NCBI GenBank assembly: GCA_965202605.1
Contig: OZ241838.1
Span: 815,817-879,816 of the forward strand
DNA: 64,000 bases
DNA from: a bacterium
GTDB taxonomy: Bacteria; JAAXHH01
Direction of reading: 5' to 3'
Part shown: piece by piece, positions 1 through 64,000 of the stretch
How positions within the stretch are numbered: the stretch's first letter is position 1
How the letters are laid out: each line of letters starts with the position of its first letter
Translations under genes and position numbers: made by a program
The notes under the pieces: model-generated
Databases searched by the model: none
Seen by the model: only the letters and a program-made list of their open reading frames with translations
Told to the model about the DNA's origin: nothing

Positions 1-472
1 TCATCTGGAGGGCGAGCATGCTGCTCTCCTTCATCGCCACGTCGACGGGAACGCTGCTTTCATACTCGTCTGCCCCGTAGAAAATGACGTCCCGGGCGTC
101 CGGGGCCATGCCCGCCTTTTCGAGCAGGTCGCGCAGCCGCACGCCGACCCACCGGGCCCTGCCCTGGGCGCCGCCTACGCAGCGCAGGATACTTTCCTGC
201 GTGTGTTGGGGCAAATGATGCAACGCCTCGTATCCCAGGGCAAATGGCGCCGTCACGTCGCCTTCGATCTCGAGTCGCTCCGTTTCGACGTCGATTTTGG
301 GTGGAAATGAGACGATGGCTACGGCGAAAAACCGGCGCAGCGGCGTCAGGCCCTCTTCGTCTTTGTCAACGGGAACGAACAGCGGACCGGCCGCGGATCG
401 CAGCGTGGGAAGCATGGAACCGCCGGCAACGAGTCCGGCCGCGAGGGTTTCAAGAAAATGACGCCGGTCCAT
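1..472 (-). CDS. Molybdopterin-dependent oxidoreductase, sulfite-oxidase family (N-terminal part; the C-terminus runs off the window start); twin-arginine (TAT) signal peptide
   Basis: My own reverse-strand translation from the ATG at 472..470 reads MDRRHFLETLAAGLVAGG..., which carries a clear TAT motif (DRRHFL). It continues CVGGAQGRARWVGVRLRDLLEKAG...FYGADEYESSVPVDVAMKESSMLALQM, which resembles the sulfite oxidase / YedY-MsrP Mo-cofactor domain. The reading frame stays open to position 1. The ORF track does not list this gene because no stop codon falls inside the window. Confidence 0.65.
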   Translation of the reverse strand, partial: MDRRHFLETLAAGLVAGGSMLPTLRSAAGPLFVPVDKDEEGLTPLRRFFAVAIVSFPPKIDVETERLEIEGDVTAPFALGYEALHHLPQHTQESILRCVGGAQGRARWVGVRLRDLLEKAGMAPDARDVIFYGADEYESSVPVDVAMKESSMLALQM

Positions 473-907
473 GAACGGGTCCTGTCAGGGTCGTGGCGGA
501 TCGAATACAAACGCAATACGGACCGGTTGGCTGCTGAACCGGGATACCCAGGGTCGGCGCGTGCTGTCTTTGCAACTGATATCGACGCATGCTATCTCCG
601 CGCCTGCTATCGGCGCGGCTGATCCGCGCCTGCTATCGGCGCGCACGCTATCGCCAGGCCCGCATAAGGTTACCTGCGTGTAGCACGCATGTCAAGGCAT
701 TTGGGGGCATGAAGGCGGGATGTAAGAAGCACCGGAGACGATATTGCTTATTGGGTTTGATAATTCAGCGGCCGGGGATTAGAATATCCGGGAGGATCAG
801 CATCCAGTCCCTGGCATCAAGTCCCGTAACGTGGGCGTGTCCCGCAGGCGTATTCCGCGGGCGTATCCCGCGAACCCATAGATGGAAGCGGATGGAAGGA
901 TCGTGAC

Positions 908-1654
908 ATGTTGCTCGAAAACAAGACGGTTGTCATAACCGGCGCGGCGATGGGCATCGGACGGGCCGCGGCCCTGTGCTGCGCGGAAGCCGGGGGACGC
1001 CCCGTCCTGGCCGATATCGATGAAGCCGGGTTGAAAGAGACTTTTCGCGATATACACGCCGCGGGAGGCGAGGCGTCATACCAGGTGGTGGACGTTTCGG
1101 ACACCGGCCAGGTCGAAGCGCTGATGGCCAGGGCGGTCGAGGACTTCGGCCGTATCGATGGGCTCGTCAACTGCGCGGGCGTGCTCGAGGGCGCCTACGT
1201 TCCCGTGGACGAACTGGACGAGGCCGTATGGCAGCACGTAATGGACGTCAACCTGAAAGGTTCCTTTCTGACGTGCAAGTACGCGGCGGCGGTGATGAAG
1301 GAACAGAAAAAGGGCGTGATCGTCCTGCTGTCCTCCGGGGCCGGCGTCCGGGGAGGAAGCTCATCGGTGGCCTACGGAACCAGCAAGGGCGCCGTCCACG
1401 GCCAGGCCGTCGTCCTGGAGAGTCAACTGGCCCCCTTCGGCATACGCGTACACGCGGTGTGTCCGGGCGGAATCGCCACACCCATGAAGCTGAGAAACAT
1501 AGCCCAGGCGGCCGAATCCCGGGGCGAGTCGGTAGAAGAAGCGCTGAAGCAGGCGGCCGAATACCTGGGCGACCCCGAGGGCGTGGGCAGGATCCTCGCC
1601 TTTCTCGTATCCGACCAGGCCGCTCATCTGCGCCAGACCGTCTTTACCCGCTGA
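908..1654 (+). CDS. SDR family short-chain dehydrogenase/reductase
   Basis: TGAAMGIGRA matches the Rossmann glycine motif and NCAG / YGTSKGAV matches the SDR catalytic motifs. The product is 248 aa. Confidence 0.9.
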   Translation: MLLENKTVVITGAAMGIGRAAALCCAEAGGRPVLADIDEAGLKETFRDIHAAGGEASYQVVDVSDTGQVEALMARAVEDFGRIDGLVNCAGVLEGAYVPVDELDEAVWQHVMDVNLKGSFLTCKYAAAVMKEQKKGVIVLLSSGAGVRGGSSSVAYGTSKGAVHGQAVVLESQLAPFGIRVHAVCPGGIATPMKLRNIAQAAESRGESVEEALKQAAEYLGDPEGVGRILAFLVSDQAAHLRQTVFTR

Positions 1655-1674
1655 GCACGGACCGATGCGCCGGA

Positions 1675-2775
1675 TTACCGGGTCGGCTCCGCGGACGTAA
1701 AGGCGTAGCTCACCTCGTGATGGTATGCCTCGCCCGGATTAAGGACGACCGGAGGCCACCCCGGCGTACCCTGGCGATTGACCGCATCGGGGAACACCTG
1801 GGTTTCCAGGCAGAAGGCGTGGTGCCTGTCGTAGACGGCGCCCCCCTTTCCCGTCAGGGCGCTGGACAGGTGATTCCCCGTGTAGAACTGCACGCCCGGC
1901 TGATTGGTCCGTACTTCCATGGTGAGGCCGGACCGGCGGGAAGCCACGCGTGCGGCCGGCCTGGTCTGACCGCCGCCATCGCGGAGGACGAAGTTGTGGT
2001 CGTATCCGACGGGATCTCCGGGTTTCCGCGGACCTGGCGGAGCGATGCCGTCCATCTCCGCGGCGATAGTTCCGGGTTGCGTGAAGTCGAAGGGGGTCCC
2101 AGCGACCGCCCTGATCTCTCCCGTCGGAATGAGATGGCTGTCGACGGGTGTATAGGCGTCGGCAAACAGGGCAACCTCGTGATCGAGCACCGGGCCGGAC
2201 TGGTGGCCGTTCAGGTTCCAATAGGAGTGATTGGTAAGGTTCACCGGGGTGGGTCGGTCGGTCCGCGCCTCCATCGAAATCCTCAGTTCTTCGTCACCGG
2301 TCAGGGTATAGGTCACAGTCGTCTCCACGGTACCCGGATATCCTTCTTCCCCGTCTGCGCTCGTGTAGGCCAGGACGACGTAGGTACCCTCGCCGTGCTG
2401 ACCGAAGTCCCTTGGTTCCCAGACCTGCTTGTCGAATCCCCCGGGGCCCCCGTGGATGTGATTGGGACCGGCCCTGTCGTTGATCGCCAGTTGATAGGTC
2501 CTGGCCGCAAGGGTAAACCGCCCGCCGGCTATCCGGTTGGCGCAGCGGCCGACGGTGGCGCCGAAGAACGGATGGTCGCCCACGTATTCGTCGAACGTAT
2601 CGAAACCCAGTACGACGTCCACGAGGTTCCCCTCAGCGTCCGGGATCTCCAGGGACTGCAGTATCCCGCCATAGTTGGTTACATGCGCGGCCGCGCCGGT
2701 CGCCCCGTTCAACGTGTACAGGAAAACAGGACGCGAACGGAAAGCGCCCCAAACCATCTCTTCCACGGCACCCAT
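1675..2775 (-). CDS. galM: Aldose 1-epimerase (galactose mutarotase family)
   Basis: The 366-aa product shows mutarotase hallmarks such as GFDKQVW, HSYWNL and FCLETQ over its full length. Confidence 0.85.
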   Translation of the reverse strand: MGAVEEMVWGAFRSRPVFLYTLNGATGAAAHVTNYGGILQSLEIPDAEGNLVDVVLGFDTFDEYVGDHPFFGATVGRCANRIAGGRFTLAARTYQLAINDRAGPNHIHGGPGGFDKQVWEPRDFGQHGEGTYVVLAYTSADGEEGYPGTVETTVTYTLTGDEELRISMEARTDRPTPVNLTNHSYWNLNGHQSGPVLDHEVALFADAYTPVDSHLIPTGEIRAVAGTPFDFTQPGTIAAEMDGIAPPGPRKPGDPVGYDHNFVLRDGGGQTRPAARVASRRSGLTMEVRTNQPGVQFYTGNHLSSALTGKGGAVYDRHHAFCLETQVFPDAVNRQGTPGWPPVVLNPGEAYHHEVSYAFTSAEPTR

Positions 2776-2823
2776 AAACTCACCTCCTCAAACCGAAAAT
2801 AACCGGCAACGCCGGTTCCATCA

Positions 2824-5800
2824 ATGGATAGTGCGGAGCTGTACCTGTCCAGTCGTTTCGAGATAGTGTTCATCGCACCGACTGTAGGGAATACAGGTCC
2901 TGCATCCCGTTCATGGCGGATTCCGGTCTGTCTCCAGGGCAACCCATCCGTATCACACGGATCTGACCGGCGTCCGCACGTTCCGCACGGAGTAAAGGTG
3001 CCCCGGACACACCCGCCGCCCACAGCCAGAGTCCGGTCAGCGGAAGGTCCCCATTCCGTTCGTCCGGCACTGCTCTCCGAGGAAGAGGTATCCCGGCGGG
3101 AACGAAAGGGCCGAGGACTCGCCGTTTTCGGATGTCCCGATACATTCGCACTGCCCGAGATCGAGTCCAGGCCGGGCACCGCCGTTCTTCGCGATCCGCA
3201 CGAAGGACAAGACGTTCCGGAAGAGCTCGACCGCCTGGTGCTCAAGTTGTCGTCCCGGTACGCCCCCCACCTCAACAGCCTGGTGAATCTCATGGTGCTT
3301 CCGGCGTACCGGCGGCACATTCCCCTGTATCTGTTCACGTCCCGGGATCAGGGGGACCTGGACACCGGCTCGGTCGAAATGCCTGCCAAAGACCGGATCG
3401 AGGAGGCGATGGCCCCCCTCCTGAGGGAGCAGCTCAGGTCGCTCCTGACGCAGACCTGCGTCTTGTTCCCTTCTCCCGACGCGCTGGCCTTATCAGAGAA
3501 GCCCTGGTTGACGCCCGTGGAAAGGGCGATGCACGAGGGCCTCACCCGGGGTGGCCTGTCTCACAGGCTTCATGCCCGGGTGGGATCGCGTTGCGTCGAT
3601 GCGCTCGTCGAGGACCCACATGGTCGCTTCGTGGCCGTGGAGATCGACGGCAGGGAGTTTGTCCGTGAAGATCAGATCCAGTGGGACACGGCGCTTGCCG
3701 AAGCGCATGACGTCCGGGACGTGGTCCGGTTCAGCGGGTGTGAGGTCATGAACGATCCGGGCGCATGCGTTGAAAGGGTGCGCTCGGTCCTGGCCGGCCG
3801 AGGGCACCGAACCGTACGCCAGATGCCGGAACCGAATCCCGGCCTCGCCGAGGAACAGGCCAGGTGTCTTACGCCCCGCGCCGGCGTGGTGCTTACTCTC
3901 GCGCCCGCGGGCTCGGGGAAGACCCGGGTGCTGACGCGACGGGTCGTGGAAGCCGTCCGTGGCGGCGTCGACCCCGGCCGGATCCTGTGCGTGGTCTTCA
4001 ACAAGGCGGCGAGCGAGGTGATGTCGGAGCGTATACACGGGGACGCCGGGATTCCGGGCGTGCACATCCGCACGCTGCACAGCCTCGGGTACGAGATCTG
4101 CAGACAGGCGCCGGGCAGTCCATACGCGGGCAGCGGGGTCGTCACGGAACAATCCCTTCCGGGTGGATTGACGGACCTCTACAGAAGGGTGCTGAAGCAG
4201 GATTTCGAGCGGCATTTCCAGGCCGTCCCCTACCCCTTTCCCGAACATCTCGTCGTTGCGTACGAGGAAGCGGTTTCCCGGTACCGGAGGACGCTGATCC
4301 CCGTCGACGGAGACGGTACATGCGAGGCGTTCGAGGGCTACGACAGGGGCCAGGTCCGCAGGGTCTACGCGGAAATGGAACGCCGCATGGGCGAGAAGGC
4401 CCTGATGACCTTCGACGAGCAGTTGTTCCGCGCCGTGGAAGTCCTGCTGGCCAACCCCCGGGCGCGCTTGCTCTACCAGCACCGCTTCGATACGGTCCTG
4501 GTGGACGAGGTCCAGGATCTCACCCCCGTCCAGTTCCTGATGCTCAGGCTGCTCTCCCTGCCGCTGAACAACCTGTTCGCCGTGGGCGATGACGACCAGA
4601 TGATAAACACCTTCACCGGTGCGGACCCCGAGAACATCCGCTCGTTCCAGCGGTGGTATCCGGGCGCGGTGGTCCACACCCTGGGTGAGAACTACCGGTG
4701 CAGGCCGCAGATCGTAAACCGGTCCGCAAGCGTCATTTCCCACAACGTGAACCGTTTCGAAAAGCCGATCCGTCCGGTGCAGGTTCAGGCTGGCCCGGGC
4801 AGGAACACCATCCGGATCCACATATGCCCGTCGCTCGAAGCCGAAACGGAGGTCGTGGTGCGCACGATACGCCGGTGGAAAAAACTGGGATATGCCTACG
4901 GGGACATGGCCGTGCTGGTCCGGGTGCAGTCCATCGCGGCGCCCCTGCAGTCCGCGCTTGGAGAGGCGGGCCTGCCCTTCGACCCGATCGATGAAGGGGC
5001 GCTGTACCAGTCACACCCCGGCAGGACCGTGGGCGCCTGGCTCGACGTCATCGTCCATGACGAACGGGCCGATCCCCTGTCGCATGCCATCAGCCTGTCC
5101 TTCCCCTCCCGGCAACTCTCTAATGAACACCTGCGTGAAGCGGCCACGCTCGGCCACCGTTTCTTCGAGCGTATGGAGCGTCTGCCAGGTGGCGTGATCG
5201 CCAAGGTGGAGGAGTACCGCACATGCATCGAGATCCTGCGCGGGGTCTGCCAGTCGTTGGAAGCGGCGCCTGTCGACTTCCTCGACGCGTTGATGAAACA
5301 CTCGGGCCTTGAAGCCTACTACCGGAAGAGGGACGAGACGAGCAGGCAGCGGATGGCCGCGGCAAACCTGGAATCCATCGACATGATCAGGCAGATGGCC
5401 GCCAGGCATCCGGCTACGGATTCATTCGTAGATTCGTATCTCAGGTCCATGACTGCCGAAACGGATGCCGGCAGGGAAGACCGGGACGCCGGCAGGGAAG
5501 ACCTGGAAGCGCGCGTCCACCCTGGCGCGCCCCGGGCAACAGCGCCTGGCGATGACGGGCGGAGTATGGACCGGATTACCGTTACCACGATTCACCGAAG
5601 CAAGGGCGACGAATTCAAGGGAGTGATCCTGTTCCACGTGGTCGAGGATATCCTGCCCCATCGCCGCATGTCGGGATCGGCCGAAGACATCGAAGAGGAG
5701 CGGCGCGTTTTCTACGTCGCCCTGACGCGGGCCGAAGAAAGGCTTTGCATAACGACGCAGCGCAAGCAGGCCTCCCGGTTCCTGGCCGAAATGAAGCCTT

Positions 5801-5907
5801 CACGGGAAGGAAACGGTCTGACGCGCATCCGTGAAGGTCTGACGCGCATCCGTGACGGTCTGTCTGCGCGGTCCCTTGTCGAACGGTTCCGCCGTTTTCT
5901 ACCTTGA
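2824..5907 (+). CDS. UvrD/REP-family SF1 helicase with an N-terminal DUF559/Vsr-like PD-(D/E)XK endonuclease domain. The true start is probably internal, for example the ATG at 3292.
   Basis: Walker A is LAPAGSGKTRVLTRRV, followed by UvrD-like motifs through ...TIHRSKGDEFKGVIL...VALTRAEERL. The N-terminal region (HEGLTRGGLSHRLHARVGSRCVDALVEDPHGRFVAVEIDGREFVREDQIQWD...DVRDVVRFSGCEV) fits the DUF559 pattern. The C-terminal tail contains two in-frame 21-bp tandem duplications. Confidence 0.8.
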   Translation: MDSAELYLSSRFEIVFIAPTVGNTGPASRSWRIPVCLQGNPSVSHGSDRRPHVPHGVKVPRTHPPPTARVRSAEGPHSVRPALLSEEEVSRRERKGRGLAVFGCPDTFALPEIESRPGTAVLRDPHEGQDVPEELDRLVLKLSSRYAPHLNSLVNLMVLPAYRRHIPLYLFTSRDQGDLDTGSVEMPAKDRIEEAMAPLLREQLRSLLTQTCVLFPSPDALALSEKPWLTPVERAMHEGLTRGGLSHRLHARVGSRCVDALVEDPHGRFVAVEIDGREFVREDQIQWDTALAEAHDVRDVVRFSGCEVMNDPGACVERVRSVLAGRGHRTVRQMPEPNPGLAEEQARCLTPRAGVVLTLAPAGSGKTRVLTRRVVEAVRGGVDPGRILCVVFNKAASEVMSERIHGDAGIPGVHIRTLHSLGYEICRQAPGSPYAGSGVVTEQSLPGGLTDLYRRVLKQDFERHFQAVPYPFPEHLVVAYEEAVSRYRRTLIPVDGDGTCEAFEGYDRGQVRRVYAEMERRMGEKALMTFDEQLFRAVEVLLANPRARLLYQHRFDTVLVDEVQDLTPVQFLMLRLLSLPLNNLFAVGDDDQMINTFTGADPENIRSFQRWYPGAVVHTLGENYRCRPQIVNRSASVISHNVNRFEKPIRPVQVQAGPGRNTIRIHICPSLEAETEVVVRTIRRWKKLGYAYGDMAVLVRVQSIAAPLQSALGEAGLPFDPIDEGALYQSHPGRTVGAWLDVIVHDERADPLSHAISLSFPSRQLSNEHLREAATLGHRFFERMERLPGGVIAKVEEYRTCIEILRGVCQSLEAAPVDFLDALMKHSGLEAYYRKRDETSRQRMAAANLESIDMIRQMAARHPATDSFVDSYLRSMTAETDAGREDRDAGREDLEARVHPGAPRATAPGDDGRSMDRITVTTIHRSKGDEFKGVILFHVVEDILPHRRMSGSAEDIEEERRVFYVALTRAEERLCITTQRKQASRFLAEMKPSREGNGLTRIREGLTRIRDGLSARSLVERFRRFLP
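5464..5505 (+). repeat. In-frame 21-bp tandem duplication (2 copies) inside the helicase gene, encoding DAGREDR/DAGREDL
   Basis: gatgccggcagggaagaccgg is followed immediately by gacgccggcagggaagacctg. Confidence 0.85.
5815..5862 (+). repeat. In-frame 21-bp tandem duplication (2.3 copies) inside the helicase gene, encoding GLTRIRE/GLTRIRD/GL
   Basis: ggtctgacgcgcatccgtgaa is followed by ggtctgacgcgcatccgtgac and then ggtctg. Confidence 0.85.
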
Positions 5908-7035
5908 CCCGCCCGCGGCGTCCACCGGCCAGGATTCGATCCCGTCCGGGGTCAGGACGACGTACGACCGCGCCAGGTTCGCCACGGGGCAGCTGTGTAC
6001 CGGCACCACGCGGATCTTCGAGCCGATGGACAGATCGAATCCGTTGCGGCCGATCATGCCGTGCTCTTCCGAAACCTTCTCCACGATCATCTCGCGATCG
6101 GAATCCAGGAATCCCGATGCCGGGTAGGCAAGGCCGAAGCCCTGGCCACCCGTCATGCCGTGTACACCGGTATCCGAGGTCAGTGTCTTCGATCCGGCGT
6201 CGGTAACGAGGTAGCCTTCGTTCCTGCTGATCACCGTAGCCAGCACAGACAGGGCGACGTCTGTGATCCGGGCTACGCCAACGCGTACGGGGAGCAGGTC
6301 GAGAAAGACGTAGTTCCCCGGCCTGATCTCGGTAATGCCTTCGAAACTTTCGGTGGCCAGCACGGCCGGCGTGGAGCCGACGGAGACCTCCGGAACCGGT
6401 AGGCCGTCCGCCAGCAGGGCGTCGCGCACCGCCACCATGGTGCGACGCTCCTCTTCCGCGACCTTGGCGGCATCAGACTTTGATTTCGATGCGTACACGT
6501 GGCCCGCGTGGGAAAGGATGCCGCGGAAGTCCAGGTCTACGTGATCGTGGATCGTCCCGGCCAGCTCCCCGATGCGCGGATCCCCAGGCAGCAGGCCGCA
6601 CCGGTGCAGTCCCACGTCGATCTTCAGGAACATCCCGACGGTCTGCCCGTGGCCCGCCACCCGTTCGCCCGCCACCTGTATGCCTTCTTTCGAGTCGGCC
6701 ACCACGCGCAACTCGGCGCCTCGATCCTTCGTCGCGGACAGCAGCCGGTCCCACTTCGATGAAGATACTACCGGACGGGCGACGGTTATGGATTTGAACC
6801 CGCCCCCGAGAAAGACCAGCGCTTCGTCCACCGTGGCCACGGTGATCCCCGAGGCGCCCAGGCCGACCTGTCGCCGGCCGATCGCCAGGGACTTGTGGGT
6901 CTTGGCGTGGGGACGCAGCGCGACGCCGTGTCGATCCGCGAGCCCTTGCATGGCACGCAGATTGGCCGTCAACCTGGCCTCGTCAATCAATACGGCGGGC
7001 GTTTCCACTTCGTAGAAAACCGTGTCTTTTTTCAT
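5899..7035 (-). CDS. Alanine racemase N-terminal-domain PLP enzyme (DSD1-type D-serine deaminase / D-threonine aldolase-like)
   Basis: The 378-aa product begins with LRPHAKTHKS, a lysine-containing PLP-binding segment, and has the overall Ala_racemase_N layout followed by a C-terminal beta domain. Confidence 0.75.
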   Translation of the reverse strand: MKKDTVFYEVETPAVLIDEARLTANLRAMQGLADRHGVALRPHAKTHKSLAIGRRQVGLGASGITVATVDEALVFLGGGFKSITVARPVVSSSKWDRLLSATKDRGAELRVVADSKEGIQVAGERVAGHGQTVGMFLKIDVGLHRCGLLPGDPRIGELAGTIHDHVDLDFRGILSHAGHVYASKSKSDAAKVAEEERRTMVAVRDALLADGLPVPEVSVGSTPAVLATESFEGITEIRPGNYVFLDLLPVRVGVARITDVALSVLATVISRNEGYLVTDAGSKTLTSDTGVHGMTGGQGFGLAYPASGFLDSDREMIVEKVSEEHGMIGRNGFDLSIGSKIRVVPVHSCPVANLARSYVVLTPDGIESWPVDAAGGSR

Positions 7036-7322
7036 GGTTTGATCCGTATTTGGCCAGTGAGGGCCGCCAGGATTGAGTGAACACCTCGAGGCGAGGCAAA
7101 CTCAGGCGCTGCCCGCTATGCGAGGTCAGGAAACTGTCTGAATGCTTCTTAAATTATACGCATCAAGTCAACACTTCCAGGCCAATGACCGGGCCGTTCC
7201 TGCAGGTCGCCCGCCCCGCAGTTTTCCAACTTGACACGGGGCCGGAAGGAACGACACATTTTCTCGTGTAACAACCAATACCTGATATACTCTTGGTATA
7301 CACTTCACCGCGGAGCCCATGC

Positions 7323-7691
7323 ATGGATGGAAGAAAAGCGGCGGACCTGGCACGGCTGTATGTCGAGCGATCGAACCGCCACGAACTGGATGACGTCTTT
7401 CCCATGTTCGACGCCAACGCGACCTACCGTTCGTCGCAGTTCGGTCTCTTCGAGGGGCTGGACCAGATCCGGGAGATGATGACCGGCTTCTTCACTACCT
7501 TTCCAGACGTGCACTGGACAGTGGACGACTACCGCGCGAATTCCGAAGACACGGCCTCCTTCGAGTTCACGATGCGGGCTACGAATGCCGAAACGGGGCA
7601 GACCGTGGCACGCCGGGGACTCGAAACGATCGCCTTCACCGATGAAGGATTGATCCGTCACGTCGAGGTCGAAGTCACGCAGCCTAGCTGA
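7323..7691 (+). CDS. SnoaL/NTF2-like family protein
   Basis: About 120 aa. DDVFPMFDANATYRS...TFPDVHWTV is typical of the SnoaL-like fold. The start was taken at the internal Met (MDGRK) and is uncertain. Confidence 0.55.
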   Translation: MDGRKAADLARLYVERSNRHELDDVFPMFDANATYRSSQFGLFEGLDQIREMMTGFFTTFPDVHWTVDDYRANSEDTASFEFTMRATNAETGQTVARRGLETIAFTDEGLIRHVEVEVTQPS

Positions 7692-7864
7692 AAGGCCGTC
7701 GCGGCAGCGCATCCGCGCTGAAAGGCCGCCGCAATCGTCCGGTCGTGCTGAGGAGCCGGCAGCAGTCGCCCATCCGGACTGAATGCCCCGTCGTAATCGC
7801 CCAGCCACACTGAGAAGCCTGCCGCAGGCACTCGGCTTATCTGAAGAACCAGTTGAACTGATCC
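7688..7864. repeat. Degenerate periodic array: six units of about 30-31 bp, each starting CTGA(A/G)(A/G)(A/G)GCC, lying between the NTF2-like gene stop and the dehydratase start
   Basis: CTGA occurs at 7688, 7718, 7748, 7779, 7810 and 7841. The conserved head is about 11 nt and the tails vary. Confidence 0.7.
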
Positions 7865-8824
7865 ATGCATCCCATTCTCCCCGAAATATTTAGCGCGGAA
7901 AAACGTATCCGGACCCATGTCCTGCAAACGCCCCTGATTCACTCCCTGCCGCTCTCGGCCAGGACGGGGGCGGATGTCCACCTGAAGATGGAGAGCGAGC
8001 AGCATACCAATTCCTTCAAGGCGCGCGGGGCCATGAACAAGGTGCTCTCGCTTACCGGCGAGGAACGGTCCCGCGGCGTGGTGACCGCCTCGACGGGAAA
8101 CCACGCGCAGGGCGTCGCCCGGGCCTGCATGATCGCCGGCTGCGCGGGTACGATCTATCTGCCCAGGCAGGTAGATCCATCCAAGGCGGAAGCGATCGGC
8201 CGGTATCCGGTCGACCTCGTCTTCCATGAAGGTGACGCACTGGAAACGGAGCTGCACGCCAAGCAGCAGGCCGAAGTCCTGGACCGGGTGTGGGTATCAC
8301 CTTACAACGATCCCCAGATCATCGGCGGCCAGGGCACCATCGGTATCGAACTTTCGCGTCAGTTGCCGTCCATCGACGATGTCTTTGTCACCGTCGGAGG
8401 CGGGGGCCTGATCGGTGGGATCGCCGTCTACCTGAAGGCGTATATGCCCGGCACGCGGATCATCGGCTGCCAGCCCGAACGGTCGGCGGCCATGTATCAC
8501 TGCGTGCGTGCCGGACGTATCGTCAGTACCGAGCACGGCGAAACGCTGTCGGATGGTTCCGCGGGCGACGTGGAACCGGGGTCGATCACCTTCCCGCTCT
8601 GCCGCGACCTGGTGGACGACTACATCCTGGTCTCGGAGGAGGAAATCGGCGAAGCCATCCGGTTCATGGTCGAAGCGCACCACAAGATCGTCGAAGGCGC
8701 CGCCGCGGTTGCCGTGGCTGCCCTGCTGAGGCGAAAAGACGCATTCCGTGGACGCACCGTGGCCATCGTCATCTGCGGCGCCAACATCGCCGCGTCGACG
8801 CTCGCGGGCGTATTGGCTGGTTGA
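7865..8824 (+). CDS. Threonine/serine dehydratase (fold-type II PLP enzyme)
   Basis: SFKARGA is the PLP lysine motif. The glycine-rich loop is GGGGLIGG. The product is 319 aa. Confidence 0.85.
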   Translation: MHPILPEIFSAEKRIRTHVLQTPLIHSLPLSARTGADVHLKMESEQHTNSFKARGAMNKVLSLTGEERSRGVVTASTGNHAQGVARACMIAGCAGTIYLPRQVDPSKAEAIGRYPVDLVFHEGDALETELHAKQQAEVLDRVWVSPYNDPQIIGGQGTIGIELSRQLPSIDDVFVTVGGGGLIGGIAVYLKAYMPGTRIIGCQPERSAAMYHCVRAGRIVSTEHGETLSDGSAGDVEPGSITFPLCRDLVDDYILVSEEEIGEAIRFMVEAHHKIVEGAAAVAVAALLRRKDAFRGRTVAIVICGANIAASTLAGVLAG

Positions 8825-9081
8825 AAACGCCCTATCAACCTCATTCGTTTCATTGTCCCCTATAGGCAGCGGTTTCAATTGACCGAGGTGCCAACTTACC
8901 TATATTCCCTAACTGAGCCTGGCGATGTTTTGCCGTTCGTATCAGTACCTTGTTCAGCAAGGGCCTGATCTCAGCGGAGCGACGAATTCGCGTCGTTCCG
9001 GATCGAAGGCAAGCCATGAGCACGACCACAAATCACGTCATGAAACCTCACTGCCTGCGGGCGCGGGAAGTACGATTCTGA

Positions 9082-10362
9082 ATGATGAAGAGGACGGAAC
9101 TGCTCGAACTCATCGCCAATGACGAGAACTCGAGGGTAGAATTCAAACGGGACGACTGCCATCCCGATTCCCTGGCGAAGGAGATGTCCGCCCTGCTGAA
9201 CCTTGAGGGAGGCGTCATTCTGCTGGGCGTGGAGAAGGACCAGCGAATCACGGGACTGACGAGGAGCCGCGAGACGGCGGATGAGTGGGTGATGAACATC
9301 GTTCGTAACAACCTTCAACCGCCGACAATACCGGTATGGACTGCCATAAAGATGGAAGATGGCAGCGTAGTGGGCGTCGTGAAGCTTCCCGCCGACAGTC
9401 CCGGGAAACCTCACAAGGCAGCCAGAGGCGGCGCGTGGGTCACGTTCACGCGCATCGGAAGTACTTCGCGCGAGGCCACCCGGGAGGAGGAAGGCAGACT
9501 CTATCAGGGCGCCCGTCTGGTTCGATACGAGATAAAGCCTGTGCCGGATATGGACCACGAGTGCCTCGACGCAGATCGGATCGAGAACTACTATCGTGAG
9601 GTCCTGAATCGATCCGCGCCGCGTCGCGCCGACGTAGAGAACTGGCTGCGACTTCTGGTCAACTCGGACTTGCTGGTAGCCGCGGGCGGTCGTTTTCTCA
9701 CATCAGTGGCCGGTCTTCTGTTGTTTGGTGAGAACCCGAACCGCCGTCTGCCGCAGGCCGGCGTGACTGCAGCGACGTTCCCGGGCGTGGAGAAGGATTA
9801 CAACATGATTGACGAAGAGCGGATTCGCGGACCGCTGGTCTCGGTTATCTCCAAAAGTGGTGCGGCCGTCGACAAGGGCGTGATCGACCGCACGGTGGAT
9901 TTCGTGAAACGCAATATGGGAAGCGTCGCGTGGCTCGAAGGCGCCCGCCGCCGCAGCAAAGGGGCGTTTCCGCTCGACGCGGTGCGGGAAGCGGTGGTGA
10001 ACGCGGTGGCGCATCGCGACTACGGGCGCGAAGGCACCGACATCGAGGTCTCGTTGTACCGTGACCGGCTCGAAGTCATCTCCCCGGGCCGGTTGCCGAA
10101 CGGGGTCACCGTGGAGAAGATGAAGGAGGGGGTCGTTCGGGTGGCCCGAAACGAATTGCTCAAGGAGATTCTTAGAGACTACCGCTACGTCGAGCACCAG
10201 GGCATGGGGGTCCGCGACAGGATCATCAAATCGATGCGGCGCCACAACGACACGAACCCGGATCTCGTGGAGGAAGACGACCGCTTCATCGTCCGGCTCT
10301 GGAAGGCGCCGCAACAGTTGAAAGCTGCAGGAGAACCCGGTCCGGCACCTGCCCAGGGCTGA
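9082..10362 (+). CDS. ATP-binding protein with Schlafen/AlbA_2-like putative DNA-binding domain and C-terminal HATPase_c_4-like domain (RecG-like 'transcriptional regulator' family)
   Basis: The N-terminus ELLELIANDENSRVEFK...LLNLEGGVILLGV is AlbA_2-like. The C-terminus AVREAVVNAVAHRDY...IEVSLYRDRLEVISPGRLP is HATPase_c_4-like. Confidence 0.7.
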   Translation: MMKRTELLELIANDENSRVEFKRDDCHPDSLAKEMSALLNLEGGVILLGVEKDQRITGLTRSRETADEWVMNIVRNNLQPPTIPVWTAIKMEDGSVVGVVKLPADSPGKPHKAARGGAWVTFTRIGSTSREATREEEGRLYQGARLVRYEIKPVPDMDHECLDADRIENYYREVLNRSAPRRADVENWLRLLVNSDLLVAAGGRFLTSVAGLLLFGENPNRRLPQAGVTAATFPGVEKDYNMIDEERIRGPLVSVISKSGAAVDKGVIDRTVDFVKRNMGSVAWLEGARRRSKGAFPLDAVREAVVNAVAHRDYGREGTDIEVSLYRDRLEVISPGRLPNGVTVEKMKEGVVRVARNELLKEILRDYRYVEHQGMGVRDRIIKSMRRHNDTNPDLVEEDDRFIVRLWKAPQQLKAAGEPGPAPAQG

Positions 10363-10473
10363 CCGGGGCTGCATTACCGATCCGGGAAACCTCCACGGCG
10401 CTGAGTTTAACGGCCTGATCATGACGAACCGTCAAGGTGAAACGCGACAACGCCTCCCAGGCGGAAAGGTCCC

Positions 10474-11883
10474 ATGTCCCGACCACGCCCGAACATCCTG
10501 TTCGTCATGTCCGACGACCACGCGGCGCACGCCATCAGCGCCTATGGCAGCCGTATAAACCAGACGCCTCACATCGACCGTATCGCGGCGGAGGGCATGC
10601 GGTTCGACAACTGCTTCTGCACCAATTCCATCTGCACGCCCAGCCGGGCTGCCATCCTGACGGGCACGTACAACCACGTAAACGGCGTCACCACCCTGTC
10701 CACGCACCTGGACGGCCGGTTGTTGAATTACCCCAGGGTACTGCGGGAACACGGTTACCAGACGGCGGTGATAGGCAAGTGGCATCTCGGCCACGGCGGC
10801 ATCCACGATCCCACGGGATTCGACTACTGGGACGTGCTGCCCGGCCAGGGCCTGTACCACGATCCCGAGATGATCAGGATGGGAGAACGGACGAAACGAA
10901 GCGGGTACGCCACCGATCTCATCACGGACTATTCCCTGGACTGGCTCCGCGGCCGCGACCCGGATCGTCCCTTCTGCCTCATGGTGCATCACAAGGCGCC
11001 GCACCGGTCCTGGGAACCCGACGACAGGCACGCGGACATGTACGAGGACGAGGACATCCCGGAGCCGGAGACCTTCAACGACGACTATTCGAACCGGGCG
11101 CGGGCCGCCACGGCCGCCCGGATGCGGGTTGAAAGCGATCTCAACGCCGAGGATCTGAAGGTACCCGTACCGGAGCACCTGACCCCCGCGGAGGAAAAAA
11201 GCTGGAAGTACCAGCGATATATCAAGGACTATTTGCGGTGCATCGCCTCGATCGATGACAACGTGGGCCGGTTGCTGGACTACGTCGATGAGGAAGGAAT
11301 CGCGGAGGACACGATCGTGATCTACACGTCCGACCAGGGATTCTTCCTCGGCGACCACGGCTGGTACGACAAGCGTTTCATGTACGAAGAGTCCCTGCGC
11401 ATGCCCTTCCTGATCCGCTATCCGGGGGAGGTGGCGCCGGGTACCGTGAACGGCGACATGATCCTGAACGTGGACTTCCCGGCCACCTTCCTGGACTGCG
11501 CTGGCGTGGGCATACCACCGTCATTCCAGGGACGCTCGTTCCTGCCCTTGCTCCAGGGCGAGACCCCGGCCGACTGGCAGACGTCCATGTACTACCGGTA
11601 CTGGATGCACGGCGCCCACCACAATGTCTGCGCCCATTACGGTGTCCGGACCCTGCGGTACAAGCTGATCTACTACTACGGCGATCCGCTCGGCCAGGAA
11701 GGCGCGGTCGGTCCCAACATGCAGCCGGAGTGGGAGCTCTTCGACCTGGAGAAGGATCCCCGCGAGTTGAACAGCGTGTATTCGGATCCCGATTACGCGG
11801 ACGTGGTTGCGGAGTTGAAGGCGGAATTGAAGCGGCTGCAGGACAAGGTGGGGGATGAGGCGTATGGGGGCGAGTCAGGCTGA
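10474..11883 (+). CDS. Sulfatase (formylglycine-dependent; CTPSR active-site motif)
   Basis: Contains LFVMSDDHA and the C-x-P-S-R motif CTPSRAAILTG. The product is 469 aa. Confidence 0.9.
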   Translation: MSRPRPNILFVMSDDHAAHAISAYGSRINQTPHIDRIAAEGMRFDNCFCTNSICTPSRAAILTGTYNHVNGVTTLSTHLDGRLLNYPRVLREHGYQTAVIGKWHLGHGGIHDPTGFDYWDVLPGQGLYHDPEMIRMGERTKRSGYATDLITDYSLDWLRGRDPDRPFCLMVHHKAPHRSWEPDDRHADMYEDEDIPEPETFNDDYSNRARAATAARMRVESDLNAEDLKVPVPEHLTPAEEKSWKYQRYIKDYLRCIASIDDNVGRLLDYVDEEGIAEDTIVIYTSDQGFFLGDHGWYDKRFMYEESLRMPFLIRYPGEVAPGTVNGDMILNVDFPATFLDCAGVGIPPSFQGRSFLPLLQGETPADWQTSMYYRYWMHGAHHNVCAHYGVRTLRYKLIYYYGDPLGQEGAVGPNMQPEWELFDLEKDPRELNSVYSDPDYADVVAELKAELKRLQDKVGDEAYGGESG

Positions 11884-12018
11884 TTCTGAGGAGCATGTGC
11901 CGTCAAGGAAACTCTCGTCAAATCCGACGACAATACGTAGATTTCGAGCCGTTCCCTAGGGTCATGAGTTTATCGAATCGTTGTTCCCCACCGTCTGGTT
12001 GATGAGATTCGACCCAAG

Positions 12019-12047
12019 TTGACACGGAACAGATGTTGTGTTATCTT
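12019..12047 (+). promoter_or_regulatory. Sigma70-like promoter candidate (TTGACA-17-TATCTT) upstream of the DUF433 gene
   Basis: TTGACA lies at 12019-12024, followed by a 17-nt spacer and TATCTT at 12042-12047. Confidence 0.4.
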
Positions 12048-12156
12048 GACCGTCAACTCTCGGACGGTATGCACGTATTCTAATGCAGTCCATGGCCTTC
12101 TAACCGTTGCGCTGTTTCGTCCGTGCGGGACCCAATCAATAAATGAGCGTTTGTTG

Positions 12157-12381
12157 ATGAAGGATGAGGTTATAGATAACGACACGAACGTGCTGGGGGC
12201 GACCCCAGTGTTTTCCGGTACCCGGGTACCGGTACGTATCCTTATCGAGTGTTTGGAAGCGGGGGATCGGCTGGACGATTTTCTCGAAAACCACCCGACA
12301 GTGTCCCGAGACCAGGCAGTAGAGGTTCTTGAACGCGCCAAAAGAGTTCTTGTGGGAACCTCGAATGAAACGGTTGCTTGA
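12157..12381 (+). CDS. DUF433 domain protein (putative antitoxin-like small protein)
   Basis: The 74-aa product GATPVFSGTRVPVRILIECLEAGDRLDDFLENHPTVSRDQ fits the DUF433 pattern. The gene sits in a lower-GC islet. Confidence 0.7.
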   Translation: MKDEVIDNDTNVLGATPVFSGTRVPVRILIECLEAGDRLDDFLENHPTVSRDQAVEVLERAKRVLVGTSNETVA

Positions 12382-12412
12382 CGAGTCCGTGCCGAGGTCA
12401 AGCGGAGATTGA
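12365..12412 (+). pseudogene. Truncated remnant of a DUF5615 (Mut7-C/PIN-like) partner gene of DUF433. Only 15 codons remain.
   Basis: MKRLLDESVPRSSGD* matches the conserved DUF5615 N-terminus (MKLLLDENLPRSL...). It overlaps the DUF433 stop by 17 nt, as in intact pairs. No further similarity appears in any frame before higA. Confidence 0.4.
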
Positions 12413-12499
12413 TTCCCTAAACGATTTGAGATCTGCACAGTTCAGCAGATGGGTGGACGGGCCGTTCCATGGCGAAGTTCCCCTGTAACGTCATAGGAT

Positions 12500-12805
12500 A
12501 TGGTCATGAACGATCCCATAACACCCGGCGAGATCCTGCTTGAGGAGTATCTCGATCCGATGGGCATTTCGCAGAACGCCATGGCGCGTGCGATCGGTGT
12601 AGCACCGCGGGCAATCAACGAGATTGTGCATGGCCGTCGGTCGATTACGCCATCCATGTCGATCCGCTTTGGCGCCTTCTTCAATCAGTCCGACCAGTTC
12701 TGGCATGGAATCCAGGTGGAATGCGACTTCAGGAAGCTCGCCAGGGACAGACCTCGCCTGATCGACGGGATCCAACCCGCTGCGACCTTGAATCAGAATC
12801 CCTGA
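12500..12805 (+). CDS. higA: HigA-family addiction-module antitoxin (XRE-type HTH)
   Basis: [53 protein letters not shown] is a canonical HigA/VapI segment. No HigB-like ORF is adjacent. Confidence 0.85.
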
Positions 12806-12899
12806 CCCGTGCGCGAAGGCGGATCAGCCCAAACCACAAAAGCCCATCCAGACGTTGACATCTGTCGATGACCTGTTGCATGATCAACCATCCTGAACC

Positions 12900-13961
12900 A
12901 TGCACTCATTCCGCGACAATCGTCTACGCGACCATGAGATACCGCTGAGCACGGTCTGGCTGCTCAACGACATCGCCGAGTCGCGAGGCAAGCAGGCGCT
13001 GCTCGTCCGTCAGTCGCCGCAAGCCCTGAGGTCGCTCCGCGAGACGGCCGTCATTCAGAGCGCCGAATCCTCCAACCGTATCGAGGGGGTGGTGGTCGCC
13101 CGGGATCGCCTTTACCCGCTGGTGCTCGGCCGATCAAAACCCCGCGACCGCTCCGAGCAGGAGGTCCAGGACTATCGCCGCGCCCTTGACGAAATCCATG
13201 CCAACTACGCCGATCTTGCCGTGACCGCTGACACCTTGCAACGTCTGCACACCCTTTGTCAATCCGCCAGCGGCGACGCCGGTCAATTCAAAAGGGTCGA
13301 TAACGATATCATGGAGTTCCCTCCGGGACGGCCCCCGGTGGTACGGTTCCGTTGCGTGAGCGCCGGGGACACCCCGGCGGCCGTGGAAGAACTCTGTCAG
13401 CATTACCGCCATGCCCTCGACCAGGAAAACGTCCCGCCACTCATCGTCGTCGCCGCCCTCGTCCTCGATTTCCTTTGCATCCACCCCTTTCGGGACGGCA
13501 ACGGACGCGTCTCCCGTCTGCTCACCCTGTTGACGCTTTACCAGCACGGTTACGAAGTCGGTCGCTACGTCAGCCTGGAGCGCCTCGTAGAGGAATCCCG
13601 GGAGAGCTACTACGAATCTCTCAGGCTGAGTTCCGATCGTTGGCACGAGGGCCAGCACGAACTGACGCCCTGGTTCAACTTCATTTTCACGATGATCCGT
13701 CGAGCGTACGTGGAGTTGGAGGAACGCGCCGGTCAGGCCGAGGCGCCGCGAGGTGCGAAATCCGAGCGCGTGCTAGCGGCCATTCGCGCCCAGCCGGGCG
13801 AGTTCCGCCTCCGGGACCTGGAACGGGACTGTCCCGGCGTCGGTCGCGAATGGATCCGCACCCTGCTGGCGGAGTTGAAGAAATCCGGCGACGTAACGTG
13901 CCGTGGGCGAGGGCCGGGCGCCCGATGGCGTTTTCTCGGGGATAAAGGCAATGATGCCTGA
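12900..13961 (+). CDS. Fic family protein (class II: N-terminal inhibitory SxxxEG helix plus HPFxDGNGR core)
   Basis: The core motif is HPFRDGNGRVSR. The inhibitory motif is SNRIEG, near the N-terminus. The product is 353 aa. Confidence 0.9.
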   Translation: MHSFRDNRLRDHEIPLSTVWLLNDIAESRGKQALLVRQSPQALRSLRETAVIQSAESSNRIEGVVVARDRLYPLVLGRSKPRDRSEQEVQDYRRALDEIHANYADLAVTADTLQRLHTLCQSASGDAGQFKRVDNDIMEFPPGRPPVVRFRCVSAGDTPAAVEELCQHYRHALDQENVPPLIVVAALVLDFLCIHPFRDGNGRVSRLLTLLTLYQHGYEVGRYVSLERLVEESRESYYESLRLSSDRWHEGQHELTPWFNFIFTMIRRAYVELEERAGQAEAPRGAKSERVLAAIRAQPGEFRLRDLERDCPGVGREWIRTLLAELKKSGDVTCRGRGPGARWRFLGDKGNDA

Positions 13962-14067
13962 GCAGGCCGCGGGACGGCCGATATAGTGAGGCTCAAGGCG
14001 GTTTTCTTGAGAATAGGGGTAGTAACGCTTGAGTAAGAGTAGTAATGAGGGTATTAACGGGTAAACA

Positions 14068-14094
14068 GACCGGGTTTCACCCTGAAACCCGGTC
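14068..14094. terminator. Perfect 12-bp-stem hairpin (GACCGGGTTTCA-ccc-TGAAACCCGGTC) between convergent Fic and radical-SAM genes. Candidate bidirectional terminator, but it lacks a clear U-tract.
   Basis: The inverted repeat spans 14068-14079 and 14083-14094. It is preceded by three AT-rich GTA(G/T)TAA(C/T)G motifs at 14018-14059. Confidence 0.4.
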
Positions 14095-14144
14095 ACCGCC
14101 GTGTGGATGAACCCCCTTTCGCCTCATCCACACTGAAACCCGCC

Positions 14145-15932
14145 TCACCCCTCCGTCGCCAGCTTGCCCCGGGCGGGCTGGAAGTGCACCGCGGCGATGG
14201 CCTCGCGGACCTTGTCCACGTTCTCGGTGAAGAGGATGCCGAGCTGGGTCAGGGTCCGGTCCATCCGCGTATTCTTGTCGTGCACGGGGAAGATGTGCAG
14301 GTCCTGGACCCGGGCCCGCACGTCGTCCACCATCTCGCCGGCCATGACGACCAGGTCCGAGTCCTTGAGCGCGGACAGTTTTTCCTCGCTGAACTCCTCC
14401 ACCCGGATATTCATCTCGTCCAGGAACGTGCGGAGCACCCGGCTCACGTCCACGTTGGAAACGGCCAGGAGGACGCGCTTGTAGCGGTCCGGCGACAGGG
14501 ATACGTTCTCGGCGCGAAGGTCGGCCAGGTATTCGGTGTGCTCCTTGAACCACCGCCGAAGGATGGAGTAGCCGTTCAGGCGGAGCAGGCCATTGCGCAA
14601 TTGCCGCTCGGCCTCTCGCTTGTTGAACCTGGCCGCGTTCCATGCCGCGCTGGCCAGCTTGTAAAGGATGCGGTGCGGCGCGTACATGCCCTTCATGCCT
14701 TCCATCACCGTGTTGACCAGTTCGTAGCGGGTCATGTTCGGTACGGGGTGGTTGGCGTGGTGGCCGTCGTAATGGCTCCAGTCGCGGCTCAGGTACTCCC
14801 CGCCCTGCAGATCGTAGCGGATGGTGTCTTCGGAACCGGGCAGGTAGGTCAGGATCATGCACTGCGACGTCGCCAGGTCCTTCTTCTTGGCGAATTCGAA
14901 CTGGTGCTTGATGGTCTCCGGATGGTCCGAGTCGGCGCCGGCGATGAACATGGCGTGGAGATCGATGCCGTGGCCATGGATCGCGTCGATGGCCCGTTCC
15001 ACGTCGTGGGCCGTCTCTTTCTTGCCGTACAGCTCAAGGGCCGTTTCGTCGATGGATTCGAAACCGACCATCACGCGGTCGCACCCGGCTTCCCGCATCT
15101 TCTTCATGAGCGCCGGCTGCTTGGAGATCTCGTGGCGCATCTGCGCCGCCCAGGGAATGGTCAGCCTGCGGTCGATCATGCCCTGCATGATGGCCATGGT
15201 GCGGTCGACCGGGACGTTGAAGATATCGTCGGCAAAGAAAAGATAGTTGAAATCCGGTATCTTGGTATAGGCTTCCAGCATGTCGAGCACACGCTCGACC
15301 GAGTGTCCCCGCAGCTTGTGGCCGTTCAGCTTGGTCACCGTACAGAAGCTGCAGTCCCACGGACAGCCCCTTTGCGTCTGTATCGACATGATGTCCATCT
15401 TGCCCCGGGGTACGAGGGCGAAGTCGGGAATGGGCAGCACGTCCAGGTCTTCCGCCTTGGGCCGCTCCGGATTGTGAATCGCCTGGCCGTCTTCCATCCA
15501 GGACAGGTTGGCGATTCCGCGGTAATCGGCGCCGGATTCCAGGCAACGGACCAGCTCCACCAGCGCCTCTTCGCCCTCGCCGCGCACCACGAAATCACAG
15601 TGCTGAAGGGCTTCGTCAGGCACGAAGGTCGGATGCGTCCCGCCCATCACGATCGTCTTTTCGGGGTAGACGTTCCGGATGAAATCGGCGTACTGATAGG
15701 AACCGGGCGCTGTCGACGTCAGGGAGGAGATGCAGATCAGGTCGGCTTCCCCGAACTCGTTCGTATCGATATCCTCCACCTCTTCCAGCATCACTCTGAC
15801 GCCGTAACCCAGATTCCGCATGATCGTCGCGAGCACCAGGCAGCCGATGCGCGGTATATAGGCGTCCGAATACACATGGAGATGGGAGGACTTCGGTTCG
15901 AGAAAGAGGATGTGCTTGATACTGTTTCGCAT
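14145..15932 (-). CDS. B12-binding-domain radical SAM protein
   Basis: The N-terminal part is a cobalamin-binding Rossmann domain. CPWDCSFC is the CxxxCxxC radical-SAM cluster motif. The product is 595 aa. Confidence 0.9.
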   Translation of the reverse strand: MRNSIKHILFLEPKSSHLHVYSDAYIPRIGCLVLATIMRNLGYGVRVMLEEVEDIDTNEFGEADLICISSLTSTAPGSYQYADFIRNVYPEKTIVMGGTHPTFVPDEALQHCDFVVRGEGEEALVELVRCLESGADYRGIANLSWMEDGQAIHNPERPKAEDLDVLPIPDFALVPRGKMDIMSIQTQRGCPWDCSFCTVTKLNGHKLRGHSVERVLDMLEAYTKIPDFNYLFFADDIFNVPVDRTMAIMQGMIDRRLTIPWAAQMRHEISKQPALMKKMREAGCDRVMVGFESIDETALELYGKKETAHDVERAIDAIHGHGIDLHAMFIAGADSDHPETIKHQFEFAKKKDLATSQCMILTYLPGSEDTIRYDLQGGEYLSRDWSHYDGHHANHPVPNMTRYELVNTVMEGMKGMYAPHRILYKLASAAWNAARFNKREAERQLRNGLLRLNGYSILRRWFKEHTEYLADLRAENVSLSPDRYKRVLLAVSNVDVSRVLRTFLDEMNIRVEEFSEEKLSALKDSDLVVMAGEMVDDVRARVQDLHIFPVHDKNTRMDRTLTQLGILFTENVDKVREAIAAVHFQPARGKLATEG

Positions 15933-15978
15933 TGCTTGCTCCTGTAGAAACCGTCCGGAACAGCACCGTCGGCGTTGT

Positions 15979-17115
15979 CTACTGCATGGATGCTATGAAC
16001 CGATCGAACAGGTAATCGGCGTCGTGCGGCCCCGGTGACGCTTCGGGATGGTACTGTACCGAAAACACGGGATACCGGCGGTGTCTGAGCCCTTCGAGCG
16101 TCCGGTCGTTCAGATTGATGTGGGTCAACTCCACCTCGGATTCGTCGAGGGTGGACGCGTCGATGGCGAATCCGTGATTCTGGGCGGTGATTTCCACCCG
16201 TCCCGATTCGCACTGTCTTACGGGCTGGTTGGCGCCTCGGTGTCCGAACTTCAGCTTGAACCGCTCTCCGCCCAGCGCCATGCCGAGTAGCTGGTGACCG
16301 ATACAGATGCCGAATATGGGTTTCTGCTCGACCAGGACTTTCAACTCTTCAATGGCATAATGAACGGCCCCGGGATCGCCCGGTCCGTTGGACAACATGA
16401 TGCCGTCGGGATTCAGCCGCAACACCTGTTCGGCCGTGTAGTCCGCCGGCAGCACGAGCACCCGGCAGCCCCGGCGCGCCAGGTTGCGCAGGATGTTGTG
16501 CTTTACTCCGTAATCCATGACGACGACCCGAAACGTCCCGGGCTCGTCGAAGTCATCCCAGACCTTCTCCGGATCGTCGCCGGGAGGATCCACGTGGATA
16601 CGGTGGTCTCCCTCCCAGCGGTATGGCCGGTCCGTGGTCACCTCGCGGACCAGGTCCATGCCTGTCATCCTCGGCACGGCCTTTGCCTGTTCCACGAGTC
16701 CATCGGGGTCCGTCGCGCCGGATCGTATCACGCCGCGCATGACGCCGTCGACGCGAAGCCGGCGGGTCAGTGCCCGGGTATCTATACCGGAAATGCCCAC
16801 TACGCCATGATCGGCCAGGAAGCGGTCGAGACTGCCGGTCGAACGCCAGTTGCTCGGATTTCGCTGGTATTCCCGGACCACGAATCCTTCCACGTGCGGA
16901 CGGAGCGATTCCAGATCGCCGGGATTCACGCCGTAATTCCCGATCAACGGGTAGGTCATGGTGACGATCTGACCTTTATACGACGGGTCGGTCAATACCT
17001 CCTGGTATCCGATCATGCTGGTGTTGAAAACGACTTCTCCCACCTTTTCCCCTGCAGCGCCGAAGGATTCGCCTTCGTAGACTGTGCCGTCTTCCAGGGC
17101 CAGCCATGCCTCCAT
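15979..17115 (-). CDS. carA: Carbamoyl-phosphate synthase small (glutaminase) subunit
   Basis: CarA signatures (TSMIGYQE, GICIGHQLL, HPEA) are present over the full 378-aa length. Confidence 0.95.
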   Translation of the reverse strand: MEAWLALEDGTVYEGESFGAAGEKVGEVVFNTSMIGYQEVLTDPSYKGQIVTMTYPLIGNYGVNPGDLESLRPHVEGFVVREYQRNPSNWRSTGSLDRFLADHGVVGISGIDTRALTRRLRVDGVMRGVIRSGATDPDGLVEQAKAVPRMTGMDLVREVTTDRPYRWEGDHRIHVDPPGDDPEKVWDDFDEPGTFRVVVMDYGVKHNILRNLARRGCRVLVLPADYTAEQVLRLNPDGIMLSNGPGDPGAVHYAIEELKVLVEQKPIFGICIGHQLLGMALGGERFKLKFGHRGANQPVRQCESGRVEITAQNHGFAIDASTLDESEVELTHINLNDRTLEGLRHRRYPVFSVQYHPEASPGPHDADYLFDRFIASMQ

Positions 17116-17165
17116 AAACGCTCCTTCAAGGGGATACCGGTGGGCTTCGTCCGTATATTAGGGTT

Positions 17166-17194
17166 ACGATACCCTTAGCCGCCCGGTGTGTCAA
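17166..17194 (-). promoter_or_regulatory. Sigma70-like promoter candidate for carA (TTGACA-17-TATCGT on the minus strand)
   Basis: The reverse complement of 17189-17194 is TTGACA. After a 17-nt spacer, the reverse complement of 17166-17171 is TATCGT. This lies about 50 nt upstream of the carA start. Confidence 0.35.
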
Positions 17195-17202
17195 GGAAAA
17201 TC

Positions 17203-17272
17203 GCCCCGGCGTGCACCTGCCGGCCGCCCCGGCACGCGCCCCGGCATGCACCTGCTGGCCGCCCCGGCGCGC
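17203..17272. repeat. 35-bp tandem direct repeat (2 copies, 3 mismatches) in the carA / BatA-like divergent intergenic region
   Basis: gccccggcgtgcacctgccggccgccccggcacgc is followed by gccccggcatgcacctgctggccgccccggcgcgc. Confidence 0.8.
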
Positions 17273-17431
17273 ACCCCGGCGTAAGCCGGTCGCACAACGG
17301 GAAAATCGTCCCCGCGCGCTCTGGCCGCAACGCCCGGGTATCCGTCCGCGCAGGCCCCGTCTGACCGCTGATATCGCTTTACGCGCGGCAATACTGCTGG
17401 TATATTACTAAGCCGCCTGGGGGGAATCCGA

Positions 17432-19690
17432 ATGACATTCTTGAACGCGTTGATGCTACTGGGTCTCGCAGCGGTCGCGGTGCCGATTGCCATACATCTG
17501 TACCACCGCCGGCGAGTCTCCACCGTCGACTTCAGTTCCGTCATTTTCATTAGGGATCATCACCTGCAGCGGTCCCGGGCCCTCCGGCTCCGGGAGCTTC
17601 TGCTGCTTCTGCTCCGCACCCTCATCGTCCTGTTCCTGGTACTGGCTTTCTCCAGGCCGGTCGTCGAAGGCCTGGCGGGTTCGTTGATCGGCAGCAGCCT
17701 CGAGCAGCGGACGGTCTTCGCCATCGTGCTGGACAATTCGTACAGCATGGAAGCAGGCCGTTACGGCGTCACGCCATTCTCCGCCGCAAAGGCCGAGGCC
17801 GGACGCATCATCGACGCGATGCGGGAAGGGGACGAGGGGTTGATCGTGCTGTCGGCCGCGCCGCCCGATGTCCTGCCTCCCGTTCCAACGGCCAACATGG
17901 AAACGCTCGGGGAACTGCTGGCGGAATTGGAAGTATCCGAAAGATCGGGAGACATGGCCGGCGCCCTGGATCTGGCACTGCGGAAACTGGCCGGCTTCGT
18001 CGCGGCGAACAAGCGCATCTACATACTGTCGGACATTCAGCGAAGCGACTGGCGGAATCTGGAGGAATCCGTTACGGCGGCCTCGTCGCAGCTGTCGCAA
18101 CCCGCCCCGCAACTGTACCTGTACGCCTACGAGGCGGGGAGCGTGGATAACGCCAGCATCGACGCGGTTTCCGTCAGCGAAGGGCTGCTGATACGCGATC
18201 AGCCGGAACAGTTCGTCGCGACCGTTGCCAACCGGAGCAGCGCCGCGATGAACGCCAGGGAGGTCAGTCTCGTCATAAACGGCGAGAAACGGGGCAGCCG
18301 CCAGGTAAACGTCGAAGCGGGCGGGACGGGTTCCGTGCAGTTCAACATTCTGATCGACCGGCCGGGCAGGTACGTCGGTTACGTGGAGCTGGACGAGGAT
18401 GACATCGCGGCCGATAATCGCCGGTATTTCACCCTTTCCGTCCCGGACGCTTTTGGCGTTACCGCGGTCGGCCGGACCGAATCCCGGTACTTCATCGAGC
18501 AGGTCCTGAAACCATCTGGCGGGCTGGTCACGCCCGTCGACCTGCGGACTGCATCCGCCGATGTGTTGAACAGCGATCTGTACGACGCGGGCGTGCTGAT
18601 CGTGGACGGCGGCGTGGAGCTGACGCCCGCGCGGCTTTCCAGCCTGGAACGGTACATTTCCTCCGGTGGCGGGGTCCTGGTGTTTCTGGGAGCGGGGCTG
18701 GATCCGGCCCATTACGGAAACAGGTTTTTCTCGGACGTCTTCGGTTGCTCGATCAGGGCCAGAAGGGGGGTGCCCGACAGGAAGCAGACCTTTCTCCGTA
18801 TCGACCAGGTCGACTACGAGCATCCCGTCTTTCGCTTCGCCGGCCGTTCCGCCGACGCGTTGTCTACCGGTGCGGCCCGGTTCTACGCGTCCTTTGCCGT
18901 AGACGCAGGCCGCGACGCACGGGTGATCGCGCGATTCGCGGACGGGACGCCGGCGGTACTCGAAGGACGATCCGGCAGCGGCCGGGCGCTTTTGATTGCG
19001 ACCGACGTAAACACGGGATGGAGCGACCTGGCGTTGAGAAGCATGTTCGTACCGTTCATGCATCGAAGCGTCCGGTATCTGCATCCATCCGTGGCGATCG
19101 CCGAAGGCGGTCATCTGGCGGGGAGCCCGGTCGCGCAGCCGCTGATCCGTTTTCCAGCCAATGAAGACCTTTACCTGGAATACCCCTCCGGACGTACGGA
19201 GACCGTACAGTCCCGGGTTGGCCGGAACGGGATTACGGTGGAAGTCCCGGATACGAAACAGTCCGGCGTTTATCTGCTGCGGGACGATGTGTCGGTCGTT
19301 CAGGCGTTCGCGGTAAATCCGGACCCCCGGGAATCGGACCTGGAGCGACTTGTCCCGGCACAGGCGTCCAGGCTGCTTGGCGTCGTCGCGCCAGTCGTTC
19401 TCATGAACCCGGACGTCTCGGAGGATTTTCCGCCACGCGGGGATCTCGGCTCCTCAGGCCGGTACGAGATATGGAAATCGCTGGTCCTCCTGGTGATATT
19501 GCTTCTCCTGGTCGAATACTGGTTTTCGGGTTCGCGCACCGGGGGCAACGCGGCAAGGATGACGAACGGGGATCCCGGACAGGTTGATCACGAAGGCGCT
19601 TCGACCCGTGGAAACGGGCTGGCCGGCCGGATCCGGCATCGCGTAGAGCGGTATCTCGAGGCGAGGGGATTGTCGCAAGTCCAGGACTGA
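17432..19690 (+). CDS. BatA-like N-terminal double-transmembrane domain protein with a von Willebrand factor A domain
   Basis: The N-terminus has two TM helices flanking HLYHRRR...LRLRELLLLLLR (BatA_N/TIGR02226-like). A vWA-like DxSxS segment (IVLDNSYSM) follows. There is a C-terminal TM helix. The product is 752 aa. Confidence 0.7.
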   Translation: MTFLNALMLLGLAAVAVPIAIHLYHRRRVSTVDFSSVIFIRDHHLQRSRALRLRELLLLLLRTLIVLFLVLAFSRPVVEGLAGSLIGSSLEQRTVFAIVLDNSYSMEAGRYGVTPFSAAKAEAGRIIDAMREGDEGLIVLSAAPPDVLPPVPTANMETLGELLAELEVSERSGDMAGALDLALRKLAGFVAANKRIYILSDIQRSDWRNLEESVTAASSQLSQPAPQLYLYAYEAGSVDNASIDAVSVSEGLLIRDQPEQFVATVANRSSAAMNAREVSLVINGEKRGSRQVNVEAGGTGSVQFNILIDRPGRYVGYVELDEDDIAADNRRYFTLSVPDAFGVTAVGRTESRYFIEQVLKPSGGLVTPVDLRTASADVLNSDLYDAGVLIVDGGVELTPARLSSLERYISSGGGVLVFLGAGLDPAHYGNRFFSDVFGCSIRARRGVPDRKQTFLRIDQVDYEHPVFRFAGRSADALSTGAARFYASFAVDAGRDARVIARFADGTPAVLEGRSGSGRALLIATDVNTGWSDLALRSMFVPFMHRSVRYLHPSVAIAEGGHLAGSPVAQPLIRFPANEDLYLEYPSGRTETVQSRVGRNGITVEVPDTKQSGVYLLRDDVSVVQAFAVNPDPRESDLERLVPAQASRLLGVVAPVVLMNPDVSEDFPPRGDLGSSGRYEIWKSLVLLVILLLLVEYWFSGSRTGGNAARMTNGDPGQVDHEGASTRGNGLAGRIRHRVERYLEARGLSQVQD

Positions 19691-19710
19691 AACGCGAGGG
19701 AAACGCCAAT

Positions 19711-21027
19711 ATGCCCGAAATGCACGTAGTACCCCGGAACATCCGGGAGCGTGCCCTGCTGATCGGCATGGTGCCGTCAAGCGAGCGGGTCGCCGAGATG
19801 GAAGAGTCGCTCGATGAACTGGCCCTGCTGGCCGATACCGCCGGCGCGGAAATCGTGGACAGGATCATCCAGGTCCGCAGCGCCATGCACCCGGCGTACT
19901 ACATCGGGACCGGCAAGGCGAAGTCCATCGCCGAGTTGTGCGAGGCGGAGGAGATCGACCTGGTGATTTTCGACGATGATCTCACGCCGGCCCAGGTCAG
20001 GAACCTGGACCGTGTCATCGAGCGGCGTATCCTGGACCGCAGCGGCCTCATACTCGACATATTCGCCTCGCGAGCCAGGTCGCGGCAGGCCAAGCTGCAG
20101 GTCGAGCTCGCCCAGTTGCAGTACATGATGCCGCGCCTGACGAGGCAGTGGGACCACCTGTCCCGACAGGAAGGCGGCGTGGCGGCGGGATCGTCCGGCG
20201 GCGCAATCGGGGTTCGGGGGCCTGGTGAAACGCAACTGGAGATCGACCGCCGTCTGACCCGCGGACGCATAACCCACCTGCGCAGGAACCTCAAGCAGGT
20301 GGTCGCCTCCTATAATCGTCAGCGTCAGCGCAGAAGCGCCATGTTCTGCGTTACCCTGATCGGTTACACCAACGCCGGCAAGTCTACGATTTTCAATGCG
20401 TTCACCCGGGCGGACACGCTGATCGAAGACCGGCTGTTCGCCACGCTCGACGCGACCACGCGTGCGGTCAACGTTACCCCGGGCCAACCGGTACTGCTGT
20501 CGGATACCGTGGGTTTTATCCGAAAACTGCCCCATCACCTGATTGCGTCTTTCAAAAGTACGCTGACCGAGGTCTATGACGCGGACCTGCTCGTACACGT
20601 CGTGGACGGCAGTCACCCCAATCACGTGGAGCATATCGCGACGGTGAACCAGGTACTGACCGAACTGGGGGTTTCCGACCTGCCCTCGCTGCTCGTCTTC
20701 AACAAGGCGGACCAGTTGGAAAGCCCGGACGCGCGGGATATCCTGACGCTCTCCTGTCCCGACGCCGTCACGGTGTCCGCGCTGGATCCCGGCGACGTGG
20801 AACGTTTGCGTCAGCGGATTTCAAGCCTGGTGGATCGACATCGCGTGGAGTTGGAACTGCTGATTCCGTATGAAAACGGACACGCGGTTTCCGTCGCGTA
20901 CGAATCGGGGGAAGTGCTGCGCCGGGAGGACGAATCGGAGGGGGTTCGCCTTACGGTCCGCATGATGCCGTCGGTAGCCGGCCGCCTCGGCAAGACGCTG
21001 GACGCCTACATCTGTGGGCAGGCGTGA
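19711..21027 (+). CDS. hflX: GTPase HflX
   Basis: The HflX N-domain is followed by GYTNAGKST (G1) and DTVGF (G3), with NKADQ (G4) further downstream. Confidence 0.9.
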   Translation: MPEMHVVPRNIRERALLIGMVPSSERVAEMEESLDELALLADTAGAEIVDRIIQVRSAMHPAYYIGTGKAKSIAELCEAEEIDLVIFDDDLTPAQVRNLDRVIERRILDRSGLILDIFASRARSRQAKLQVELAQLQYMMPRLTRQWDHLSRQEGGVAAGSSGGAIGVRGPGETQLEIDRRLTRGRITHLRRNLKQVVASYNRQRQRRSAMFCVTLIGYTNAGKSTIFNAFTRADTLIEDRLFATLDATTRAVNVTPGQPVLLSDTVGFIRKLPHHLIASFKSTLTEVYDADLLVHVVDGSHPNHVEHIATVNQVLTELGVSDLPSLLVFNKADQLESPDARDILTLSCPDAVTVSALDPGDVERLRQRISSLVDRHRVELELLIPYENGHAVSVAYESGEVLRREDESEGVRLTVRMMPSVAGRLGKTLDAYICGQA

Positions 21028-21086
21028 ACGCGGGAGTCTTTACCGCAACCAGGCGGAGGCGGGCGCGGCGTTGCGGCCTGCCCCGG

Positions 21087-22631
21087 TCACGGCACGTTGT
21101 CGCCGGACTCCGGTATCGGTGAAAGGTCCCTGGTATCCTGGAGGAACTGCTCGTTCAGGAGAAGCAGTTCCTGGCGCCACTGGGGGTTATACATCTCTCC
21201 CCTCGCCGAGGAGTGCAAGAGTTCGTATCTGCCGATACCCCGCCGGTCGCCGAAGACGAAGAAATGACGGCCACCATCCGTGGTCCGTGACGGGTCTCCA
21301 TCCACGCCCTCGGTATAGTACCAGATCTGGTAGGTCTTCATGATGTTGTCGCTGTCATGCCGTACGATTTCTTCCGGTTGGCCATACCTTATGAACACCG
21401 TGCCCCGGTCGCTCTCCGCCCCGCCAAGTTGAAAGTCCGCATAGGAAAACCGTTCGTTGAAAACGGCCATGGATTCGTTTTCCGGAGTTTCGGGCGTTGG
21501 GTCGCGCATGCGCCAGAAGGCGATCAGGAACTCGGTCTTGCCTTGCAGGTCGAGACTGTCGTATAGGTCCCGCTCCTGTTTGGACGCCAGGATCGCCAGC
21601 ATCCTCCGGCCCCTTTTCGCCTGATCTTCCGTCAACACCGTAACAGGCGCCGGCGGTGGCGGCGGCTGGACGATCTCGAACACGGCCGACCGGGAAGCTT
21701 CCACACCGGTCCGGGCGTCTTTGACGGTGATTTCGAGGGTATAGACGTCTTCCGGAAAGGTCATGTAGTCCAGCGCGATCACGTCCAGTCCGTCGGTACC
21801 CGTAATCTGCCGGTTCTTTTTGGGCGGGAGGGGAAAAGTCATACCATTGGCATGACTGGTTACCGCGGGGTAAATGTCGTAAGCAGCCCCGTTTCCCGTC
21901 GAATCCGGGGCCAGATTGTATATCTCGAAATAAAGGAACATGTTACGAGGCTTGTAACTGCCATCAACGGGCATCTCGGCCCATTTCTCGAATATGCGAA
22001 GGGGATTGGGCACGACCAGCAGGCCGTTTTTCGTGAAACGGTTGCTGTCGTCGGCTCTTTGGATGAGCGTTGAGAACTGCAGATCGCTCACGGAAAGCTC
22101 AGATGAATCAAGCGGCTGGGCGACAAAGGGCTTGATCGCTTCGCCGTCGCGCCTGGAGTTCAGATCCGTCACCAGCACCTTCGCCCGGTACGAACCGGCG
22201 GGAACTCCCGCGGCGATCAATTCCATTATCACCCTTTCCTCGCCTCTCCGGGTAACGACGACCGGGCGGTCCGTCTGGTATTCCCTTTTCTGCACTGTAT
22301 GGAAGACGATATTGTCCTGATCGTCGATGATGGACAGGTCGATCGAGAAGGTGGCGACGTAGATCCTGTCCTCTTTTTCTTCGAGGATAAACTCGCTGGG
22401 GCGGCACAGGAAATAGAACTCCACGTAGGTCTGTGCCCCGGGCCCTCTGAACCCGCTCACGTCCACGGCAAAATCGATATCGCCGGTACTGTTGGCGGGT
22501 AACAGGACGGGGTCGCCGGCGGCGTTGGCGGAATCTGCATCTGTCGAGGTCGTTTCCTGTACCTGGGCTAAGGCGGACCCGGTGCATAGCAGGCAAACAA
22601 GACCGACAAGACGGCAGTAGAATCTAAACAC
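21087..22631 (-). CDS. Secreted GWxTD-domain protein
   Basis: A signal peptide is present. The C-terminal region (YQIWYY...RGTVFIRYGQPEEI...HFFVFGDRRG) resembles the GWxTD domain. The product is 514 aa. Confidence 0.6.
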   Translation of the reverse strand: MFRFYCRLVGLVCLLCTGSALAQVQETTSTDADSANAAGDPVLLPANSTGDIDFAVDVSGFRGPGAQTYVEFYFLCRPSEFILEEKEDRIYVATFSIDLSIIDDQDNIVFHTVQKREYQTDRPVVVTRRGEERVIMELIAAGVPAGSYRAKVLVTDLNSRRDGEAIKPFVAQPLDSSELSVSDLQFSTLIQRADDSNRFTKNGLLVVPNPLRIFEKWAEMPVDGSYKPRNMFLYFEIYNLAPDSTGNGAAYDIYPAVTSHANGMTFPLPPKKNRQITGTDGLDVIALDYMTFPEDVYTLEITVKDARTGVEASRSAVFEIVQPPPPPAPVTVLTEDQAKRGRRMLAILASKQERDLYDSLDLQGKTEFLIAFWRMRDPTPETPENESMAVFNERFSYADFQLGGAESDRGTVFIRYGQPEEIVRHDSDNIMKTYQIWYYTEGVDGDPSRTTDGGRHFFVFGDRRGIGRYELLHSSARGEMYNPQWRQELLLLNEQFLQDTRDLSPIPESGDNVP

Positions 22632-22819
22632 TTCGGAGTATCTCCCGGTTTGAGGTCATCCCGGATGCTGAAAAGCGCGGGAACCCGGCAGCCGCGTTAC
22701 GTACCGGTCCCGGATATGGATTGACTTGCGGATATGAAATACCGATCTATGATATCCTGATCCGGTTCGCGCACTACCTGATCCAGTATCATCACACGCG
22801 TTTCGCCATTACGATATTG

Positions 22820-22877
22820 CGATCATAAACGCGTCCGGCTCACGCGAACGATCATAAACGCGCCGACTCACGCGCGG
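22820..22877. repeat. 29-bp direct repeat, 2 tandem copies, in the divergent intergenic region between the GWxTD gene and the dehydrogenase gene
   Basis: gatcataaacgcgtccggctcacgcgaac is followed by gatcataaacgcgccgactcacgcgcggt. Confidence 0.8.
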
Positions 22878-22973
22878 TGGTGTTCTGAATCTTAATTTAA
22901 GGTCTTGTTTACCGTTGGGCAACTGATTTGTCCGGCCGGCCGGATTCGTTCGCGCCGAATACGGGAGGATACC

Positions 22974-23939
22974 ATGTTACGGCTTTGGTCGGATCGAGCC
23001 ATGCCCCCGGCGATTCGTTCGGAGTTTGATCATCGCATACGTGTAAACGGCTCGGCGGAGGATTCGCCCGAAGACCCGCTTCGCGACCTGCCCGGCGCCC
23101 ATGCGATCGTCGCGGGTGCGCGGAGAGTATACGACGGCGAACTGATGGACAGGTATCCGGAAATGAAGGCCATATGCCGGACAGGCATCGGCATCGACAA
23201 CATCGTCGTACCGGATGCCACGGAAAGAGGCATCGCGGTCTGCCATACGCCGGACGGTCCGACCCTGTCCACGGCCGAGACCGCCATCGCCCTGATCCTG
23301 GCCTCGGTTAAGCATATCAAGCGAGTTTCCAGGGAATTCGCGGAAAGGCCCGGGAGAGATTACCTGTCCGGCTACCAGGGGATGGAGGTCTTCGGGCGGA
23401 CACTGGGGCTGATCGGGCTCGGACGCATTGGAAGCCGGGTCGCCCGGTTAGCCGTCGCCCTCGGCATGCGCGTGGTCGCCTACGATCCCTACATCGAGGA
23501 AGAACGGGCGGTGGAGTTGGGCATTGAACGGCAGGACCGCATCGAGGCCGTGCTTGCCGGGTCGGACGTCGTCTCGGTGCATGCTCCGCTGACGGAAGAA
23601 ACCCGCCACCTGATGAACGGAAACCGCTTTGCCCAAATGAAGCAGGGCGCGTTCTTCGTCAACGTGTCGCGGGGCGGGCTGGTGGACGAAGAGGCGCTTT
23701 GCGCCGCGCTCGACCGGGGAAGTCTCGCCGGGGCGGCCCTGGACGTCTTCGACCCCGAACCGCCGTCCGCGGACAACCCGCTGCTCCAACGCGACGACGT
23801 GATCGTTACGCCCCATATCGCCGGCGTGTCGGTAGCGAGCAGGGAACGGATGTGGAGGATGGCGGTATCGATGGCGCTTCAGGTCTGGAACGGCGAAGAG
23901 CCGGACCACGTCGTCAACCCGGACGCCCTGTCCTCGTGA
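22974..23939 (+). CDS. D-isomer-specific 2-hydroxyacid dehydrogenase (phosphoglycerate dehydrogenase-like)
   Basis: GLIGLGRIGSRVA is the NAD-binding motif. The catalytic His lies in ...TPHIAG.... The start was chosen at MLRLW, downstream of a GGAGGA ribosome-binding site. Confidence 0.9.
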   Translation: MLRLWSDRAMPPAIRSEFDHRIRVNGSAEDSPEDPLRDLPGAHAIVAGARRVYDGELMDRYPEMKAICRTGIGIDNIVVPDATERGIAVCHTPDGPTLSTAETAIALILASVKHIKRVSREFAERPGRDYLSGYQGMEVFGRTLGLIGLGRIGSRVARLAVALGMRVVAYDPYIEEERAVELGIERQDRIEAVLAGSDVVSVHAPLTEETRHLMNGNRFAQMKQGAFFVNVSRGGLVDEEALCAALDRGSLAGAALDVFDPEPPSADNPLLQRDDVIVTPHIAGVSVASRERMWRMAVSMALQVWNGEEPDHVVNPDALSS

Positions 23940-24001
23940 GACCCGGCGTCCTGCGCGGAGGCTGGGCCTCATACTCGTAGACCGGGTGTCTTGCGCGGCG
24001 G

Positions 24002-24745
24002 TTACCTGAATACCTGTACGTCGGCCGCCCGGGGCGTGTCCACGCCGTGCTTCATGCGCATGATTTCCTTCTGGCGTTCCGTGAGCAGACCGTACCATTC
24101 GACGGGAAACCGTTCGTGAGGGTCGTACTGGAACATGAGCATGCGTTTGCGGTAATGGGCGAATAGCGCGTGCCGGTTCGCGTTGCCGCGGTTGGCTCCG
24201 CCCGCGTGCCAGCACTGCCCGTTGAAAACCAGGACGCTTCCCGCGGGCGCGGAAGGCTGCGCGAAGTACTTCACTTCGACTCCCCGGGGAGGATGGCCAA
24301 GCCCGCTCTTATGGGTCCCGGGAACGACCCGCGTGCCGCCGTTCTCCGGCGAGAAACCGTCCAGCATCCACACGGTGTTCATCATGACCGGCGAGGCCAT
24401 GTTGAGCATTTCCGCCGGTATGTCGCTGTGAAACCCCTGGTCGCCGTCCCCCGGTCGGACGATGCGGCTGTTCAGACTGCCCAGGATGAGCGACTTCTCG
24501 AGGTAATGCTCCAGGATGGGCAGAACGCGGGGATGGTCGATGACCGGGAAGAAGACGGGATCGAGGGTCGGCAGATTGCTCACGTGCCTGCAGGAGCCCT
24601 CGCCTCCACGCTCTTCGCCCACCTCGTCATTCAGGCGTATCAGCACACTGCGCATGGATTCGATCTGGTCGGCTGACAGGACGCGCTCCACGACCGTGAA
24701 ACCGTACACGTCCAGTTCGTAGACGGCGTTCTCGAATTCGGTCAT
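24002..24745 (-). CDS. Phytanoyl-CoA dioxygenase (PhyH) family Fe(II)/2-oxoglutarate oxygenase
   Basis: The HSD (HxD) facial-triad segment GFHSDIP and the overall 247-aa PhyH layout are present. Confidence 0.8.
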   Translation of the reverse strand: MTEFENAVYELDVYGFTVVERVLSADQIESMRSVLIRLNDEVGEERGGEGSCRHVSNLPTLDPVFFPVIDHPRVLPILEHYLEKSLILGSLNSRIVRPGDGDQGFHSDIPAEMLNMASPVMMNTVWMLDGFSPENGGTRVVPGTHKSGLGHPPRGVEVKYFAQPSAPAGSVLVFNGQCWHAGGANRGNANRHALFAHYRKRMLMFQYDPHERFPVEWYGLLTERQKEIMRMKHGVDTPRAADVQVFR

Positions 24746-24748
24746 CGG

Positions 24749-25534
24749 CTACTCCAGGTATTCGCCGGGGATTCTCGTGCCTTCATACCGGGCATCCGCG
24801 GGGCGGTTCAGGATGGGTTCGGGCACCTCGCCGGTCCAGTAGTCCGGCACGGTCAGCGGCCGGTTGTGCCAGCCCAGGAGCAGGGTCCGCCGCCGGTCGC
24901 TGTTGTTGCCGCGGGCGGCGTGCAGGACCCGCGCTTCTCCGATGACCAGGTCCCCGGCTTTCATGGGCAGGTCGACGGCGTCGGGGTGATCGCCGAACAT
25001 GTGCGGGTCTTCCAGGTCGGCGAAGTAGGCGGTCTTCTGGTGGGCGACCTCCACCTGTTGGTGCAGGGGAATGCGCCTGCGATGCGTACCGGGTATGACG
25101 CGGAAACAACCGTTCTCGAGTTCGGTGTCGACCAGATAGTAGGAAAGAAAGATGGTCTGCGGCCAGGGCGCCATGCTGATCGGGTCGTTCCACGCCATCC
25201 AGTCCTGGTGCCAGTAGAGGGGCGGACCGCCGGCCGGTTTGCTCAGGATGATGACGATCCCTGAAGGGGTGAAATCCGTCAGGCCCATGGCTTCGAGGAT
25301 ATCCCGGGCGCCGGGCCACTCGAGCAGGTTGCCCATCACCTCGTTGTCCCTGGCGGCCACGTGCAGGTCGGATCCCTGGTACTGCCATTCGGGCGGATGT
25401 TCCACGGAGTCGAGAAGGCGGTCCGATTCCTCGCGGAGCGTCTCCAGAAAATCCTCGCTCAACACGCCCTCGATATGACAGTATCCGTCGCGGATCAACT
25501 GATTCCGCTTACGCGCGCCTTCTTCCCTTGTCAT
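24749..25534 (-). CDS. Phytanoyl-CoA dioxygenase (PhyH) family protein, second copy
   Basis: YWHQDWMAW and the overall PhyH fold are present. It is a tandem paralog of the preceding gene. The product is 261 aa. Confidence 0.8.
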   Translation of the reverse strand: MTREEGARKRNQLIRDGYCHIEGVLSEDFLETLREESDRLLDSVEHPPEWQYQGSDLHVAARDNEVMGNLLEWPGARDILEAMGLTDFTPSGIVIILSKPAGGPPLYWHQDWMAWNDPISMAPWPQTIFLSYYLVDTELENGCFRVIPGTHRRRIPLHQQVEVAHQKTAYFADLEDPHMFGDHPDAVDLPMKAGDLVIGEARVLHAARGNNSDRRRTLLLGWHNRPLTVPDYWTGEVPEPILNRPADARYEGTRIPGEYLE

Positions 25535-25611
25535 GCTCCGGCTCCTTGCCCGCGTTTCAGACCCCTGCCCGCGATCGAGCGGTTCGTTCGATTCTCAACC
25601 CATTGGTTCAT

Positions 25612-26367
25612 CTACTTGTTGCCGCGTGACAACCCGTTGTCCACCAGGTAGTTGTAGCTTTTTCTGACCGCATCGACCATGTCCGTCGCGCAGCTGTCCA
25701 GCTCGACGATGTGCCATTCGGTATGGCTGCCTCCGGCCGCGATCACACCGGGGAGGGCCACCTTGCCCTCACCCAGCGCGGTCATGTCCGTATTCCGCAG
25801 GCAGGGCCCGTCCTTGAGATGAAGCAGGGGGGCGCGCGCGCCGAGGCGTTCGAGCACGCCCGCCGGGTCCTGACCGCCGACCTGAACCCAGTATACGTCC
25901 ACCTGGAAGAAAACCTCCGGCGAAAGATGTTCGAGGAGGATATCCGTCGCGACCCGCCCCTCCACTTCCAGGTACTCCCACCAGTGATTGTGAATCCCGA
26001 AGGTCATGCCGTGGGACGCCACCGCCTCCGCGGCCTCGTTGAAACGGTCCGCCGACCACTTTATGTTGTCCACGGTACTGTGATCGTCGCGGCCCAGTCC
26101 CGAGACTACGCGTTTCGTGCCGATCGCGCCCGCGGTATCGATGACGTAGGACGCGTTGTCACCCACGGGCAGGGGCAGGTGCGCGCTGGGAACGTCGAGG
26201 TTCAACGAACGGAACAGCTTGCCCGCCGCTTCCGGCGTGGTGCCCGGAAACCCGGCGGGTTCGACGCCCGCGTAACCGATCTCCGCGGTCAGGTTCACCA
26301 CGTGTTCGAAGTCCTTGTCTGCCAGTTCTCGAAGGGTATAAAGCTGCAAGGCTACAGGCGGGGGCAT
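25612..26367 (-). CDS. Sugar phosphate isomerase/epimerase (xylose-isomerase-like TIM barrel)
   Basis: MPPPVALQLYTLRE...GYAGVE is a typical AP_endonuc_2 N-terminus. The start was taken at the internal Met, which follows an AGGTG ribosome-binding site. The upstream N-terminal extension of the longer ORF only encodes the 9-bp repeat. Confidence 0.8.
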   Translation of the reverse strand: MPPPVALQLYTLRELADKDFEHVVNLTAEIGYAGVEPAGFPGTTPEAAGKLFRSLNLDVPSAHLPLPVGDNASYVIDTAGAIGTKRVVSGLGRDDHSTVDNIKWSADRFNEAAEAVASHGMTFGIHNHWWEYLEVEGRVATDILLEHLSPEVFFQVDVYWVQVGGQDPAGVLERLGARAPLLHLKDGPCLRNTDMTALGEGKVALPGVIAAGGSHTEWHIVELDSCATDMVDAVRKSYNYLVDNGLSRGNK

Positions 26368-26419
26368 AATACGGCACCTCTTTCTGTCTTCTTGAGCCGA
26401 CTCGGGCTGTGCGAAGGCT

Positions 26420-26451
26420 GTGCGGACCGTGCGGACCGTGCGGTCCGTGCG
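26420..26451. repeat. 9-bp tandem repeat (GTGCGGACC), about 3.5 copies, in the isomerase upstream region
   Basis: gtgcggaccgtgcggaccgtgcggtccgtgcg. Confidence 0.8.
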
Positions 26452-26532
26452 AATAAGTAAGACGTCAGCGGGTCGCTGTCTGAAAACGCAGGGAGAATAT
26501 ACGAACCCCGCCAACGGCGTGCAAGCGAATCG

Positions 26533-27156
26533 TCAGGACGGATTGTATGTGAAATCCCCGGCGCCGCGGCGCAGGACGGCATCCCCCTTGCGCAGCATGC
26601 GCAGTACGCTTTCCTCGTGGATCATTTCCATGAGGTCGTTCTTCTCAAACCACCTGAGATCATGGGATTCATCGCTAATCTTCAGGGGTTGTTCGGCGGA
26701 TGCGATCAGCAAGTAGCGGAGGTCGTAATGTTCATGCGCGGGTACGCCGGGCCGGGCGGCGATGACGTGGATGTCCACGTCCAGCGGAACGAATCCTTCC
26801 GGCTCCCGGAACAGTCCGAATCCCGTCAGTCCGGACTCTTCTTCAGCTTCCCGCAGGGCGACGAGGTGGGGCTGGGCACACCCGTCGGCATGGCCGCCAA
26901 GCTGCAGCCAGCGGTCGAAGATCCGGTGCCGGGTCATCAGGTACTTCGAACGATCGGGCGAAACGATCCAGGCCGAGCCAGTGATATGGCCCGGCATGCA
27001 CGTTCTTTCGAAGCAGTCGGGATACCCGGCGACCAGGGAACGTATCCGCGCTGCCGTATCCCCTTCATCCGGATAACGCGCAAGGTAATGCCCCAGGGCC
27101 TGCTGGAGACCGCTGCGATGCGACTGTCCTGCCCCGTCCTCGTCGATTGGCCTCAT
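26533..27156 (-). CDS. NUDIX hydrolase
   Basis: The Nudix box GGHADGCAQPHLVALREAEEESG is present. The product is 207 aa. Confidence 0.85.
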   Translation of the reverse strand: MRPIDEDGAGQSHRSGLQQALGHYLARYPDEGDTAARIRSLVAGYPDCFERTCMPGHITGSAWIVSPDRSKYLMTRHRIFDRWLQLGGHADGCAQPHLVALREAEEESGLTGFGLFREPEGFVPLDVDIHVIAARPGVPAHEHYDLRYLLIASAEQPLKISDESHDLRWFEKNDLMEMIHEESVLRMLRKGDAVLRRGAGDFTYNPS

Positions 27157-28139
27157 CGGTCCGTTTCCCAGTAGCAGGGTACATCGAGCTCATCGCCCAG
27201 TTCCCGCAGCGACTGGATGTGGGCGCTGTCCAGGGGGATCCCGTTCCGGCCGAAATCGGCCTCCCGTTCGGCCTCGAGTTCTCCCGGAAGCAACGAGCGG
27301 TCCAGTCCCGGCAGCGGATGCATGGCGTGTATGTTCTTCCTCAGTACCGCGACCGTTCGAGTGTAATCGGACGGGTCGCCGATGAAGGCGGGATCCAGGA
27401 CGAATGCGGTGAGACTGCTGGTGGCTCCCGGATAGCGGTTTTCGATGGCGGATTGCGCGTCCACCGGCCAGGTCAGCATGACGGAGGTGACCTGGTAGGC
27501 CAGTCCCTTGATCAAAGGCAGCACGCTGATCTCTGATATTTGCTGCTGAACATCGGGCAGCTCCAGGTGCGTGCCCATGTCGATCAGCACGGACGGTTCG
27601 CCCTCCGCCGCGGGGAACCCGAAACTCACCGGTGGGTTATTCAGCGCCTGGATGACGGGTTCGGGTCGATTGAAGGGAAGGGGACTCATGGGCGTGCTGT
27701 AGTACAGGCAGATCATGCCCGCCCCGGTGGCGATGCGCGTCCAGTTTCCGACCGAGCCCGTATGACCGCAGTGCGTCGCCGTGACAAGGCAGATCCCCGC
27801 GGATTTCGCCCGGGAGACCGCGGAGCGAATGGCCCGGGCGGAGACGAGATGGCCAATGCCCCCGTCCCCGTCCCATTGCACCACGGCGGTCGCCTCCCGG
27901 TAGATCCTGATGTTCGGCCTGGCATTGTACTTGCCTGACTGGAAGGACCTCACATAGCCCGGAAGCTGGCGGGTTCCGTGGCTGAGGACGCCGCGCAGGT
28001 CCGTCGCGGTCAGGTAATCGGCCATTTCGGCCGCGTGGGCTTTCGGCAGGCCGGCCTTGCGAAGTGATTCTGCTGTAAAACGGTGCAGGGACTTCGCATC
28101 GTAGCGGGGGTTGGCGTAATCAACAGGTATGATGGCCAC
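27153..28139 (-). CDS. Ldh_2 family (type 2 malate/L-lactate dehydrogenase-like) oxidoreductase
   Basis: The 328-aa product has the HGTRQLPGY...GHTGSVG pattern typical of the Ldh_2 family. Confidence 0.7.
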   Translation of the reverse strand: MAIIPVDYANPRYDAKSLHRFTAESLRKAGLPKAHAAEMADYLTATDLRGVLSHGTRQLPGYVRSFQSGKYNARPNIRIYREATAVVQWDGDGGIGHLVSARAIRSAVSRAKSAGICLVTATHCGHTGSVGNWTRIATGAGMICLYYSTPMSPLPFNRPEPVIQALNNPPVSFGFPAAEGEPSVLIDMGTHLELPDVQQQISEISVLPLIKGLAYQVTSVMLTWPVDAQSAIENRYPGATSSLTAFVLDPAFIGDPSDYTRTVAVLRKNIHAMHPLPGLDRSLLPGELEAEREADFGRNGIPLDSAHIQSLRELGDELDVPCYWETDR

Positions 28140-28430
28140 GAATGCCTCTGAGGACGATAAGGGGGTTCATTACAAAGGGCCGTTCGATTCGATGGCGAAT
28201 GCGGCGGGACTTCCATGGATCATATGGTTTCTGTTTCGGTCGCCGGCGGACGCTGCTTTCACACGGACCCTTACCAATCACACGGTCCCTTACCTTAATG
28301 AGACCCGACCGGCAAAACAACTGCTATCCTGACAGGACCGCCTATCACTTTGACATGTCCCGCTGCGCCGCGTACTTTTCATCATTACCACGCAACCGAT
28401 ACGCGACAGAACCAACTGCCGGGATCCGAA

Positions 28431-29438
28431 ATGACACGGAAACCCCTCCAGGATCGTGTGGCCGTAGTAACCGGAGCGACGCGCGGCACCGGACGCGGAA
28501 TCGCCCGCATGCTCGGGGCGGCGGGCGCCACGGTCTACTGCAGCGGTCGGAGCGTGAAAGGACACCCCGCCACGGCGGGGCGGCCCGAGACGATAGAGGA
28601 AACCGCCGAAATGGTCACGGCCGAAGGCGGCAAGGGCGTTGCCGTGCGTACGGACCACACGGTCGAAGCCGAGGTGGATCGGCTTTTCGGCCGCATCCGG
28701 AACGAGCAGAACCGGCTCGACATCCTGGTCAACGATATCTGGGGCGGTGACGAACTCACACAGTGGGGATCGCCGTTCTGGGAGCTCGATACCCCCCAGG
28801 GGCTCAGGCTGCTCGAACGGGCCGTGCACACGCATATCATTACCAGCCGGCTGGGCGCGCCCCTGATGGTCGAGCGTAATTCGGGGCTCATCGTGGAAGT
28901 TACCGACGGAGAAACCATGGGTTATCGCGGGAACCTGTTCTACGATCTGGCCAAGAACGCCACGATCCGATTGGGATACGCGATGGCGTGCGATCTTCAC
29001 AGGCACAACGTCACCGCGCTGACGGTCACACCGGGGTTCCTGCGGTCCGAGGCGATGCTGGACGGTTTCGGGGTCACGGAAGAGAACTGGCGGGATGCTA
29101 TCGAGCAGGATTCGTACTTCGCGGAATCGGAGACGCCGTGTTTCCTGGGACGGGGCGTAGCGGCCCTGGCGGCCGATCCGGACGTCGCTTCCAAGAACGG
29201 CGGGTTGTACTCGAGCGGTTCGCTCGCAAAAGAGTACGGTTTTACCGATCTCGATGGACGCCAGCCGGACTGGGGAAGCTTCTTCCGTGCCAGGGTACGG
29301 GAAATCATCGGAAGTGAGGACGCGCCGGACGAGATGAGCCTGTACATCGTCCGCGCCCGGATGTACCAGATCGAACTGGACCCCGGTGCGAAAGAGGAGT
29401 GCAAACGACTACGTGCTTATCTGGATATGCATGAATAA
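28431..29438 (+). CDS. SDR family oxidoreductase
   Basis: VAVVTGATRGTGRGIA is the SDR glycine motif. The start was taken at the internal Met MTRKPL. Confidence 0.85.
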   Translation: MTRKPLQDRVAVVTGATRGTGRGIARMLGAAGATVYCSGRSVKGHPATAGRPETIEETAEMVTAEGGKGVAVRTDHTVEAEVDRLFGRIRNEQNRLDILVNDIWGGDELTQWGSPFWELDTPQGLRLLERAVHTHIITSRLGAPLMVERNSGLIVEVTDGETMGYRGNLFYDLAKNATIRLGYAMACDLHRHNVTALTVTPGFLRSEAMLDGFGVTEENWRDAIEQDSYFAESETPCFLGRGVAALAADPDVASKNGGLYSSGSLAKEYGFTDLDGRQPDWGSFFRARVREIIGSEDAPDEMSLYIVRARMYQIELDPGAKEECKRLRAYLDMHE

Positions 29439-29442
29439 CTCG

Positions 29443-29452
29443 TGTTAAAGGT
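29443..29452. repeat. Left copy of an imperfect 10-bp direct repeat (TGTTAAAGGT) flanking the AT-rich islet. The right copy TGTTAACGGT is at 30882..30891.
   Basis: The two copies match at 9 of 10 positions. They bracket the roughly 44% GC segment. Confidence 0.4.
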
Positions 29453-29486
29453 AGTTGGTGATTATTGTTTTCAAAGTAAGATACAG

Positions 29487-29521
29487 TTTAGACGTATATC
29501 ACGTGATGTCGTACGTCTAAA
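29487..29521. promoter_or_regulatory. Perfect inverted repeat TTTAGACGTA-(15 nt containing CACGTG)-TACGTCTAAA upstream of the islet gene. Candidate operator or stem-loop.
   Basis: 10-bp perfect arms lie at 29487-29496 and 29512-29521. Confidence 0.5.
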
Positions 29522-29591
29522 GATACACCTGCGGTTCATAATGTCAGAATAGTGTCACTAAAGTTCAATAAATGAAGCCGGAGAGTAATCT

Positions 29592-30845
29592 ATGCAAGAC
29601 AAACTGATCAGAATAAGCCCAGCCCATGATAATGAAATAGAGATTTACGAACGACTGTTTCTCGGTGCAAATGTATCCGAAGGCAGTTTGAGTGAGGCAG
29701 ATCTTCGAAACCTGCTATTTCGAAATCCCGAGACGCTTCCAATTGCGGCAATCGATCCAGCATACATGGGAGTCATTCCAGTATGCAAAGAATTGAGAAC
29801 CCCATCTGGAAAGATCGATGCCTTGTTCGTTAACCCCCATGGACGGCTGGTACTTGTCGAGTTCAAACTTTGGCGTAACCCGGAAGCGCGTCGTGAGGTG
29901 ATCGGTCAGATTTTAGATTATGCTAAAGACTTGGCTACATGGGATTATGGAGACCTGCAACGCGAAGTATCTCTAAACACGAGAAATACTGGAAATGTTT
30001 TGTTTGATTTTGTTAGAAACGAAAACGAAGTGTTGAACGAGAATGACTTTGTAGACAACGTGAGCCGTCACCTGAAACGAGGAGAGTTTCTTCTGCTTAT
30101 CGTAGGTGATGGAATTCGAGAAGGGGTGGAGAACATCGTCGACTTCGTTCAGAGACATAGTGGCCTGCATTTCAACTTGGCGCTGGTCGAAGCGGCTCTT
30201 TACAAGGATGCTTCTGATCAACTTTTTGTTCATCCACGTGTCCTGGCTCGCACTGAAATAGTACAGCGGTTCACCTTTGAAGGCGACTTTGCATCCGTCG
30301 TCCCTGCTGATATAATCGAGATTGATGAAGGAAATGCTTCGAGTTCGCTGTCAGAAAAAGAAGAGCAGAACCAGCGATTCTGGAATAATGTTCTGAAGGA
30401 ATTTCAGTTTTCCGATTCTACCATAAAAATCCCAACAGACATATGGCCGGACACTCCTCAAGGTTCAACAATTCACGTGCCGGTTAGAAACTCAGCATTC
30501 AACGGATGGGCTTTGACCTTTGTCGCATTTCTATATAGAGACAAAGGCACTATGGGTTGCTATCTTTCTGTACGCAAGAATCATTCCAGGGAGGAAAGGA
30601 TATTTAAAGGAATTGCTGCCTCACTCGATGAATACAAGAAGATAATCGGGTATAAATTAAATAAGTGGGAGAACGCCAAAGGCAGGCCCAGAATCGGATT
30701 TTTGATGAATTGCGATGCGTCTGTAATAAAAGATGAAAAAAGTGAAGACTTCAGAAACGCGGTTTCCTGGATGCGGGAGCATTTTGACCGGCTGGTCAGT
30801 AACCTGCATCCTCAGCTCCAGGACATGCTTCAGGAAGGTCGATGA
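29592..30845 (+). CDS. Hypothetical protein with an N-terminal RecB/NucS-like PD-(D/E)XK nuclease core and a C-terminal Trp-rich domain of unknown function. The gene is in an AT-rich, horizontally acquired islet.
   Basis: GKIDALFVNPHGRLVLVEFKLW...EVIGQILDYAKDL carries the nuclease motifs D, ExK and QxxxY. The gene has roughly 44% GC against about 65% for its neighbours. A GGAG ribosome-binding site precedes the ATG. Confidence 0.8.
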   Translation: MQDKLIRISPAHDNEIEIYERLFLGANVSEGSLSEADLRNLLFRNPETLPIAAIDPAYMGVIPVCKELRTPSGKIDALFVNPHGRLVLVEFKLWRNPEARREVIGQILDYAKDLATWDYGDLQREVSLNTRNTGNVLFDFVRNENEVLNENDFVDNVSRHLKRGEFLLLIVGDGIREGVENIVDFVQRHSGLHFNLALVEAALYKDASDQLFVHPRVLARTEIVQRFTFEGDFASVVPADIIEIDEGNASSSLSEKEEQNQRFWNNVLKEFQFSDSTIKIPTDIWPDTPQGSTIHVPVRNSAFNGWALTFVAFLYRDKGTMGCYLSVRKNHSREERIFKGIAASLDEYKKIIGYKLNKWENAKGRPRIGFLMNCDASVIKDEKSEDFRNAVSWMREHFDRLVSNLHPQLQDMLQEGR

Positions 30846-30881
30846 ATCATGGACTACTAAGGTTTTAAGCACCTAATTTCT

Positions 30882-30891
30882 TGTTAACGGT
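30882..30891. repeat. Right copy (TGTTAACGGT) of the 10-bp direct repeat flanking the AT-rich islet
   Basis: It pairs with 29443..29452. Confidence 0.4.
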
Positions 30892-30978
30892 GCTATGCTG
30901 ATTTATACTGAACTCTACACTCCCCCGAATCCAACTTGAAAATGGGATGGATTCTCATCCCCGACGGAGGCTAAATCC

Positions 30979-32373
30979 ATGTCTGGCAATGACATTTTAA
31001 AAAACGTCGACTCCCGAATCCAGGACCCCGACAAGATCCAACAACTTTCGCGCCGCGGATTCATCGGCAGCATGGCAGCCGGTGCTGCCGGGGTGGCCGG
31101 CGCGTCGACCCTGCTGTCCACGGCGGCCGAGGCGGTCGCGGCGCCGGAACCCGATCTCCCTGCCGTTCCGGATACCCCTCCCGGAGGCGCCGCACCCGAT
31201 GATGAGGCTTACTGGGGGCAGGTGGCGGACCAGTTCCTGTTGCGCGACAACGTCATCTACATGAATTCCGGTACCCGGGGCATCTCGCCGATAAGCGTGC
31301 ACAAGGCACAGTTGGAGGCGATTGAAGCGGTGAATTCGGATCCCAATATGTGCTGGTCGACCTACAGCTTCGCGGGAATGAGCGAGATCCGGAAGAAACT
31401 GGCCGCGTTCGTGGGAGCCGGGGTCGATGAAGTCGCCGTCACGAACAGCACGACGGACGGCATGGGACTCGGTTTCATGGGGCTGGAACTGAACCGGGGC
31501 GATGAGATCCTGACCACGAACTATGACTACGGCTGGGTGAAGAACATGATGGCCTTCCGCGCGAAGCGGGACGGTCTGGAGTTCAAGATGGTGGACATTT
31601 CGGATCCGAGCTTCCGCACACCGGATGATCCGCAGAAAGTCGTCGATGCCGTGGCAGCCGGTATCACACCACGGACCAGATTCCTCACCATCTGCCATAT
31701 AAACTACACCGACGGTTTCGTCATGCCGGTCAAGGAGATCTGTGAGATTGCCCGTGACCGGGGAATCATCACCCTGGTCGACGGCGCCCAGCCGCCGGGC
31801 ATGATGAAAATGGACATGAGTGAACTCGGATGCGACATGTACGCGGGAGCGGGCCACAAGTACATGCTGGCCGCCCAGCATACGGGGTTTCTGTACCTGC
31901 GGAACGAAGTCGCCGAAAGGGTACATCCCCTGATATACACCGGTTCATCGAATCCCGAGTGGGCCGTTACGGGAGCCCGCAAGCTCGAACAACGCGGATC
32001 TTCGAGTTATTCGGACCGGATCTCCATCGGCGCGGCGCTGGATTTTCACAACAAACTCGGGGTCGAAGCCATCGAAGCCCGACTGCGGTACCTGTCCCAG
32101 CGCATGAGCCAGGGATTGAAGGCCATCGACGGCGTCACCGTGTACGCATCGGACGATCCCAGAATGTCCTGCGCCCTCGTATCCTTCTCCGTCAAGGACC
32201 TCGATCCATCGTTTATCGTAGGGCGTCTCTGGTACCGCAGCCCGAACATCTATATTCGCACCGTCGGCGCCGCGGGCGGTTTCAGAGGGGTCCGCGCCAC
32301 GCTGCACGTCATGGACACGGCCGATCATGTAGATACGTTAGTCGACAGGATCGCAAGTCTCGCACAGGCATGA
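30979..32373 (+). CDS. Aminotransferase class V-fold PLP enzyme (cysteine desulfurase / isopenicillin-N epimerase-like) with a TAT signal peptide
   Basis: SRRGFIGSMAAGAAGVAGAS...AEAVAAP is a TAT signal. GAGHKYM-type and class-V fold segments follow. The product is 464 aa. Confidence 0.8.
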   Translation: MSGNDILKNVDSRIQDPDKIQQLSRRGFIGSMAAGAAGVAGASTLLSTAAEAVAAPEPDLPAVPDTPPGGAAPDDEAYWGQVADQFLLRDNVIYMNSGTRGISPISVHKAQLEAIEAVNSDPNMCWSTYSFAGMSEIRKKLAAFVGAGVDEVAVTNSTTDGMGLGFMGLELNRGDEILTTNYDYGWVKNMMAFRAKRDGLEFKMVDISDPSFRTPDDPQKVVDAVAAGITPRTRFLTICHINYTDGFVMPVKEICEIARDRGIITLVDGAQPPGMMKMDMSELGCDMYAGAGHKYMLAAQHTGFLYLRNEVAERVHPLIYTGSSNPEWAVTGARKLEQRGSSSYSDRISIGAALDFHNKLGVEAIEARLRYLSQRMSQGLKAIDGVTVYASDDPRMSCALVSFSVKDLDPSFIVGRLWYRSPNIYIRTVGAAGGFRGVRATLHVMDTADHVDTLVDRIASLAQA

Positions 32374-32424
32374 GATCTCCGATGAACGAGGGTTACGCGG
32401 CAGGCTCAATCCAATGGATCTGAA

Positions 32425-32837
32425 ATGAGCATAGTACGTTACATAGCCGCCCCGATCGCGGGCGCCGCGGTCCTGCTCGTCCTGGGGTTCTTCCTCTACG
32501 CGGTGTTGTTTTCGGGGTATTTCGCGGTGAACGCCGAACCGGAAGCGGCGGAAATCGCGAAAAATCCGCCAGAAATGCTTTCATATATCTGAGCGAATTG
32601 ATCCTGGCGGTACTGCTGTGCCTCGTAATCGGCTGCTGGGCGGGTGTCTCAGGCGCGGTACCGGGACTCAGGACCGGCGCGGTCTTCGGATTCCTGATGA
32701 GCCTGGGCATCAGTCTCATGTTCTATGGCTCGGTGAACTATATGAATCTCCAGGCGACGTTGTTCGACGTTGTCCTGACGACTGTGCGCCTGGCCCTGGC
32801 GGGCGCCGTGATCGGGATCGTTCTCCCCAGGAAATGA
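32425..32837 (+). pseudogene. Frameshifted copy of a 4-TM small membrane protein (paralog of 32935..33375). The frame breaks at an (AT)3 tract near 32583.
   Basis: The ORF from ATG 32425 stops at 32590 (...PEMLSYI*). Homology to the downstream paralog resumes in another frame at 32598 (LILAVLLCLVIGCW... matches LGALAMGALLTVLLGCW...). Confidence 0.5.
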
Positions 32838-32934
32838 GCCTTCCCCCGCCGATGCGAAACATGTCGCTCCTGCATTTTTACGTGATACGAGATGTGATAG
32901 GAATTGCCGAACGCGTATCCACCGGAAGTCCATT

Positions 32935-33375
32935 ATGACCGTACAGCGATTCTTCGTAGCGACGATTGCCGGTGGCGTCTCGATGTTGATTCTCGGGTTC
33001 GTATCGAACTGGCTGTTCGCCGGCGTGTTCAGCGGATATGCGGTGATTTCAACCGAGATCATATACAGGGACAGCCCGGCCGTTCCATCCCTCTTACTGG
33101 GCGCCCTGGCCATGGGCGCGTTGCTGACCGTCTTGCTCGGCTGCTGGACGGACCACACCGGCGCGGTGAAGGCCTTGGGAACCAGCGCGGTCTTCGGATT
33201 GCTGCTTCACCTTTTCCTGGGCATGAGCTTGTTCGGCATGACCAGCATGCTGAATCTTACCGGCACCCTGATCAAGGTGGTCATCGATACGGCGCAGGTG
33301 GCGGTGTCGGGAATGACCATCGGCGCCGTGCTTGGCCGCGGTGGGCAGACCCAGGCGCACCGTTTCCCATCCTGA
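32935..33375 (+). CDS. Small integral membrane protein (about 4 TM helices), unknown family
   Basis: The 146-aa hydrophobic product is a paralog of the disrupted upstream copy. Confidence 0.55.
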   Translation: MTVQRFFVATIAGGVSMLILGFVSNWLFAGVFSGYAVISTEIIYRDSPAVPSLLLGALAMGALLTVLLGCWTDHTGAVKALGTSAVFGLLLHLFLGMSLFGMTSMLNLTGTLIKVVIDTAQVAVSGMTIGAVLGRGGQTQAHRFPS

Positions 33376-33392
33376 CCGTCCTCTGTCTCTCT

Positions 33393-34373
33393 ATGTACAC
33401 TCCGATCTCCGCCAGCACCCTCCGCACGGGCGAAACGCTCGAAATCGGCGTCGTCCTGGCGCCGGACGACGACTATGGGCCATTAGTCCGGCCGATCCTC
33501 GCCCATAAGTCCCGCAACGAACAGTGGCACCTCGACGAAGTATTCGCCGGAAGCGTGGAACCCCTGGAAACGCGATTCTACCTCGGCCGCCTGGACGCAC
33601 ATCCGGTTTGCAACATCATGGTCAGCGAACACGATGGAATCGGCATCGTGAGCCACGTGTACACCGTGCCGGAATACCGCCGCAAGGGCATAGCGCGGCT
33701 GGTCATGGCCGGGCAGATGACCGATTTCAAGGACCGGGGCGGCCGGTATCTGACGCTGTCCACGGGCTACGGCACCCATCCCTACTATCTTTACCACAGC
33801 TTCGGGTTCCGGAGCGTCATACCGGAATCGGGTCACATGAAGTACATGGGGACCGCAGCGTTCGAGACGGACCATTTCCCCGGAGATGTGGCTCGAGTGG
33901 TCCCCGGAGACTGGAGAAACTGGCCTTCACTGAACGTGCTTTGCGCCCAGGACGGTCCGCCTACCGTACGCAACGTGGGGCTGGGACATATCGGGCCGCG
34001 CATGTTCGAAGGTGCCTACATCGGGCTTATGAAGCTTGCCCGGGAAGATTCCGATCACCAGGTCCGGCTGCTGGTCTCGGACCGCGGGGCGGTCACGGGA
34101 TACGCGACCCTGGTGCCGGACACCCGGTGGCGCGGGGAGACCTGTCTCCTCGACCTGTTCGTTCATCCGGCGTTCACGGCTTACTGGGGGCAGTTGCTGG
34201 ACTCGTTCTCCCTGCCTTCGCGACGAAAAGTCCAGTGCCACGTCGAGGCTGGCGATACGATGAAAGCCGCGGCACTGCTGGACGCGGGGTTCGTCCGCGA
34301 AGCCACGCTGCGGAAGCAGTTCAAAGTGCCGGGACAGGACCTGGACGTCGAGGTCTACGCGCGGTATGCCTAG
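33393..34373 (+). CDS. GNAT-family N-acetyltransferase (tandem acyl-CoA N-acyltransferase-like domains)
   Basis: VYTVPEYRRKGIARLVM is a GNAT motif A (R/QxxGxA). The start was taken at an internal ATG (MYTPIS) of a longer ORF whose 5' part overlaps the membrane-protein gene in another frame. Confidence 0.7.
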   Translation: MYTPISASTLRTGETLEIGVVLAPDDDYGPLVRPILAHKSRNEQWHLDEVFAGSVEPLETRFYLGRLDAHPVCNIMVSEHDGIGIVSHVYTVPEYRRKGIARLVMAGQMTDFKDRGGRYLTLSTGYGTHPYYLYHSFGFRSVIPESGHMKYMGTAAFETDHFPGDVARVVPGDWRNWPSLNVLCAQDGPPTVRNVGLGHIGPRMFEGAYIGLMKLAREDSDHQVRLLVSDRGAVTGYATLVPDTRWRGETCLLDLFVHPAFTAYWGQLLDSFSLPSRRKVQCHVEAGDTMKAAALLDAGFVREATLRKQFKVPGQDLDVEVYARYA

Positions 34374-34436
34374 CGCGGCTCCCGGCATGATCTACGCGCG
34401 GTATGCCCGGTCCTCGTCCCCGCATGGCGCCTGATG

Positions 34437-35849
34437 CTACGCGTGCCTGTCCTTCAGCCCGTCCAGTGTCTTATCGTGTATGCCGCCGAAGCCTCCGTTG
34501 CTCATAAACACGATCCGGTCGCCCGGCGCCGCCTGCCCGGCGAGATGGGCAACGATCCGTTCCACGCTTTCCATGGCGTCGGCCGTCAGACCCCGGCCGC
34601 GCAGTCCTTTCACCAGTTCATCCACTGAAAAGCGGTTGCCGTCGGGCGCCTTTTCGGGCAGAAAGACCGGCGCGATCAGCACGCGGTCCGCGTCGTCGAA
34701 GGCGGCGACATAGGCCTCCTGGAAGTTGCGGCGTATGGTCGTGGCTGAGCGCGGTTCGAAGACGGCCCAGATACGCCGGTCCGGTCCGGCCCCTCTGAGC
34801 GCCTCCAGCGTCGCCTTTACGGCCGTGGGGTGGTGGGCGAAGTCGTCGTAGACGGTGATGCCGTCAACATCGCCCCGCACTTCGAGACGCCGCTTTACGC
34901 CGGGGAAGGTCGCCAGACCCCGCGCGATATCCGGCCAGGATACGCCGTAGTGCCTCGCGGCGGCCACGACCGCCAGGGCGTTCTTGACGTTATGGGCGCC
35001 AGGCTGACGAATGGACAGGCGGGAGACGCGTTTATCCCGTTCACAGAGGTCGAAGGATGCGCCTCCGGGATGGACGGACAGGTTACGTGCCGACCACCGC
35101 GCGCCTGGCGACGAGCCCATGGTATGGACGGTGCAGCATGCCCGGGACGCAAGGGACCGGACGCGTTCGTCGTCCGCCGGGCCGATCAACAGCCCGCTTT
35201 CGGGTATGATGTTGACCAGCCTCCGGAAAGAAAGCACGATCTCATCGAGCGAATCGTAGATGTCCGCGTGGTCGAACTCGATGTTGTTGATGATCACCGT
35301 ATCGGGCAGGTAATGCAGGAACTTCGCCCGCTTGTCGAAGAAGGCGCTGTCGTACTCGTCGCCTTCCAGGATGAACAGGTCGCCCGACCCCAGCCTTGCG
35401 CCGGTCTGCCAGCCGATGGGAACGCCGCCGATGATGTAGCTGGGATCCCGGCCGGCCTCGGTGAGCACCCAGGCGAGCATCGCCGTCGTAGTCGTCTTGC
35501 CATGCGTGCCCGCCACCACGACCGGTTTGCGGTCCCACAGGAAGAAGGACTTGAGCGCCTCCGGCATGGATACATACCGGATCTTCCGGTCCAGGACGGC
35601 TTCGGCCTCGGGATTGCCGCGTGAAACCGCGTTTCCGATGACCACGAGGTCCGGCGGAGGATCCAGGTTGGAAGCGGCGAAACCCGTGAAAACGGGTATC
35701 TGCTGTTCCGCAAGCACCGTGCTCATGGGAGGATACACGTTTTCGTCGCTTCCGGTGACCCGGTGTTCCAGGGACTTGAGCATCACGGCCAGCGCGCCCA
35801 TGCCCGTGCCGCAGATGGCCACGAGATGGATATGTAGCGGTCGGGGCAT
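34437..35849 (-). CDS. mpl: UDP-N-acetylmuramate:L-alanyl-gamma-D-glutamyl-meso-diaminopimelate ligase
   Basis: ICGTGMGALA, GTHGKTTTT and Mur-ligase C-domain motifs are present. The product is 470 aa. Confidence 0.9.
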   Translation of the reverse strand: MPRPLHIHLVAICGTGMGALAVMLKSLEHRVTGSDENVYPPMSTVLAEQQIPVFTGFAASNLDPPPDLVVIGNAVSRGNPEAEAVLDRKIRYVSMPEALKSFFLWDRKPVVVAGTHGKTTTTAMLAWVLTEAGRDPSYIIGGVPIGWQTGARLGSGDLFILEGDEYDSAFFDKRAKFLHYLPDTVIINNIEFDHADIYDSLDEIVLSFRRLVNIIPESGLLIGPADDERVRSLASRACCTVHTMGSSPGARWSARNLSVHPGGASFDLCERDKRVSRLSIRQPGAHNVKNALAVVAAARHYGVSWPDIARGLATFPGVKRRLEVRGDVDGITVYDDFAHHPTAVKATLEALRGAGPDRRIWAVFEPRSATTIRRNFQEAYVAAFDDADRVLIAPVFLPEKAPDGNRFSVDELVKGLRGRGLTADAMESVERIVAHLAGQAAPGDRIVFMSNGGFGGIHDKTLDGLKDRHA

Positions 35850-35851
35850 GG

Positions 35852-37723
35852 TCAGGGCATCAGGGGATGGCGCTCGGTCAGTTCCCGGATTTTACGGCGT
35901 GCGGCGTCGTTGTTGAAGTGGTCGGGGTGGGAGGCGAGCAGGGTCTCGTATTCCGTGAGCGCCTTGGGAACATCGCCGATCTTCCTTTCGAAGATCTCGG
36001 CAATCCGCCACCGGGCGGTGACGACGCGGCGGCTGTCCGGGTGTCTCTCAATCAGGTCGCGCAGGGCCGCGACGGCCTGGTACGGCTTGCCCGACTGATC
36101 GAGTATCAGACCGATGTCCAGGATTACGGTGTCCACGATCAGGCTTTCGGTGTTTTCCTCGACAAACCGTTTGCAGGCTTCCAGGGCATCCCGGTCCCTG
36201 AACTGACGACGCAGCAGCACCGACCGGATGTATCTCGCAAATGATGGGTCTCCGCCCTGCCGGCCTTCCCCGATCAGGATGGTCCACTCCAGCGCGTCGT
36301 TGGCATAGGGGCTGTCCGGATAGCGGTCGGCCGTCTCGTGGAACCGTTCGAGGGCCTCGTCCAGGCGTCCCTGGAAGAGGGCCAGTTCACCCAGGTGGAA
36401 TCTAACCCGCGCCCGGGTTTCGGCTTCCTGGAATCCGGATCCGGGTTCGTGGATGCGGTTGTACTGGGCGAGTGCGTCTTCGAGGCTGCCCAGGACCACG
36501 TAACACTCCGCGATGCCGAACATGGCCTGCTCGCGGAACTCCGTTGCCGGCGCGTGGGCCAGAAGCGACCGGTACGTGTCGAGGGCCTGTCGCGCGTCCT
36601 GGAAGTGGGCGAGGTAGAGCCCCGCCAGACGGACCGTCGCCTCTTCGCGGTACCTGGTTTCCGGATACTGCGCTATGACCTCCCGGTAAGCCCCGGCAGC
36701 CTGGTCCATACTGCCGGCCTCCTGATACGCCCTGGCAAGACCGGCGAATGCTTCGGCGCGCACGGTATCCGGCGCGGACCGCCGGATGAGTTCCTGGTAG
36801 GTATCGATGGCGTCTTGCGTATGGCCTTCCCGCAGCGCCCATTCGGCGAACCGGACCAGGTATTCGCCGCTGGACCCGTCCAGCCGGTCGGCTTCGCGGT
36901 ACTCGGCCAAGGCCTCCCTGGGTTTGTCGTATCGGAGAAAGAAGCTCCCGAGGAGGTTGCGGGCGTCCTTGCTGCCGCGGTGTCCCGTTACCGCTTTTCG
37001 CAGTGCCTCTTCCACGATTTCCCGGCTTCCCATCACGGTGAGTTGATCGATCCGGTCGCTGACCACGCTTTGCTGGTTGGGTTTCGATACCAACCACCGG
37101 ACATATTCGCTGACGGCGCCGGGTATGTCGAACTCGTTGGTATAGAGACTGGCGAGATTAAAGGCAAAGGCATCCGGTTCCCCCAGTCTGTCCCGCCCGG
37201 AAAGGTAGGTTTGAATCGCCCTGTCGTACGCCTGCCTGTCGATATGTAAAAAGGCGATCTGGTGTACGGCAGCTTCGTCCTGTGGAAAGAGATCAAGGAG
37301 GATTCGGATCTGTTCTTCCGCTTCGTCGTCCCGGCCGCTGCCGAAGAGCGCCTCGGCGAGCCTGCTGCGGAGTCCGATGTCGTCGGGCAATCGTCGTATA
37401 TGGGTTTCGAGCAAAGGGATCGCCTTGTTAAAGGCTTCCAGCCGAAAGTACAGGCGAAGGACCCCATTGAGGGCGGGCCTGTTGTCCGGAGCCTCCTGCA
37501 GTATCCTTTCAAACAGGGCGGCCGCCCTGTCATACTGCCTGAGACGTTCCAGCGTCCTGGCCTGCTCGATCCGGCGGCTCAGATCGGCGGACCGGCTGTA
37601 CTGCCCCTCCGCACTCGGGGGCGTGAGAAAAAGGACCGTCAGCAACGCGACAAGGATCCCGTTTGCCCGAGATGCGATTCTGAGGGGTGCATTGCGCATG
37701 TACGATGTTGAACGGGGATTCAC
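35852..37723 (-). CDS. Tetratricopeptide-repeat protein, secreted or periplasmic
   Basis: There is a signal-peptide-like N-terminus and multiple TPR-like AxxYxxLG... helices. The product is about 620 aa. Confidence 0.8.
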   Translation of the reverse strand: MNPRSTSYMRNAPLRIASRANGILVALLTVLFLTPPSAEGQYSRSADLSRRIEQARTLERLRQYDRAAALFERILQEAPDNRPALNGVLRLYFRLEAFNKAIPLLETHIRRLPDDIGLRSRLAEALFGSGRDDEAEEQIRILLDLFPQDEAAVHQIAFLHIDRQAYDRAIQTYLSGRDRLGEPDAFAFNLASLYTNEFDIPGAVSEYVRWLVSKPNQQSVVSDRIDQLTVMGSREIVEEALRKAVTGHRGSKDARNLLGSFFLRYDKPREALAEYREADRLDGSSGEYLVRFAEWALREGHTQDAIDTYQELIRRSAPDTVRAEAFAGLARAYQEAGSMDQAAGAYREVIAQYPETRYREEATVRLAGLYLAHFQDARQALDTYRSLLAHAPATEFREQAMFGIAECYVVLGSLEDALAQYNRIHEPGSGFQEAETRARVRFHLGELALFQGRLDEALERFHETADRYPDSPYANDALEWTILIGEGRQGGDPSFARYIRSVLLRRQFRDRDALEACKRFVEENTESLIVDTVILDIGLILDQSGKPYQAVAALRDLIERHPDSRRVVTARWRIAEIFERKIGDVPKALTEYETLLASHPDHFNNDAARRKIRELTERHPLMP

Positions 37724-37732
37724 GCGTGTTTC

Positions 37733-40700
37733 CTAGTTCACGACCGGAACGTCTGAAAGTGCGCGGAAATAAGCGCGTATGAGCGCTTCGTATTCGCGGG
37801 GATAGTTGCCTTCTCCGATACCACGCAGAATATCGTCACGCTGGACGCGGTCGAATCCGGTCAGGTCATCCGGCAGGTCGTCCGGCGAAGGACGGTTCGC
37901 CAGGTCCTCGCCCGGCGCCGCCCGGCGCCTTTCCTCACGATTCTGTCCTCGAATGGACCGCGAGGCGTCCAGCAGCCTGGACAGGATCCGCTGCTGGCGC
38001 TCCACCAGGGCGGGGTCGATCTGATACTGTTGCAGCTCACGCACCGTCTCTTCCATCTCTCTTTCGATTTCCTGTAACCGGCCAAGTACCTGGTCCTGCT
38101 GGTCCCGCTGCTCCCGCCGCAGTTGTTCGAGGCTCTTGCGCAGCGCGTCCTGCCGGGCCGCCAGTCTGGATACCTGCGCCTGCGTCTCCAGGTCCATGCT
38201 CCCGTCCGATGCGTTCATCATCTGGTTCATCTGGTCGTTGATTCCGGTCTGTTGCCGCGCCATGCCTCTCAGGCGTTCGATGAGATCCATCATGCCGGAG
38301 GACGATCCCGAGTTCGCCATGTTCCGCATGGCCCGCTGCAAAGCCAGCACCGTTTCATTCAGGGACTTCATGGCGACCAATTGCTCCTCCGAGGCGGTAT
38401 CGCGTGCTTGCTCGGTCAGGTGGCCCTCCGCGCGCTGCATGCTGTTCAGGGTTTCTCCCAGCGCCCGGCCGATGGAAGGCGAGATGAACAAGGTCTTCTG
38501 CGCGATGGCGACGATGTCGTTGGCAACAAGCGATGCGCCGTTCAGGAGTCCTTTCTGGTCCTCGGCGAGCAAAGCTATGCGGGTGTCGGACCCGCCCGGG
38601 TTATGGGTGCGCCCGTTGAGGGTCTCCTGGCCCACCGAGAGATCGACAAGCCGATGCATGGCCCGGCGCATTTCCCCGGCGATTTCCCGCATCTGGTCTT
38701 CCTGGAGTTGATCCTGGATCTCCTGCAGTTGCTGATTGAGTCCGGAAAGCGCCTGGGACATCCTCCGCTGGCCTTCCATCGCCTGTTGCATCCGGCCGAC
38801 CTGCAACTGTCTGGAGATCTGATCCATGTTTTCCGTCATTTCCTGGCGGCCCATTTCCCTGGAAGCCTCGCGCACACCTTCGGCGGGCATATCCCGGAAC
38901 TCATCCATGGCGCGGGCCAGACTTTCCAGGTCATGCTGCAAGGCTCCCGTGTCTTGGCCCAGTTGCTGCTGCTTTGCCGCAAGTTCTTCTCCCTCTTTAC
39001 TATCCGACATGTTCTCCGCTGCATAGCGCAACTCGTCCTGCCGCACAGCGAGGTCCCGGGTCTGCCGGACGGCGGCCGTCAACAACTGCTCCGCCCGAAT
39101 GCGTTTCAGAATGGCCAGGCTGCGCTCCAGGCGTTTCAGAAACTCCTCCTGCTCGAATTCGAAGGCTTCCATCGACTCCTTCAACTGCCCGTTGTCGAAC
39201 GACTGCAGGGCCTGTTTCAGTTCCTGCATGGCTTTCAACAGCTCGGGCGTGGCGATCTCCTGAAACAGCTTCCTGAGCTGATCCATGCTGTCGATGAGTT
39301 CCTGGCTCGGTGAATCGTGGTCTTCCAGTTTTTCCATGGTCGCCTTCACCGCTTCGGCTGCCCTGAGGAGCTCGTCGGTTGCTTCTTCCTGGCCGGCCAG
39401 AACGGATTCGATTTCCTTTTTCTGTTCCCAGGTCAGTTCCTGCACCTGATTCCCTTCGGCTTCTTCCCTCGCCTGCCGCTCGAGGGTCCGATTCAGTGCT
39501 TCGATTTTCTTTTGCGTTTCTTCCTGCTCTTCCAGCATGTCCTCCATGTCCGAAACCTGCTGTTCCTGTGTATCGTCGATCTCGTCGTAAATCTCTTCCA
39601 GGGAAGGAAACCGCAGCGTGTAGGTCCGGCTCACCGCCCGTTTCGGCCCCGATATCGTGTCGTTGTCGTACAATTCTATCCGATAGGAGACCACGTCCTC
39701 GGGGAACAGGTTCTCATTTGACAGATCCCATACGAAAGGCTGCGACATCGCCGTGGATTCCAGGTCCACGGGGATGGACCTGCTCCGCTCCTCGCCTGCG
39801 GGTTCCTTTCTATAGACGAGGTTCATTCTGGAGAACCCGAAGTCGTCCGTACCGGATACCAGAAATGAAACGACCATGTTCTCCGTGAGGTCGGTATCCC
39901 GGCCGGGGGACAGGACCCGGAGGGACGGCATGCGGTCCGGAAGCGCAATGATCCGGTACCAGGGGGGATCCACGCTTTCATGACCGTCCGCGTTACGTAA
40001 CGTGATGCGGTAGCGCTGATCGGTTTCCACGGTGAGAGAGCCCGTGGCCGTGTCGTTCGCAACCGTCATGGCTGTCGGCCGGTCGGCGTTCTCCAGGTGG
40101 AGCGCCGCTTCGGACAGGTCCCGGTTCGCGTCATCGGCGGCCAGGTCCACGCGAGTCCCCCTAAGCGCGACGATGTCTCCACCTTCGGTCGTGGTTCTCG
40201 GCTCCAGTCCGGTGTAGGCGGGATAGTGATAGGTCAGACGTAAAGCTCCGAGAAAGGGACGATCGATGGTGTTTATGCGAAACGGATGGCTGACCGCGTC
40301 GCCGGCTTCGATTTCGTAGGTCAGGCTTTCTCTGATTTCGCGCAGGGTATGGGCGTACGAAGCCGGAGCCGAGGCCCGCATGTCGAATGAATTCCACTGT
40401 CCCCCGTCCGCCGCCAGACGCAGCACGGCCCGATCGGGTATCTCGCCGGTCGCTTCGGCCGTTATGGTGACCTGGTCGCCCGACGTTACTTCCACGTCTC
40501 CCGGCAGAACGCGCAGAAACGTGCGTTGCGGAGGCTGGAAATGGGTCAGGGGGCTTGCCAGTCGGGTCAGGGCGCCGGTAAGCGGCTCGCCGCAGGCGGC
40601 CATCGCAACGAGGACGAGCAGCACGGCGATGCCGAATCCCTGGGCGGGGCGGACGATCCGGTGTCTTTGATCCGCTTCGTTGAAGTCCACCGACCGGGTC

Positions 40701-41116
40701 CGTTCCGCGGCATCTGCTATGGCCGCGTCCAGGAGTTCGGGGGAGGCTTTGGATCCCGCTTCCCGTTGCCGGGAGAGTTGCAAGGCCACGGTGACCCTGT
40801 CGTGCAGGTCAGGGTACTGTCGATCCACCCGCCGCGCGAGATCCCGGTCTGCAATACCCCCTCTGAAGCGTCCAAGACAGCGCCAGCACAACAGGCCGGC
40901 GAGGAGGACGAAGCACGCCGGGATAAAGGCCAGGCGAACCGCTGATTCGAGATACAGGAAGGACTCGAGGACGGCGAGGGAAAGCACGAGGACGCATGCC
41001 AGCGCGCCCGCGGTGAACAGCCCTTCGACGACGGCGACCCGACGGCTGCGGATTCGAAGTGCGTGAAGCCGGTCTCTCAGCGCGTGCCAGGCGGAAGGGG
41101 AAGGTTTACTCGGCAC
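37733..41116 (-). CDS. Large (1127 aa) membrane-anchored protein with a long central Q/E-rich coiled coil (DUF4175-like?)
   Basis: The N-terminus has two TM helices. A roughly 400-aa coiled-coil region (EEQEETQKKIEALNRTLERQ...) follows, then a C-terminal conserved region. The family assignment is tentative. Confidence 0.65.
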   Translation of the reverse strand: MPSKPSPSAWHALRDRLHALRIRSRRVAVVEGLFTAGALACVLVLSLAVLESFLYLESAVRLAFIPACFVLLAGLLCWRCLGRFRGGIADRDLARRVDRQYPDLHDRVTVALQLSRQREAGSKASPELLDAAIADAAERTRSVDFNEADQRHRIVRPAQGFGIAVLLVLVAMAACGEPLTGALTRLASPLTHFQPPQRTFLRVLPGDVEVTSGDQVTITAEATGEIPDRAVLRLAADGGQWNSFDMRASAPASYAHTLREIRESLTYEIEAGDAVSHPFRINTIDRPFLGALRLTYHYPAYTGLEPRTTTEGGDIVALRGTRVDLAADDANRDLSEAALHLENADRPTAMTVANDTATGSLTVETDQRYRITLRNADGHESVDPPWYRIIALPDRMPSLRVLSPGRDTDLTENMVVSFLVSGTDDFGFSRMNLVYRKEPAGEERSRSIPVDLESTAMSQPFVWDLSNENLFPEDVVSYRIELYDNDTISGPKRAVSRTYTLRFPSLEEIYDEIDDTQEQQVSDMEDMLEEQEETQKKIEALNRTLERQAREEAEGNQVQELTWEQKKEIESVLAGQEEATDELLRAAEAVKATMEKLEDHDSPSQELIDSMDQLRKLFQEIATPELLKAMQELKQALQSFDNGQLKESMEAFEFEQEEFLKRLERSLAILKRIRAEQLLTAAVRQTRDLAVRQDELRYAAENMSDSKEGEELAAKQQQLGQDTGALQHDLESLARAMDEFRDMPAEGVREASREMGRQEMTENMDQISRQLQVGRMQQAMEGQRRMSQALSGLNQQLQEIQDQLQEDQMREIAGEMRRAMHRLVDLSVGQETLNGRTHNPGGSDTRIALLAEDQKGLLNGASLVANDIVAIAQKTLFISPSIGRALGETLNSMQRAEGHLTEQARDTASEEQLVAMKSLNETVLALQRAMRNMANSGSSSGMMDLIERLRGMARQQTGINDQMNQMMNASDGSMDLETQAQVSRLAARQDALRKSLEQLRREQRDQQDQVLGRLQEIEREMEETVRELQQYQIDPALVERQQRILSRLLDASRSIRGQNREERRRAAPGEDLANRPSPDDLPDDLTGFDRVQRDDILRGIGEGNYPREYEALIRAYFRALSDVPVVN

Positions 41117-41182
41117 GGTCAGTCCTTGGCGTGCAAAGGCCCGCCAGTGTGATATGCGGTCCGGTGTTCCCGCCGAAACAGG

Positions 41183-42805
41183 TTACTGCTGCACCAGCAT
41201 CTCGTGGGAGTAAAACAGTTGCCTGGCCTGCTGGAGCTGATCGTCGCCGGCCGCGGCCACGCGGCTGGCTTCCTCGTCGCCCCAGAGATTTCGGGCAAGA
41301 GACCGCTTCAGCTGAAGCTCGATGACGTCCAGGTCCGCGTTGAACTCGTCTTCTGTGAACGACAGGCCCGAATCCCGAACCTGGGCCTTAAACGCTTCCA
41401 GCATGGCGTCGTCGATTTCGAACTCGCTCAGGAAGGTGTCGAAGTCATCCTTGAGATCCTGCCGGGTCACCCCGTAGGTGTTCGCGAACTCGAAACAGGC
41501 CCGGTCGAAGGGTACCCAGCCCCGGTACTTGCCGATTACGAAGGGGTACTTGCGTTTCGGCGTCTTGAGCAGTACGTCGGGAGATATGCCGCCGTCTCCA
41601 TAGACCGTCCGCCCCCCGGCGGTGGTGAAAACCGGACGTTCGGCTTCTGATGCCGGTTCCTCGTCGTTCGCCGCCTCGCCGGATTCGGTGAAAGACCCTT
41701 CGATATATTCCTCGAAGGACTTGTTCTTGTAGTCTCGCTGGATCATGCGTCCGCTTGGCGTGTAGTACCGGGCCGTCGTAAGTTTAAGCGCGGACCCGTC
41801 CGTCAGGTGCGGTTCCGCGAAGAGGGTCTGCACAAGGCCCTTGCCGAAGCTGCGGGTTCCGGCAATCACGCCCCGGTCCCAGTCCTGCACGGCGCCGGCC
41901 ACGATTTCGGATGCCGAGGCAGAACGGTGGTCCAGTAGAACCACCAGGGGCATGCCGCGGTGGTTCACGCCGCTCAGCGATTTGAACGTCTGGTTCGAGC
42001 TCCTGTTCCTGCCCATGGTTTTGACGATAACGTGGCCTTCGGGAATGAACTTGCTGGACACCTCCACCGCCTGGTCCAGGTAACCGCCCGAATTGCCCCT
42101 CAAATCGAGAACCAGCCGCTCCATGCCATCCTGCTGGAGCTTGTCCAGCGCGGTCTCCAGTTCACGCGAAGTGGTTTTGGCGAACCGGATCAACTGGATG
42201 TAGCCCGTATGGTCTTCCAGCATGATGGCCGTCCGAACGCTGCGTATGGGTATGCGATCGCGGGTGATCGTTACGTCGAACCGATCGTCGACACCGGTCC
42301 GATCGATGGTTACGTCCACCCGGGTCCCTTTCTCTCCACGGAGCTTCTGCCTTACTTCGTCGTGCTTTATGCCGATCGCGGATTCCCCGTCGATCCGGAT
42401 GATGCGATCTCCGGACTGCAGTCCAACGGCCTCCGACGGCGATCCGTCGATCACGGAAATCACGTACAGGTATCCGTCCAGGACGTCGAACTCGATCCCG
42501 ATGCCGTAGAACTTTCCACTGAAGCGTTCTCCCATTTCGGCGAAGCTTTCCTTGCTCAGGAAACTGGAATGCGGATCAAGCACCTCGAGCATGCCGTCGA
42601 TCGCGGCGTAGATCAACTCGCCGGGCTGTACTTCCTCCACGTAGTTGTCGTTGACCAGGTTGAGCACCCCCATCAAAAGCTTGGTGCTGGAAAAGATGTT
42701 GTCTGCCGCGTATATCGTCCTGTTGGCCGCGCTTCCCAGCAGGAACGAACCGGCCGCGACAAAAACCAGCAGGATGACGTATTTCGGTTTCCTCAAGATC
42801 GACAT
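41183..42805 (-). CDS. ctpA: Carboxy-terminal processing protease (S41 peptidase) with a PDZ domain
   Basis: The PDZ segment is GLQSGDRIIRIDG. The active-site region is GNSGGYL...SASASE. The start was taken at MSIL, which follows an AAGGAG ribosome-binding site. Confidence 0.9.
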   Translation of the reverse strand: MSILRKPKYVILLVFVAAGSFLLGSAANRTIYAADNIFSSTKLLMGVLNLVNDNYVEEVQPGELIYAAIDGMLEVLDPHSSFLSKESFAEMGERFSGKFYGIGIEFDVLDGYLYVISVIDGSPSEAVGLQSGDRIIRIDGESAIGIKHDEVRQKLRGEKGTRVDVTIDRTGVDDRFDVTITRDRIPIRSVRTAIMLEDHTGYIQLIRFAKTTSRELETALDKLQQDGMERLVLDLRGNSGGYLDQAVEVSSKFIPEGHVIVKTMGRNRSSNQTFKSLSGVNHRGMPLVVLLDHRSASASEIVAGAVQDWDRGVIAGTRSFGKGLVQTLFAEPHLTDGSALKLTTARYYTPSGRMIQRDYKNKSFEEYIEGSFTESGEAANDEEPASEAERPVFTTAGGRTVYGDGGISPDVLLKTPKRKYPFVIGKYRGWVPFDRACFEFANTYGVTRQDLKDDFDTFLSEFEIDDAMLEAFKAQVRDSGLSFTEDEFNADLDVIELQLKRSLARNLWGDEEASRVAAAGDDQLQQARQLFYSHEMLVQQ

Positions 42806-43008
42806 ATGGCCAGACTCCTTCATCCCAGTCTTCCGTCCGGAATTCAATTGGGTTCGCACCCGGGTTCGCACCGGAATCGTCTTACCGGAGGTATGGTAAG
42901 GGGAGGTCGTGTACTTAAATCGAAAACACCTACGTAATACTAACGCGAATACGTTTGATGTCAATGGTTTTCGGGGAATTACGCAACGGTGTTTTCTCGG
43001 TTCCCGCC

Positions 43009-43037
43009 TTGACACTTCCCCTGCGTTTCGTTATTTT
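43009..43037 (+). promoter_or_regulatory. Sigma70-like promoter candidate (TTGACA-17-TATTTT) in the ctpA / purD divergent region
   Basis: TTGACA lies at 43009-43014 and TATTTT at 43032-43037. It would give a roughly 240-nt leader before purD. Confidence 0.3.
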
Positions 43038-43283
43038 TTCCGATCTCGTAGATCATCACAAACCAGGTGCCCGGTGTCGATTCCATCCGGTCCTGCGGTC
43101 ACCTCCGATTCCGTCGGCACAACTGGTTTACATACAGTATGGACGCCCGGTTCTTTCAAAGGTTTCACCATACATCTGACCAAACACCGACCGAATGCGA
43201 ACGGATCATCTCCCGCTTCGCCGGTGCCGCATTGAATCGGTTTGCCGGTTGATCGGCGCGCGGCCACGTAATCCGGAGACCTC

Positions 43284-44561
43284 ATGAACGTGCTTGTCGT
43301 TGGCAAGGGAGGAAGAGAACATACGCTGGCCTGGGCGCTCCGGCGGTCCGCCCTTGTGGAAAACCTGTACGCGGCGCCGGGAAATCCGGGTATCGCGGCC
43401 CTCGGAGACTGCGTTTCCATCGCGCCGGAGGATGCGGGCGGAATCGCCGGTTTCGCCCGCGACAACGGCGTCGACCTGGTGGTGGTCGGTCCGGACGGCG
43501 CGCTGGAAGCCGGGGTGGTGGACGCCGTGGAAAGCCTGGGCGTCAGGGCCTTTGGCCCGACCCGGGCGGCCGCCGAAATCGAATGGAGCAAGGTCTTTTC
43601 CAAGCAGATGATGCGGGAAGAGGGCATCCCCACGGCCGCCTTTGCCGTGTTTTCTGAAGTAGACGCGGCGCGCGCGTACGTGAAGGAACTGGGCGCGCCG
43701 ATCGTCGTCAAGGCGGACGGACTGGCTGCCGGCAAGGGTGTCCTGGTATGCCACACCGTGGAGGAAGCCATGCAGGCGCTCGACGGCGTGATGACCGACA
43801 GGCTTTTCGGCGATGCCGGACGCCATGTGGTCATCGAGGCTTTCATGGAGGGCGAGGAGGCGTCCGTATTCGCGATTACCGACGGCGAAGAGGTCATGCC
43901 GCTGGTCCCGTCGCAGGACCACAAGCCCATCTACGAAGGCGATACGGGGCCGAATACAGGGGGCATGGGCGCCTACGCGCCGGCGCCGCTCATCGATGAG
44001 CGCACGTTGGGGGACGTCCGGGAAGGGATCATCGAACCGGCGGTCCGGGGCATGAAGAAACGCGGCCGGCCTTTCCGGGGCGTGTTGTACTGCGGCCTCA
44101 TGATGACCGCCGAGGGGCCGATGGTCGTCGAATTCAACAGCCGGTTCGGCGATCCCGAGGCCCAGGTCATTCTTCCTCTTCTCGAAGACGACTTCGCGGA
44201 ACTGGCGTATGATGTCGCCGGGGGCAGGCTGCCTTCCAGGCCCCTGACCTGGAAGCGCAAGGCCGCGACCTGCGTCGTGGTAGCCTCCGGTGGATATCCC
44301 GGATCATACAAGGACGGCAAGGAAATACATGGCCTGGACGCGCTGGACGCCATGGACGAGGTCATCGTCTTCCATGCCGGAACGGCCGTGAAGGACGGGA
44401 GACCGGTAACCCACGGCGGGCGGGTCCTGGGCGTGACGGCCCTGGCCGACGATCTCCGGGGTTCCATCGACCGGGCCTACGAGGCGGTGGACCGGATACG
44501 TTTCGACAACCGTTATTTCCGCGGGGACATTGGCGAGAAGGGCTTGCGCCGGATCGCCTGA
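43284..44561 (+). CDS. purD: Phosphoribosylamine--glycine ligase
   Basis: VLVVGKGGREHTLAW is the PurD N-terminus. The ATP-grasp domain is present. The product is 425 aa. Confidence 0.95.
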   Translation: MNVLVVGKGGREHTLAWALRRSALVENLYAAPGNPGIAALGDCVSIAPEDAGGIAGFARDNGVDLVVVGPDGALEAGVVDAVESLGVRAFGPTRAAAEIEWSKVFSKQMMREEGIPTAAFAVFSEVDAARAYVKELGAPIVVKADGLAAGKGVLVCHTVEEAMQALDGVMTDRLFGDAGRHVVIEAFMEGEEASVFAITDGEEVMPLVPSQDHKPIYEGDTGPNTGGMGAYAPAPLIDERTLGDVREGIIEPAVRGMKKRGRPFRGVLYCGLMMTAEGPMVVEFNSRFGDPEAQVILPLLEDDFAELAYDVAGGRLPSRPLTWKRKAATCVVVASGGYPGSYKDGKEIHGLDALDAMDEVIVFHAGTAVKDGRPVTHGGRVLGVTALADDLRGSIDRAYEAVDRIRFDNRYFRGDIGEKGLRRIA

Positions 44562-44571
44562 CCCGCATAAT

Positions 44572-44625
44572 CCGCCTGGTCCGCCAGTCCCGCCTGGTCC
44601 GCCAGCCCCGCCTGGTCCGCCAGTG
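44572..44625. repeat. 18-bp perfect tandem repeat (CCGCCTGGTCCGCCAGYC), 3 copies, in the tsaC 5' leader. Each unit is itself two 9-mers of form CCGCCNGNN.
   Basis: ccgcctggtccgccagtc, ccgcctggtccgccagcc and ccgcctggtccgccagtg follow in sequence and end 11 nt before the tsaC ATG. Confidence 0.85.
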
Positions 44626-44636
44626 GGTAGGATGAC

Positions 44637-45269
44637 ATGAGAGTGCAGAACATCGATCCGGTTCGACCGGACGAGACCATACTCCAGGAGGCCGCGGACA
44701 TTATCCGGGACGGCGGTCTCGTGGCCTTTCCTACCGAGACGGTCTACGGTATCGGCGCGGACGGAACCAGTCCTGCCGCTATCCGGCGGATTTACGAGGC
44801 CAAGGGTCGTCCTGAATCGAAACCGATCCTGGTACTCGTTTCCGGCAGGCGAGACCTCGACCGCCTGGTCAGGTGCATCCCCGGGCGTGTTCATGCGTTG
44901 ATGGACGCCTGCTGGCCCGGACCGCTGACGCTGGTCCTTCCCGCCCTGGAAAGCGTGCCCCGGGAATTGTTGGGCCAGGGTACCACGATCGGGGTCAGAC
45001 ACAGCGGCGCCGCGATCGCCGGTGCGCTCTGCCGGGCGGCGGGGGGACCCGTTACGGCGCCCAGCGCCAACCGCTCCGGCGAGCCGGAGCCCCTTACGGC
45101 AGCAGACGTGGCCGACCAGTTGGGCGACGGGGTAGACCTGATCCTCGACGGGGGACGCTCGCCCTCGGACCAGCCCTCAACGGTCGTTGACGTATCTACC
45201 GGAACCCCGCGGCTCATCCGGGCGGGGTGTACGCCCTTTGACCGAGTCACGGAAATCTGGCGCGATTGA
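44637..45269 (+). CDS. tsaC: L-threonylcarbamoyladenylate synthase (TsaC/YrdC/Sua5 family)
   Basis: FPTETVYGIGAD and SANRSG are YrdC-domain signatures. The product is 210 aa. Confidence 0.9.
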   Translation: MRVQNIDPVRPDETILQEAADIIRDGGLVAFPTETVYGIGADGTSPAAIRRIYEAKGRPESKPILVLVSGRRDLDRLVRCIPGRVHALMDACWPGPLTLVLPALESVPRELLGQGTTIGVRHSGAAIAGALCRAAGGPVTAPSANRSGEPEPLTAADVADQLGDGVDLILDGGRSPSDQPSTVVDVSTGTPRLIRAGCTPFDRVTEIWRD

Positions 45270-45302
45270 ACGGCGCCGGAGGATTCCGGCCGGGGAGAAC
45301 AG

Positions 45303-46400
45303 ATGGCGATGCGGATACTTGTCGTTCGAACGGACCGTATCGGCGACGTCCTGCTTTCCACGCCCGTGCTCAGCGTGTTGCGGGAGCAGGCCGCCGACTG
45401 CCATATCGCCGCGCTCGTATCCCCCTACGCCGCCGGCGCCATCGAGGGTCATCCGGCCCTGGACGAGACTATCGTCGACGAGCGCTCCGGCCGGCACGGC
45501 GGCCCGATGGGTTTCCTCCGCCTGGTCGGCGACCTGCGCGCGCGGCGGTTCGACGCGGTCCTGGTCCTGCATCCCACGGCAAGGCTGGCCCTGGCCTGCC
45601 GCGTCGCCGGCATTCCGGTAAGGATAGGAACGGGCTACCGGGCGTATGGGTTTCTATTCAACCGCAAGGTATACGAACATCGGCGGGATGCGCGCAGGCA
45701 CGAAGTGGAATACAATCTGTCCCTGGCGCGTGCACTCTTCGGCCAGGCTGGTGAGGCCGCCCCGGAGATCCACGTGCCCGAAGCGGCCACGCGCGCCGTG
45801 GCGCGCCGCCTGCGCCAGTGGCGCGTGCCGCCGGACGGTCCGCTGGTCCTGCTGCATCCCGGCAGCGGCGGATCGGCAAGGGACTGGCCCGCGGAATGTT
45901 TCGCGGAACTGGCGGAGCGGCTTTCCCGTGGCGGCGTCCGCGTAGTCGTTACAGGGTCGGCCGATGAACGGGACCTGGTCGGCCGGGTCGCCGGTTCGCT
46001 GCCGGAGTCGGTCATACGGATCGCGGGAGAGTTCGACATCAAGGAACTGGCGGCGCTGCTCCGGGCCGCCTCGCTCTGCGTCACGAACAGTACCGGTCCC
46101 CTGCACGTCGCCGCGGCGGTGGGCACGCCCACCGTGGCGCTGTTCTGTCCCATAAAGCCGTGCAGCCCGGTACGCTGGGGCCCCTTCGGCGGAGATCATG
46201 ATGTCCTGATGCCGGAGGTGCCGGACTGCCCGGCCGGCCACCGGTGCGTCGGGACCGCCTGCCCGTACTTCGACTGCATGGAGCGCATTTCCGTCGACGA
46301 CGCATACGAGGCCGTTCGCGGCCGGTTGCTGGCCAGACATCCCGAGACCGCCGGCATCCTGGAGGGTAAGGGCGGACCGGATTCGACATCAAAGGACTGA
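45303..46400 (+). CDS. Glycosyltransferase family 9 (LPS heptosyltransferase-like)
   Basis: ILVVRTDRIGDVLLSTP is the GT9 N-terminus. The C-terminal segment is TNSTGPLHVAAAVGTPTVALF. Confidence 0.9.
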   Translation: MAMRILVVRTDRIGDVLLSTPVLSVLREQAADCHIAALVSPYAAGAIEGHPALDETIVDERSGRHGGPMGFLRLVGDLRARRFDAVLVLHPTARLALACRVAGIPVRIGTGYRAYGFLFNRKVYEHRRDARRHEVEYNLSLARALFGQAGEAAPEIHVPEAATRAVARRLRQWRVPPDGPLVLLHPGSGGSARDWPAECFAELAERLSRGGVRVVVTGSADERDLVGRVAGSLPESVIRIAGEFDIKELAALLRAASLCVTNSTGPLHVAAAVGTPTVALFCPIKPCSPVRWGPFGGDHDVLMPEVPDCPAGHRCVGTACPYFDCMERISVDDAYEAVRGRLLARHPETAGILEGKGGPDSTSKD

Positions 46401-46419
46401 ATAACATCGGGAGACTTTC

Positions 46420-48099
46420 TTGCCAGACCTTCAGAACCCACTGATCGTACAGAGCGACCGGACCATCCTGGTCGAAGTGGACCATCCGCGCTACGAGGAC
46501 GCCAGGGACGCGCTGGCCCGTTTCGCGGAACTGGAAAAGTCCCCGGAACACATCCACGTTTACCGGCTGAGTCCCCTGTCCCTGTGGAACGCCGCCTCGG
46601 CGGGCATGGATGCGGGCGGCGTACTCGAATCGCTCGAAAGCCTCAGCAAATACGAGATACCCCAGAACATCCGCCGCGAGATCATCGATTTCATCGCCCG
46701 TTACGGGCAGCTCCGGCTGCGCAGGCGGGAAGGCAGGCTGATCCTCGAGTCCGACGATGCCGCCCTGATCGCGGAAGTTTCCGGCCTGCCCTCGGTCAAG
46801 CAGTTCCTCGCCCAGCCCCTGGACGAGCGCAGGGTGCAGGTGGGAGACCGGTTCCGCGGGCACGTTAAGCAGGCCCTGATCAAGGTCGGCTTTCCCGTGG
46901 AAGACCTGGCGGGATACGTGGAAGGCGCCCCGCTGGAGATCAATCTGCGCACGTCGCCCGGTGCGCGGAAATCCTTCACCATGCGGGACTACCAGCTGGA
47001 CGCCGTCGGCGCGTTCCACATGAACGGCGAACCGCAGGGAGGCAACGGGGTCATCGTGCTGCCCTGCGGGGCGGGGAAGACTATCGTGGCCCTCGGCGCC
47101 ATGGCGGCCCTGAAATGCCACACCCTCGTGCTGACCGCCAACACGGTGGCGCTGCGCCAGTGGCGGGAGGAGTTGCTCGAGAAGACCTCGCTGTCGGAAG
47201 AGCATATCGGCGAGTATTCCGGTGAGACGAAGCAGATCCGGCCCGTGACGCTGGCCACGTACCAGATCCTGACCTATCGGAAAAGCAGGGGGGACGAATT
47301 CGAGCATTTCGGCCTCTTCGACCAGAAGGGCTGGGGCCTCATCATCTACGACGAGGTACACTTGCTCCCGGCCCCCGTTTTTCGCTACACGGCCGAGATA
47401 CAGGCCCGAAGGCGGCTCGGGCTGACGGCGACGCTGGTGCGTGAAGACGGCCGCGAGGACGACGTCTTCAGCCTGATCGGTCCCCGCAGATACGACATGC
47501 CGTGGAAACTGCTCGAGCGGCAGGGCTGGATCGCCGAAGCGTACTGCCGCGAAATCCGGGTCGACCTGCCCGAAGCCCGGCGCATGACCTACGCCGTGGC
47601 CAATCGCCGGGAGAAGTTCAGAATCGCCTCTGAAAACAGCCGGAAGACGGAGATCATCCGCGCCCTGCTGGAACAACACCCCTCGGACCAGGTCCTGATC
47701 ATCGGACTGTACGTGAGACAGCTCAAGCAGATCGCCGCGTTGTTCGAGTTTCCCCTGATCACCGGCAGTACGCCCCTGCAGGCTCGCCTGGACCTGTATG
47801 CCAGGTTCAGGAGCGGCGAGCTCAAGCGTCTCGTGGTGTCCAAGGTCGCCAACTTCGCCATCGATCTGCCCGACGCCAACGTGGCGATCCAGATATCGGG
47901 CACCTTCGGGTCCCGCCAGGAGGAGGCCCAGCGCCTGGGACGGATACTCCGGCCCAAGGCGGACGGCTCCGCCGCGATATTCTATTCGCTCATCACCCGG
48001 AACACCCTGGATCAGGACTATGCCGTGAACCGGCAGTTGTTTCTTACGGAACAGGGCTACCAGTATACGATCCATGACGTGAGCGAGATGCGGGCATGA
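46420..48099 (+). CDS. XPB/ERCC3(Ssl2)-like SF2 DNA helicase
   Basis: An XPB-type N-terminal damage-recognition-like domain is followed by Walker A (LPCGAGKT) and a DEVH box (IIYDEVH), then a helicase C domain. The product is 559 aa. Confidence 0.85.
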   Translation: MPDLQNPLIVQSDRTILVEVDHPRYEDARDALARFAELEKSPEHIHVYRLSPLSLWNAASAGMDAGGVLESLESLSKYEIPQNIRREIIDFIARYGQLRLRRREGRLILESDDAALIAEVSGLPSVKQFLAQPLDERRVQVGDRFRGHVKQALIKVGFPVEDLAGYVEGAPLEINLRTSPGARKSFTMRDYQLDAVGAFHMNGEPQGGNGVIVLPCGAGKTIVALGAMAALKCHTLVLTANTVALRQWREELLEKTSLSEEHIGEYSGETKQIRPVTLATYQILTYRKSRGDEFEHFGLFDQKGWGLIIYDEVHLLPAPVFRYTAEIQARRRLGLTATLVREDGREDDVFSLIGPRRYDMPWKLLERQGWIAEAYCREIRVDLPEARRMTYAVANRREKFRIASENSRKTEIIRALLEQHPSDQVLIIGLYVRQLKQIAALFEFPLITGSTPLQARLDLYARFRSGELKRLVVSKVANFAIDLPDANVAIQISGTFGSRQEEAQRLGRILRPKADGSAAIFYSLITRNTLDQDYAVNRQLFLTEQGYQYTIHDVSEMRA

Positions 48100-48142
48100 C
48101 GGGCCGCAGACATGACGGGTCGCAGGCATGACGGGCCGATTG
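48095..48142. repeat. 16-bp tandem repeat (CATGACGGGYCGCAGR), 3 copies, starting within the XPB stop codon
   Basis: catgacgggccgcaga, catgacgggtcgcagg and catgacgggccgattg follow in sequence. Confidence 0.85.
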
Positions 48143-48168
48143 ACATCCCGATGCCGAAACTCTATATT
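48140..48168 (+). promoter_or_regulatory. Strong sigma70-like promoter candidate (TTGACA-17-TATATT) upstream of the ECF sigma factor gene
   Basis: TTGACA lies at 48140-48145, followed by a 17-nt spacer and TATATT at 48163-48168. Confidence 0.5.
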
Positions 48169-48264
48169 CTCCAATGAGGGTTGTGGACCGTTTTCAACCC
48201 GGGCGTGGTGGATACCTGGCGCTTTTTTCTGAAACCGTACCCTCCGCGCGGCGTATAACGTGGC

Positions 48265-48927
48265 ATGGGAGAAACGGCTATGTCTGAAAACACCTCTGTA
48301 AACGCGGTACAGGTGTCCGATATCGAGTCGGGCGTATTCGATGAGTTGACTGTGTCGGATGAAATGCTTTTCCACCGCGTACAGCAGGAAGACGTGCGCG
48401 CTTTCGAGGTGATCGTCGGGAGGTACCGGACCAGACTGTACAACTGCGTCTACCGCATGGTCCATAACACGGAATGCGCGGAAGACCTCGTACAGGAGAC
48501 CTTTCTCAGGGTGTACCGGAACCGCCACAACTACAAGGCAATCTCCAATCTGTCCACGTGGATTTACACGATCGCGCTCAATCTGGCCCGGAGCGAGTTG
48601 CGCAAGCGCAAACGCCGCCAGTTTTTCTCCCTGAACGCGTCGCCCCACGAGAACAGTTCGAGGGAAGGGATCGATCTGCCCGACCTGAACGCCGGACCCT
48701 GTGATCATCTCGAGCAGAACGAACTGGGCCGGGCCATTCAGCACGCGATCGATCAGCTCCCGGAGAAGTACAAGTCCGTGATCGTTTTGCGCGACATCGA
48801 AGAACTGTCCTATGAGGAGATTGGCGAAATCCTCCGCTGTCCGACGGGGACCGTCAAGTCGAGGGTAAACCGCGGGCGGCTCAGATTGCAGGAAATGCTG
48901 AGACAGTGGCAGGTAGAGATACTTTAA
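48265..48927 (+). CDS. RNA polymerase sigma-70 factor, ECF subfamily
   Basis: Region 2 is DLVQETFLRVYRN. The region-4 HTH is SYEEIGEILRCPTGTVKSRVNRGR. The product is 220 aa. Confidence 0.9.
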   Translation: MGETAMSENTSVNAVQVSDIESGVFDELTVSDEMLFHRVQQEDVRAFEVIVGRYRTRLYNCVYRMVHNTECAEDLVQETFLRVYRNRHNYKAISNLSTWIYTIALNLARSELRKRKRRQFFSLNASPHENSSREGIDLPDLNAGPCDHLEQNELGRAIQHAIDQLPEKYKSVIVLRDIEELSYEEIGEILRCPTGTVKSRVNRGRLRLQEMLRQWQVEIL

Positions 48928-48944
48928 AGAGGAGGAAGGTCGTT

Positions 48945-49823
48945 TTGAATTGCAGTGGTTACGAGCGCCAGATGTCGGACTACCTCGATGGTCGGTTATC
49001 CAGGGCAAACGAAGATGCACTGCGATTTCACCTGAACGGATGTCCCCGATGCCGGCTCAAGATCAAAGACATGGAAAGTGCCATCCGTGCGGTAAAGAGT
49101 CTTGCCCCCGCAACCCCTGAACCGGAATTCGACTACCGGCTCGGCAGCCGGCTGACAAAGGAAATCGCCCGTGAGCTGTACACTGCTTCCTGGTGGCGGC
49201 GCGTCATGGAGGCCTTTTCCGAACTGGGCGAACTGAGCCGGCAGCGTCCCGTTCAACTGGTATTTGCGACCAGCCTGATCCTGACCATAACCGTGATCGG
49301 TGGATTCGCGGGCCTGATCAGTCCTTCGGAACGGCCCGGCTCGTCTCCCGGCCCCTCCACGGCCCTTACCCTGCCGACGCCCTTCGAACCCGAACTCGCC
49401 CCGCCGGATCCGATTTCACCCTTTCCCCGTGACCGTGGGTTCGCGCCGAACCTGGCGGTAAAACCCGTGCCGGACGTAGAACAGACAACGAATTTCCCCT
49501 CTCCGACAGCAACCCGTCTCTCTTTTACCTCATCCCGAATTCCCGGTGACGGCCCGGGCGTCATGACGGTTCAAACCATGGAACCCACGGTCCAGGGGAT
49601 CCGATCCGTTTCGTCAGGCACGGGCATGCCCCTCGATCCGTCCCTGTTCACCGAGTCCTTCGGTGGGGAACTGGTTACAAACGGCGGCACGGGCCAATCG
49701 GAACCGGGAGAGCGTCCGTTGCAGGTCGGTACCGCCGAGATGAGCGGCCTGCGTAGTACAAGCGGTCAGTCTGGACCGACCGGTCCGCCTGCCCCGATCA
49801 GACGCATCCGAATCTCGTTCTAG
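48945..49823 (+). CDS. Anti-sigma factor with a zf-HC2 zinc-finger N-terminus, one TM helix and a Pro-rich periplasmic tail
   Basis: MNCSGYERQMSDYLDGRLS...HLNGCPRCR uses a TTG start 8 nt after an AGGAGGAAGG ribosome-binding site. The TM helix is LVFATSLILTITVIGGFAGLI. Confidence 0.7.
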   Translation: MNCSGYERQMSDYLDGRLSRANEDALRFHLNGCPRCRLKIKDMESAIRAVKSLAPATPEPEFDYRLGSRLTKEIARELYTASWWRRVMEAFSELGELSRQRPVQLVFATSLILTITVIGGFAGLISPSERPGSSPGPSTALTLPTPFEPELAPPDPISPFPRDRGFAPNLAVKPVPDVEQTTNFPSPTATRLSFTSSRIPGDGPGVMTVQTMEPTVQGIRSVSSGTGMPLDPSLFTESFGGELVTNGGTGQSEPGERPLQVGTAEMSGLRSTSGQSGPTGPPAPIRRIRISF

Positions 49824-49829
49824 ACAGAC

Positions 49830-51128
49830 ATGCATGATTCTCAACCCAACCGCACCGGGACCGAACGCTTCCGTCCCGTGATATGCGCCGCGCTGCTTGC
49901 CTGCCTCTGGCACCTGGACTCCGCTTCCAGTGCTTACGCCCAGTCCGCCACCTTCCTGCATAACCTCGAGAAAGAGGTCGTCAGCCTCGTGGAACGCGTG
50001 GAGCCCGCGGTCGCCAGCGTAATCGTGCAGCGGAAGTTCAACCATTCGGTGAACGGACAGACCTTCACGGACTGGGAACGCTCCATTGGAACCGGCGTGG
50101 TCCTCCACAGAGACGGTTATATCATCACGACGGCCGGGGTCGTGGACCATGCCCACGATATCCTGGTGAATTTTCAAGATGGCCGGTACCGTCTCGGCGA
50201 ACTCGTCGGCGTCGACCTGCTTTCGAATATCGCCGTGATCCGGGTGGACAGCGTGTCGGTCCATCCTGCGCGCCTCGGCGATTCCGATGACGCGAATCCG
50301 GGGTCCTGGGTGCTGGTGATGAACAATGCCCATGGGTTTCCGTCTTCGATGACGACGGGAATCGTCAACGGCGTACGGGAAGAAGACGTCATGATGCAGG
50401 TCAGCGCCGTGGTCAGAGGAGATTTCTCCGGCGGCGCCGTGTTTTCCACGAACGGCCGCCTGCTGGGTCTCGTAGCCGCCCCCCAACGGGATCGGCCCCC
50501 TGTATCGGATAGTGTGCGGGAAGCCGCGGGCGTGATTTCGGTTATACCCATAAACCGCGTAAAGACCTTCGCCCGCCAGCTCATCGAACATGGTGAAGTC
50601 CGCCGAAGCTGGCTGGGCGTATACGTGGAGAAGATCTGGGACAGCATCAGCGTCGGCGGCAACCGAAACATCGTGCTGGGCGCCGGCGAAGGCATGGAAG
50701 TTACCGACGTGAGTCCCGACAGCCCCGCCATGAAAGCCGGTCTTCGCAGGGGGGACGTACTGCGGGCCGTGAACGGCGTTCCCATGAACCACCCCATCAT
50801 CCTGGCCGAATTCGTGACCTCGCTTCCCGCCGGTTCCCGGATCGAAATCAAGTACCTGCGGGGGGGTACGGAAAATACCGTGCACACGGTCCTGGCAGCT
50901 CAGCCGAAACCGCTCGATTCACCCGCCCCGCCCCTGTTGGTCGAAGATGGTACGGAGGCCCCGCTCTCCCGGGAAGATCCCCGTCTTATCCAGCAGATGA
51001 TCATGGAACACGAAAAGGAACTCGCGGCTCACCGGCTCAAGTTGAATCAGCTCAAGAGGCTGCTGGATGAGCGCCTGCGGCAGATCGGCCCGCGCGCCGC
51101 GGCCCTGCCCGGCGACGACGGTTTCTGA
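49830..51128 (+). CDS. Trypsin-like serine protease with a PDZ domain (DegP/HtrA-like)
   Basis: The catalytic-triad context is H (VDHAHDILV), D (DLLSNIAVIRVD) and S (GDFSGGAVF). The PDZ segment is GLRRGDVLRAVNGVPMN. A signal peptide is present. Confidence 0.85.
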   Translation: MHDSQPNRTGTERFRPVICAALLACLWHLDSASSAYAQSATFLHNLEKEVVSLVERVEPAVASVIVQRKFNHSVNGQTFTDWERSIGTGVVLHRDGYIITTAGVVDHAHDILVNFQDGRYRLGELVGVDLLSNIAVIRVDSVSVHPARLGDSDDANPGSWVLVMNNAHGFPSSMTTGIVNGVREEDVMMQVSAVVRGDFSGGAVFSTNGRLLGLVAAPQRDRPPVSDSVREAAGVISVIPINRVKTFARQLIEHGEVRRSWLGVYVEKIWDSISVGGNRNIVLGAGEGMEVTDVSPDSPAMKAGLRRGDVLRAVNGVPMNHPIILAEFVTSLPAGSRIEIKYLRGGTENTVHTVLAAQPKPLDSPAPPLLVEDGTEAPLSREDPRLIQQMIMEHEKELAAHRLKLNQLKRLLDERLRQIGPRAAALPGDDGF

Positions 51129-51288
51129 TCCTCCGGCCCGCCTGGCCGGCCACCAAACAGTGCTTGCCTGTCCGACCCCTCCGGATATACATTCACACCG
51201 CATCTGAACGACCTGTCTGAACGACCCGCGTTTTACGATACGCTGTCGATGTCCACCGTAACAGCTGGGTACAATCTGGAGAATCCGC

Positions 51289-52278
51289 ATGGAATACCAA
51301 AAACTCGGTCGCACCGATACGTCGCTCAGCTTCATCGGCCTGGGCTGCGTAACATTCGGCCGGGAGATCGACGAGGACGCTTCTGTCGCCATTCTGGACT
51401 ATGCAGCCGAAAAGGGTCTCAACTGGCTCGATACGGCCGAGGGGTACGGAGGCGGCAATGCCCGGACATACCGGCGAGACGTGCTGAAGGTCGATGATGT
51501 GCGCGAGACCTCGGATATCATGGGTTCTTCTGAAATCATCATTGGAGCCTGGATGAAGGCTCGGGGCTGCAGGGACGACGTGGTGATCTGTTCCAAGGTG
51601 AGCAGCGGCAACAAACCGGAAAACATCGCCCGGGCGCTCCAGGTCAGTCTCGAGCGGCTGCAGGTGGACTGCGTGGACATTTACGAACTGCATTCTCCCG
51701 ACGACGCGGTTCCCATAGACGAAAGCCTGGCCGTGCTGGACGAGGCGGTGGCCGCCGGTAAGATCAAAACCGTGGGCTGCAGCAATTTCAACGCCGCGCA
51801 GCTCCAGGAAGCACTGGCGGCCTCCGCGCGGCACGGCTACGCCCGTTTCGAGGTGATCCAGCCGCCCTACAACCTGGCCGACCCCGGCGCGCAGGACCAA
51901 CTCTTTCCCCTGTGCCGGCGGGAGGAGGTGGCCGTCACGTCCTACAGTCCGCTCGCCGCGGGTTTCCTGGCGGGGAAATACACGCCGGACCGAAACGCCT
52001 TTCCGAAGGGCTCGCGGTTCGACGTGATACCCGGTCACGCGGACATCTATTTCAACGACCGGAACTTCCGGAACGTGGAGCGGCTGCGGTCCCTCGCCGA
52101 TTCCAGGGGACTTCCCATGGTGCGTCTGGCCATGGCCTGGGCCATGGGGCATCCGGATATCACGTCGGTCATAGTCGGCGCCCGGAATACCGGCCATCTC
52201 GACAACGCCTTCGAAGCCCTCGCCCTGAGGGCGGACACGGGTCTGCGTGATGAGATGTCGAGCTGGTTGACGGACTGA
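51289..52278 (+). CDS. Aldo/keto reductase
   Basis: The 329-aa product has AKR segments: LGLGCVTFG, DTAEGYGGG and IVGARN. Confidence 0.9.
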   Translation: MEYQKLGRTDTSLSFIGLGCVTFGREIDEDASVAILDYAAEKGLNWLDTAEGYGGGNARTYRRDVLKVDDVRETSDIMGSSEIIIGAWMKARGCRDDVVICSKVSSGNKPENIARALQVSLERLQVDCVDIYELHSPDDAVPIDESLAVLDEAVAAGKIKTVGCSNFNAAQLQEALAASARHGYARFEVIQPPYNLADPGAQDQLFPLCRREEVAVTSYSPLAAGFLAGKYTPDRNAFPKGSRFDVIPGHADIYFNDRNFRNVERLRSLADSRGLPMVRLAMAWAMGHPDITSVIVGARNTGHLDNAFEALALRADTGLRDEMSSWLTD

Positions 52279-52326
52279 ACAGCACCCGTGGCGGTGCGAT
52301 AACTACGATCTTGAGAGGGGGGTTCC

Positions 52327-53442
52327 GTGGGGCTGGATCCAGTTGAAATGACGAGGGAATTCGTGGACGTGAAGTCCGTCAGCCGGTGGAGCAACGCCGC
52401 CATATCCGACCTGGTCGAAGACCGGATGAAGGCGTGCGGGCTCGAAGTGGAACGGCTGTCCTACGAAGATGAAAACGGCGAGTTGAAAGTCAGCCTCGTC
52501 GGACGCAAGGGCGAAGGCGAAGGCGGCCTGGCCTTCCTGTCCCATACGGACACGGTGCCGGGGCAGGAGCAGGACTGGGACGCCTATCACGGCGTGGTCG
52601 ACGGCGATCGGCTGCTGGGCCGGGGCAGCTGCGACATGAAGGGACCCCTGGCATGCACCATGATCGCCGCCGCGCGGGTGGATGCGGACAGTCTGAAGAA
52701 GCCGTTGATCGTCGTGGCGACGGCCGATGAAGAGGTGGGCGGCGGCGGAGCGCATCAGGTCGCCACGGAATCCGGTATCATGAACTCCACTCGTCCGGAC
52801 TACGGCGTGGTGGCCGAGCCGACCAGCCTGACGCCGGTGTACGCCCACAAGGGCGCGGCCCACGTCGTGGTGACGGCCCACGGCCGGGCGGCCCACACCA
52901 GTACGGGCCTGGGGGAATCCGCAAATTTCAAGATCGCCCCGTTCCTGGCCGAAATGGCCGAAATGGCGGAGCGGATCAAAGAGGATGAGCGGTTCCTGAA
53001 CCCGGAGTTCAATCCACCTTCCAACGGATTCAACATGGTGATCACCGACTACGACACGAAGCAGAATGTCTCGGCGGCGCGGTCTACCTGTCACGTCTGT
53101 TTCCGCACGATGCCGGACGATCACAGTGAAGAACTGGTGAAAGAGCTGGTTTCCCGGGCCGAAAGCTACGGGTTCGAGGTCACGAGTACCATATCCCGTC
53201 CCTTCTACGCCGATCCTTCGAACCCCATCGTCCGACTGGCGTCCGAAGTCACCGGCGGCAAGCGGCCGGAAACCGTGCCCTACGGGACGGACGCTCCCCA
53301 TTTCAGGGAGCAACTGGAGATGGTGGTCCTGGGCCCCGGCAGCATCGAACGCGCCCACACGGTGGGCGAATACGTGGAAATACCGCAGCTTTACGAAGCG
53401 GTGGACATCTACTCACGCATGATTCACGAAGTTTGCTTATAG
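52327..53442 (+). CDS. M20-family metallopeptidase (ArgE/DapE-like deacylase)
   Basis: LSHTDTVP and GRGSCDMKG are M20 metal-binding motifs. The gene has a GTG start. The product is 371 aa. Confidence 0.85.
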   Translation: MGLDPVEMTREFVDVKSVSRWSNAAISDLVEDRMKACGLEVERLSYEDENGELKVSLVGRKGEGEGGLAFLSHTDTVPGQEQDWDAYHGVVDGDRLLGRGSCDMKGPLACTMIAAARVDADSLKKPLIVVATADEEVGGGGAHQVATESGIMNSTRPDYGVVAEPTSLTPVYAHKGAAHVVVTAHGRAAHTSTGLGESANFKIAPFLAEMAEMAERIKEDERFLNPEFNPPSNGFNMVITDYDTKQNVSAARSTCHVCFRTMPDDHSEELVKELVSRAESYGFEVTSTISRPFYADPSNPIVRLASEVTGGKRPETVPYGTDAPHFREQLEMVVLGPGSIERAHTVGEYVEIPQLYEAVDIYSRMIHEVCL

Positions 53443-53452
53443 GAGTCGATCC

Positions 53453-54184
53453 ATGGCGGATTCCGCAGGTTACAGCGATACACCCGAAATACCCGGCGGC
53501 ACCTGGCGCGTCCACGATGGAGACCGGCCCCAGCCTCGCGTCGTCACGGCGGGAGGCGCTGCCGGGAGCCCGCCCTCGGACGCGGTCGTGCTGTTTGACG
53601 GATCGGACCTCGCCCAGTGGACCGGCCGGGATGGAGGCGCCGCCGCCTGGAAGGTGGAAAACGGTTACATGGAAGTCAACGGAACGGGAGATATCTCGAC
53701 CCGCGCGCACTTCGGCGACTGTCAGCTGCACCTGGAATGGGCCACGCCCGAAGAAGTGGTGGGAGACAGCCAGGGCCGGGGCAACAGCGGCGTGTTCCTG
53801 CTGGGGCTGTATGAAGTCCAGGTGCTGGACAGTTTCAACAACCGGACCTATGCCGACGGTTCCGCCTCGGCCATTTACGGGCAGTACCCTCCCCTGGTCA
53901 ATGCCAGCCGAGGACCGGGCGAATGGCAGAGCTACGATATCATCTTCGAGTCGCCATCGTGGGATGGTGACAGGCTGGTCGAGGGCGCGCACCTGACGGT
54001 CATCCATAATGGTGTCGTGGCGCACCACCGACAGCGGGCCGTCGGTCCCACCGGGCACAGGAACCTGGCGAACTACGACACGCCCCACGCCGTGACGGGC
54101 CCCCTGCAGCTTCAGGATCACGGCAATCCCGTCCGGTTCCGCAACATCTGGGTGAGACGTCTTACCGCCTACGACGAATCCTGA
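53453..54184 (+). CDS. DUF1080 domain protein (3-keto-disaccharide hydrolase-like, concanavalin fold)
   Basis: GNSGVFLLGLYEVQVLDS...AIYGQYPPLVNASRGPGEWQSYDIIF is the DUF1080 signature. The product is 243 aa. Confidence 0.85.
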   Translation: MADSAGYSDTPEIPGGTWRVHDGDRPQPRVVTAGGAAGSPPSDAVVLFDGSDLAQWTGRDGGAAAWKVENGYMEVNGTGDISTRAHFGDCQLHLEWATPEEVVGDSQGRGNSGVFLLGLYEVQVLDSFNNRTYADGSASAIYGQYPPLVNASRGPGEWQSYDIIFESPSWDGDRLVEGAHLTVIHNGVVAHHRQRAVGPTGHRNLANYDTPHAVTGPLQLQDHGNPVRFRNIWVRRLTAYDES

Positions 54185-54188
54185 CGCT

Positions 54189-55430
54189 TCAGGTCTGTCC
54201 CGGTTGGTCCGGTTCGCCTGGCTCGCCTGGCTCGCCTGGTTCGCCTGGTTCGCCTGGTTCGCCTACCCAGACCAGGATGACGAAGGATGCGGCGGCGGCC
54301 ATGACGCCGCAGGCCGCTCCGACGGAAGGGTATCCGAAGGCGACGTACAGCACCCCGCAAAGCGCCGTACCGCCGGCGATACCGAATTCCGCGACGGTGT
54401 TCTTGAGCGCGATCAGCGCGCCGCGTTCATCGTCCGTTGCCATGGCCGTGACGAGCGCCTGCAGCGGCGCGTGGCGAAAGGCCCCGGCGATGCCGGTGAG
54501 GATGAAGCCGGCGAAGACCACCGGCAACTGGCCGGTGATCCACGGGATTCCGGCCAGCAGAACCGCCATCGCCAGTCCGCTACTCACCACGATCCCCCGT
54601 TTCCCCACGCGGTCCGACAGGTATCCGGCCAAAGGGCTGCCCAGCAGCGCGCCCAGGCCGCTGAAGAGGAATACGATGCCGATCCAGTCGGTTGAAAGCC
54701 CGTAAGCATCCCGCAGCCAGGTCCCCACGAAGGTGATGAAACCGACCGTGGAAGCCGATACGAGAAACGACGCCGCGATTACCGCCAGGGGGCCGGTGCG
54801 CGCGAGGAACCGACCGTAGCCCTTTATCATGTCGGCCGCGGAAACGCCACGGACGGCAGGGACGCGGGCGGGTATGATGGCCAGCGCCGGGACCCACAGC
54901 AGCAACCCGGCCCCCGCGAAAGCGCAGAACGCCCACCGCCAGGACCACGCCTCCGCGACGAAGGCCCCTGCGGGCACGCCCAGGATCATGGCCGCGAAGT
55001 AGCCGGACATGACCATCCCCATGGCCGCGCCCCGCCGCCTGTAGGGAAAGTGGTCCCCGATACTGGCGGTTATGTTGAGTGATAGCGTCCCCGCGGCAGC
55101 GCCGGTTACCGCCCGGAATGCCACCAGCGAAGCATAGTTCCACGCCAGCCCGCACAGCAGGGTCGCAGCCGTAAAGAAGATCAGCGCCGCGATGAGCATT
55201 TTCCTACGTCCCGTCCTGTCCGACAGCGGTCCGAGCGCGAAGGAGACGGCTGCGGCGGCGATGGCGTACACCGAGACAAGCAGTCCGGCCTGACCGGCGC
55301 CCATGCCGAAGGCGGCCATGAGGTCGGGCAGGAGCGGGGAGATCATCTGGTTGTCGGCGACGGCCACGAACATGACGCCGAACAACACCACGATCAGGCG
55401 GTTGTTTCCTTCCCTGTTCGCCTCGGTCAT
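54189..55430 (-). CDS. MFS transporter with a C-terminal (GEP)6 low-complexity tail
   Basis: 12 TM segments are predicted, including an MFS motif A-like segment GPLSDRTGRRK. The last 25 residues are GEPGEPGEPGEPGEPGEPDQPGQT. Confidence 0.85.
   Translation of the reverse strand: MTEANREGNNRLIVVLFGVMFVAVADNQMISPLLPDLMAAFGMGAGQAGLLVSVYAIAAAAVSFALGPLSDRTGRRKMLIAALIFFTAATLLCGLAWNYASLVAFRAVTGAAAGTLSLNITASIGDHFPYRRRGAAMGMVMSGYFAAMILGVPAGAFVAEAWSWRWAFCAFAGAGLLLWVPALAIIPARVPAVRGVSAADMIKGYGRFLARTGPLAVIAASFLVSASTVGFITFVGTWLRDAYGLSTDWIGIVFLFSGLGALLGSPLAGYLSDRVGKRGIVVSSGLAMAVLLAGIPWITGQLPVVFAGFILTGIAGAFRHAPLQALVTAMATDDERGALIALKNTVAEFGIAGGTALCGVLYVAFGYPSVGAACGVMAAAASFVILVWVGEPGEPGEPGEPGEPGEPDQPGQT
54211..54264. 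repeat. Perfect 9-bp tandem repeat, 6 copies (GGYTCGCCT), encoding the (GEP)6 tail of the MFS transporter on the minus strand
   Basis: ggttcgcct, ggctcgcct, ggctcgcct, ggttcgcct, ggttcgcct and ggttcgcct follow in sequence. The motif is related to the CGCCTGG 9-mers at 44572. Confidence 0.85.
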
Positions 55431-55483
55431 ATGCAGTCCCCGCTAAAAGAACTACTCGTATGCAGTACCACGGCCGACGTGAA

Positions 55484-56896
55484 CTAATCGAAGGCGCCGC
55501 TGTGCATCCACGGTGTTTCGTGGTGCCAGGCGAGCGCCTGGTCCTGGAGTTCGGCCGCCAGCTCCGAGTCCCGGTCGGAGTCCCGCAGGTTGTTCATCTG
55601 GTAGGGATCGGTCCGCAGGTCGTAGAAACACGCCCGGTCGTCCAGAACGCGGCCCGTCTTTGGATCGATACGAATCCCGTACGTGTGGGTCGCAGTCCGC
55701 AGTCCGATCTCTCCTCTGCCCGTCTCTATGAAGACGCCTTCTTCTTCCGGTGCTTCTCCAGTCGAAATCGTCCCGGCGAGGTCCTTCCCCTGGACGTGGG
55801 CTGGGACAGAACCGCCGCAAAGGGAAAGCAGGGTGGGCATGACGTCGATGATCTGGGCCGTCGCGGTCGTACTGACCCGGGGTTTCAGACGGCTCGGAGC
55901 ATGAAAGATCAGCGGGATGCGGATGGACTCTTCGATGAGGCGGCCCTTGTTGAACAAGTGGTGGCTGCCGAGGTTGTCGCCGTGGTCGGAGAGGAAAACG
56001 ACGATGGTGTTTTCCGCGTGGCGGTACGCCCTGAGAAAATGCATGAGCCGGCCGACCATGTCGTCGACCCACGTCGTCACGCCGTAATACAGGGCGACCA
56101 GGCGCCGCAGATCGAATCCGGGCGGCAGCGTGCGCGTGAAAGGCAGGTGCTGTTCGTAGAAGAGAAAGTCCCACAGGTAGACCTTGAACCAGTGCTCGTC
56201 GTAAGGAAGCTGCCCGTCCCGGAAGACATTGGGCCGCAGGGGGATATCGTCGGGATCGTACATTTCCAGGTACGTTTCCGGCGCGTCCATCAAGGGCATG
56301 TGGGGTGGAGAGATGCTGTAGTACAGGAAAAAGGGCTTCTCCTGGTTTTCCCGATCTCTAAGGTAGCCCCCGACCTGGTCCGATTCGAAGCGGACGCTGA
56401 ATCCGTCCACCCGGAACTCCCCACCGTCGTTTTCCACGAATGCCTGTCCGCTGTGACGGTGGTGAACCCGTGGATACAGGCTGTAGTCGAATCCCAATGA
56501 CCCGGGCGCGGAATGAACGTGCCATTTCCCAATGAGCGCCGTATCGTATCCAAGGCTCCTGAACATTTCAGGCAGCGCGGGCGCGGGAAGGTGGGGACGG
56601 TCCGCCGCCGGATACTCGGGCATCGTCGTCGATCCATCCGTCTGCCGCTCCCCGTAGTTGCCCAGCATGCCCGTGCAGGTCCTGCTGTACTGGCCAGACA
56701 GGAGACAGGATCTCGCGGGCATGCAGACGGGGTTGTTGCTCACCGCCGTTTCGAATCGGACGCCTTCCGTCGCCAGGCGGTCCAGGTGGGGCGTCCGGAC
56801 GACCTCGTTTCCGTAGCATCCCGTCTCGAACGCGCGCAACTGGTCGCAGATGCAGAGCACGACATTAGGCCGGGGCTGACCCGCGTGATCGACCAA
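55484..56896 (-). CDS. Sulfatase (formylglycine-dependent; CMPAR motif)
   Basis: VLCICDQLR and CMPARSCLLSG (CxPxR) are sulfatase motifs. The product is 470 aa. Confidence 0.9.
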   Translation of the reverse strand: MVDHAGQPRPNVVLCICDQLRAFETGCYGNEVVRTPHLDRLATEGVRFETAVSNNPVCMPARSCLLSGQYSRTCTGMLGNYGERQTDGSTTMPEYPAADRPHLPAPALPEMFRSLGYDTALIGKWHVHSAPGSLGFDYSLYPRVHHRHSGQAFVENDGGEFRVDGFSVRFESDQVGGYLRDRENQEKPFFLYYSISPPHMPLMDAPETYLEMYDPDDIPLRPNVFRDGQLPYDEHWFKVYLWDFLFYEQHLPFTRTLPPGFDLRRLVALYYGVTTWVDDMVGRLMHFLRAYRHAENTIVVFLSDHGDNLGSHHLFNKGRLIEESIRIPLIFHAPSRLKPRVSTTATAQIIDVMPTLLSLCGGSVPAHVQGKDLAGTISTGEAPEEEGVFIETGRGEIGLRTATHTYGIRIDPKTGRVLDDRACFYDLRTDPYQMNNLRDSDRDSELAAELQDQALAWHHETPWMHSGAFD

Positions 56897-56918
56897 GGTG
56901 ACCTCCGGTGACGTGGGA

Positions 56919-57659
56919 CTAGAGCAGGAGCCTTGCGGCCATGACGATCAGAACGGCATTCAGGACGATCCGGATCAGTCGTTCACCCCGCTTGACGGTG
57001 AAATGGGCGCCGATCCATCCACCGATCGTGGTGCCGACGGCGAGGCTGGCCCCTGCGAGCCAGAGCACCTGGCCCCTGTCCGCGAAGATGGCCAGCGCCA
57101 CCAGGGTATATATGCCCACGATGAAGACCTTGTAGGCATTCACGCGGACGAGGTCGAGGCCGACGACACGGTAGAGCACCGCCATGAGGAAGAACCCGAC
57201 GCCGGCCTGGATGAACCCGCCGTAGAACCCTACGGCGACCATCAGGATGTGTCCCAGGACCAGTCTCTTCGGCTTTTCAGTTACCTCGGCGTCTCGCTGC
57301 TTCCTGCTCATCAGGATCAGCAGTGCGATCATCAGGCCGCCGAGTATACGATTGAACAGTTCGCCGCTGACCTGGGTCCCGAGGTACGCCCCCATCGCCG
57401 CCCCCGGCACAGCGCAGAGCGCCAGGGTAAGCATCGTGCGTATCTCCGAATATCCCTTCCTGAAGAAACTGGTGACGGCGGACGCGTTCTGGGCGACGAT
57501 GGCCACGCGGTTGGTGCCGTTGGCCACGTTGCCGGGCAGACCCATGAAGATGAGGACGGGGAGGGCCAGCAGCGACCCCCCGCCCGCCATGACGTTCAGG
57601 AATCCTGAAAGGACGCCCACGCCGGCGAGCAGGAACAACTGCCAGAGTTCGAATTCCAT
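56919..57659 (-). CDS. TauE/SafE (TSUP, DUF81) family sulfite/anion exporter
   Basis: The 246-aa polytopic product contains GGGSLLALPVLIFMGLP, the TSUP signature. Confidence 0.9.
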   Translation of the reverse strand: MEFELWQLFLLAGVGVLSGFLNVMAGGGSLLALPVLIFMGLPGNVANGTNRVAIVAQNASAVTSFFRKGYSEIRTMLTLALCAVPGAAMGAYLGTQVSGELFNRILGGLMIALLILMSRKQRDAEVTEKPKRLVLGHILMVAVGFYGGFIQAGVGFFLMAVLYRVVGLDLVRVNAYKVFIVGIYTLVALAIFADRGQVLWLAGASLAVGTTIGGWIGAHFTVKRGERLIRIVLNAVLIVMAARLLL

Positions 57660-57665
57660 GAACGG

Positions 57666-58685
57666 TTACCCTGGCGTCGGGGCGTCTTCACGTATCAGCC
57701 CGTCCGATTTCAACTCCGCCCAGAGGTCCACTGGTATGGGATGCTGGTAATGGGATACGTTCGATTCGACGTACTCGGGCCTGATCGCGCCGGGGATGAC
57801 GGATGCGACCGCCGGGTGAAACAGCGGAAACTGCAGCGCGGCCGCGGCCAGGGGCACGCCGTGCCGCTCGCACGCGGCCTGGATGCGCCGGGTCTTCTCC
57901 ATGATCTCGGGCGTCGCGGGCATGTACCCGTAGGTCGCGTTTTCCGTGGGACCGGTAACCAGGATCCCCGAGGCGAAGACGGCGCCGATCACGATGCCGA
58001 TCCCGTCTTCCACGCACCGGGGCAGTTCCAGGTCGAGGGCGTCCTGGTCCAGCAGCGTGTAGGGCATGGCCACGATGAAGAAGTCCAGCGGCATCAGCTC
58101 CAGGAAGCGCAGCATCATGCCGGTCTTGTTCAGGCCGGCGCCCACGCCCTTGATGTCGCCCGAGGCCTTGAGTTCCGCCAGCGCGCGCCAGCCGCTGGTG
58201 AACAGCTGATGGAGATAGGCCTGGATCTGGGCCTCGTTGTGGTAGAAGGGATCCAGGTCGTGAATCAGCAGCAGGTCGACCCGGTGTATCCCGAAGCGGA
58301 TGAGGCTGTCTTCGTAGGACCGCATGATACCATCGTAGCTGTAGTCGTACGTGTGATCGAAGGGCAGTCCACCGCACCAGAACCCCTTTTCGAAGTTCTT
58401 CAGGTCCCGCGTGGCCTTGAAGACGCGGCCGACCTTGGTGGAAACCACGTAGGAACCATGGCTCTTCTGTCGCAGAAACTCGCCCATCCGCAGTTCGCTC
58501 TTTCCGTAGCCGTACCACGGCGACGTGTCGTAGTAGCGTATACCCTCTCTCCAGGCAGTTCGCAGCGTGGCGCGCGACTTTGCGTCCGTGACGGGCTGGA
58601 ACAGGTCGCCCAGGGGCGCACCGCCGTAGCCAAGTTCAGTGACGTGGGCGCCCGTGGTTCCCAGTTGTCTCGTGGCAATAGGCAT
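57666..58685 (-). CDS. Aldo/keto reductase (pyridoxal 4-dehydrogenase / D-threo-aldose dehydrogenase-like)
   Basis: LGYGGAPLG and DTSPWYGYGKSE are AKR segments. The start was taken at the internal Met MPIATRQLG. Confidence 0.85.
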   Translation of the reverse strand: MPIATRQLGTTGAHVTELGYGGAPLGDLFQPVTDAKSRATLRTAWREGIRYYDTSPWYGYGKSELRMGEFLRQKSHGSYVVSTKVGRVFKATRDLKNFEKGFWCGGLPFDHTYDYSYDGIMRSYEDSLIRFGIHRVDLLLIHDLDPFYHNEAQIQAYLHQLFTSGWRALAELKASGDIKGVGAGLNKTGMMLRFLELMPLDFFIVAMPYTLLDQDALDLELPRCVEDGIGIVIGAVFASGILVTGPTENATYGYMPATPEIMEKTRRIQAACERHGVPLAAAALQFPLFHPAVASVIPGAIRPEYVESNVSHYQHPIPVDLWAELKSDGLIREDAPTPG

Positions 58686-58907
58686 GTTGTTTTCCTTTCT
58701 GTGGAATCCACCCTTCGGCCTCCGCTTACCCTCGAAGCCGGAGGCGGTCACATCTTACTCGGAACCTGTATAGAGTAAATGCCCGGGGGCATCGTGTCAC
58801 CTGTTTTGTGGGGGCCGATCCGGGATGAAACGATTGACAGTCCCGCTGGATTTCCGTAAGATTACCTGCGACTTCATTATATCATCCACCCTGCAGTACA
58901 AGGGATC

Positions 58908-60770
58908 GTGCAGTTGTTCCGACTCGATCAGCCCGCGTCCATTCTGCGAAGGGCGACGCGTCCTGTTGCGTTACTGCCCGTACTCGGGGCGGCCGTCTTG
59001 CTGGCCAGTCTTTCCACCCTCGCGTTGCAGGATGGCACTGCTGCCGATGGCGCTAAGACGGAAGCCGGGGAGACGAAGGGCGGAGCGGCAGAAGCCGGAG
59101 GGACGGAACGGTACATAAACTCCTTCGGCGTCACGCTGCCCTCCGACGCCGCGCCGCCGGCGCTGCAGGTCCTCACCCAGTTCTCTCCCGACAACCGGTA
59201 CCTCGACCGGGGTACGTCCACCTATAAGCAGGCATGGGGCGTGGGCCTTGTGGCCGAACCGCTCGTCCGCGTGGACCGGGATTTCAACCTGCTTCCGGCG
59301 GGCGCCACTTCCTGGGCGTTGTCCGAGGACGGGCTGACCTGGACCTACGAGATCAGGGAGGGGATGATCTTCGCCGACGGCCATCCCCTGACGGCCCGCG
59401 ACTACGAGGCCACCTTCCGCCGCTGGGCGAATCCCGAGACCGGCTTCGACTTCGAGTGGTACTTCCGGGCTATCAGGAACTGGACCGACGTGGTAGGCGG
59501 ACGCCTTCCGCTTGATTCCCTCGGGGTCAAGGCCCACGATGATTACACCGTCTCGTTCACGACGGATCGTCCCACCCCCTATCTACCGCTTCTGCTGGCC
59601 AAGAGCTGGGTATCTCCAACCCACCTGTTCGACAAGTACGGTCCCGAATGGGCGACACGGCCCGAAACGCATTTCGGCAGCGGACCCTACCGCCTGGTCG
59701 AATGGATCAAGGGCGACCGCATCGTGCTCGGAATCAACCATAACTACCGGGGTCCCATCAAGCCCATGCTGGAGCGCGTCGTGGCCAGGCTGTACAACCT
59801 CGCCGTACCACCCCAGTTCCTTTCGGCGTACGAAGCCGGCGAGGTAGACTACGTCCCCTTGACCAACCAGGCCGAGATCAACCGGATCAAGGCGGACCCG
59901 GCCTTGCGCGAACAACTCAATGCCTACACCGATTTCGCCACGTACTACCTGATGCTGGACACCTACAACCCACCCTTCGACGACGTGCGCATCCGCAAGG
60001 CCTTCGCCCATGCCATCGATGTAGACGCCATCATGAAATCGGCCATGCGGGACGTGGGCATCCCGGCTTCTTCCATGCTGCCTCCCGGGTTTCCGGGTTC
60101 CAACTCGGAGGAACTGGCCCCGCTGCAGCGGTTCGATCCCGAACTGGCGCGCCGCTATCTCGCCGAGGCCGGCTATCCCGGCGGCCGTGGGTTTCCCGAG
60201 GTGAACATCTGGCTGCGCGGAGAAGCCGCCAACATCCGGACGGCCGCGGAGGCGGTGCAGGCCATGCTGAATCAGCACCTGGGGCTGGACGTTGGCGTTC
60301 GCAACGTGGAGCGCAAGGTCTATCTGGATGCCATGAGCGCCCGGGAACTGACCCTGGGCATGGTCCCCTACCAGTATGATTTTATCGACGCGGGCAACCT
60401 GCTGACCATCTGGCTGTCCAACGGACGCCACGCCTGGCACAACGATCGCTTCGAGCACCTCGTGCGGCAGGCCAATGAACTGGTGGGCGATCCCGATCGG
60501 CGCATGGCCATGTACAGGGACGCCGAGCGGATCCTGGTCGACGAGGCCGGGGGCATATTCCTGTGGTACATCCGGATCAACCAGATGTGGAAGCCCTTCA
60601 TCCGGGGAGACGCCCTGGAACCCAACCAGTGGGGCTATCGGGCCTGGCGGGGCGAACTCATGTCCAACCTGCAGACCGAACTTTACATTACGAAGGACAT
60701 CCTGAAGGATCCCACGAAAAACAGACCGGAGCCCTTCCGGTTCTGGCAGTGGCTGAGGGGTGAGGGTTAG
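58908..60770 (+). CDS. ABC transporter substrate-binding protein, family 5 (peptide/nickel/opine type)
   Basis: A signal peptide is present. The 620-aa product has the SBP_bac_5 layout with LRKAFAHAIDVDAI and WLSNG segments. Confidence 0.9.
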   Translation: MQLFRLDQPASILRRATRPVALLPVLGAAVLLASLSTLALQDGTAADGAKTEAGETKGGAAEAGGTERYINSFGVTLPSDAAPPALQVLTQFSPDNRYLDRGTSTYKQAWGVGLVAEPLVRVDRDFNLLPAGATSWALSEDGLTWTYEIREGMIFADGHPLTARDYEATFRRWANPETGFDFEWYFRAIRNWTDVVGGRLPLDSLGVKAHDDYTVSFTTDRPTPYLPLLLAKSWVSPTHLFDKYGPEWATRPETHFGSGPYRLVEWIKGDRIVLGINHNYRGPIKPMLERVVARLYNLAVPPQFLSAYEAGEVDYVPLTNQAEINRIKADPALREQLNAYTDFATYYLMLDTYNPPFDDVRIRKAFAHAIDVDAIMKSAMRDVGIPASSMLPPGFPGSNSEELAPLQRFDPELARRYLAEAGYPGGRGFPEVNIWLRGEAANIRTAAEAVQAMLNQHLGLDVGVRNVERKVYLDAMSARELTLGMVPYQYDFIDAGNLLTIWLSNGRHAWHNDRFEHLVRQANELVGDPDRRMAMYRDAERILVDEAGGIFLWYIRINQMWKPFIRGDALEPNQWGYRAWRGELMSNLQTELYITKDILKDPTKNRPEPFRFWQWLRGEG

Positions 60771-60789
60771 GCCGCATGATCCGGCGGGA

Positions 60790-61641
60790 TCAGCCGATCC
60801 CCAGTATCCCGCCCGCGTCCCTGTGTATCATCGCTTCCATTTCCTCTTCGTCCAAACGGGGCAGGGCCGTGCCATCGAGCATGGCGTTCAGCCCGCGCAG
60901 GTCGCGGAGCGTGTCATCCACCGTCGTGACCGGGTAATCGGTGCCGAAGAGGAGCTTGTTCCATACCCCGTATTCCTGGACGAGCATGAGACTGTGATAG
61001 AACTGGAAGGGACGATAGTGCAGCCCCGAAATATCGGAGTACACGTTGGGGTGCTTGCGGATCACCGCCACGGTTTCCCCTTCGTAGGGGTGGCCGAGGT
61101 GGGCCATGATGATCCTGCAGTCGGGGAACTTGATGGCGACCGCGTCCAGGTGCCGGGGCAGGGTGCAGTCCAGCGGCGCCTGGTCCACGAACGTGGTGCC
61201 GGTATGCGGCAGCACGGGGAGTTCGTTTTCAGCCGCGTAGCGCCACAGGTCGTCGAGTTCGGGGTCCTGGGGATAGAACCCGGCGTACATGGGCAGCAGC
61301 TTGATGCCCCGCATGCCCAGGTGTTCCCCGCCTTCGACCATCTCGTCTCGCCATCCGTCCTGGGTGGGGTCCAGCGACATGAAGGGAATCGTCTGATCGG
61401 GATACGCCGCGCAGTACGCCGCCACGTAGCTGTCGGGCGTCCACAGCCCCGACAGCCGGGCCTTCCCGCCGAAGACCACGGTCTTCACGGGCTGTCCCGC
61501 GGTCTGTGCCGAGGACAGATATCCCGCGTACTCCGGCGTCAAGTCCAGTTCGTACCCCCGCATGCGTATGGCCTGTTCCCGGAAGGTGTCGTCGAAGTGG
61601 TCGGGGTACCTCCAGGCGTGCGAGTGCACGTCGTAGATCAT
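60790..61641 (-). CDS. Amidohydrolase-2 family metal-dependent TIM-barrel hydrolase
   Basis: IYDVHSHAW is the N-terminal metal ligand. The C-terminal segment is HLGHPY...GTDYP. Confidence 0.85.
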   Translation of the reverse strand: MIYDVHSHAWRYPDHFDDTFREQAIRMRGYELDLTPEYAGYLSSAQTAGQPVKTVVFGGKARLSGLWTPDSYVAAYCAAYPDQTIPFMSLDPTQDGWRDEMVEGGEHLGMRGIKLLPMYAGFYPQDPELDDLWRYAAENELPVLPHTGTTFVDQAPLDCTLPRHLDAVAIKFPDCRIIMAHLGHPYEGETVAVIRKHPNVYSDISGLHYRPFQFYHSLMLVQEYGVWNKLLFGTDYPVTTVDDTLRDLRGLNAMLDGTALPRLDEEEMEAMIHRDAGGILGIG

Positions 61642-61662
61642 CAGAAATCCTCCTTATACTGT

Positions 61663-62898
61663 TCAACGATGGCCGTCATACCGCCTCAGCGCGGGAGACC
61701 GCCAGGCGATGAGGCCGACGGCCGCGAGGCATCCGATCCCGCCCGTGATGACCGAAAACGGCGCGCCGGCAAGTCCCGCCACCAGTCCGGCTTCGGCTTC
61801 ACCGAGCCGTGGCCCTCCCATGACGAACATCATGTTCACCGAAGTCATGCGGCCGCGCAGTTCGTCCGGGGTCGACAACTGCATGATGGTATGCCGCAGC
61901 ACCATGCTTACCGTGTCGAAGGCGCCGGTCAGGAAGAGCGCCGCGAAGGTGAGCCAGAAGCTGCTCGATACGCCGAAAACCACGGTGGCCAGCGCGTAAC
62001 AGGCCACCGCCTTGAACAGGAGCCGGCCCTGGCCCGAAATTACGGGGAAAGTAGACATCACCGCGCCGGTCAGCACCGCGCCGATCGCCGGGGCCGCCGA
62101 GAGCAGGCCGTATCCCCGTTCCCCCACCCCCAGCACTTCCGTGGCGAAGATGGGCAGCAGCGACGTGGCGGAAGCGAAGAATGTGGCCGTAAAATCAAGG
62201 ATCATGGCCGAACGGATAATGGGCGAACGCCTGATGAAACGGAGTCCGTCGAGGGCAGCGGCGAAGCTCACCCGCGTAACGCCTCCGGCGCTTCTGTGTC
62301 CCGTACGCATCATCAGAATCGGAATGATCATGAAGACAAAGGAAACCGTATTGATCCAGTAGACGGCCGCGATGGAACCCGCCGCCAGGATCAGTCCGGC
62401 AACGCCCGGTCCGGTGACGGAGGCTACATGGGAGGCGGTGATATTGATGCTCATGGCGTTGGCAAGATGGCGCCGGGCCACCAGGTTGGGTACCATGGCA
62501 TTCTTGGCGGGGTTGCTAAAGCAGCCGATCCCCGCGCTGATGGCGGTGATCACGTACAAAGCGGTGGCGGTATCCTGTTCGGACCAGGTGATCCATGCCA
62601 GCGTCGTGCTGATCAGGGCGAGGCCGCACTGTGCGATGAGCAGTACGCGGCGACGATCATGGGTGTCTGCGATGACCCCGGCGAGCGGGGATAGGACAAC
62701 GATGGGTATGAGTCTTATAACCGCCATCGCGCCAAGGGCGTAGGCGGATTCGGTCAACTGGTACATATGCCAGAGGACGGCCGTCTGCTGCATGCGGGAT
62801 CCGGTGAGCGAAACGACCTGGCCGGACCACAGGAGCCGGAAATCGCGGTACTGGAGTGCGGGGAACCGGTCTCGGACCGCTTGGAGGGGCAGGGACAT
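61663..62898 (-). CDS. MFS transporter (EntS / MFS_3-like)
   Basis: 12 TM segments are predicted. DFRLLWSGQVVSLTGSRMQ is an MFS_3-type N-terminus. The start was taken at MSLPLQ. Confidence 0.85.
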   Translation of the reverse strand: MSLPLQAVRDRFPALQYRDFRLLWSGQVVSLTGSRMQQTAVLWHMYQLTESAYALGAMAVIRLIPIVVLSPLAGVIADTHDRRRVLLIAQCGLALISTTLAWITWSEQDTATALYVITAISAGIGCFSNPAKNAMVPNLVARRHLANAMSINITASHVASVTGPGVAGLILAAGSIAAVYWINTVSFVFMIIPILMMRTGHRSAGGVTRVSFAAALDGLRFIRRSPIIRSAMILDFTATFFASATSLLPIFATEVLGVGERGYGLLSAAPAIGAVLTGAVMSTFPVISGQGRLLFKAVACYALATVVFGVSSSFWLTFAALFLTGAFDTVSMVLRHTIMQLSTPDELRGRMTSVNMMFVMGGPRLGEAEAGLVAGLAGAPFSVITGGIGCLAAVGLIAWRSPALRRYDGHR

Positions 62899-63129
62899 GA
62901 CACAGGTGAAGATACCCCGCCTGCGGGTACTGTCAAGATGCTCGTCCGGGTCGGCATGCAGGGACAATGGACTTGACACCCTTTCACCGTACCGGATATC
63001 ATGCGTCTGTGCAGGTCCGAGCTTTTACCGCGCAATGGCCGTGCCTGCATGAACCGTTCCCTCGCCGGCAACGGGCTCGATAGCATCGGAATCCACGGTA
63101 TCTTGCACTTACCCGAGCGGAGTGCATCC

Positions 63130-63999
63130 ATGCTGTACATCAAGGAAGATGAAGCAGGCCGTTTACTGTCCATGGACGACGCGCTACGCGCCGTTGAAGC
63201 GGCGTTCCGCGAGCTTGGTACTGGAACGGCGGTCAACATTCCCCGTTCCAGGGTGCGGCTGCCGGGCCATACCCTCCACGTGATGTCCGGCGGCATATCG
63301 GAGTTGAACCTTACCGGGCTGAAGGCGTACACGACCACGCGGCACGGCGCAAAGTTCGTTGTGTTGCTGTTCGACGCGGACACGGGCGATCCGGTGGCCG
63401 CGATTGAGGCCGACCGGCTCGGACAGATACGCACGGGCGCGGCGAGCGGCGTGGCGACGAAGTACATGGCACGGGAAGACGCGGCCGTCGTGGGGGTGAT
63501 CGGTACGGGTTGGCAGGCTCGAAGCCAGCTCGCGGCGGTCTGCGGGGTACGCGAGGTGACGCATGTAAAGGCCTTCGGGCGGGACCGGACGCGAAAGGAG
63601 GCGTATTGCCGCGATATGAGCGAGGCCCTGGGCGTTCCGGTCCAGCCTGCCGATTCCGCCCGGTCTTGCGTTGAAGATGCGGATGTCGTGATTACGGTCA
63701 CCAATTCCGCGCAACCGGTCCTGGAAGGCGCCTGGCTGGCGGCGGGTACCCACGTGAACGCAGCCGGATCGAATGCGCTCGTACGCAGCGAAATCGATAT
63801 GGAGACGGTCAGGCGGGCCAGGGTGGTCGCCGTCGATTCGAGGGAGCAGGCGAGACTGGAATGCGGAGACCTGCTCGAGCCGGTAGAGAAAGGGCTACTT
63901 CACTGGGACCGCGTTCATGAACTGGCCGACGTGGTTGCCGGCCATGTGGCCGGGCGCATCGACCCGGCCGACATAACGATCTTCGAATCCCAGGGGTTG
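63130..63999 (+). CDS. Ornithine cyclodeaminase / mu-crystallin family protein (3' end beyond the window)
   Basis: VIGTGWQARSQL is the Rossmann segment, with OCD_Mu_crystallin-like context. The reading frame stays open to the window end and the ORF track does not list this ORF. Confidence 0.85.
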   Translation, partial: MLYIKEDEAGRLLSMDDALRAVEAAFRELGTGTAVNIPRSRVRLPGHTLHVMSGGISELNLTGLKAYTTTRHGAKFVVLLFDADTGDPVAAIEADRLGQIRTGAASGVATKYMAREDAAVVGVIGTGWQARSQLAAVCGVREVTHVKAFGRDRTRKEAYCRDMSEALGVPVQPADSARSCVEDADVVITVTNSAQPVLEGAWLAAGTHVNAAGSNALVRSEIDMETVRRARVVAVDSREQARLECGDLLEPVEKGLLHWDRVHELADVVAGHVAGRIDPADITIFESQGL

Positions 64000-64000
64000 G

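Follow-up and report, generated by a model that had tools for sequence, protein, structure and literature searches.

Several described systems lie close to the genes considered here. HigBA modules (Proteus vulgaris Rts1, P. aeruginosa and P. putida GraTA) and the solo HigA-like protein YbaQ of E. coli are the nearest to the HigA of our locus. PIN-COG2442 (DUF433) modules of the VapBC type were predicted by Makarova et al. in 2009 (PMC2701414), and Synechocystis VapBC10 is a working toxin-antitoxin (TA) pair of this type (PMC3834315). SoFic is a single-gene anti-phage system that AMPylates EF-Tu and, like Yersinia CccR and Coxiella CbFic2, is a class II winged-helix Fic protein. The DNA binding of published winged-helix Fic proteins is tied to autoregulation or activity switching (PMC9755527, PMC10628234, bioRxiv 10.64898/2026.07.09.737422): CccR binds inverted repeats in the promoter of its own gene (PMC9755527), for SoFic, too, binding to its own promoter has been described (bioRxiv 10.64898/2026.07.09.737422), and the enzyme activity of CbFic2 is switched by DNA binding (PMC10628234). 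An AS1-like conserved downstream ORF has been reported for EcSofic (PMC12249575). Orphan antitoxins and the anti-addiction model have been reviewed (PMC7354431).

In the window, the 64,000-nt stretch of DNA analysed here, we characterized the interval 11884-14144, which is bordered on the left by a sulfatase gene (10474..11883, plus strand; Pfam Sulfatase and SGSH_C) and on the right by a B12-binding radical-SAM gene (14145..15932, minus strand; Pfam). The initial annotation had placed four genes or remnants, repeat motifs and a hairpin between them, and each feature was observed at the position claimed for it. We consider it probable that the interval represents the eroded, layered content of an integration/defence hotspot, in which the toxins are dead, the antitoxins have been kept, and the repeats are linked to fic. 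The annotation's description of an islet of lower GC content holds for 11884-12899 (0.536 vs 0.619, z = -2.3; a value this low occurs in 2.9% of segments of equal length), including the DUF433 gene (GC 0.533 and GC3 0.55, with a GC3 of 0.75-0.86 in the flanks), but not for fic (GC 0.636, GC3 0.75).

Comparison of 31 related loci, a check proposed with the annotation, revealed that the sulfatase-radical-SAM site is a variable hotspot, in keeping with the suggestion of an old mobile or defence islet. The radical-SAM gene is 76-97% identical across 22 genome loci. The junction lacks any insert in three outgroup genomes (L013, L017, and L020), and filled junctions hold a tyrosine integrase, intact higBA, vapBC, DISARM, AAA ATPases or other cargo, with differing content at 16 other loci. 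Such a fixed core-gene junction with varying cargo (integrase, DISARM, AAA ATPases, TA) is similar to defence islands and hotspots. In L011, a 365-aa tyrosine integrase is located immediately 5' of higBA, and a second, partial sulfatase 3' end (aa 413-463) lies 3' of higA, as it does in L003; the integrase together with the duplicated sulfatase 3' end in L011 is the signature of an integrated element, and integration in relatives is targeted at the sulfatase 3' end. Integrase fragments were also observed at the junction in L007 and L014. The junction of L018 contains the DISARM genes DrmA (570 bits), DrmB, and DrmC, and a 1728-aa cargo protein of L006 had no match in the PADLOC scan. VapB occurs without VapC in L006, L007, and L010, and a vapBC-fic block is also found in an unrelated context in L026, with 78-84% amino acid identity.

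The window contains a small, largely eroded form of this hotspot (2.3 kb). vapBC is absent from it, and tblastn searches of the window for VapB, VapC, DUF1330 and AAA-ATPase remnants gave chance-level matches only, as did that for an integrase remnant (best E = 0.013); a second sulfatase 3' end is likewise missing from the window. Because the window has neither an integrase nor the target repeat, the interval is a remnant rather than an excision-capable island. In the history that we propose, a tyrosine-integrase island with higBA at its edge would first have entered the sulfatase 3' end in the crown-clade ancestor; a vapBC-fic block adjoining the radical-SAM gene would represent the second step, its vapBC part missing in the window; and in the third step, a DUF433-DUF5615 module would have taken the place of higB down to its last two codons. 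The islet is an ordinary type of object but an unusually clear case, since one site in about 20 related genomes displays every stage, with intact higBA, vapBC and DISARM at one extreme and solo antitoxins at the other. The fic-linked triple repeat is weightier than the islet itself.

The fic gene (12900..13961, plus strand; PF02661, 58.4 bits) is intact. Its Fic motif HPFRDGNGRVSR at residues 195-206 (H195-PFRDGNGRVSR-206) and the inhibitory motif S58-NRI-E62-G63, of the form (S/T)xxxE(G/N) and N-terminal to the Fic motif, are both invariant in 14 homologues, which agrees with the earlier assignment to class II Fic proteins with their own SxxxEG inhibitory motif. The protein scores 124 bits against the PADLOC SoFic model (residues 43-293) and 55.8 bits against the NCBIfam SoFic equivalog NF046030, and its alignment with SoFic covers only about 200 residues with E around 1e-10. 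The NCBIfam score is far below the cut-off of 550; the protein is therefore not a SoFic orthologue, and any role against phages can be no more than an analogy. Among solved structures, its nearest relative is the uncharacterised 8uqu (chain 8uqu_A, E = 1e-90, residues 21-343). In the AF2 model, the C-terminal domain (residues 284-345) adopts an H-(b)-H-H-b-b winged-helix topology with pLDDT of 70-86; the model is poor elsewhere (mean pLDDT 50, from a 14-sequence alignment), so the C-terminal domain alone was used, without a fold search. By its sequence, the protein is a predicted self-inhibited class II AMP-transferase with the winged-helix architecture of SoFic, CccR and CbFic2. Being self-inhibited, it needs no separate antitoxin and can persist alone. 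Homologues number more than 7,800, many of them 353 aa long and 67-84% identical, with source names from at least three phyla, and they are solo genes in unrelated contexts. What the winged helix does in class II Fic proteins is being actively studied, and reports so far concern promoter binding alone.

A triple direct repeat (14016..14059, plus strand) is located at the 3' end of fic and consists of R1 (14016-14027, GGGGTAGTAACG), R2 (14036-14047, AGAGTAGTAATG), and R3 (14048-14059, AGGGTATTAACG), spaced 20 and 12 nt apart. The sequence GTAKTAAYG occurs three times in the 64 kb (14019, 14039, and 14051) against 0.47 expected, and none of 100 shuffles reached three. The initial annotation had taken these motifs for the right end of the islet; they proved instead to be a fic-linked element, as the array lies 3' of fic only and is present in all six clade loci. 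Its columns are 85% invariant, compared with 53% in the adjacent spacer (five loci). Analysis of 81 distinct metagenomic fic loci showed the array in 50 (>99th percentile of controls), the other 31 being without a clear array; almost all array-positive loci have spacings of 19-20 and 12 nt, and the register relative to the fic stop codon ranges from -40 to +10. The copies co-vary: outside the GGTA core, identity is 0.70 within a locus and 0.49 between loci, and 0.70 was reached in none of 2000 permutations. In addition, the Fic recognition helix differs by repeat type, and the repeat-less clade has another helix, an association confounded by shared ancestry. The segment 13962..14033 (plus strand) is a relic of a tandem duplication of about 72 nt of the fic 3' end (..GFLENRGSNA-stop vs the family consensus ..RFLxNKGSNA-stop). 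Self-alignment of 13890-13965 with 13962-14037 scored 7, with shuffles at -9.1 +/- 4.5 and a maximum of 6 in 500, and the copy of the duplicated end in L018 shows an 89% match to the true fic end of L026. In the window clade, this duplication freed R1 from the ORF, and the non-coding copy retained the motif.

We tentatively propose, with somewhat less than even confidence, that the triple repeat represents putative cognate binding sites for the C-terminal winged helix of Fic itself; the repeats would then hold or regulate the enzyme beside its own gene. Rather more doubtful is the idea that the array is the nucleic-acid ligand of the winged helix and that the subfamily forms a self-contained unit of gene and site, with the array as a travelling non-protein "antidote". 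New Fic would in that case dock on the DNA, or on the end of its own mRNA, beside its gene and would stay inactive or deAMPylating until disturbed, for example by phage infection. A conserved, co-varying 3' array occurs in most members of a Fic subfamily with thousands of members, and if Fic binds it, models of how such toxins are restrained would change. No description of the fic-linked conserved triple repeat was found in the papers searched, including the searches on 8UQU and on Fic proteins with direct repeats.

The operators known for winged-helix Fic proteins are inverted repeats and are located in promoters, whereas here the gene has three direct repeats at its 3' end and none on its 5' side; inverted-repeat operators suit a two-fold symmetric dimer, so the direct 3' repeats count against Fic binding. 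The search for extra repeat copies 5' of fic or elsewhere gave six chance-level matches in 510 kb, which lends no support to an operator with this sequence in the promoter. OmpR/PhoB-type winged-helix regulators recognize direct repeats arranged in tandem with a spacing of about one helical turn. The Fic array may be likened to their sites, as a winged helix is combined with direct repeats 12 nt apart (R2-R3), but the protein family is unrelated and the repeats are outside the promoter. Type III TA systems (ToxIN-like) have tandem repeats of about 36 nt 5' of the toxin with a terminator between, in contrast to the units of about 12 nt in three copies at or after the fic stop, which have no Rfam match (nothing at E <= 1 in 11700-14300). 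An AS1-like conserved ORF was not seen 3' of fic. A small ORF starting from R2/R3 (ATG 14044) was considered and rejected, as it is not conserved, with 13 codons in L004 and no ATG in L018.

The array could alternatively work within the fic mRNA, in translation termination, in mRNA stability or as a site for an RNA-binding protein. In every case it is found in the sense strand, either at the stop codon or across it, and is hence transcribed with fic; its core (AGGGUAAU or AGGUAAU) is similar to the Shine-Dalgarno-like AGGUGAU, although nearly all loci have the core GGTA rather than GGTG, which weakens anti-SD pairing. Stop triplets are abundant in two frames of the array, and the promoters are without repeat copies. 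We nevertheless regard a role in the mRNA as unlikely, because an Rfam match and a conserved pairing partner are both absent and because co-variation of the copies is easier with a co-evolving reader, Fic being the sole constant companion protein.

It is improbable that the array serves as a recombination or mobility site, that is, as the end of a fic cassette read by a recombinase acting in trans. Direct-repeat arrays mark the ends of some transposons. Solo fic insertions are found in many differing neighbourhoods, a direct repeat of about 110 nt lies on both sides of fic in L028, and L026 carries a further fic copy, in tandem and decayed; however, fic has no matching array at its 5' side, the 510 kb contain no extra copies, and a linked recombinase gene is absent. 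The integron attC core motifs (RYYYAAC and GTTRRRY) are also absent on both strands of all four islet spacers, and the fic repeats are direct, whereas attC sites have these motifs as an inverted core at the 3' end of each cassette. A mobility site would also leave unexplained why the array co-varies with the Fic winged helix.

The gene 5' of fic encodes an intact solo HigA with an XRE-type HTH (12500..12805, plus strand), which begins at the second ATG (12506) in relatives. It passes the TIGR02607 equivalog model (90.3 bits vs a cut-off of 47.7, profile positions 1-79 of 81) and matches HTH_3 (32.8 bits), and the closest solved structures are the HigA proteins of P. aeruginosa, P. putida and Proteus, and YbaQ. 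The locus is like HigBA in this model match, in the toxin-first order in relatives (L007) and in a palindrome just 5' of higA; it differs in that another TA module has taken the place of HigB, which the window lacks, and that HigA stands alone under purifying selection across species-level divergence. The palindrome (12482..12497, CCTGTAACGTCATAGG), recognized in an alignment of higA upstream regions, is degenerate in the window, perfect in L023 (CCTGTAACGTTACAGG) and located in L007 after the stop of higB and before the start of higA. It is possibly an operator for HigA or else an RNA hairpin.

HigA was described earlier as an orphan, and this was upheld: the intact HigB of L007, used as tblastn query against 11850-14150, retrieved no remnant (best E = 0.077), and the space 5' of higA is occupied by the DUF433 gene and the DUF5615 pseudogene. 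The segment 12440-12488 (frame RWVDGPFHGEVPL) was tried as a C-terminal remnant of HigB and discarded (HigB tblastn E = 9.7); it is frameshifted DUF5615 (GWTGRSNGELL), despite the ending RWTDSGPFQV of L007 HigB. The HigA-bearing loci fall into a single clade in the rSAM+carA tree. Intact HigB is found only in L007 (PF05015, 59.6 bits), in toxin-first order, and outside it HigB is nonsense-mutated, frameshifted, truncated or absent, with at least four lesion types and remnants in L002, L004, L010, and L011. HigB is thus intact in one of 14 HigA-bearing lineages and HigA in 12 of the 14 (Fisher p = 7e-5, uncorrected for phylogeny, the lineages not being phylogenetically independent). Together with at least three independent lesions of DUF5615, these counts bear out the proposal that toxins were lost while antitoxins were kept. 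Like other orphan antitoxins, these are chromosomal antitoxin genes without cognate toxins that derive from degraded canonical modules; unlike in earlier cases, the decay series is visible per locus (intact, nonsense, truncated, absent) and selection was measured.

The dN/dS of HigA is 0.10 at dS 0.5-0.8, like that of its housekeeping neighbours (sulfatase 0.11, rSAM 0.07, carA 0.09), which indicates purifying selection and is useful for the question of what orphan antitoxins are for. HigA is most likely a free HTH protein, which could neutralise the HigB of incoming mobile elements (anti-addiction) or act as a repressor. The same value, equal to that of the neighbours, argues against neutral decay, in which the intact DUF433, HigA and Fic would be functionless and merely not yet mutated. 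Genes are freely lost and gained at the junction, DUF433 is frameshifted in L005, and stop codons interrupt HigA in L006 and L012, all of which speaks for such decay; yet the intact copies of HigA far outnumber those of HigB, a gene of similar length, and Fic is intact in six of six clade loci with a dN/dS of 0.17. We therefore consider neutral decay distinctly improbable.

It is very unlikely that HigA and Fic form a functional pair, similar to mobile mystery proteins A and B or to a class I Fic with its antitoxin, so that HigA would not be orphaned. In the window, L004, L023, L025, and L115-L117, higA and fic are neighbours in the same orientation with 95 nt between them, and Fic has a weak partial match to TIGR02613 mob_myst_B (26 bits vs a cut-off of 124). 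This pairing is largely refuted by the distribution of both genes: in L005-L012 and L021, HigA is present but Fic is not, and in L009 and L021 HigA is the sole junction gene. Moreover, vapBC intervenes between the two in L018, the gap in L002 is about 370 nt, and the distant fic loci inspected have no HTH neighbour. In relatives, HigA also has its own partner HigB, intact or as the remnants listed above, and the inhibitory helix is already within Fic.

The second DNA-binding antitoxin kept besides HigA is DUF433 (COG2442), whose antitoxin-like gene (12157..12381, plus strand; 74 aa; PF04255, 47.9 bits vs a cut-off of 23.6) is intact. An identical 74-aa protein is present in a public collection (P0001), and searches for exact sequence matches to the Fic and DUF433 proteins of the window returned no contig. 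The dN/dS of DUF433 is 0.17 relative to L023-L025, three near-identical comparators only, and the intact window copy may just be at an earlier stage of decay. The PIN-like DUF5615 gene follows as a pseudogene (12365..~12476, plus strand; tblastn with the L023 homologue), and its start overlaps the DUF433 stop by 17 nt. DUF433 followed by a PIN-like (DUF5615/PIN_10) gene with this start/stop overlap is the arrangement of PIN-COG2442 modules, in contrast to which the PIN-like partner is a pseudogene in the window and in all eight clade loci examined. The initial annotation had described a 15-codon remnant; a decayed remnant is present, but it extends beyond the 15-codon ORF MKRLLDESVPRSSGD (12365 to 12412). 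Comparison with L023, whose DUF5615 reading frame matches PF18480 (31.2 bits), revealed 80% identity over aa 1-30 (E = 6e-12) with an internal stop, and GWTGRS in another frame (tblastn). The proposed tblastn search of the gap 12381-12500, intended to separate deletion from frameshift, and a blastn comparison disclosed both, plus an in-frame stop. The stop is a TGA at codon 16 (12410-12412), past which the same frame runs on (FPKRFEICTVQQMG); the frame then shifts near 12451, and 248 nt are deleted at 12476|12479, a blastn break that corresponds to 4322|4570 of L023. Codons 1 to about 37 are left, and the 3' two-thirds are deleted. Pfam and NCBIfam scans of the frame-corrected remnant peptides gave no match, so the remnant is confirmed only through the L023 homologue. 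DUF5615 is full-length with a TAG at codon 4 in L023, L025, and L115-L117, truncated in L118 and absent in L005. Long-read assemblies can contain false single-base frameshifts and stop codons, but it is scarcely credible that the lesions are sequencing or assembly errors and that the organism has an intact toxin, given that five independent assemblies contain 248 nt (about 83 codons) that the window lacks and that DUF5615 carries different lesions in three other lineages.

Promoter-like sequences precede two of the genes on the plus strand, TTGACA-17-TATCTT (with TG; 12019..12047) 5' of DUF433 and TTGACA-18-CATGAT (12855..12884) 5' of fic, each no more than a consensus match at 10 of 12 positions. 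Between the convergent fic and radical-SAM genes lies a perfect hairpin (14068..14094) with a 12-bp stem and a 3-nt loop. The perfect stem noted in the initial annotation is thus present, but in place of an islet end it is probably a descendant of the native terminator of the empty site, as suggested by the sequence CCGGGTT-N8-AACCCGG immediately 3' of the sulfatase stop in the empty L013; in relatives, the hairpin is imperfect (10 of 12 pairs) or different. A second hairpin (14101..14133; 10-bp stem and 13-nt loop) directly 3' of the radical-SAM stop is conserved in relatives.

Profile searches and an ORF listing bore out the gene list proposed initially for the interval between the sulfatase gene (10474-11883, + strand) and the B12-binding radical-SAM (rSAM) gene (14145-15932, - strand, with carA next to it). 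This interval contains DUF433 (12157-12381; PF04255, 47.9 bits), a DUF5615 remnant, HigA (12500-12805; TIGR02607, 90.3 bits, cut-off 47.7), and Fic (12900-13961; PF02661), the three genes lying on the + strand. The islet is real, and its interpretation as a site where toxins were lost and antitoxins kept is supported. As a toxin-antitoxin and defence remnant it is of a known kind, yet a well-resolved example, and the step beyond prior knowledge is the triple repeat conserved in association with a large Fic subfamily of the winged-helix type. Promoter-like sites were found upstream of DUF433 (12019-12047) and fic (12855-12884), and none was found ahead of higA, which may be transcribed by read-through from the DUF433 promoter.

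Analysis of the GC and tetranucleotide profile revealed that the low GC content noted for the islet holds only for its left side. Segment 11884-12899 has a GC of 0.536 versus the window mean of 0.619 (z = -2.3), with DUF433 at 0.533 (GC3 of 0.55, versus 0.75-0.86 in the flanks) and HigA intermediate (GC 0.572, GC3 0.72), but Fic is not low (GC 0.636, GC3 0.75) and the tetranucleotide deviation is modest (z about 1.6). The GC argument is therefore confined to the DUF433 side. The most deviant composition of the window lies at 29000-31250 (GC 0.44 versus 0.62, largest tetranucleotide distance), where a 417-aa ORF without a Pfam match (29592-30845) is flanked by a short-chain dehydrogenase gene on one side and a class-V aminotransferase gene on the other; this is probably another foreign insertion.

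To compare the junction in related genomes, as the initial annotation had proposed, species-representative genomes were scanned with the radical-SAM protein, and the resulting 22 loci (numbered with the prefix L, as are the distant fic loci) were analysed by tblastn and ORF maps. These loci come from uncultured bacteria labelled Latescibacterota or Gemmatimonadota by their depositors. The junction is variable: it is empty in L013, L017, and L020, with about 55 nt from sulfatase to radical SAM, while elsewhere it holds an integrase, intact higBA, vapBC, or DISARM. HigA is the sole junction gene in L009 and L021, and is accompanied by Fic in L002 and L004, by VapB, VapC, and Fic in L018, by VapBC in L008 and L011, and by VapB with no VapC in L006, L007, and L010. 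Other cargo includes an AAA ATPase of about 500 aa (L005, L014), an M48-like peptidase (L012, L015), a 1728-aa protein (L006), and, in L018, DISARM genes (DrmA at 570 bits, DrmB, DrmC, and a weak DrmE).

On a tree of rSAM and carA, the HigA-bearing loci form one clade, with the empty or HigA-less loci outside, which fits a single acquisition. In L011, a 365-aa tyrosine recombinase lies directly upstream of higB, C-terminal fragments of such a recombinase are retained in L007 and L014, and in L011 and L003 part of the sulfatase 3' end is present again downstream of higA; this is the pattern expected if an element with higBA at its edge integrated into the sulfatase 3' end. The rSAM gene of the window is closest to those of L001-L003 (dS 0.16-0.24) and its fic to those of L004, L023, and L025 (dS 0.20-0.22; 0.30 to L002), and these differing nearest relatives suggest recombination between lineages at the junction. 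Across the sulfatase from the islet, a 426-aa AlbA_2/Schlafen and HATPase_c_4 protein is encoded at 9082-10362 (+ strand), next to a PALP-enzyme gene (7865-8824). It has partial PADLOC matches to pAgo-associated models and is absent from this position in 15 of the 15 relatives having both neighbours, making it a second, strain-specific defence-like insertion.

Comparison of the HigBA pairs revealed a marked asymmetry. HigB is intact in L007 only (92 aa; PF05015, 59.6 bits); it carries a nonsense codon in L011 and a frameshift and stop in L004, is truncated in L010, survives as a 3' remnant in L002, and is absent elsewhere. HigA is intact in 12 of 14 HigA-bearing lineages (stops in L006 and L012) and HigB in 1 of 14 (Fisher p = 7e-5, with lineages treated as independent and phylogeny not corrected for). 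The dN/dS values (Nei-Gojobori) are 0.10 for HigA (16 sequences), 0.17 for Fic (6), and 0.17 for DUF433 (4), compared with 0.11, 0.07, and 0.09 for the flanking sulfatase, rSAM, and carA. The constraint on the orphan HigA thus equals that on housekeeping genes, and HigA may act as a free antitoxin or repressor; DUF433 may likewise still be functional rather than in early decay. The same asymmetry recurs for VapB/VapC and DUF433/DUF5615, and together with the differing DUF5615 lesions these data uphold the proposal that toxins were lost and antitoxins kept.

Since Pfam gave no match to the DUF5615 remnant of the window, its relatives were collected via DUF433 homologues. The gene order sulfatase, DUF433, DUF5615, HigA, Fic, radical SAM is common to the window and to L023, L024, L025, and L115-L117, in which DUF433 is followed by a 108-codon frame reading MKL*LDESVPRQLGDRFPARFEIYTVQQMGWTGRSNGELL... 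With the stop masked, this frame matches PF18480 (DUF5615; 31.2 bits) and PIN_10 (18.6 bits). In a tblastn search of the window with this DUF5615 protein, residues 1-30 aligned at 12365-12454 (80% identity, E = 6e-12) with an in-frame TGA at 12410-12412, and GWTGRS continued in a different frame at 12451-12468. The remnant had been described as 15 codons long, and a TGA does stand at codon 16, but the homology runs on past it. Moreover, blastn indicated that 248 nt are deleted in the window (12476/12479 corresponding to L023 4322/4570), which because of its size cannot be a sequencing error. The check suggested for separating deletion from frameshift thus found both in DUF5615, and tblastn detected no remnant of HigB, VapBC, or an integrase in the window.

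The lesions differ among relatives: in addition to the TGA, frameshift, and deletion of the window, DUF5615 has a TAG at codon 4 in the L023 group, is truncated after about codon 11 and followed by a DNA methylase gene in L118, and is absent from L005; none of eight clade loci yielded an intact copy. Past the TAG, the other 104 codons are open in four of five L023-group assemblies (L023 4209-4535, likewise L025, L115, L116), L117 being frameshifted near the C-terminus, and the five differ by few amino-acid changes. Either the lesion in this group is of recent date, or the cells may still produce the 80-aa protein that gene callers annotate from Met30 (MGWTGRS...) onward. In L118, the 468-aa methylase gene (1847-3225; PF00145) replaces DUF5615, HigA, and Fic after DUF433, representing a further cargo state of the hotspot.

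In the L023 group, the last two higB codons (..CCTTAG) survive and abut the 3' flank of DUF5615; this relic indicates that the DUF433-DUF5615 module replaced higB. The later 248-nt deletion of the window also took away this relic. A palindrome, CCTGTAACGTTACAGG, sits downstream of the higB stop and ahead of the higA start codon (L023 about 4572-4587; degenerate at window 12482-12497). It is retained where DUF433-DUF5615 replaced higB and lost where other DNA replaced the upstream region.

Alignment of 14 Fic homologues indicated that the catalytic motif HPFRDGNGRVSR and the N-terminal inhibitory motif S58-NRI-E62-G63 are invariant, confirming the SxxxEG motif read from the sequence; Fic may have been retained because its inhibition is built in. 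Among solved structures, 8uqu_A is the nearest (E = 1e-90 over residues 21-343); it is uncharacterised and named "Fido domain-containing protein". SoFic entries match the Fic core only (about 1e-10). The PADLOC SoFic model scores 124 bits, and the NCBIfam SoFic equivalog is far from reached (55.8 versus 550 bits). Homologues number more than 7,800 at E <= 1e-30, many of exactly 353 aa and 67-84% identical, with source-given names spanning at least three phyla; in the loci inspected, they are solo genes in unrelated neighbourhoods. The AF2 model is poor overall (mean pLDDT 50), with a confident C-terminal winged helix (residues 284-345, pLDDT 70-86) that places the recognition helix at residues 316-329. 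CccR, SoFic, and CbFic2 share this winged-helix architecture, and these published relatives bind DNA. CccR represses its own promoter via inverted repeats AGATAATCAT-N26-ATGATAATCT (PMC9755527), SoFic, which AMPylates EF-Tu, also binds the promoter of its own gene (bioRxiv 10.64898/2026.07.09.737422), and the AMPylating and deAMPylating states of CbFic2 are shifted by DNA binding (PMC10628234). In E. coli, Sofic acts as a toxin in abortive infection, and an antitoxin of 47 aa is encoded downstream of it (PMC12249575).

A HigA-Fic pair was considered and rejected: nine loci have HigA but no Fic, vapBC separates the two genes in L018, and no HTH gene neighbours fic in the distant loci inspected. 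In L026, the vapBC-fic block turns up again in an unrelated setting (80%, 78%, and 84% aa identity), and it is thus a unit of its own. L026 also holds a second, decayed fic copy in tandem (about 4690-5550), where a downstream stretch repeats the region ahead of fic together with its first codons (..NSFRNNRKLH..) and the gene caller placed a 263-aa opposite-strand ORF without a Pfam match. In L028 (3370-3500 and about 4750-4860), as in L029 and L030, a solo fic is bracketed by two direct copies, roughly 85% identical, of a segment of about 110 nt; this segment is the upstream region of the next gene, encoding an HD-domain protein, duplicated on either side of fic, which suggests a route of fic insertion.

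The three GTA(G/T)TAA(C/T)G motifs noted at the right end of the islet are present (R1-R3; 14016-14027, 14036-14047, 14048-14059), but they belong to a fic-linked element rather than marking that end. The 64-kb window contains exactly three copies of GTAKTAAYG, clustered within 14019-14059 (0.47 expected; 0 of 100 shuffles reach three). Across six fic-carrying loci of the clade, 85% of positions are invariant in 14011-14062, versus 53% in the spacer from the fic stop to the repeat and 64% in the last 22 nt of fic, and a search of 25 loci found no motif beyond fic 3' ends. Distant fic loci have the same three repeats at the same spacing, with R1 within the last fic codons (..AAG GGT AGT AA.) and R2 and R3 from the stop codon on. 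In the clade of the window, the fic 3' end underwent a tandem duplication of about 72 nt: 13962-14033 reads ..GFLENRGSNA*, resembling the family C-terminus ..RFLKNKGSNA* (self-alignment score 7 versus -9.1 +/- 4.5 for shuffles), and the duplicate copy of L018 shows an 89% match to the genuine 3' end of fic in L026. After duplication, the motif was lost from the coding copy and kept in the non-coding copy, which argues for selection on the nucleic acid rather than on the peptide.

A metagenome scan with the Fic alignment added 80 loci (44-72% identity), and arrays were called when the three-copy repeat score exceeded the 99th percentile of 274 control windows. The triple repeat passed this threshold in 50 of 81 distinct fic 3' ends, with spacing almost always 19-20 and 12 nt, and R1 started between -40 and +10 relative to the stop codon. 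The unit varies between loci (for example AGTAAGGGTAGT, AAAGAGGGTAAT, AATTAGGTAATA, AAACTAGGTATT, GAATTGGGTAA, GAATGGTATACT, and AATGTAGGAATA), while the three copies within each locus agree; positions beyond the GGTA core are identical at a rate of 0.70 within loci versus 0.49 between them, which 0 of 2000 permutations equalled. The recognition helix varies with the repeat type: GVGREWIR accompanies AGGGTA(G/T)T, GVSRDMIRR accompanies GAGGGTAAT, GVGLDLIRR accompanies CTAGGTATT, and GVS(L/V/I)D(L/M)IR accompanies TTAGGTAAT or TTGGGTAA; a clade with ..SSQLIKKVL and ..GRGRGARWEVIR is without repeats. This correlation, confounded by shared ancestry, is suggestive, and the repeats may be bound by the winged helix of Fic. 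The main alternatives are that the triple repeat acts at the mRNA level or that it is a mobility site. Rfam has no family that matches the region, and the search for extra copies upstream of fic or elsewhere returned just 6 chance-level matches in 510 kb. No comparable fic-linked repeat is described in the literature searched.

Between the repeats and the radical-SAM gene lie a hairpin with the perfect 12-bp stem reported initially (14068-14094) and a second hairpin (14101-14133) adjoining the radical-SAM stop codon. The former is perfect in the window only; in L023 and L025, it forms 10 of its 12 pairs, and the hairpin of L018 is a different one. Because the empty site L013 carries CCGGGTT-N8-AACCCGG, whose arms have the same sequences, immediately behind the sulfatase stop codon, the window hairpin is taken to descend from a native bidirectional terminator, not to mark the islet. 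The radical-SAM 3' ends of L009 and L010 have a strong bidirectional terminator, GGCATCCGGGA..TCCTGGATGCC plus a T run, that the window lacks, and several relatives including these two show tandem GGTCGCCGATCAGGCGTCGCC-like units there. A 14-nt direct repeat (CACCCTGAAACCCG / CACACTGAAACCCG) occurs at window 14078-14091, within the right arm of the perfect hairpin, and at 14129-14142, abutting the radical-SAM stop, 51 nt apart. This duplication is also present in L004, L023, and L025, and may be a duplicated target left by insertion of the fic block.

Follow-up and report, generated by a model that had tools for sequence, protein, structure and literature searches.

A replaceable AT-rich cassette encoding a NucS-like nuclease with a DUF4268-like domain: a candidate single-gene defence system

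Results

Genes and base composition of the locus

The window (the whole 64-kb stretch of DNA that was analysed) had an overall GC content of 62.0% and contained one cassette of approximately 1.45 kb, starting at 29439 and ending near 30900, with 44% GC and a GC3 of 0.45. When measured over 300-nt steps, GC fell to 0.39–0.47 across 29400–31050 compared to 0.58–0.68 on either side, and no second marked low-GC segment was present in the 64 kb. The initial annotation had described an islet of about 44% GC in a background of about 65%; the interval 29439–30978 measured 44.0%, while the background figure was slightly high. The single 417-aa ORF that it had reported was found (Table 1), and the GC3 of this ORF was 0.446 compared to 0.75–0.78 in the Ldh2, SDR and PLP genes. 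The flanking genes were also as first described, with an adh_short/SDR gene upstream and, downstream, an Aminotran_5 PLP enzyme bearing a twin-arginine-like N-terminus (SRRGFIG). The extent of the cassette was based on the drop in GC, its absence from the empty sites of three relatives (L004, L005 and L013) and the collapse of sequence identity between genomes.

Table 1. Features of the cassette and its borders (positions are those of the window)
Feature	Position	Strand	Remarks
Variable cassette (islet)	29439..30900	.	From the SDR stop codon to the PLP promoter spacer; borders approximate, ~±30 nt
Left copy of proposed target-site duplication (TGTTAAAGGT)	29443..29452	.	Judged chance
Perfect 10-bp inverted repeat, TTTAGACGTA-N15-TACGTCTAAA	29487..29521	.	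CACGTG at 29500–29505; lineage-specific
Shine-Dalgarno GGAG	29580..29583	+	8 nt before ATG; conserved in 5/5 class-A upstream regions
CDS, 417 aa, two-domain nuclease	29592..30845, including stop codon	+	NucS_C-like PD-(D/E)XK and DUF4268-like domain
N-terminal nuclease domain, aa 35–226	29694..30269	+	Family-specific helical insert at aa ~117–165
Catalytic motif block	29817..29921	+	D76 29817–19, E90 29859–61, K92 29865–67, Q106 29907–09, Y110 29919–21
G172-D173-G174 after the last core strand	30105..30113	+	Invariant in both alignments A1 and A2
Disordered acidic/Ser-rich interdomain linker, aa 223–252	30258..30347	+	pLDDT <50; poorly conserved
C-terminal DUF4268-like domain, aa 253–417	30348..30842	+	Alpha/beta secretion-chaperone/YbjN/YktB-like fold; most variable part
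Promoter-like site of the PLP gene, TTGTTA-17-TATACT	30881..30909	+	Marks the right border, outside the cassette
Right copy of proposed target-site duplication (TGTTAACGGT)	30882..30891	.	Overlaps the −35 box of the PLP promoter; judged chance

Domains and conserved motifs of the nuclease

The motifs IDALFV (aa 75), VEFK (aa 89) and QILDY (aa 106), which had been read as the D, ExK and QxxxY elements of a nuclease triad, were conserved in 93 relatives of 26–51% identity (alignment A2). D76, E90, K92 and Q106 were invariant and Y110 was at least 90% conserved. The proposal of a NucS/RecB-type PD-(D/E)XK core in a stand-alone nuclease was likewise upheld, as NucS was the top match in both sequence and fold and the motifs aligned, with D76/E90/K92 corresponding to residues 160/174/176 of P. 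abyssi NucS chain 2vld in the family profile alignment. D76 and E90 would bind the metal, K92 would be catalytic and Q106/Y110 would complete the RecB-like motif.

The C-terminal 250 aa had been noted as Trp-rich and possibly DUF4268-like. Tryptophan was indeed enriched in the C-terminal domain (five residues, 3.0%, compared to 0.9% in the N-terminal part), but this domain comprises only 165 aa located behind the disordered linker. The window protein itself gave no match to Pfam DUF4268 (PF14088) at E ≤ 1, though 23 of the 93 full-length relatives did, with a best E of 1.1e-9. By transitivity through these relatives, the domain appears to be homologous to DUF4268.

With NucS as the best match to the catalytic domain, the protein could potentially be a NucS/EndoMS-type nuclease with a housekeeping role in repair or recombination, for example in mismatch or branched-DNA processing. 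The shared part is the catalytic-domain fold with its RecB-like motifs. NucS in addition has an N-terminal half-closed beta-barrel for DNA binding and dimerisation and a clamp-binding C-terminus (PMC8228993). The beta-barrel is missing from the window protein, in which only ~34 residues precede the nuclease core, and the NucS matches in Pfam and NCBIfam were confined to the catalytic part (model positions 128–199 of 250). They scored far from membership, at 21.5 bits for NCBIfam NF003270 (cut-off 216) and 13 bits for Pfam NucS_C (cut-off 24 bits). Sliding-clamp-binding motifs have the form Qxx[LIM]xx[FY][FY] or are of the QLxLF type; none was found at the C-terminus (...LHPQLQDMLQEGR), and this tail was not conserved in alignment A2. 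On these grounds, a bona fide NucS was rejected, and the profile searches did not place the protein in that repair family. The domain order is also reversed relative to NucS, with the nuclease first, the other domain is of the DUF4268 type, and the distribution is patchy and mobile. The repair role is also opposed by the foreign base composition and by the presence, absence and exchange of the gene among near-identical genomes; it is largely refuted and highly improbable.

Repeats and promoter-like sites

The islet had initially been described as bracketed by a possible target-site duplication. This did not hold up: a 10-mer pair as good as the proposed one occurred in 19% of border-zone shuffles; in the empty sites, the sequences aligning to the two copies were already present ~100 nt apart; the right copy corresponds to the −35 box in the conserved promoter of the PLP gene; and the repeat was degraded in the closest relative. 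No recombinase, transposase or integrase gene was found in the window. With the duplication at chance level, no terminal inverted repeats framing the islet and no recombinase gene, a transposon or insertion element was rejected.

The reported palindrome exists and contains CACGTG, and just 2.3% of islet shuffles produced a perfect inverted repeat of 10 bp around a 3–20-nt loop. The palindrome was perfect in the window alone; L002 has an imperfect version and L096, L093 and L094 have none, so it does not belong to the core of the element. The RNA fold z-scores were only −1.7 on the plus strand and −0.8 on the minus strand, and together with the lack of conservation beyond L002 this led to rejection of a conserved operator or RNA element. 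An Rfam search of the window returned no match.

The −35/−10 pattern of the PLP gene was common to occupied and empty sites. No sigma-70-like promoter for the nuclease gene was found upstream on the plus strand. Promoter-like sites numbered 4 in total compared to 2.4 ± 1.6 in shuffles; as this total was no higher than in shuffles, an internal site at 30288–30316 was not trusted.

Allele exchange at the SDR-PLP slot

In relatives, the SDR-PLP intergenic slot held a class-A allele (70–90% identity), a class-B allele (57–58%) or no cassette. At the three empty sites, the SDR and PLP genes were contiguous without the insert, consistent with the initial proposal of an acquired islet. At least eight syntenic genomes from the lineage had the slot filled, and their alleles were deeply divergent; this points to a cassette site that is old and recombining, not to a single insertion event. 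The foreign composition and the empty sites thus support acquisition, but its reading as recent was revised, since the slot has long been occupied by divergent alleles. The copies in relatives were equally low in GC, hypervariable and sometimes missing, rather than of normal GC with a conserved housekeeping role.

Between genomes with flanks that were 94–100% identical, identity fell to 34–81% across the cassette, and this collapse coincided exactly with the segment homologous to the cassette. The dS of the nuclease gene ranged from 1.6 to saturated compared to 0.07–0.35 in the neighbouring genes, while dN/dS against class-A alleles was 0.14–0.20. Breakpoints were located at the ends of both flanking genes, and recombination tracts reached into the adjoining PLP gene. 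The SDR-PLP slot is a replaceable cassette site, where the cassette is swapped, kept or lost among close relatives. Alleles would be swapped, or the cassette deleted, by homologous recombination acting on the conserved flanks and inside the gene.

A fixed slot without an integrase could also be accounted for by a selfish homing-endonuclease-like or addiction element that cuts the empty SDR-PLP site or cassette-less genomes, promoting its own copying or retention. The sharing of one intergenic slot by divergent alleles with no recombinase or target-site duplication, the AT-rich, stand-alone nature of the gene and the tracts running into the PLP gene would all fit such an element. Exchange via conserved flanks, however, accounts for the fixed slot equally well, empty sites persist among close relatives, and other members of the family are found at a wide range of unrelated loci as well as on megaplasmids and in prophage-like elements. 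To our knowledge, proteins combining PD-(D/E)XK and DUF4268 are not known as homing enzymes, and we consider a selfish element unlikely.

Family distribution and gene neighbourhoods

More than 4,165 full-length homologues of the window nuclease were found, and clustering at 50% identity gave 5,008 clusters. Neither Pfam nor NCBIfam supplied a family-level name and the PADLOC matches were weak. Plasmid carriage was rare (17 of 72,556 records, mostly megaplasmids). A phage origin received little support: a search of 50,697 phage records returned nothing, BFVD gave only weak fold matches, to the nuclease domain, and the 33 matches among 2.9 M IMG/VR contigs resembled cargo at the ends of integrative elements.

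The neighbouring genes were metabolic at the window locus and in the eight syntenic genomes, and the window copy was not embedded in a BREX, DISARM or type I R-M system. Some distant homologues adjoined or were inside known defence systems. In a PADLOC/Pfam census (counts per family), the sampled neighbourhoods were mostly metabolic and the apparent enrichment of defence genes was only moderate. As C5 or N6/N4 DNA methyltransferases adjoined some homologues, the nuclease could in principle be the restriction component of a classical R-M pair with its methyltransferase encoded elsewhere in the genome. Against this, no methyltransferase gene was found within ±10 kb in the window or in the eight syntenic genomes, and one was missing from most of the 93 sampled loci. 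Furthermore, swapping the R-gene allele without the M gene would be lethal. We regard classical R-M as very unlikely.

Discussion

The locus is best read as a single-gene, horizontally circulating immunity cassette encoding a stand-alone, type IV-like, modification-dependent defence nuclease, an interpretation in which we have moderate confidence. As the gene is under purifying selection yet has no methyltransferase or partner gene, we infer that the nuclease acts only on a DNA feature that is absent from the host. By analogy with MdgA/MdgB and the DUF4268-bearing GmrSD, this feature would most likely be a phage-type base modification. The C-terminal DUF4268-type domain on its flexible linker would be responsible for target recognition and probably dimerisation, and its fastest divergence within the protein would be expected of a recognition domain under phage-driven frequency-dependent selection.

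Some of the data count against the defence reading. The gene keeps a low GC3 of 0.45, in a genome with a GC3 of 0.76, despite saturated dS. The PADLOC matches were weak (21–32 bits), the window protein did not itself match Pfam DUF4268, and the mostly metabolic neighbourhoods with moderate defence-gene enrichment point the same way. A few homologues adjoin C5-methyltransferases, which would suggest either classical R-M pairing or a conflict with 5mC-dependent cutting. Finally, the secretion-chaperone/YbjN-like fold of the C-terminal domain is more familiar from protein-binding than from DNA-binding domains.

A chaperone-like C-terminal domain could alternatively sense a phage protein or infection cue and free an autoinhibited, non-specific nuclease. 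This abortive-infection or sensor-effector mechanism would degrade phage and possibly host DNA, in analogy to Shedu SduA and Card1/Can2-type effectors. However, DUF4268 is predicted to bind DNA (PMC5714182) and is repeatedly joined to modification-dependent nucleases, a Pfam search of the window protein gave no match to DUF4263, CARF or SAVED, and there was no sign of toxicity or of an antitoxin. Abortive infection is thus doubtful.

The defence reading can be extended, with low confidence, to a very large and unnamed family of immunity nucleases (~5,000 clusters at 50% identity) for which four propositions are taken jointly. A rapidly diversifying, secretion-chaperone-like DUF4268 would direct the NucS-type cutter; this domain would read a phage-specific DNA hypermodification or a phage protein and constitute a new reader fold; the ancient alleles would represent a balanced polymorphism at a fixed slot; and the AT-richness would be functional, for example in xenogeneic silencing of a toxic gene.

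If the defence role holds, a large, cross-phylum and unannotated family joins the stand-alone restriction-like defences, and DUF4268 could be tested as the module that sets the specificity of modification-dependent nucleases. A clean natural experiment is available at this locus, where near-identical genomes have a class-A cassette, a class-B cassette or none and breakpoints lie at the ends of the flanking genes, so that allele and C-domain swaps could be attributed to phage specificity. The unameliorated composition of long-resident alleles is also relevant to the maintenance and regulation of foreign defence genes in uncultivated bacteria of high GC content.

Comparison with known systems

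In Shedu SduA, the nuclease domain is C-terminal. The window protein differs in having its nuclease at the N-terminus, in lacking DUF4263 and in its accessory domains. The type IV enzymes of the GmrSD/BrxU type are closer in one respect, as their nuclease is accompanied by an accessory DUF4268 domain and works without a methyltransferase (PMC4619093, PMC5714182). The window nuclease is likewise without a cognate methyltransferase, both within ±10 kb and in its syntenic relatives. The catalytic parts are unrelated, being a DUF262 ParB-like NTPase with a DUF1524 HNH domain in GmrSD/BrxU and PD-(D/E)XK in the window protein.

The initial annotation had called the protein uncharacterised, which is correct for a family-level Pfam or NCBIfam name. 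However, PDC-S11 is already a listed candidate, and MdgA and MdgB, also composed of nuclease and DUF4268, have been shown to be antiphage. MdgA and MdgB are single-gene, modification-dependent antiphage nucleases with a predicted nuclease domain and DUF4268 (Cell Host Microbe 2025, PMC12366544). The features that define them are protection against T4 but not T4-GT7 and cleavage of modified DNA in vitro. MdgA depends on one acidic catalytic residue (E77A), and its homologues are widespread across phyla (PMC12366544). The likeness to the window nuclease, compared by description only, is the combination of nuclease and DUF4268 in one gene. The catalytic Glu is at position 77 in MdgA, whereas in the window family it was found at 78–103 in 92 of the 93 sampled members and at 121 in one, never at 77.

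PDC-S11 is a phage defence candidate in PADLOC (Payne et al., bioRxiv 10.1101/2024.01.29.577857; PADLOC-DB v2). It is also a single gene with the same domain order, an N-terminal D...E-x-(K/Q)...QxxxY core followed by a C-terminal DUF4268. PDC-S11 models matched both halves of the window protein as well as 92 of the 93 relatives, and the C-terminal halves of PDC-S11, corresponding to DUF4268, aligned to aa 245–414 of the window protein. For the window protein, these matches were weak (E 1e-8 to 4e-5, one half per model) compared to the E of 4e-116 that a genuine PDC-S11 member scored on the PDC-S11 model. An hhalign comparison of the family profile with one genuine PDC-S11 protein produced a sensible alignment at 18% identity, with a probability of just 16%, and the link therefore rests on the HMM matches. 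The window family is ~50–60 aa longer, with the helical insert at aa ~117–165 and the invariant GDG motif, and its E-x-K is replaced by E-N-Q in the single genuine PDC-S11 member that was compared. The guilt by embedding applied to PDC-S11 does not extend to the window copy and its eight syntenic counterparts, given their metabolic neighbours. One genuine PDC-S11 gene adjoins a member of the window nuclease's own family. Based on the sequence matches, PDC-S11 appears to be a distant sister family of the window nuclease.

A cassette slot between the SDR and PLP genes

The initial annotation described an AT-rich islet carrying one 417 aa ORF (NUC) between an SDR gene and a class-V PLP enzyme gene, and both the ORF and the islet were confirmed. 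The GC fraction was 0.39-0.47 across ~29400-31050 compared to 0.58-0.68 on both sides (whole window, 62.0%), and the GC3 of NUC was 0.446 compared to 0.75-0.78 for the three adjoining genes. The islet was the only low-GC segment of this sort in the 64-kb window, within which no tRNA genes or Rfam families were found.

Coordinates of features in the window and in compared loci (L numbers)
Feature	Position (strand)	Remarks
SDR ORF, mechanical call	28350-29438	TTG start at 28350, 362 aa; gene calls of all relatives 335-339 aa, equivalent to ATG at 28431
Islet	29439-30978	GC 44.0%
Left 10-mer	29443	TGTTAAAGGT
Inverted repeat	29487-29521	TTTAGACGTA-N15-TACGTCTAAA
NUC ORF	29592-30845 (+)	417 aa
Sigma-70-like match	30288-30316 (+)	TTTGCA-17-TATAAT with TG, 10/12; inside NUC at the interdomain linker
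Right 10-mer	30882	TGTTAACGGT
PLP enzyme gene	30979-32373
Putative export signal	30979-31100	…LSRRGFIGSMAAGAAGVAGAST…
Other perfect 10-bp inverted repeats, short loops	14068-14094, 14101-14133; 21142-21172	first two adjacent
SDR ortholog at an empty site	L013:8079-9006	two pieces abutting at 8735/8737
Genuine PDC-S11/DUF4268 protein	L148:1521-2573 (-)	PADLOC E 4e-116; Pfam DUF4268 E 6.8e-27
NUC family member	L148:2842-3960 (+)
NUC family member with neighbours	L115:5582-10339	IMG/VR; 409 aa

The window, islet included, was collinear with the 3.94-Mb MAG chromosome OY843748.1 at 86-88% nucleotide identity, where the NUC gene had 0.47 GC and 90% protein identity to the window gene. Orthologous loci were sought with the upstream SDR protein as query, using one genome per species. 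Occupied sites carried either class-A alleles, with 70-90% identity to the window protein (L002, L096, L093, L094/L095), or class-B alleles, with 57-58% identity (L003, L210, L211/L212). Empty sites, in which the gap between the SDR and PLP genes was only ~190-215 bp, were found at L004, L005 and L013. The split SDR match in L013 may reflect a frameshift or assembly error.

Class A, class B and empty states were interleaved on the flanking-protein tree. The clearest evidence for a cassette exchange slot came from genome pairs with near-identical flanks: L093 and L094 shared 93-100% identity outside the cassette and 55-81% within, and L096 and L210 shared 94-98% outside (with one short dip between Ldh2 and SDR) and 34-68% within. 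In both pairs, the breakpoints were the SDR 3′ end and the PLP promoter. The SDR-PLP interval was shown to be a fixed slot whose cassette is present in some genomes, absent from others and subject to replacement by other alleles.

Features at the cassette borders

The two 10-mers had been proposed as a target-site duplication. In alignments of occupied and empty sites, the right copy was the -35 box of a conserved PLP promoter (TTGnnn-N17-TATACT) present in empty sites too, and the left copy aligned just past the SDR stop codon with sequence likewise found there; the L002 counterparts were TGTT-AAGGT and TGTTAACCGC. As both copies pre-exist in empty sites and 19% of shuffles yielded an equally good pair, the duplication was discarded. 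Neither terminal inverted repeats nor a recombinase gene was present at the cassette.

The significance attached to the palindrome was also not sustained. Although a perfect 10-bp inverted repeat of this kind arose within the islet in only 2.3% of shuffles, the window holds four such sites, and the palindrome was imperfect in L002, missing from the other class-A cassettes and of no unusual stability as RNA (z -1.7). The three further sites may be terminators. The conserved elements 5′ of NUC were a ribosome-binding site (GGAG) and, ~35 nt ahead of the ATG, a short element resembling CAGnATAGTGnCA. Sigma-70-like sites were no more numerous in the islet than in shuffles, and the strong match inside NUC was not closely followed by an in-frame start codon. 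The N-terminus of the PLP enzyme, annotated as exported, does resemble a twin-arginine signal in its sequence.

Age of the NUC alleles

Synonymous divergence (dS) between pairs of loci
Pair	Ldh2	SDR	PLP	NUC
L093/L094	0.067	0.218	0.122	1.57
L096/L210	0.119	0.110	not computed	saturated
L093/L211	0.231	0.345	0.259	saturated

The dS of NUC far exceeded that of the flanking genes, indicating that the alleles are far older than the genomes carrying them. Accelerated evolution in place was thereby ruled out, leaving allele import or long-term balanced polymorphism. With a dN/dS of 0.14-0.20 (window versus class-A alleles), the gene is under purifying selection. The C-domain diverges fastest, being the more divergent part in every comparison (58% versus 85% identity for L093/L094), and the mosaic domain similarities between alleles indicate intragenic recombination. 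The window PLP enzyme was 88-89% identical to L096/L210 and 77% to L002, whereas the genes flanking the cassette on its opposite side, Ldh2 and SDR, were 93% identical to L002. This incongruence shows that recombination tracts reach past the cassette into the PLP gene.

All occupied copies had a GC of 0.43-0.48 against a background of 0.60-0.65 (window, L002, L096, L093, L094, L003, L210, L211). Synonymous sites between alleles were saturated, yet the GC3 of the window gene was not shifted towards the host value. Such a lack of compositional amelioration would point either to alleles being re-imported again and again from a pool richer in AT or to AT-richness being selected for.

The NUC protein family

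Direct library searches were nearly silent. Pfam returned NucS_C alone, below threshold (E 0.1, aa 35-94), NCBIfam NucS reached 21.5 bits (cut-off 216), the sole PDB sequence match was NucS 2vld (E 0.14), and PHROGs gave no useful match. The PADLOC models for PDC-S11, a phage defence candidate, matched both halves (aa 63-211, E 1e-8; aa 245-414, E 1e-6 to 4e-5). Homologs numbered more than 4,165 in a word-index search, and an exhaustive profile search gave 5,008 clusters at 50% identity (872 at E <= 1e-30), almost all members being 390-430 aa long.

The nuclease motif strings reported in the initial annotation were all present. Residues invariant in 93 relatives (26-51% identity) included E35, P50, D76, E90, K92, L93, N96, R101, V103, Q106 and G172-D173-G174, with Y110 conserved in at least 90%. 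Pfam DUF4268 was matched by 23 of these relatives (best E 1.1e-9), bearing out the suspected DUF4268-like C-terminus; 11 matched NucS_C and 92, weakly, a PDC-S11 model. As judged from sequence, NUC was shown to stand alone, to be functional and under selection, and to encode a nuclease of two domains.

In the family profile, D76, E90 and K92 aligned with the catalytic D, E and K of NucS from P. abyssi (chain residues 160, 174 and 176). The N-terminal DNA-binding/dimerisation domain and the clamp-binding tail of NucS (PMC8228993) are missing, so in NUC the NucS-type catalytic domain forms part of another sort of protein; that it is a DNA-repair enzyme is scarcely probable. Other enzymes named in the comparison were XisH, nicking and type IIS enzymes, and the defence nucleases SduA, Can2, Card1, HamA, NucC, AspBHI and MspJI.

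Genomic contexts of the family

Close homologs in other genomes were lone genes amid metabolic genes; a Bosea plasmid homolog had Cas6/RAMP genes nearby. Homologs occurred in 17 of 72,556 plasmid records, in none of the 50,697 phage records searched and in 33 IMG/VR contigs. In L115, the contig examined in detail, the family member shares 4 nt with the end of the HTH_3 gene upstream of it; next come a large serine recombinase and, encoded on the other strand, queA of the host. This is where accessory cargo sits, at the terminus of a prophage or integrative element. Similar layouts were seen in L105-L129, and large-serine-recombinase domains in 11-13 of 125 neighbours (mostly viral set).

The 251 non-redundant nearest neighbours at 93 loci were a mix of metabolic and restriction-type genes (C5-methyltransferase, Mrr_cat, DUF4357, WYL, HSDR_N, SWI2/SNF2), with one genuine PDC-S11 and one PDC-S04. 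The restriction-type neighbours are suggestive of a defence context. In L148, two paralogous nuclease-DUF4268 genes stand side by side.

Proposed function and comparison with known systems

A defence role in general is probable for NUC, which would act as an anti-phage restriction-like nuclease. Host DNA would be spared because cleavage would require a modification of foreign DNA, with DUF4268 as the putative reader; such dependence is proposed tentatively, at somewhat below even chances. A nuclease triggered by a protein and acting abortively is unlikely, a selfish homing or addiction element quite improbable, and a restriction gene whose methyltransferase gene lies at a distance very improbable. 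Allele turnover would reflect phage-driven selection, and the composite of anti-phage nuclease, modification-dependent sparing and phage-driven turnover is regarded as evenly balanced. Of the initial annotation, the foreign stand-alone nuclease, probably defensive, with its DUF4268-like tail was retained.

The 145 PDC systems are putative ('phage defence candidates') and were picked up as genes lying within BREX, DISARM and type I R-M loci (10.1101/2024.01.29.577857). The genuine PDC-S11 of L148 passes the Pfam DUF4268 threshold, has the motif D...E-N-Q...QxxxY and lacks the ~50 aa helical insert of the NUC family. The NUC family is accordingly a separate sister family to PDC-S11 rather than an ordinary part of it. 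GmrSD type IV enzymes carry DUF4268 as an accessory domain (PMC4619093; PMC5714182). MdgA and MdgB also contain it; these are single-gene defences active against T4 but not against unmodified T4-GT7, and MdgA degrades T4 DNA in vitro (PMC12366544). NUC is likened to MdgA/MdgB by domain description. The cassette probably belongs among the nuclease-DUF4268 single-gene defences and adds a well-resolved hypervariable cassette locus.
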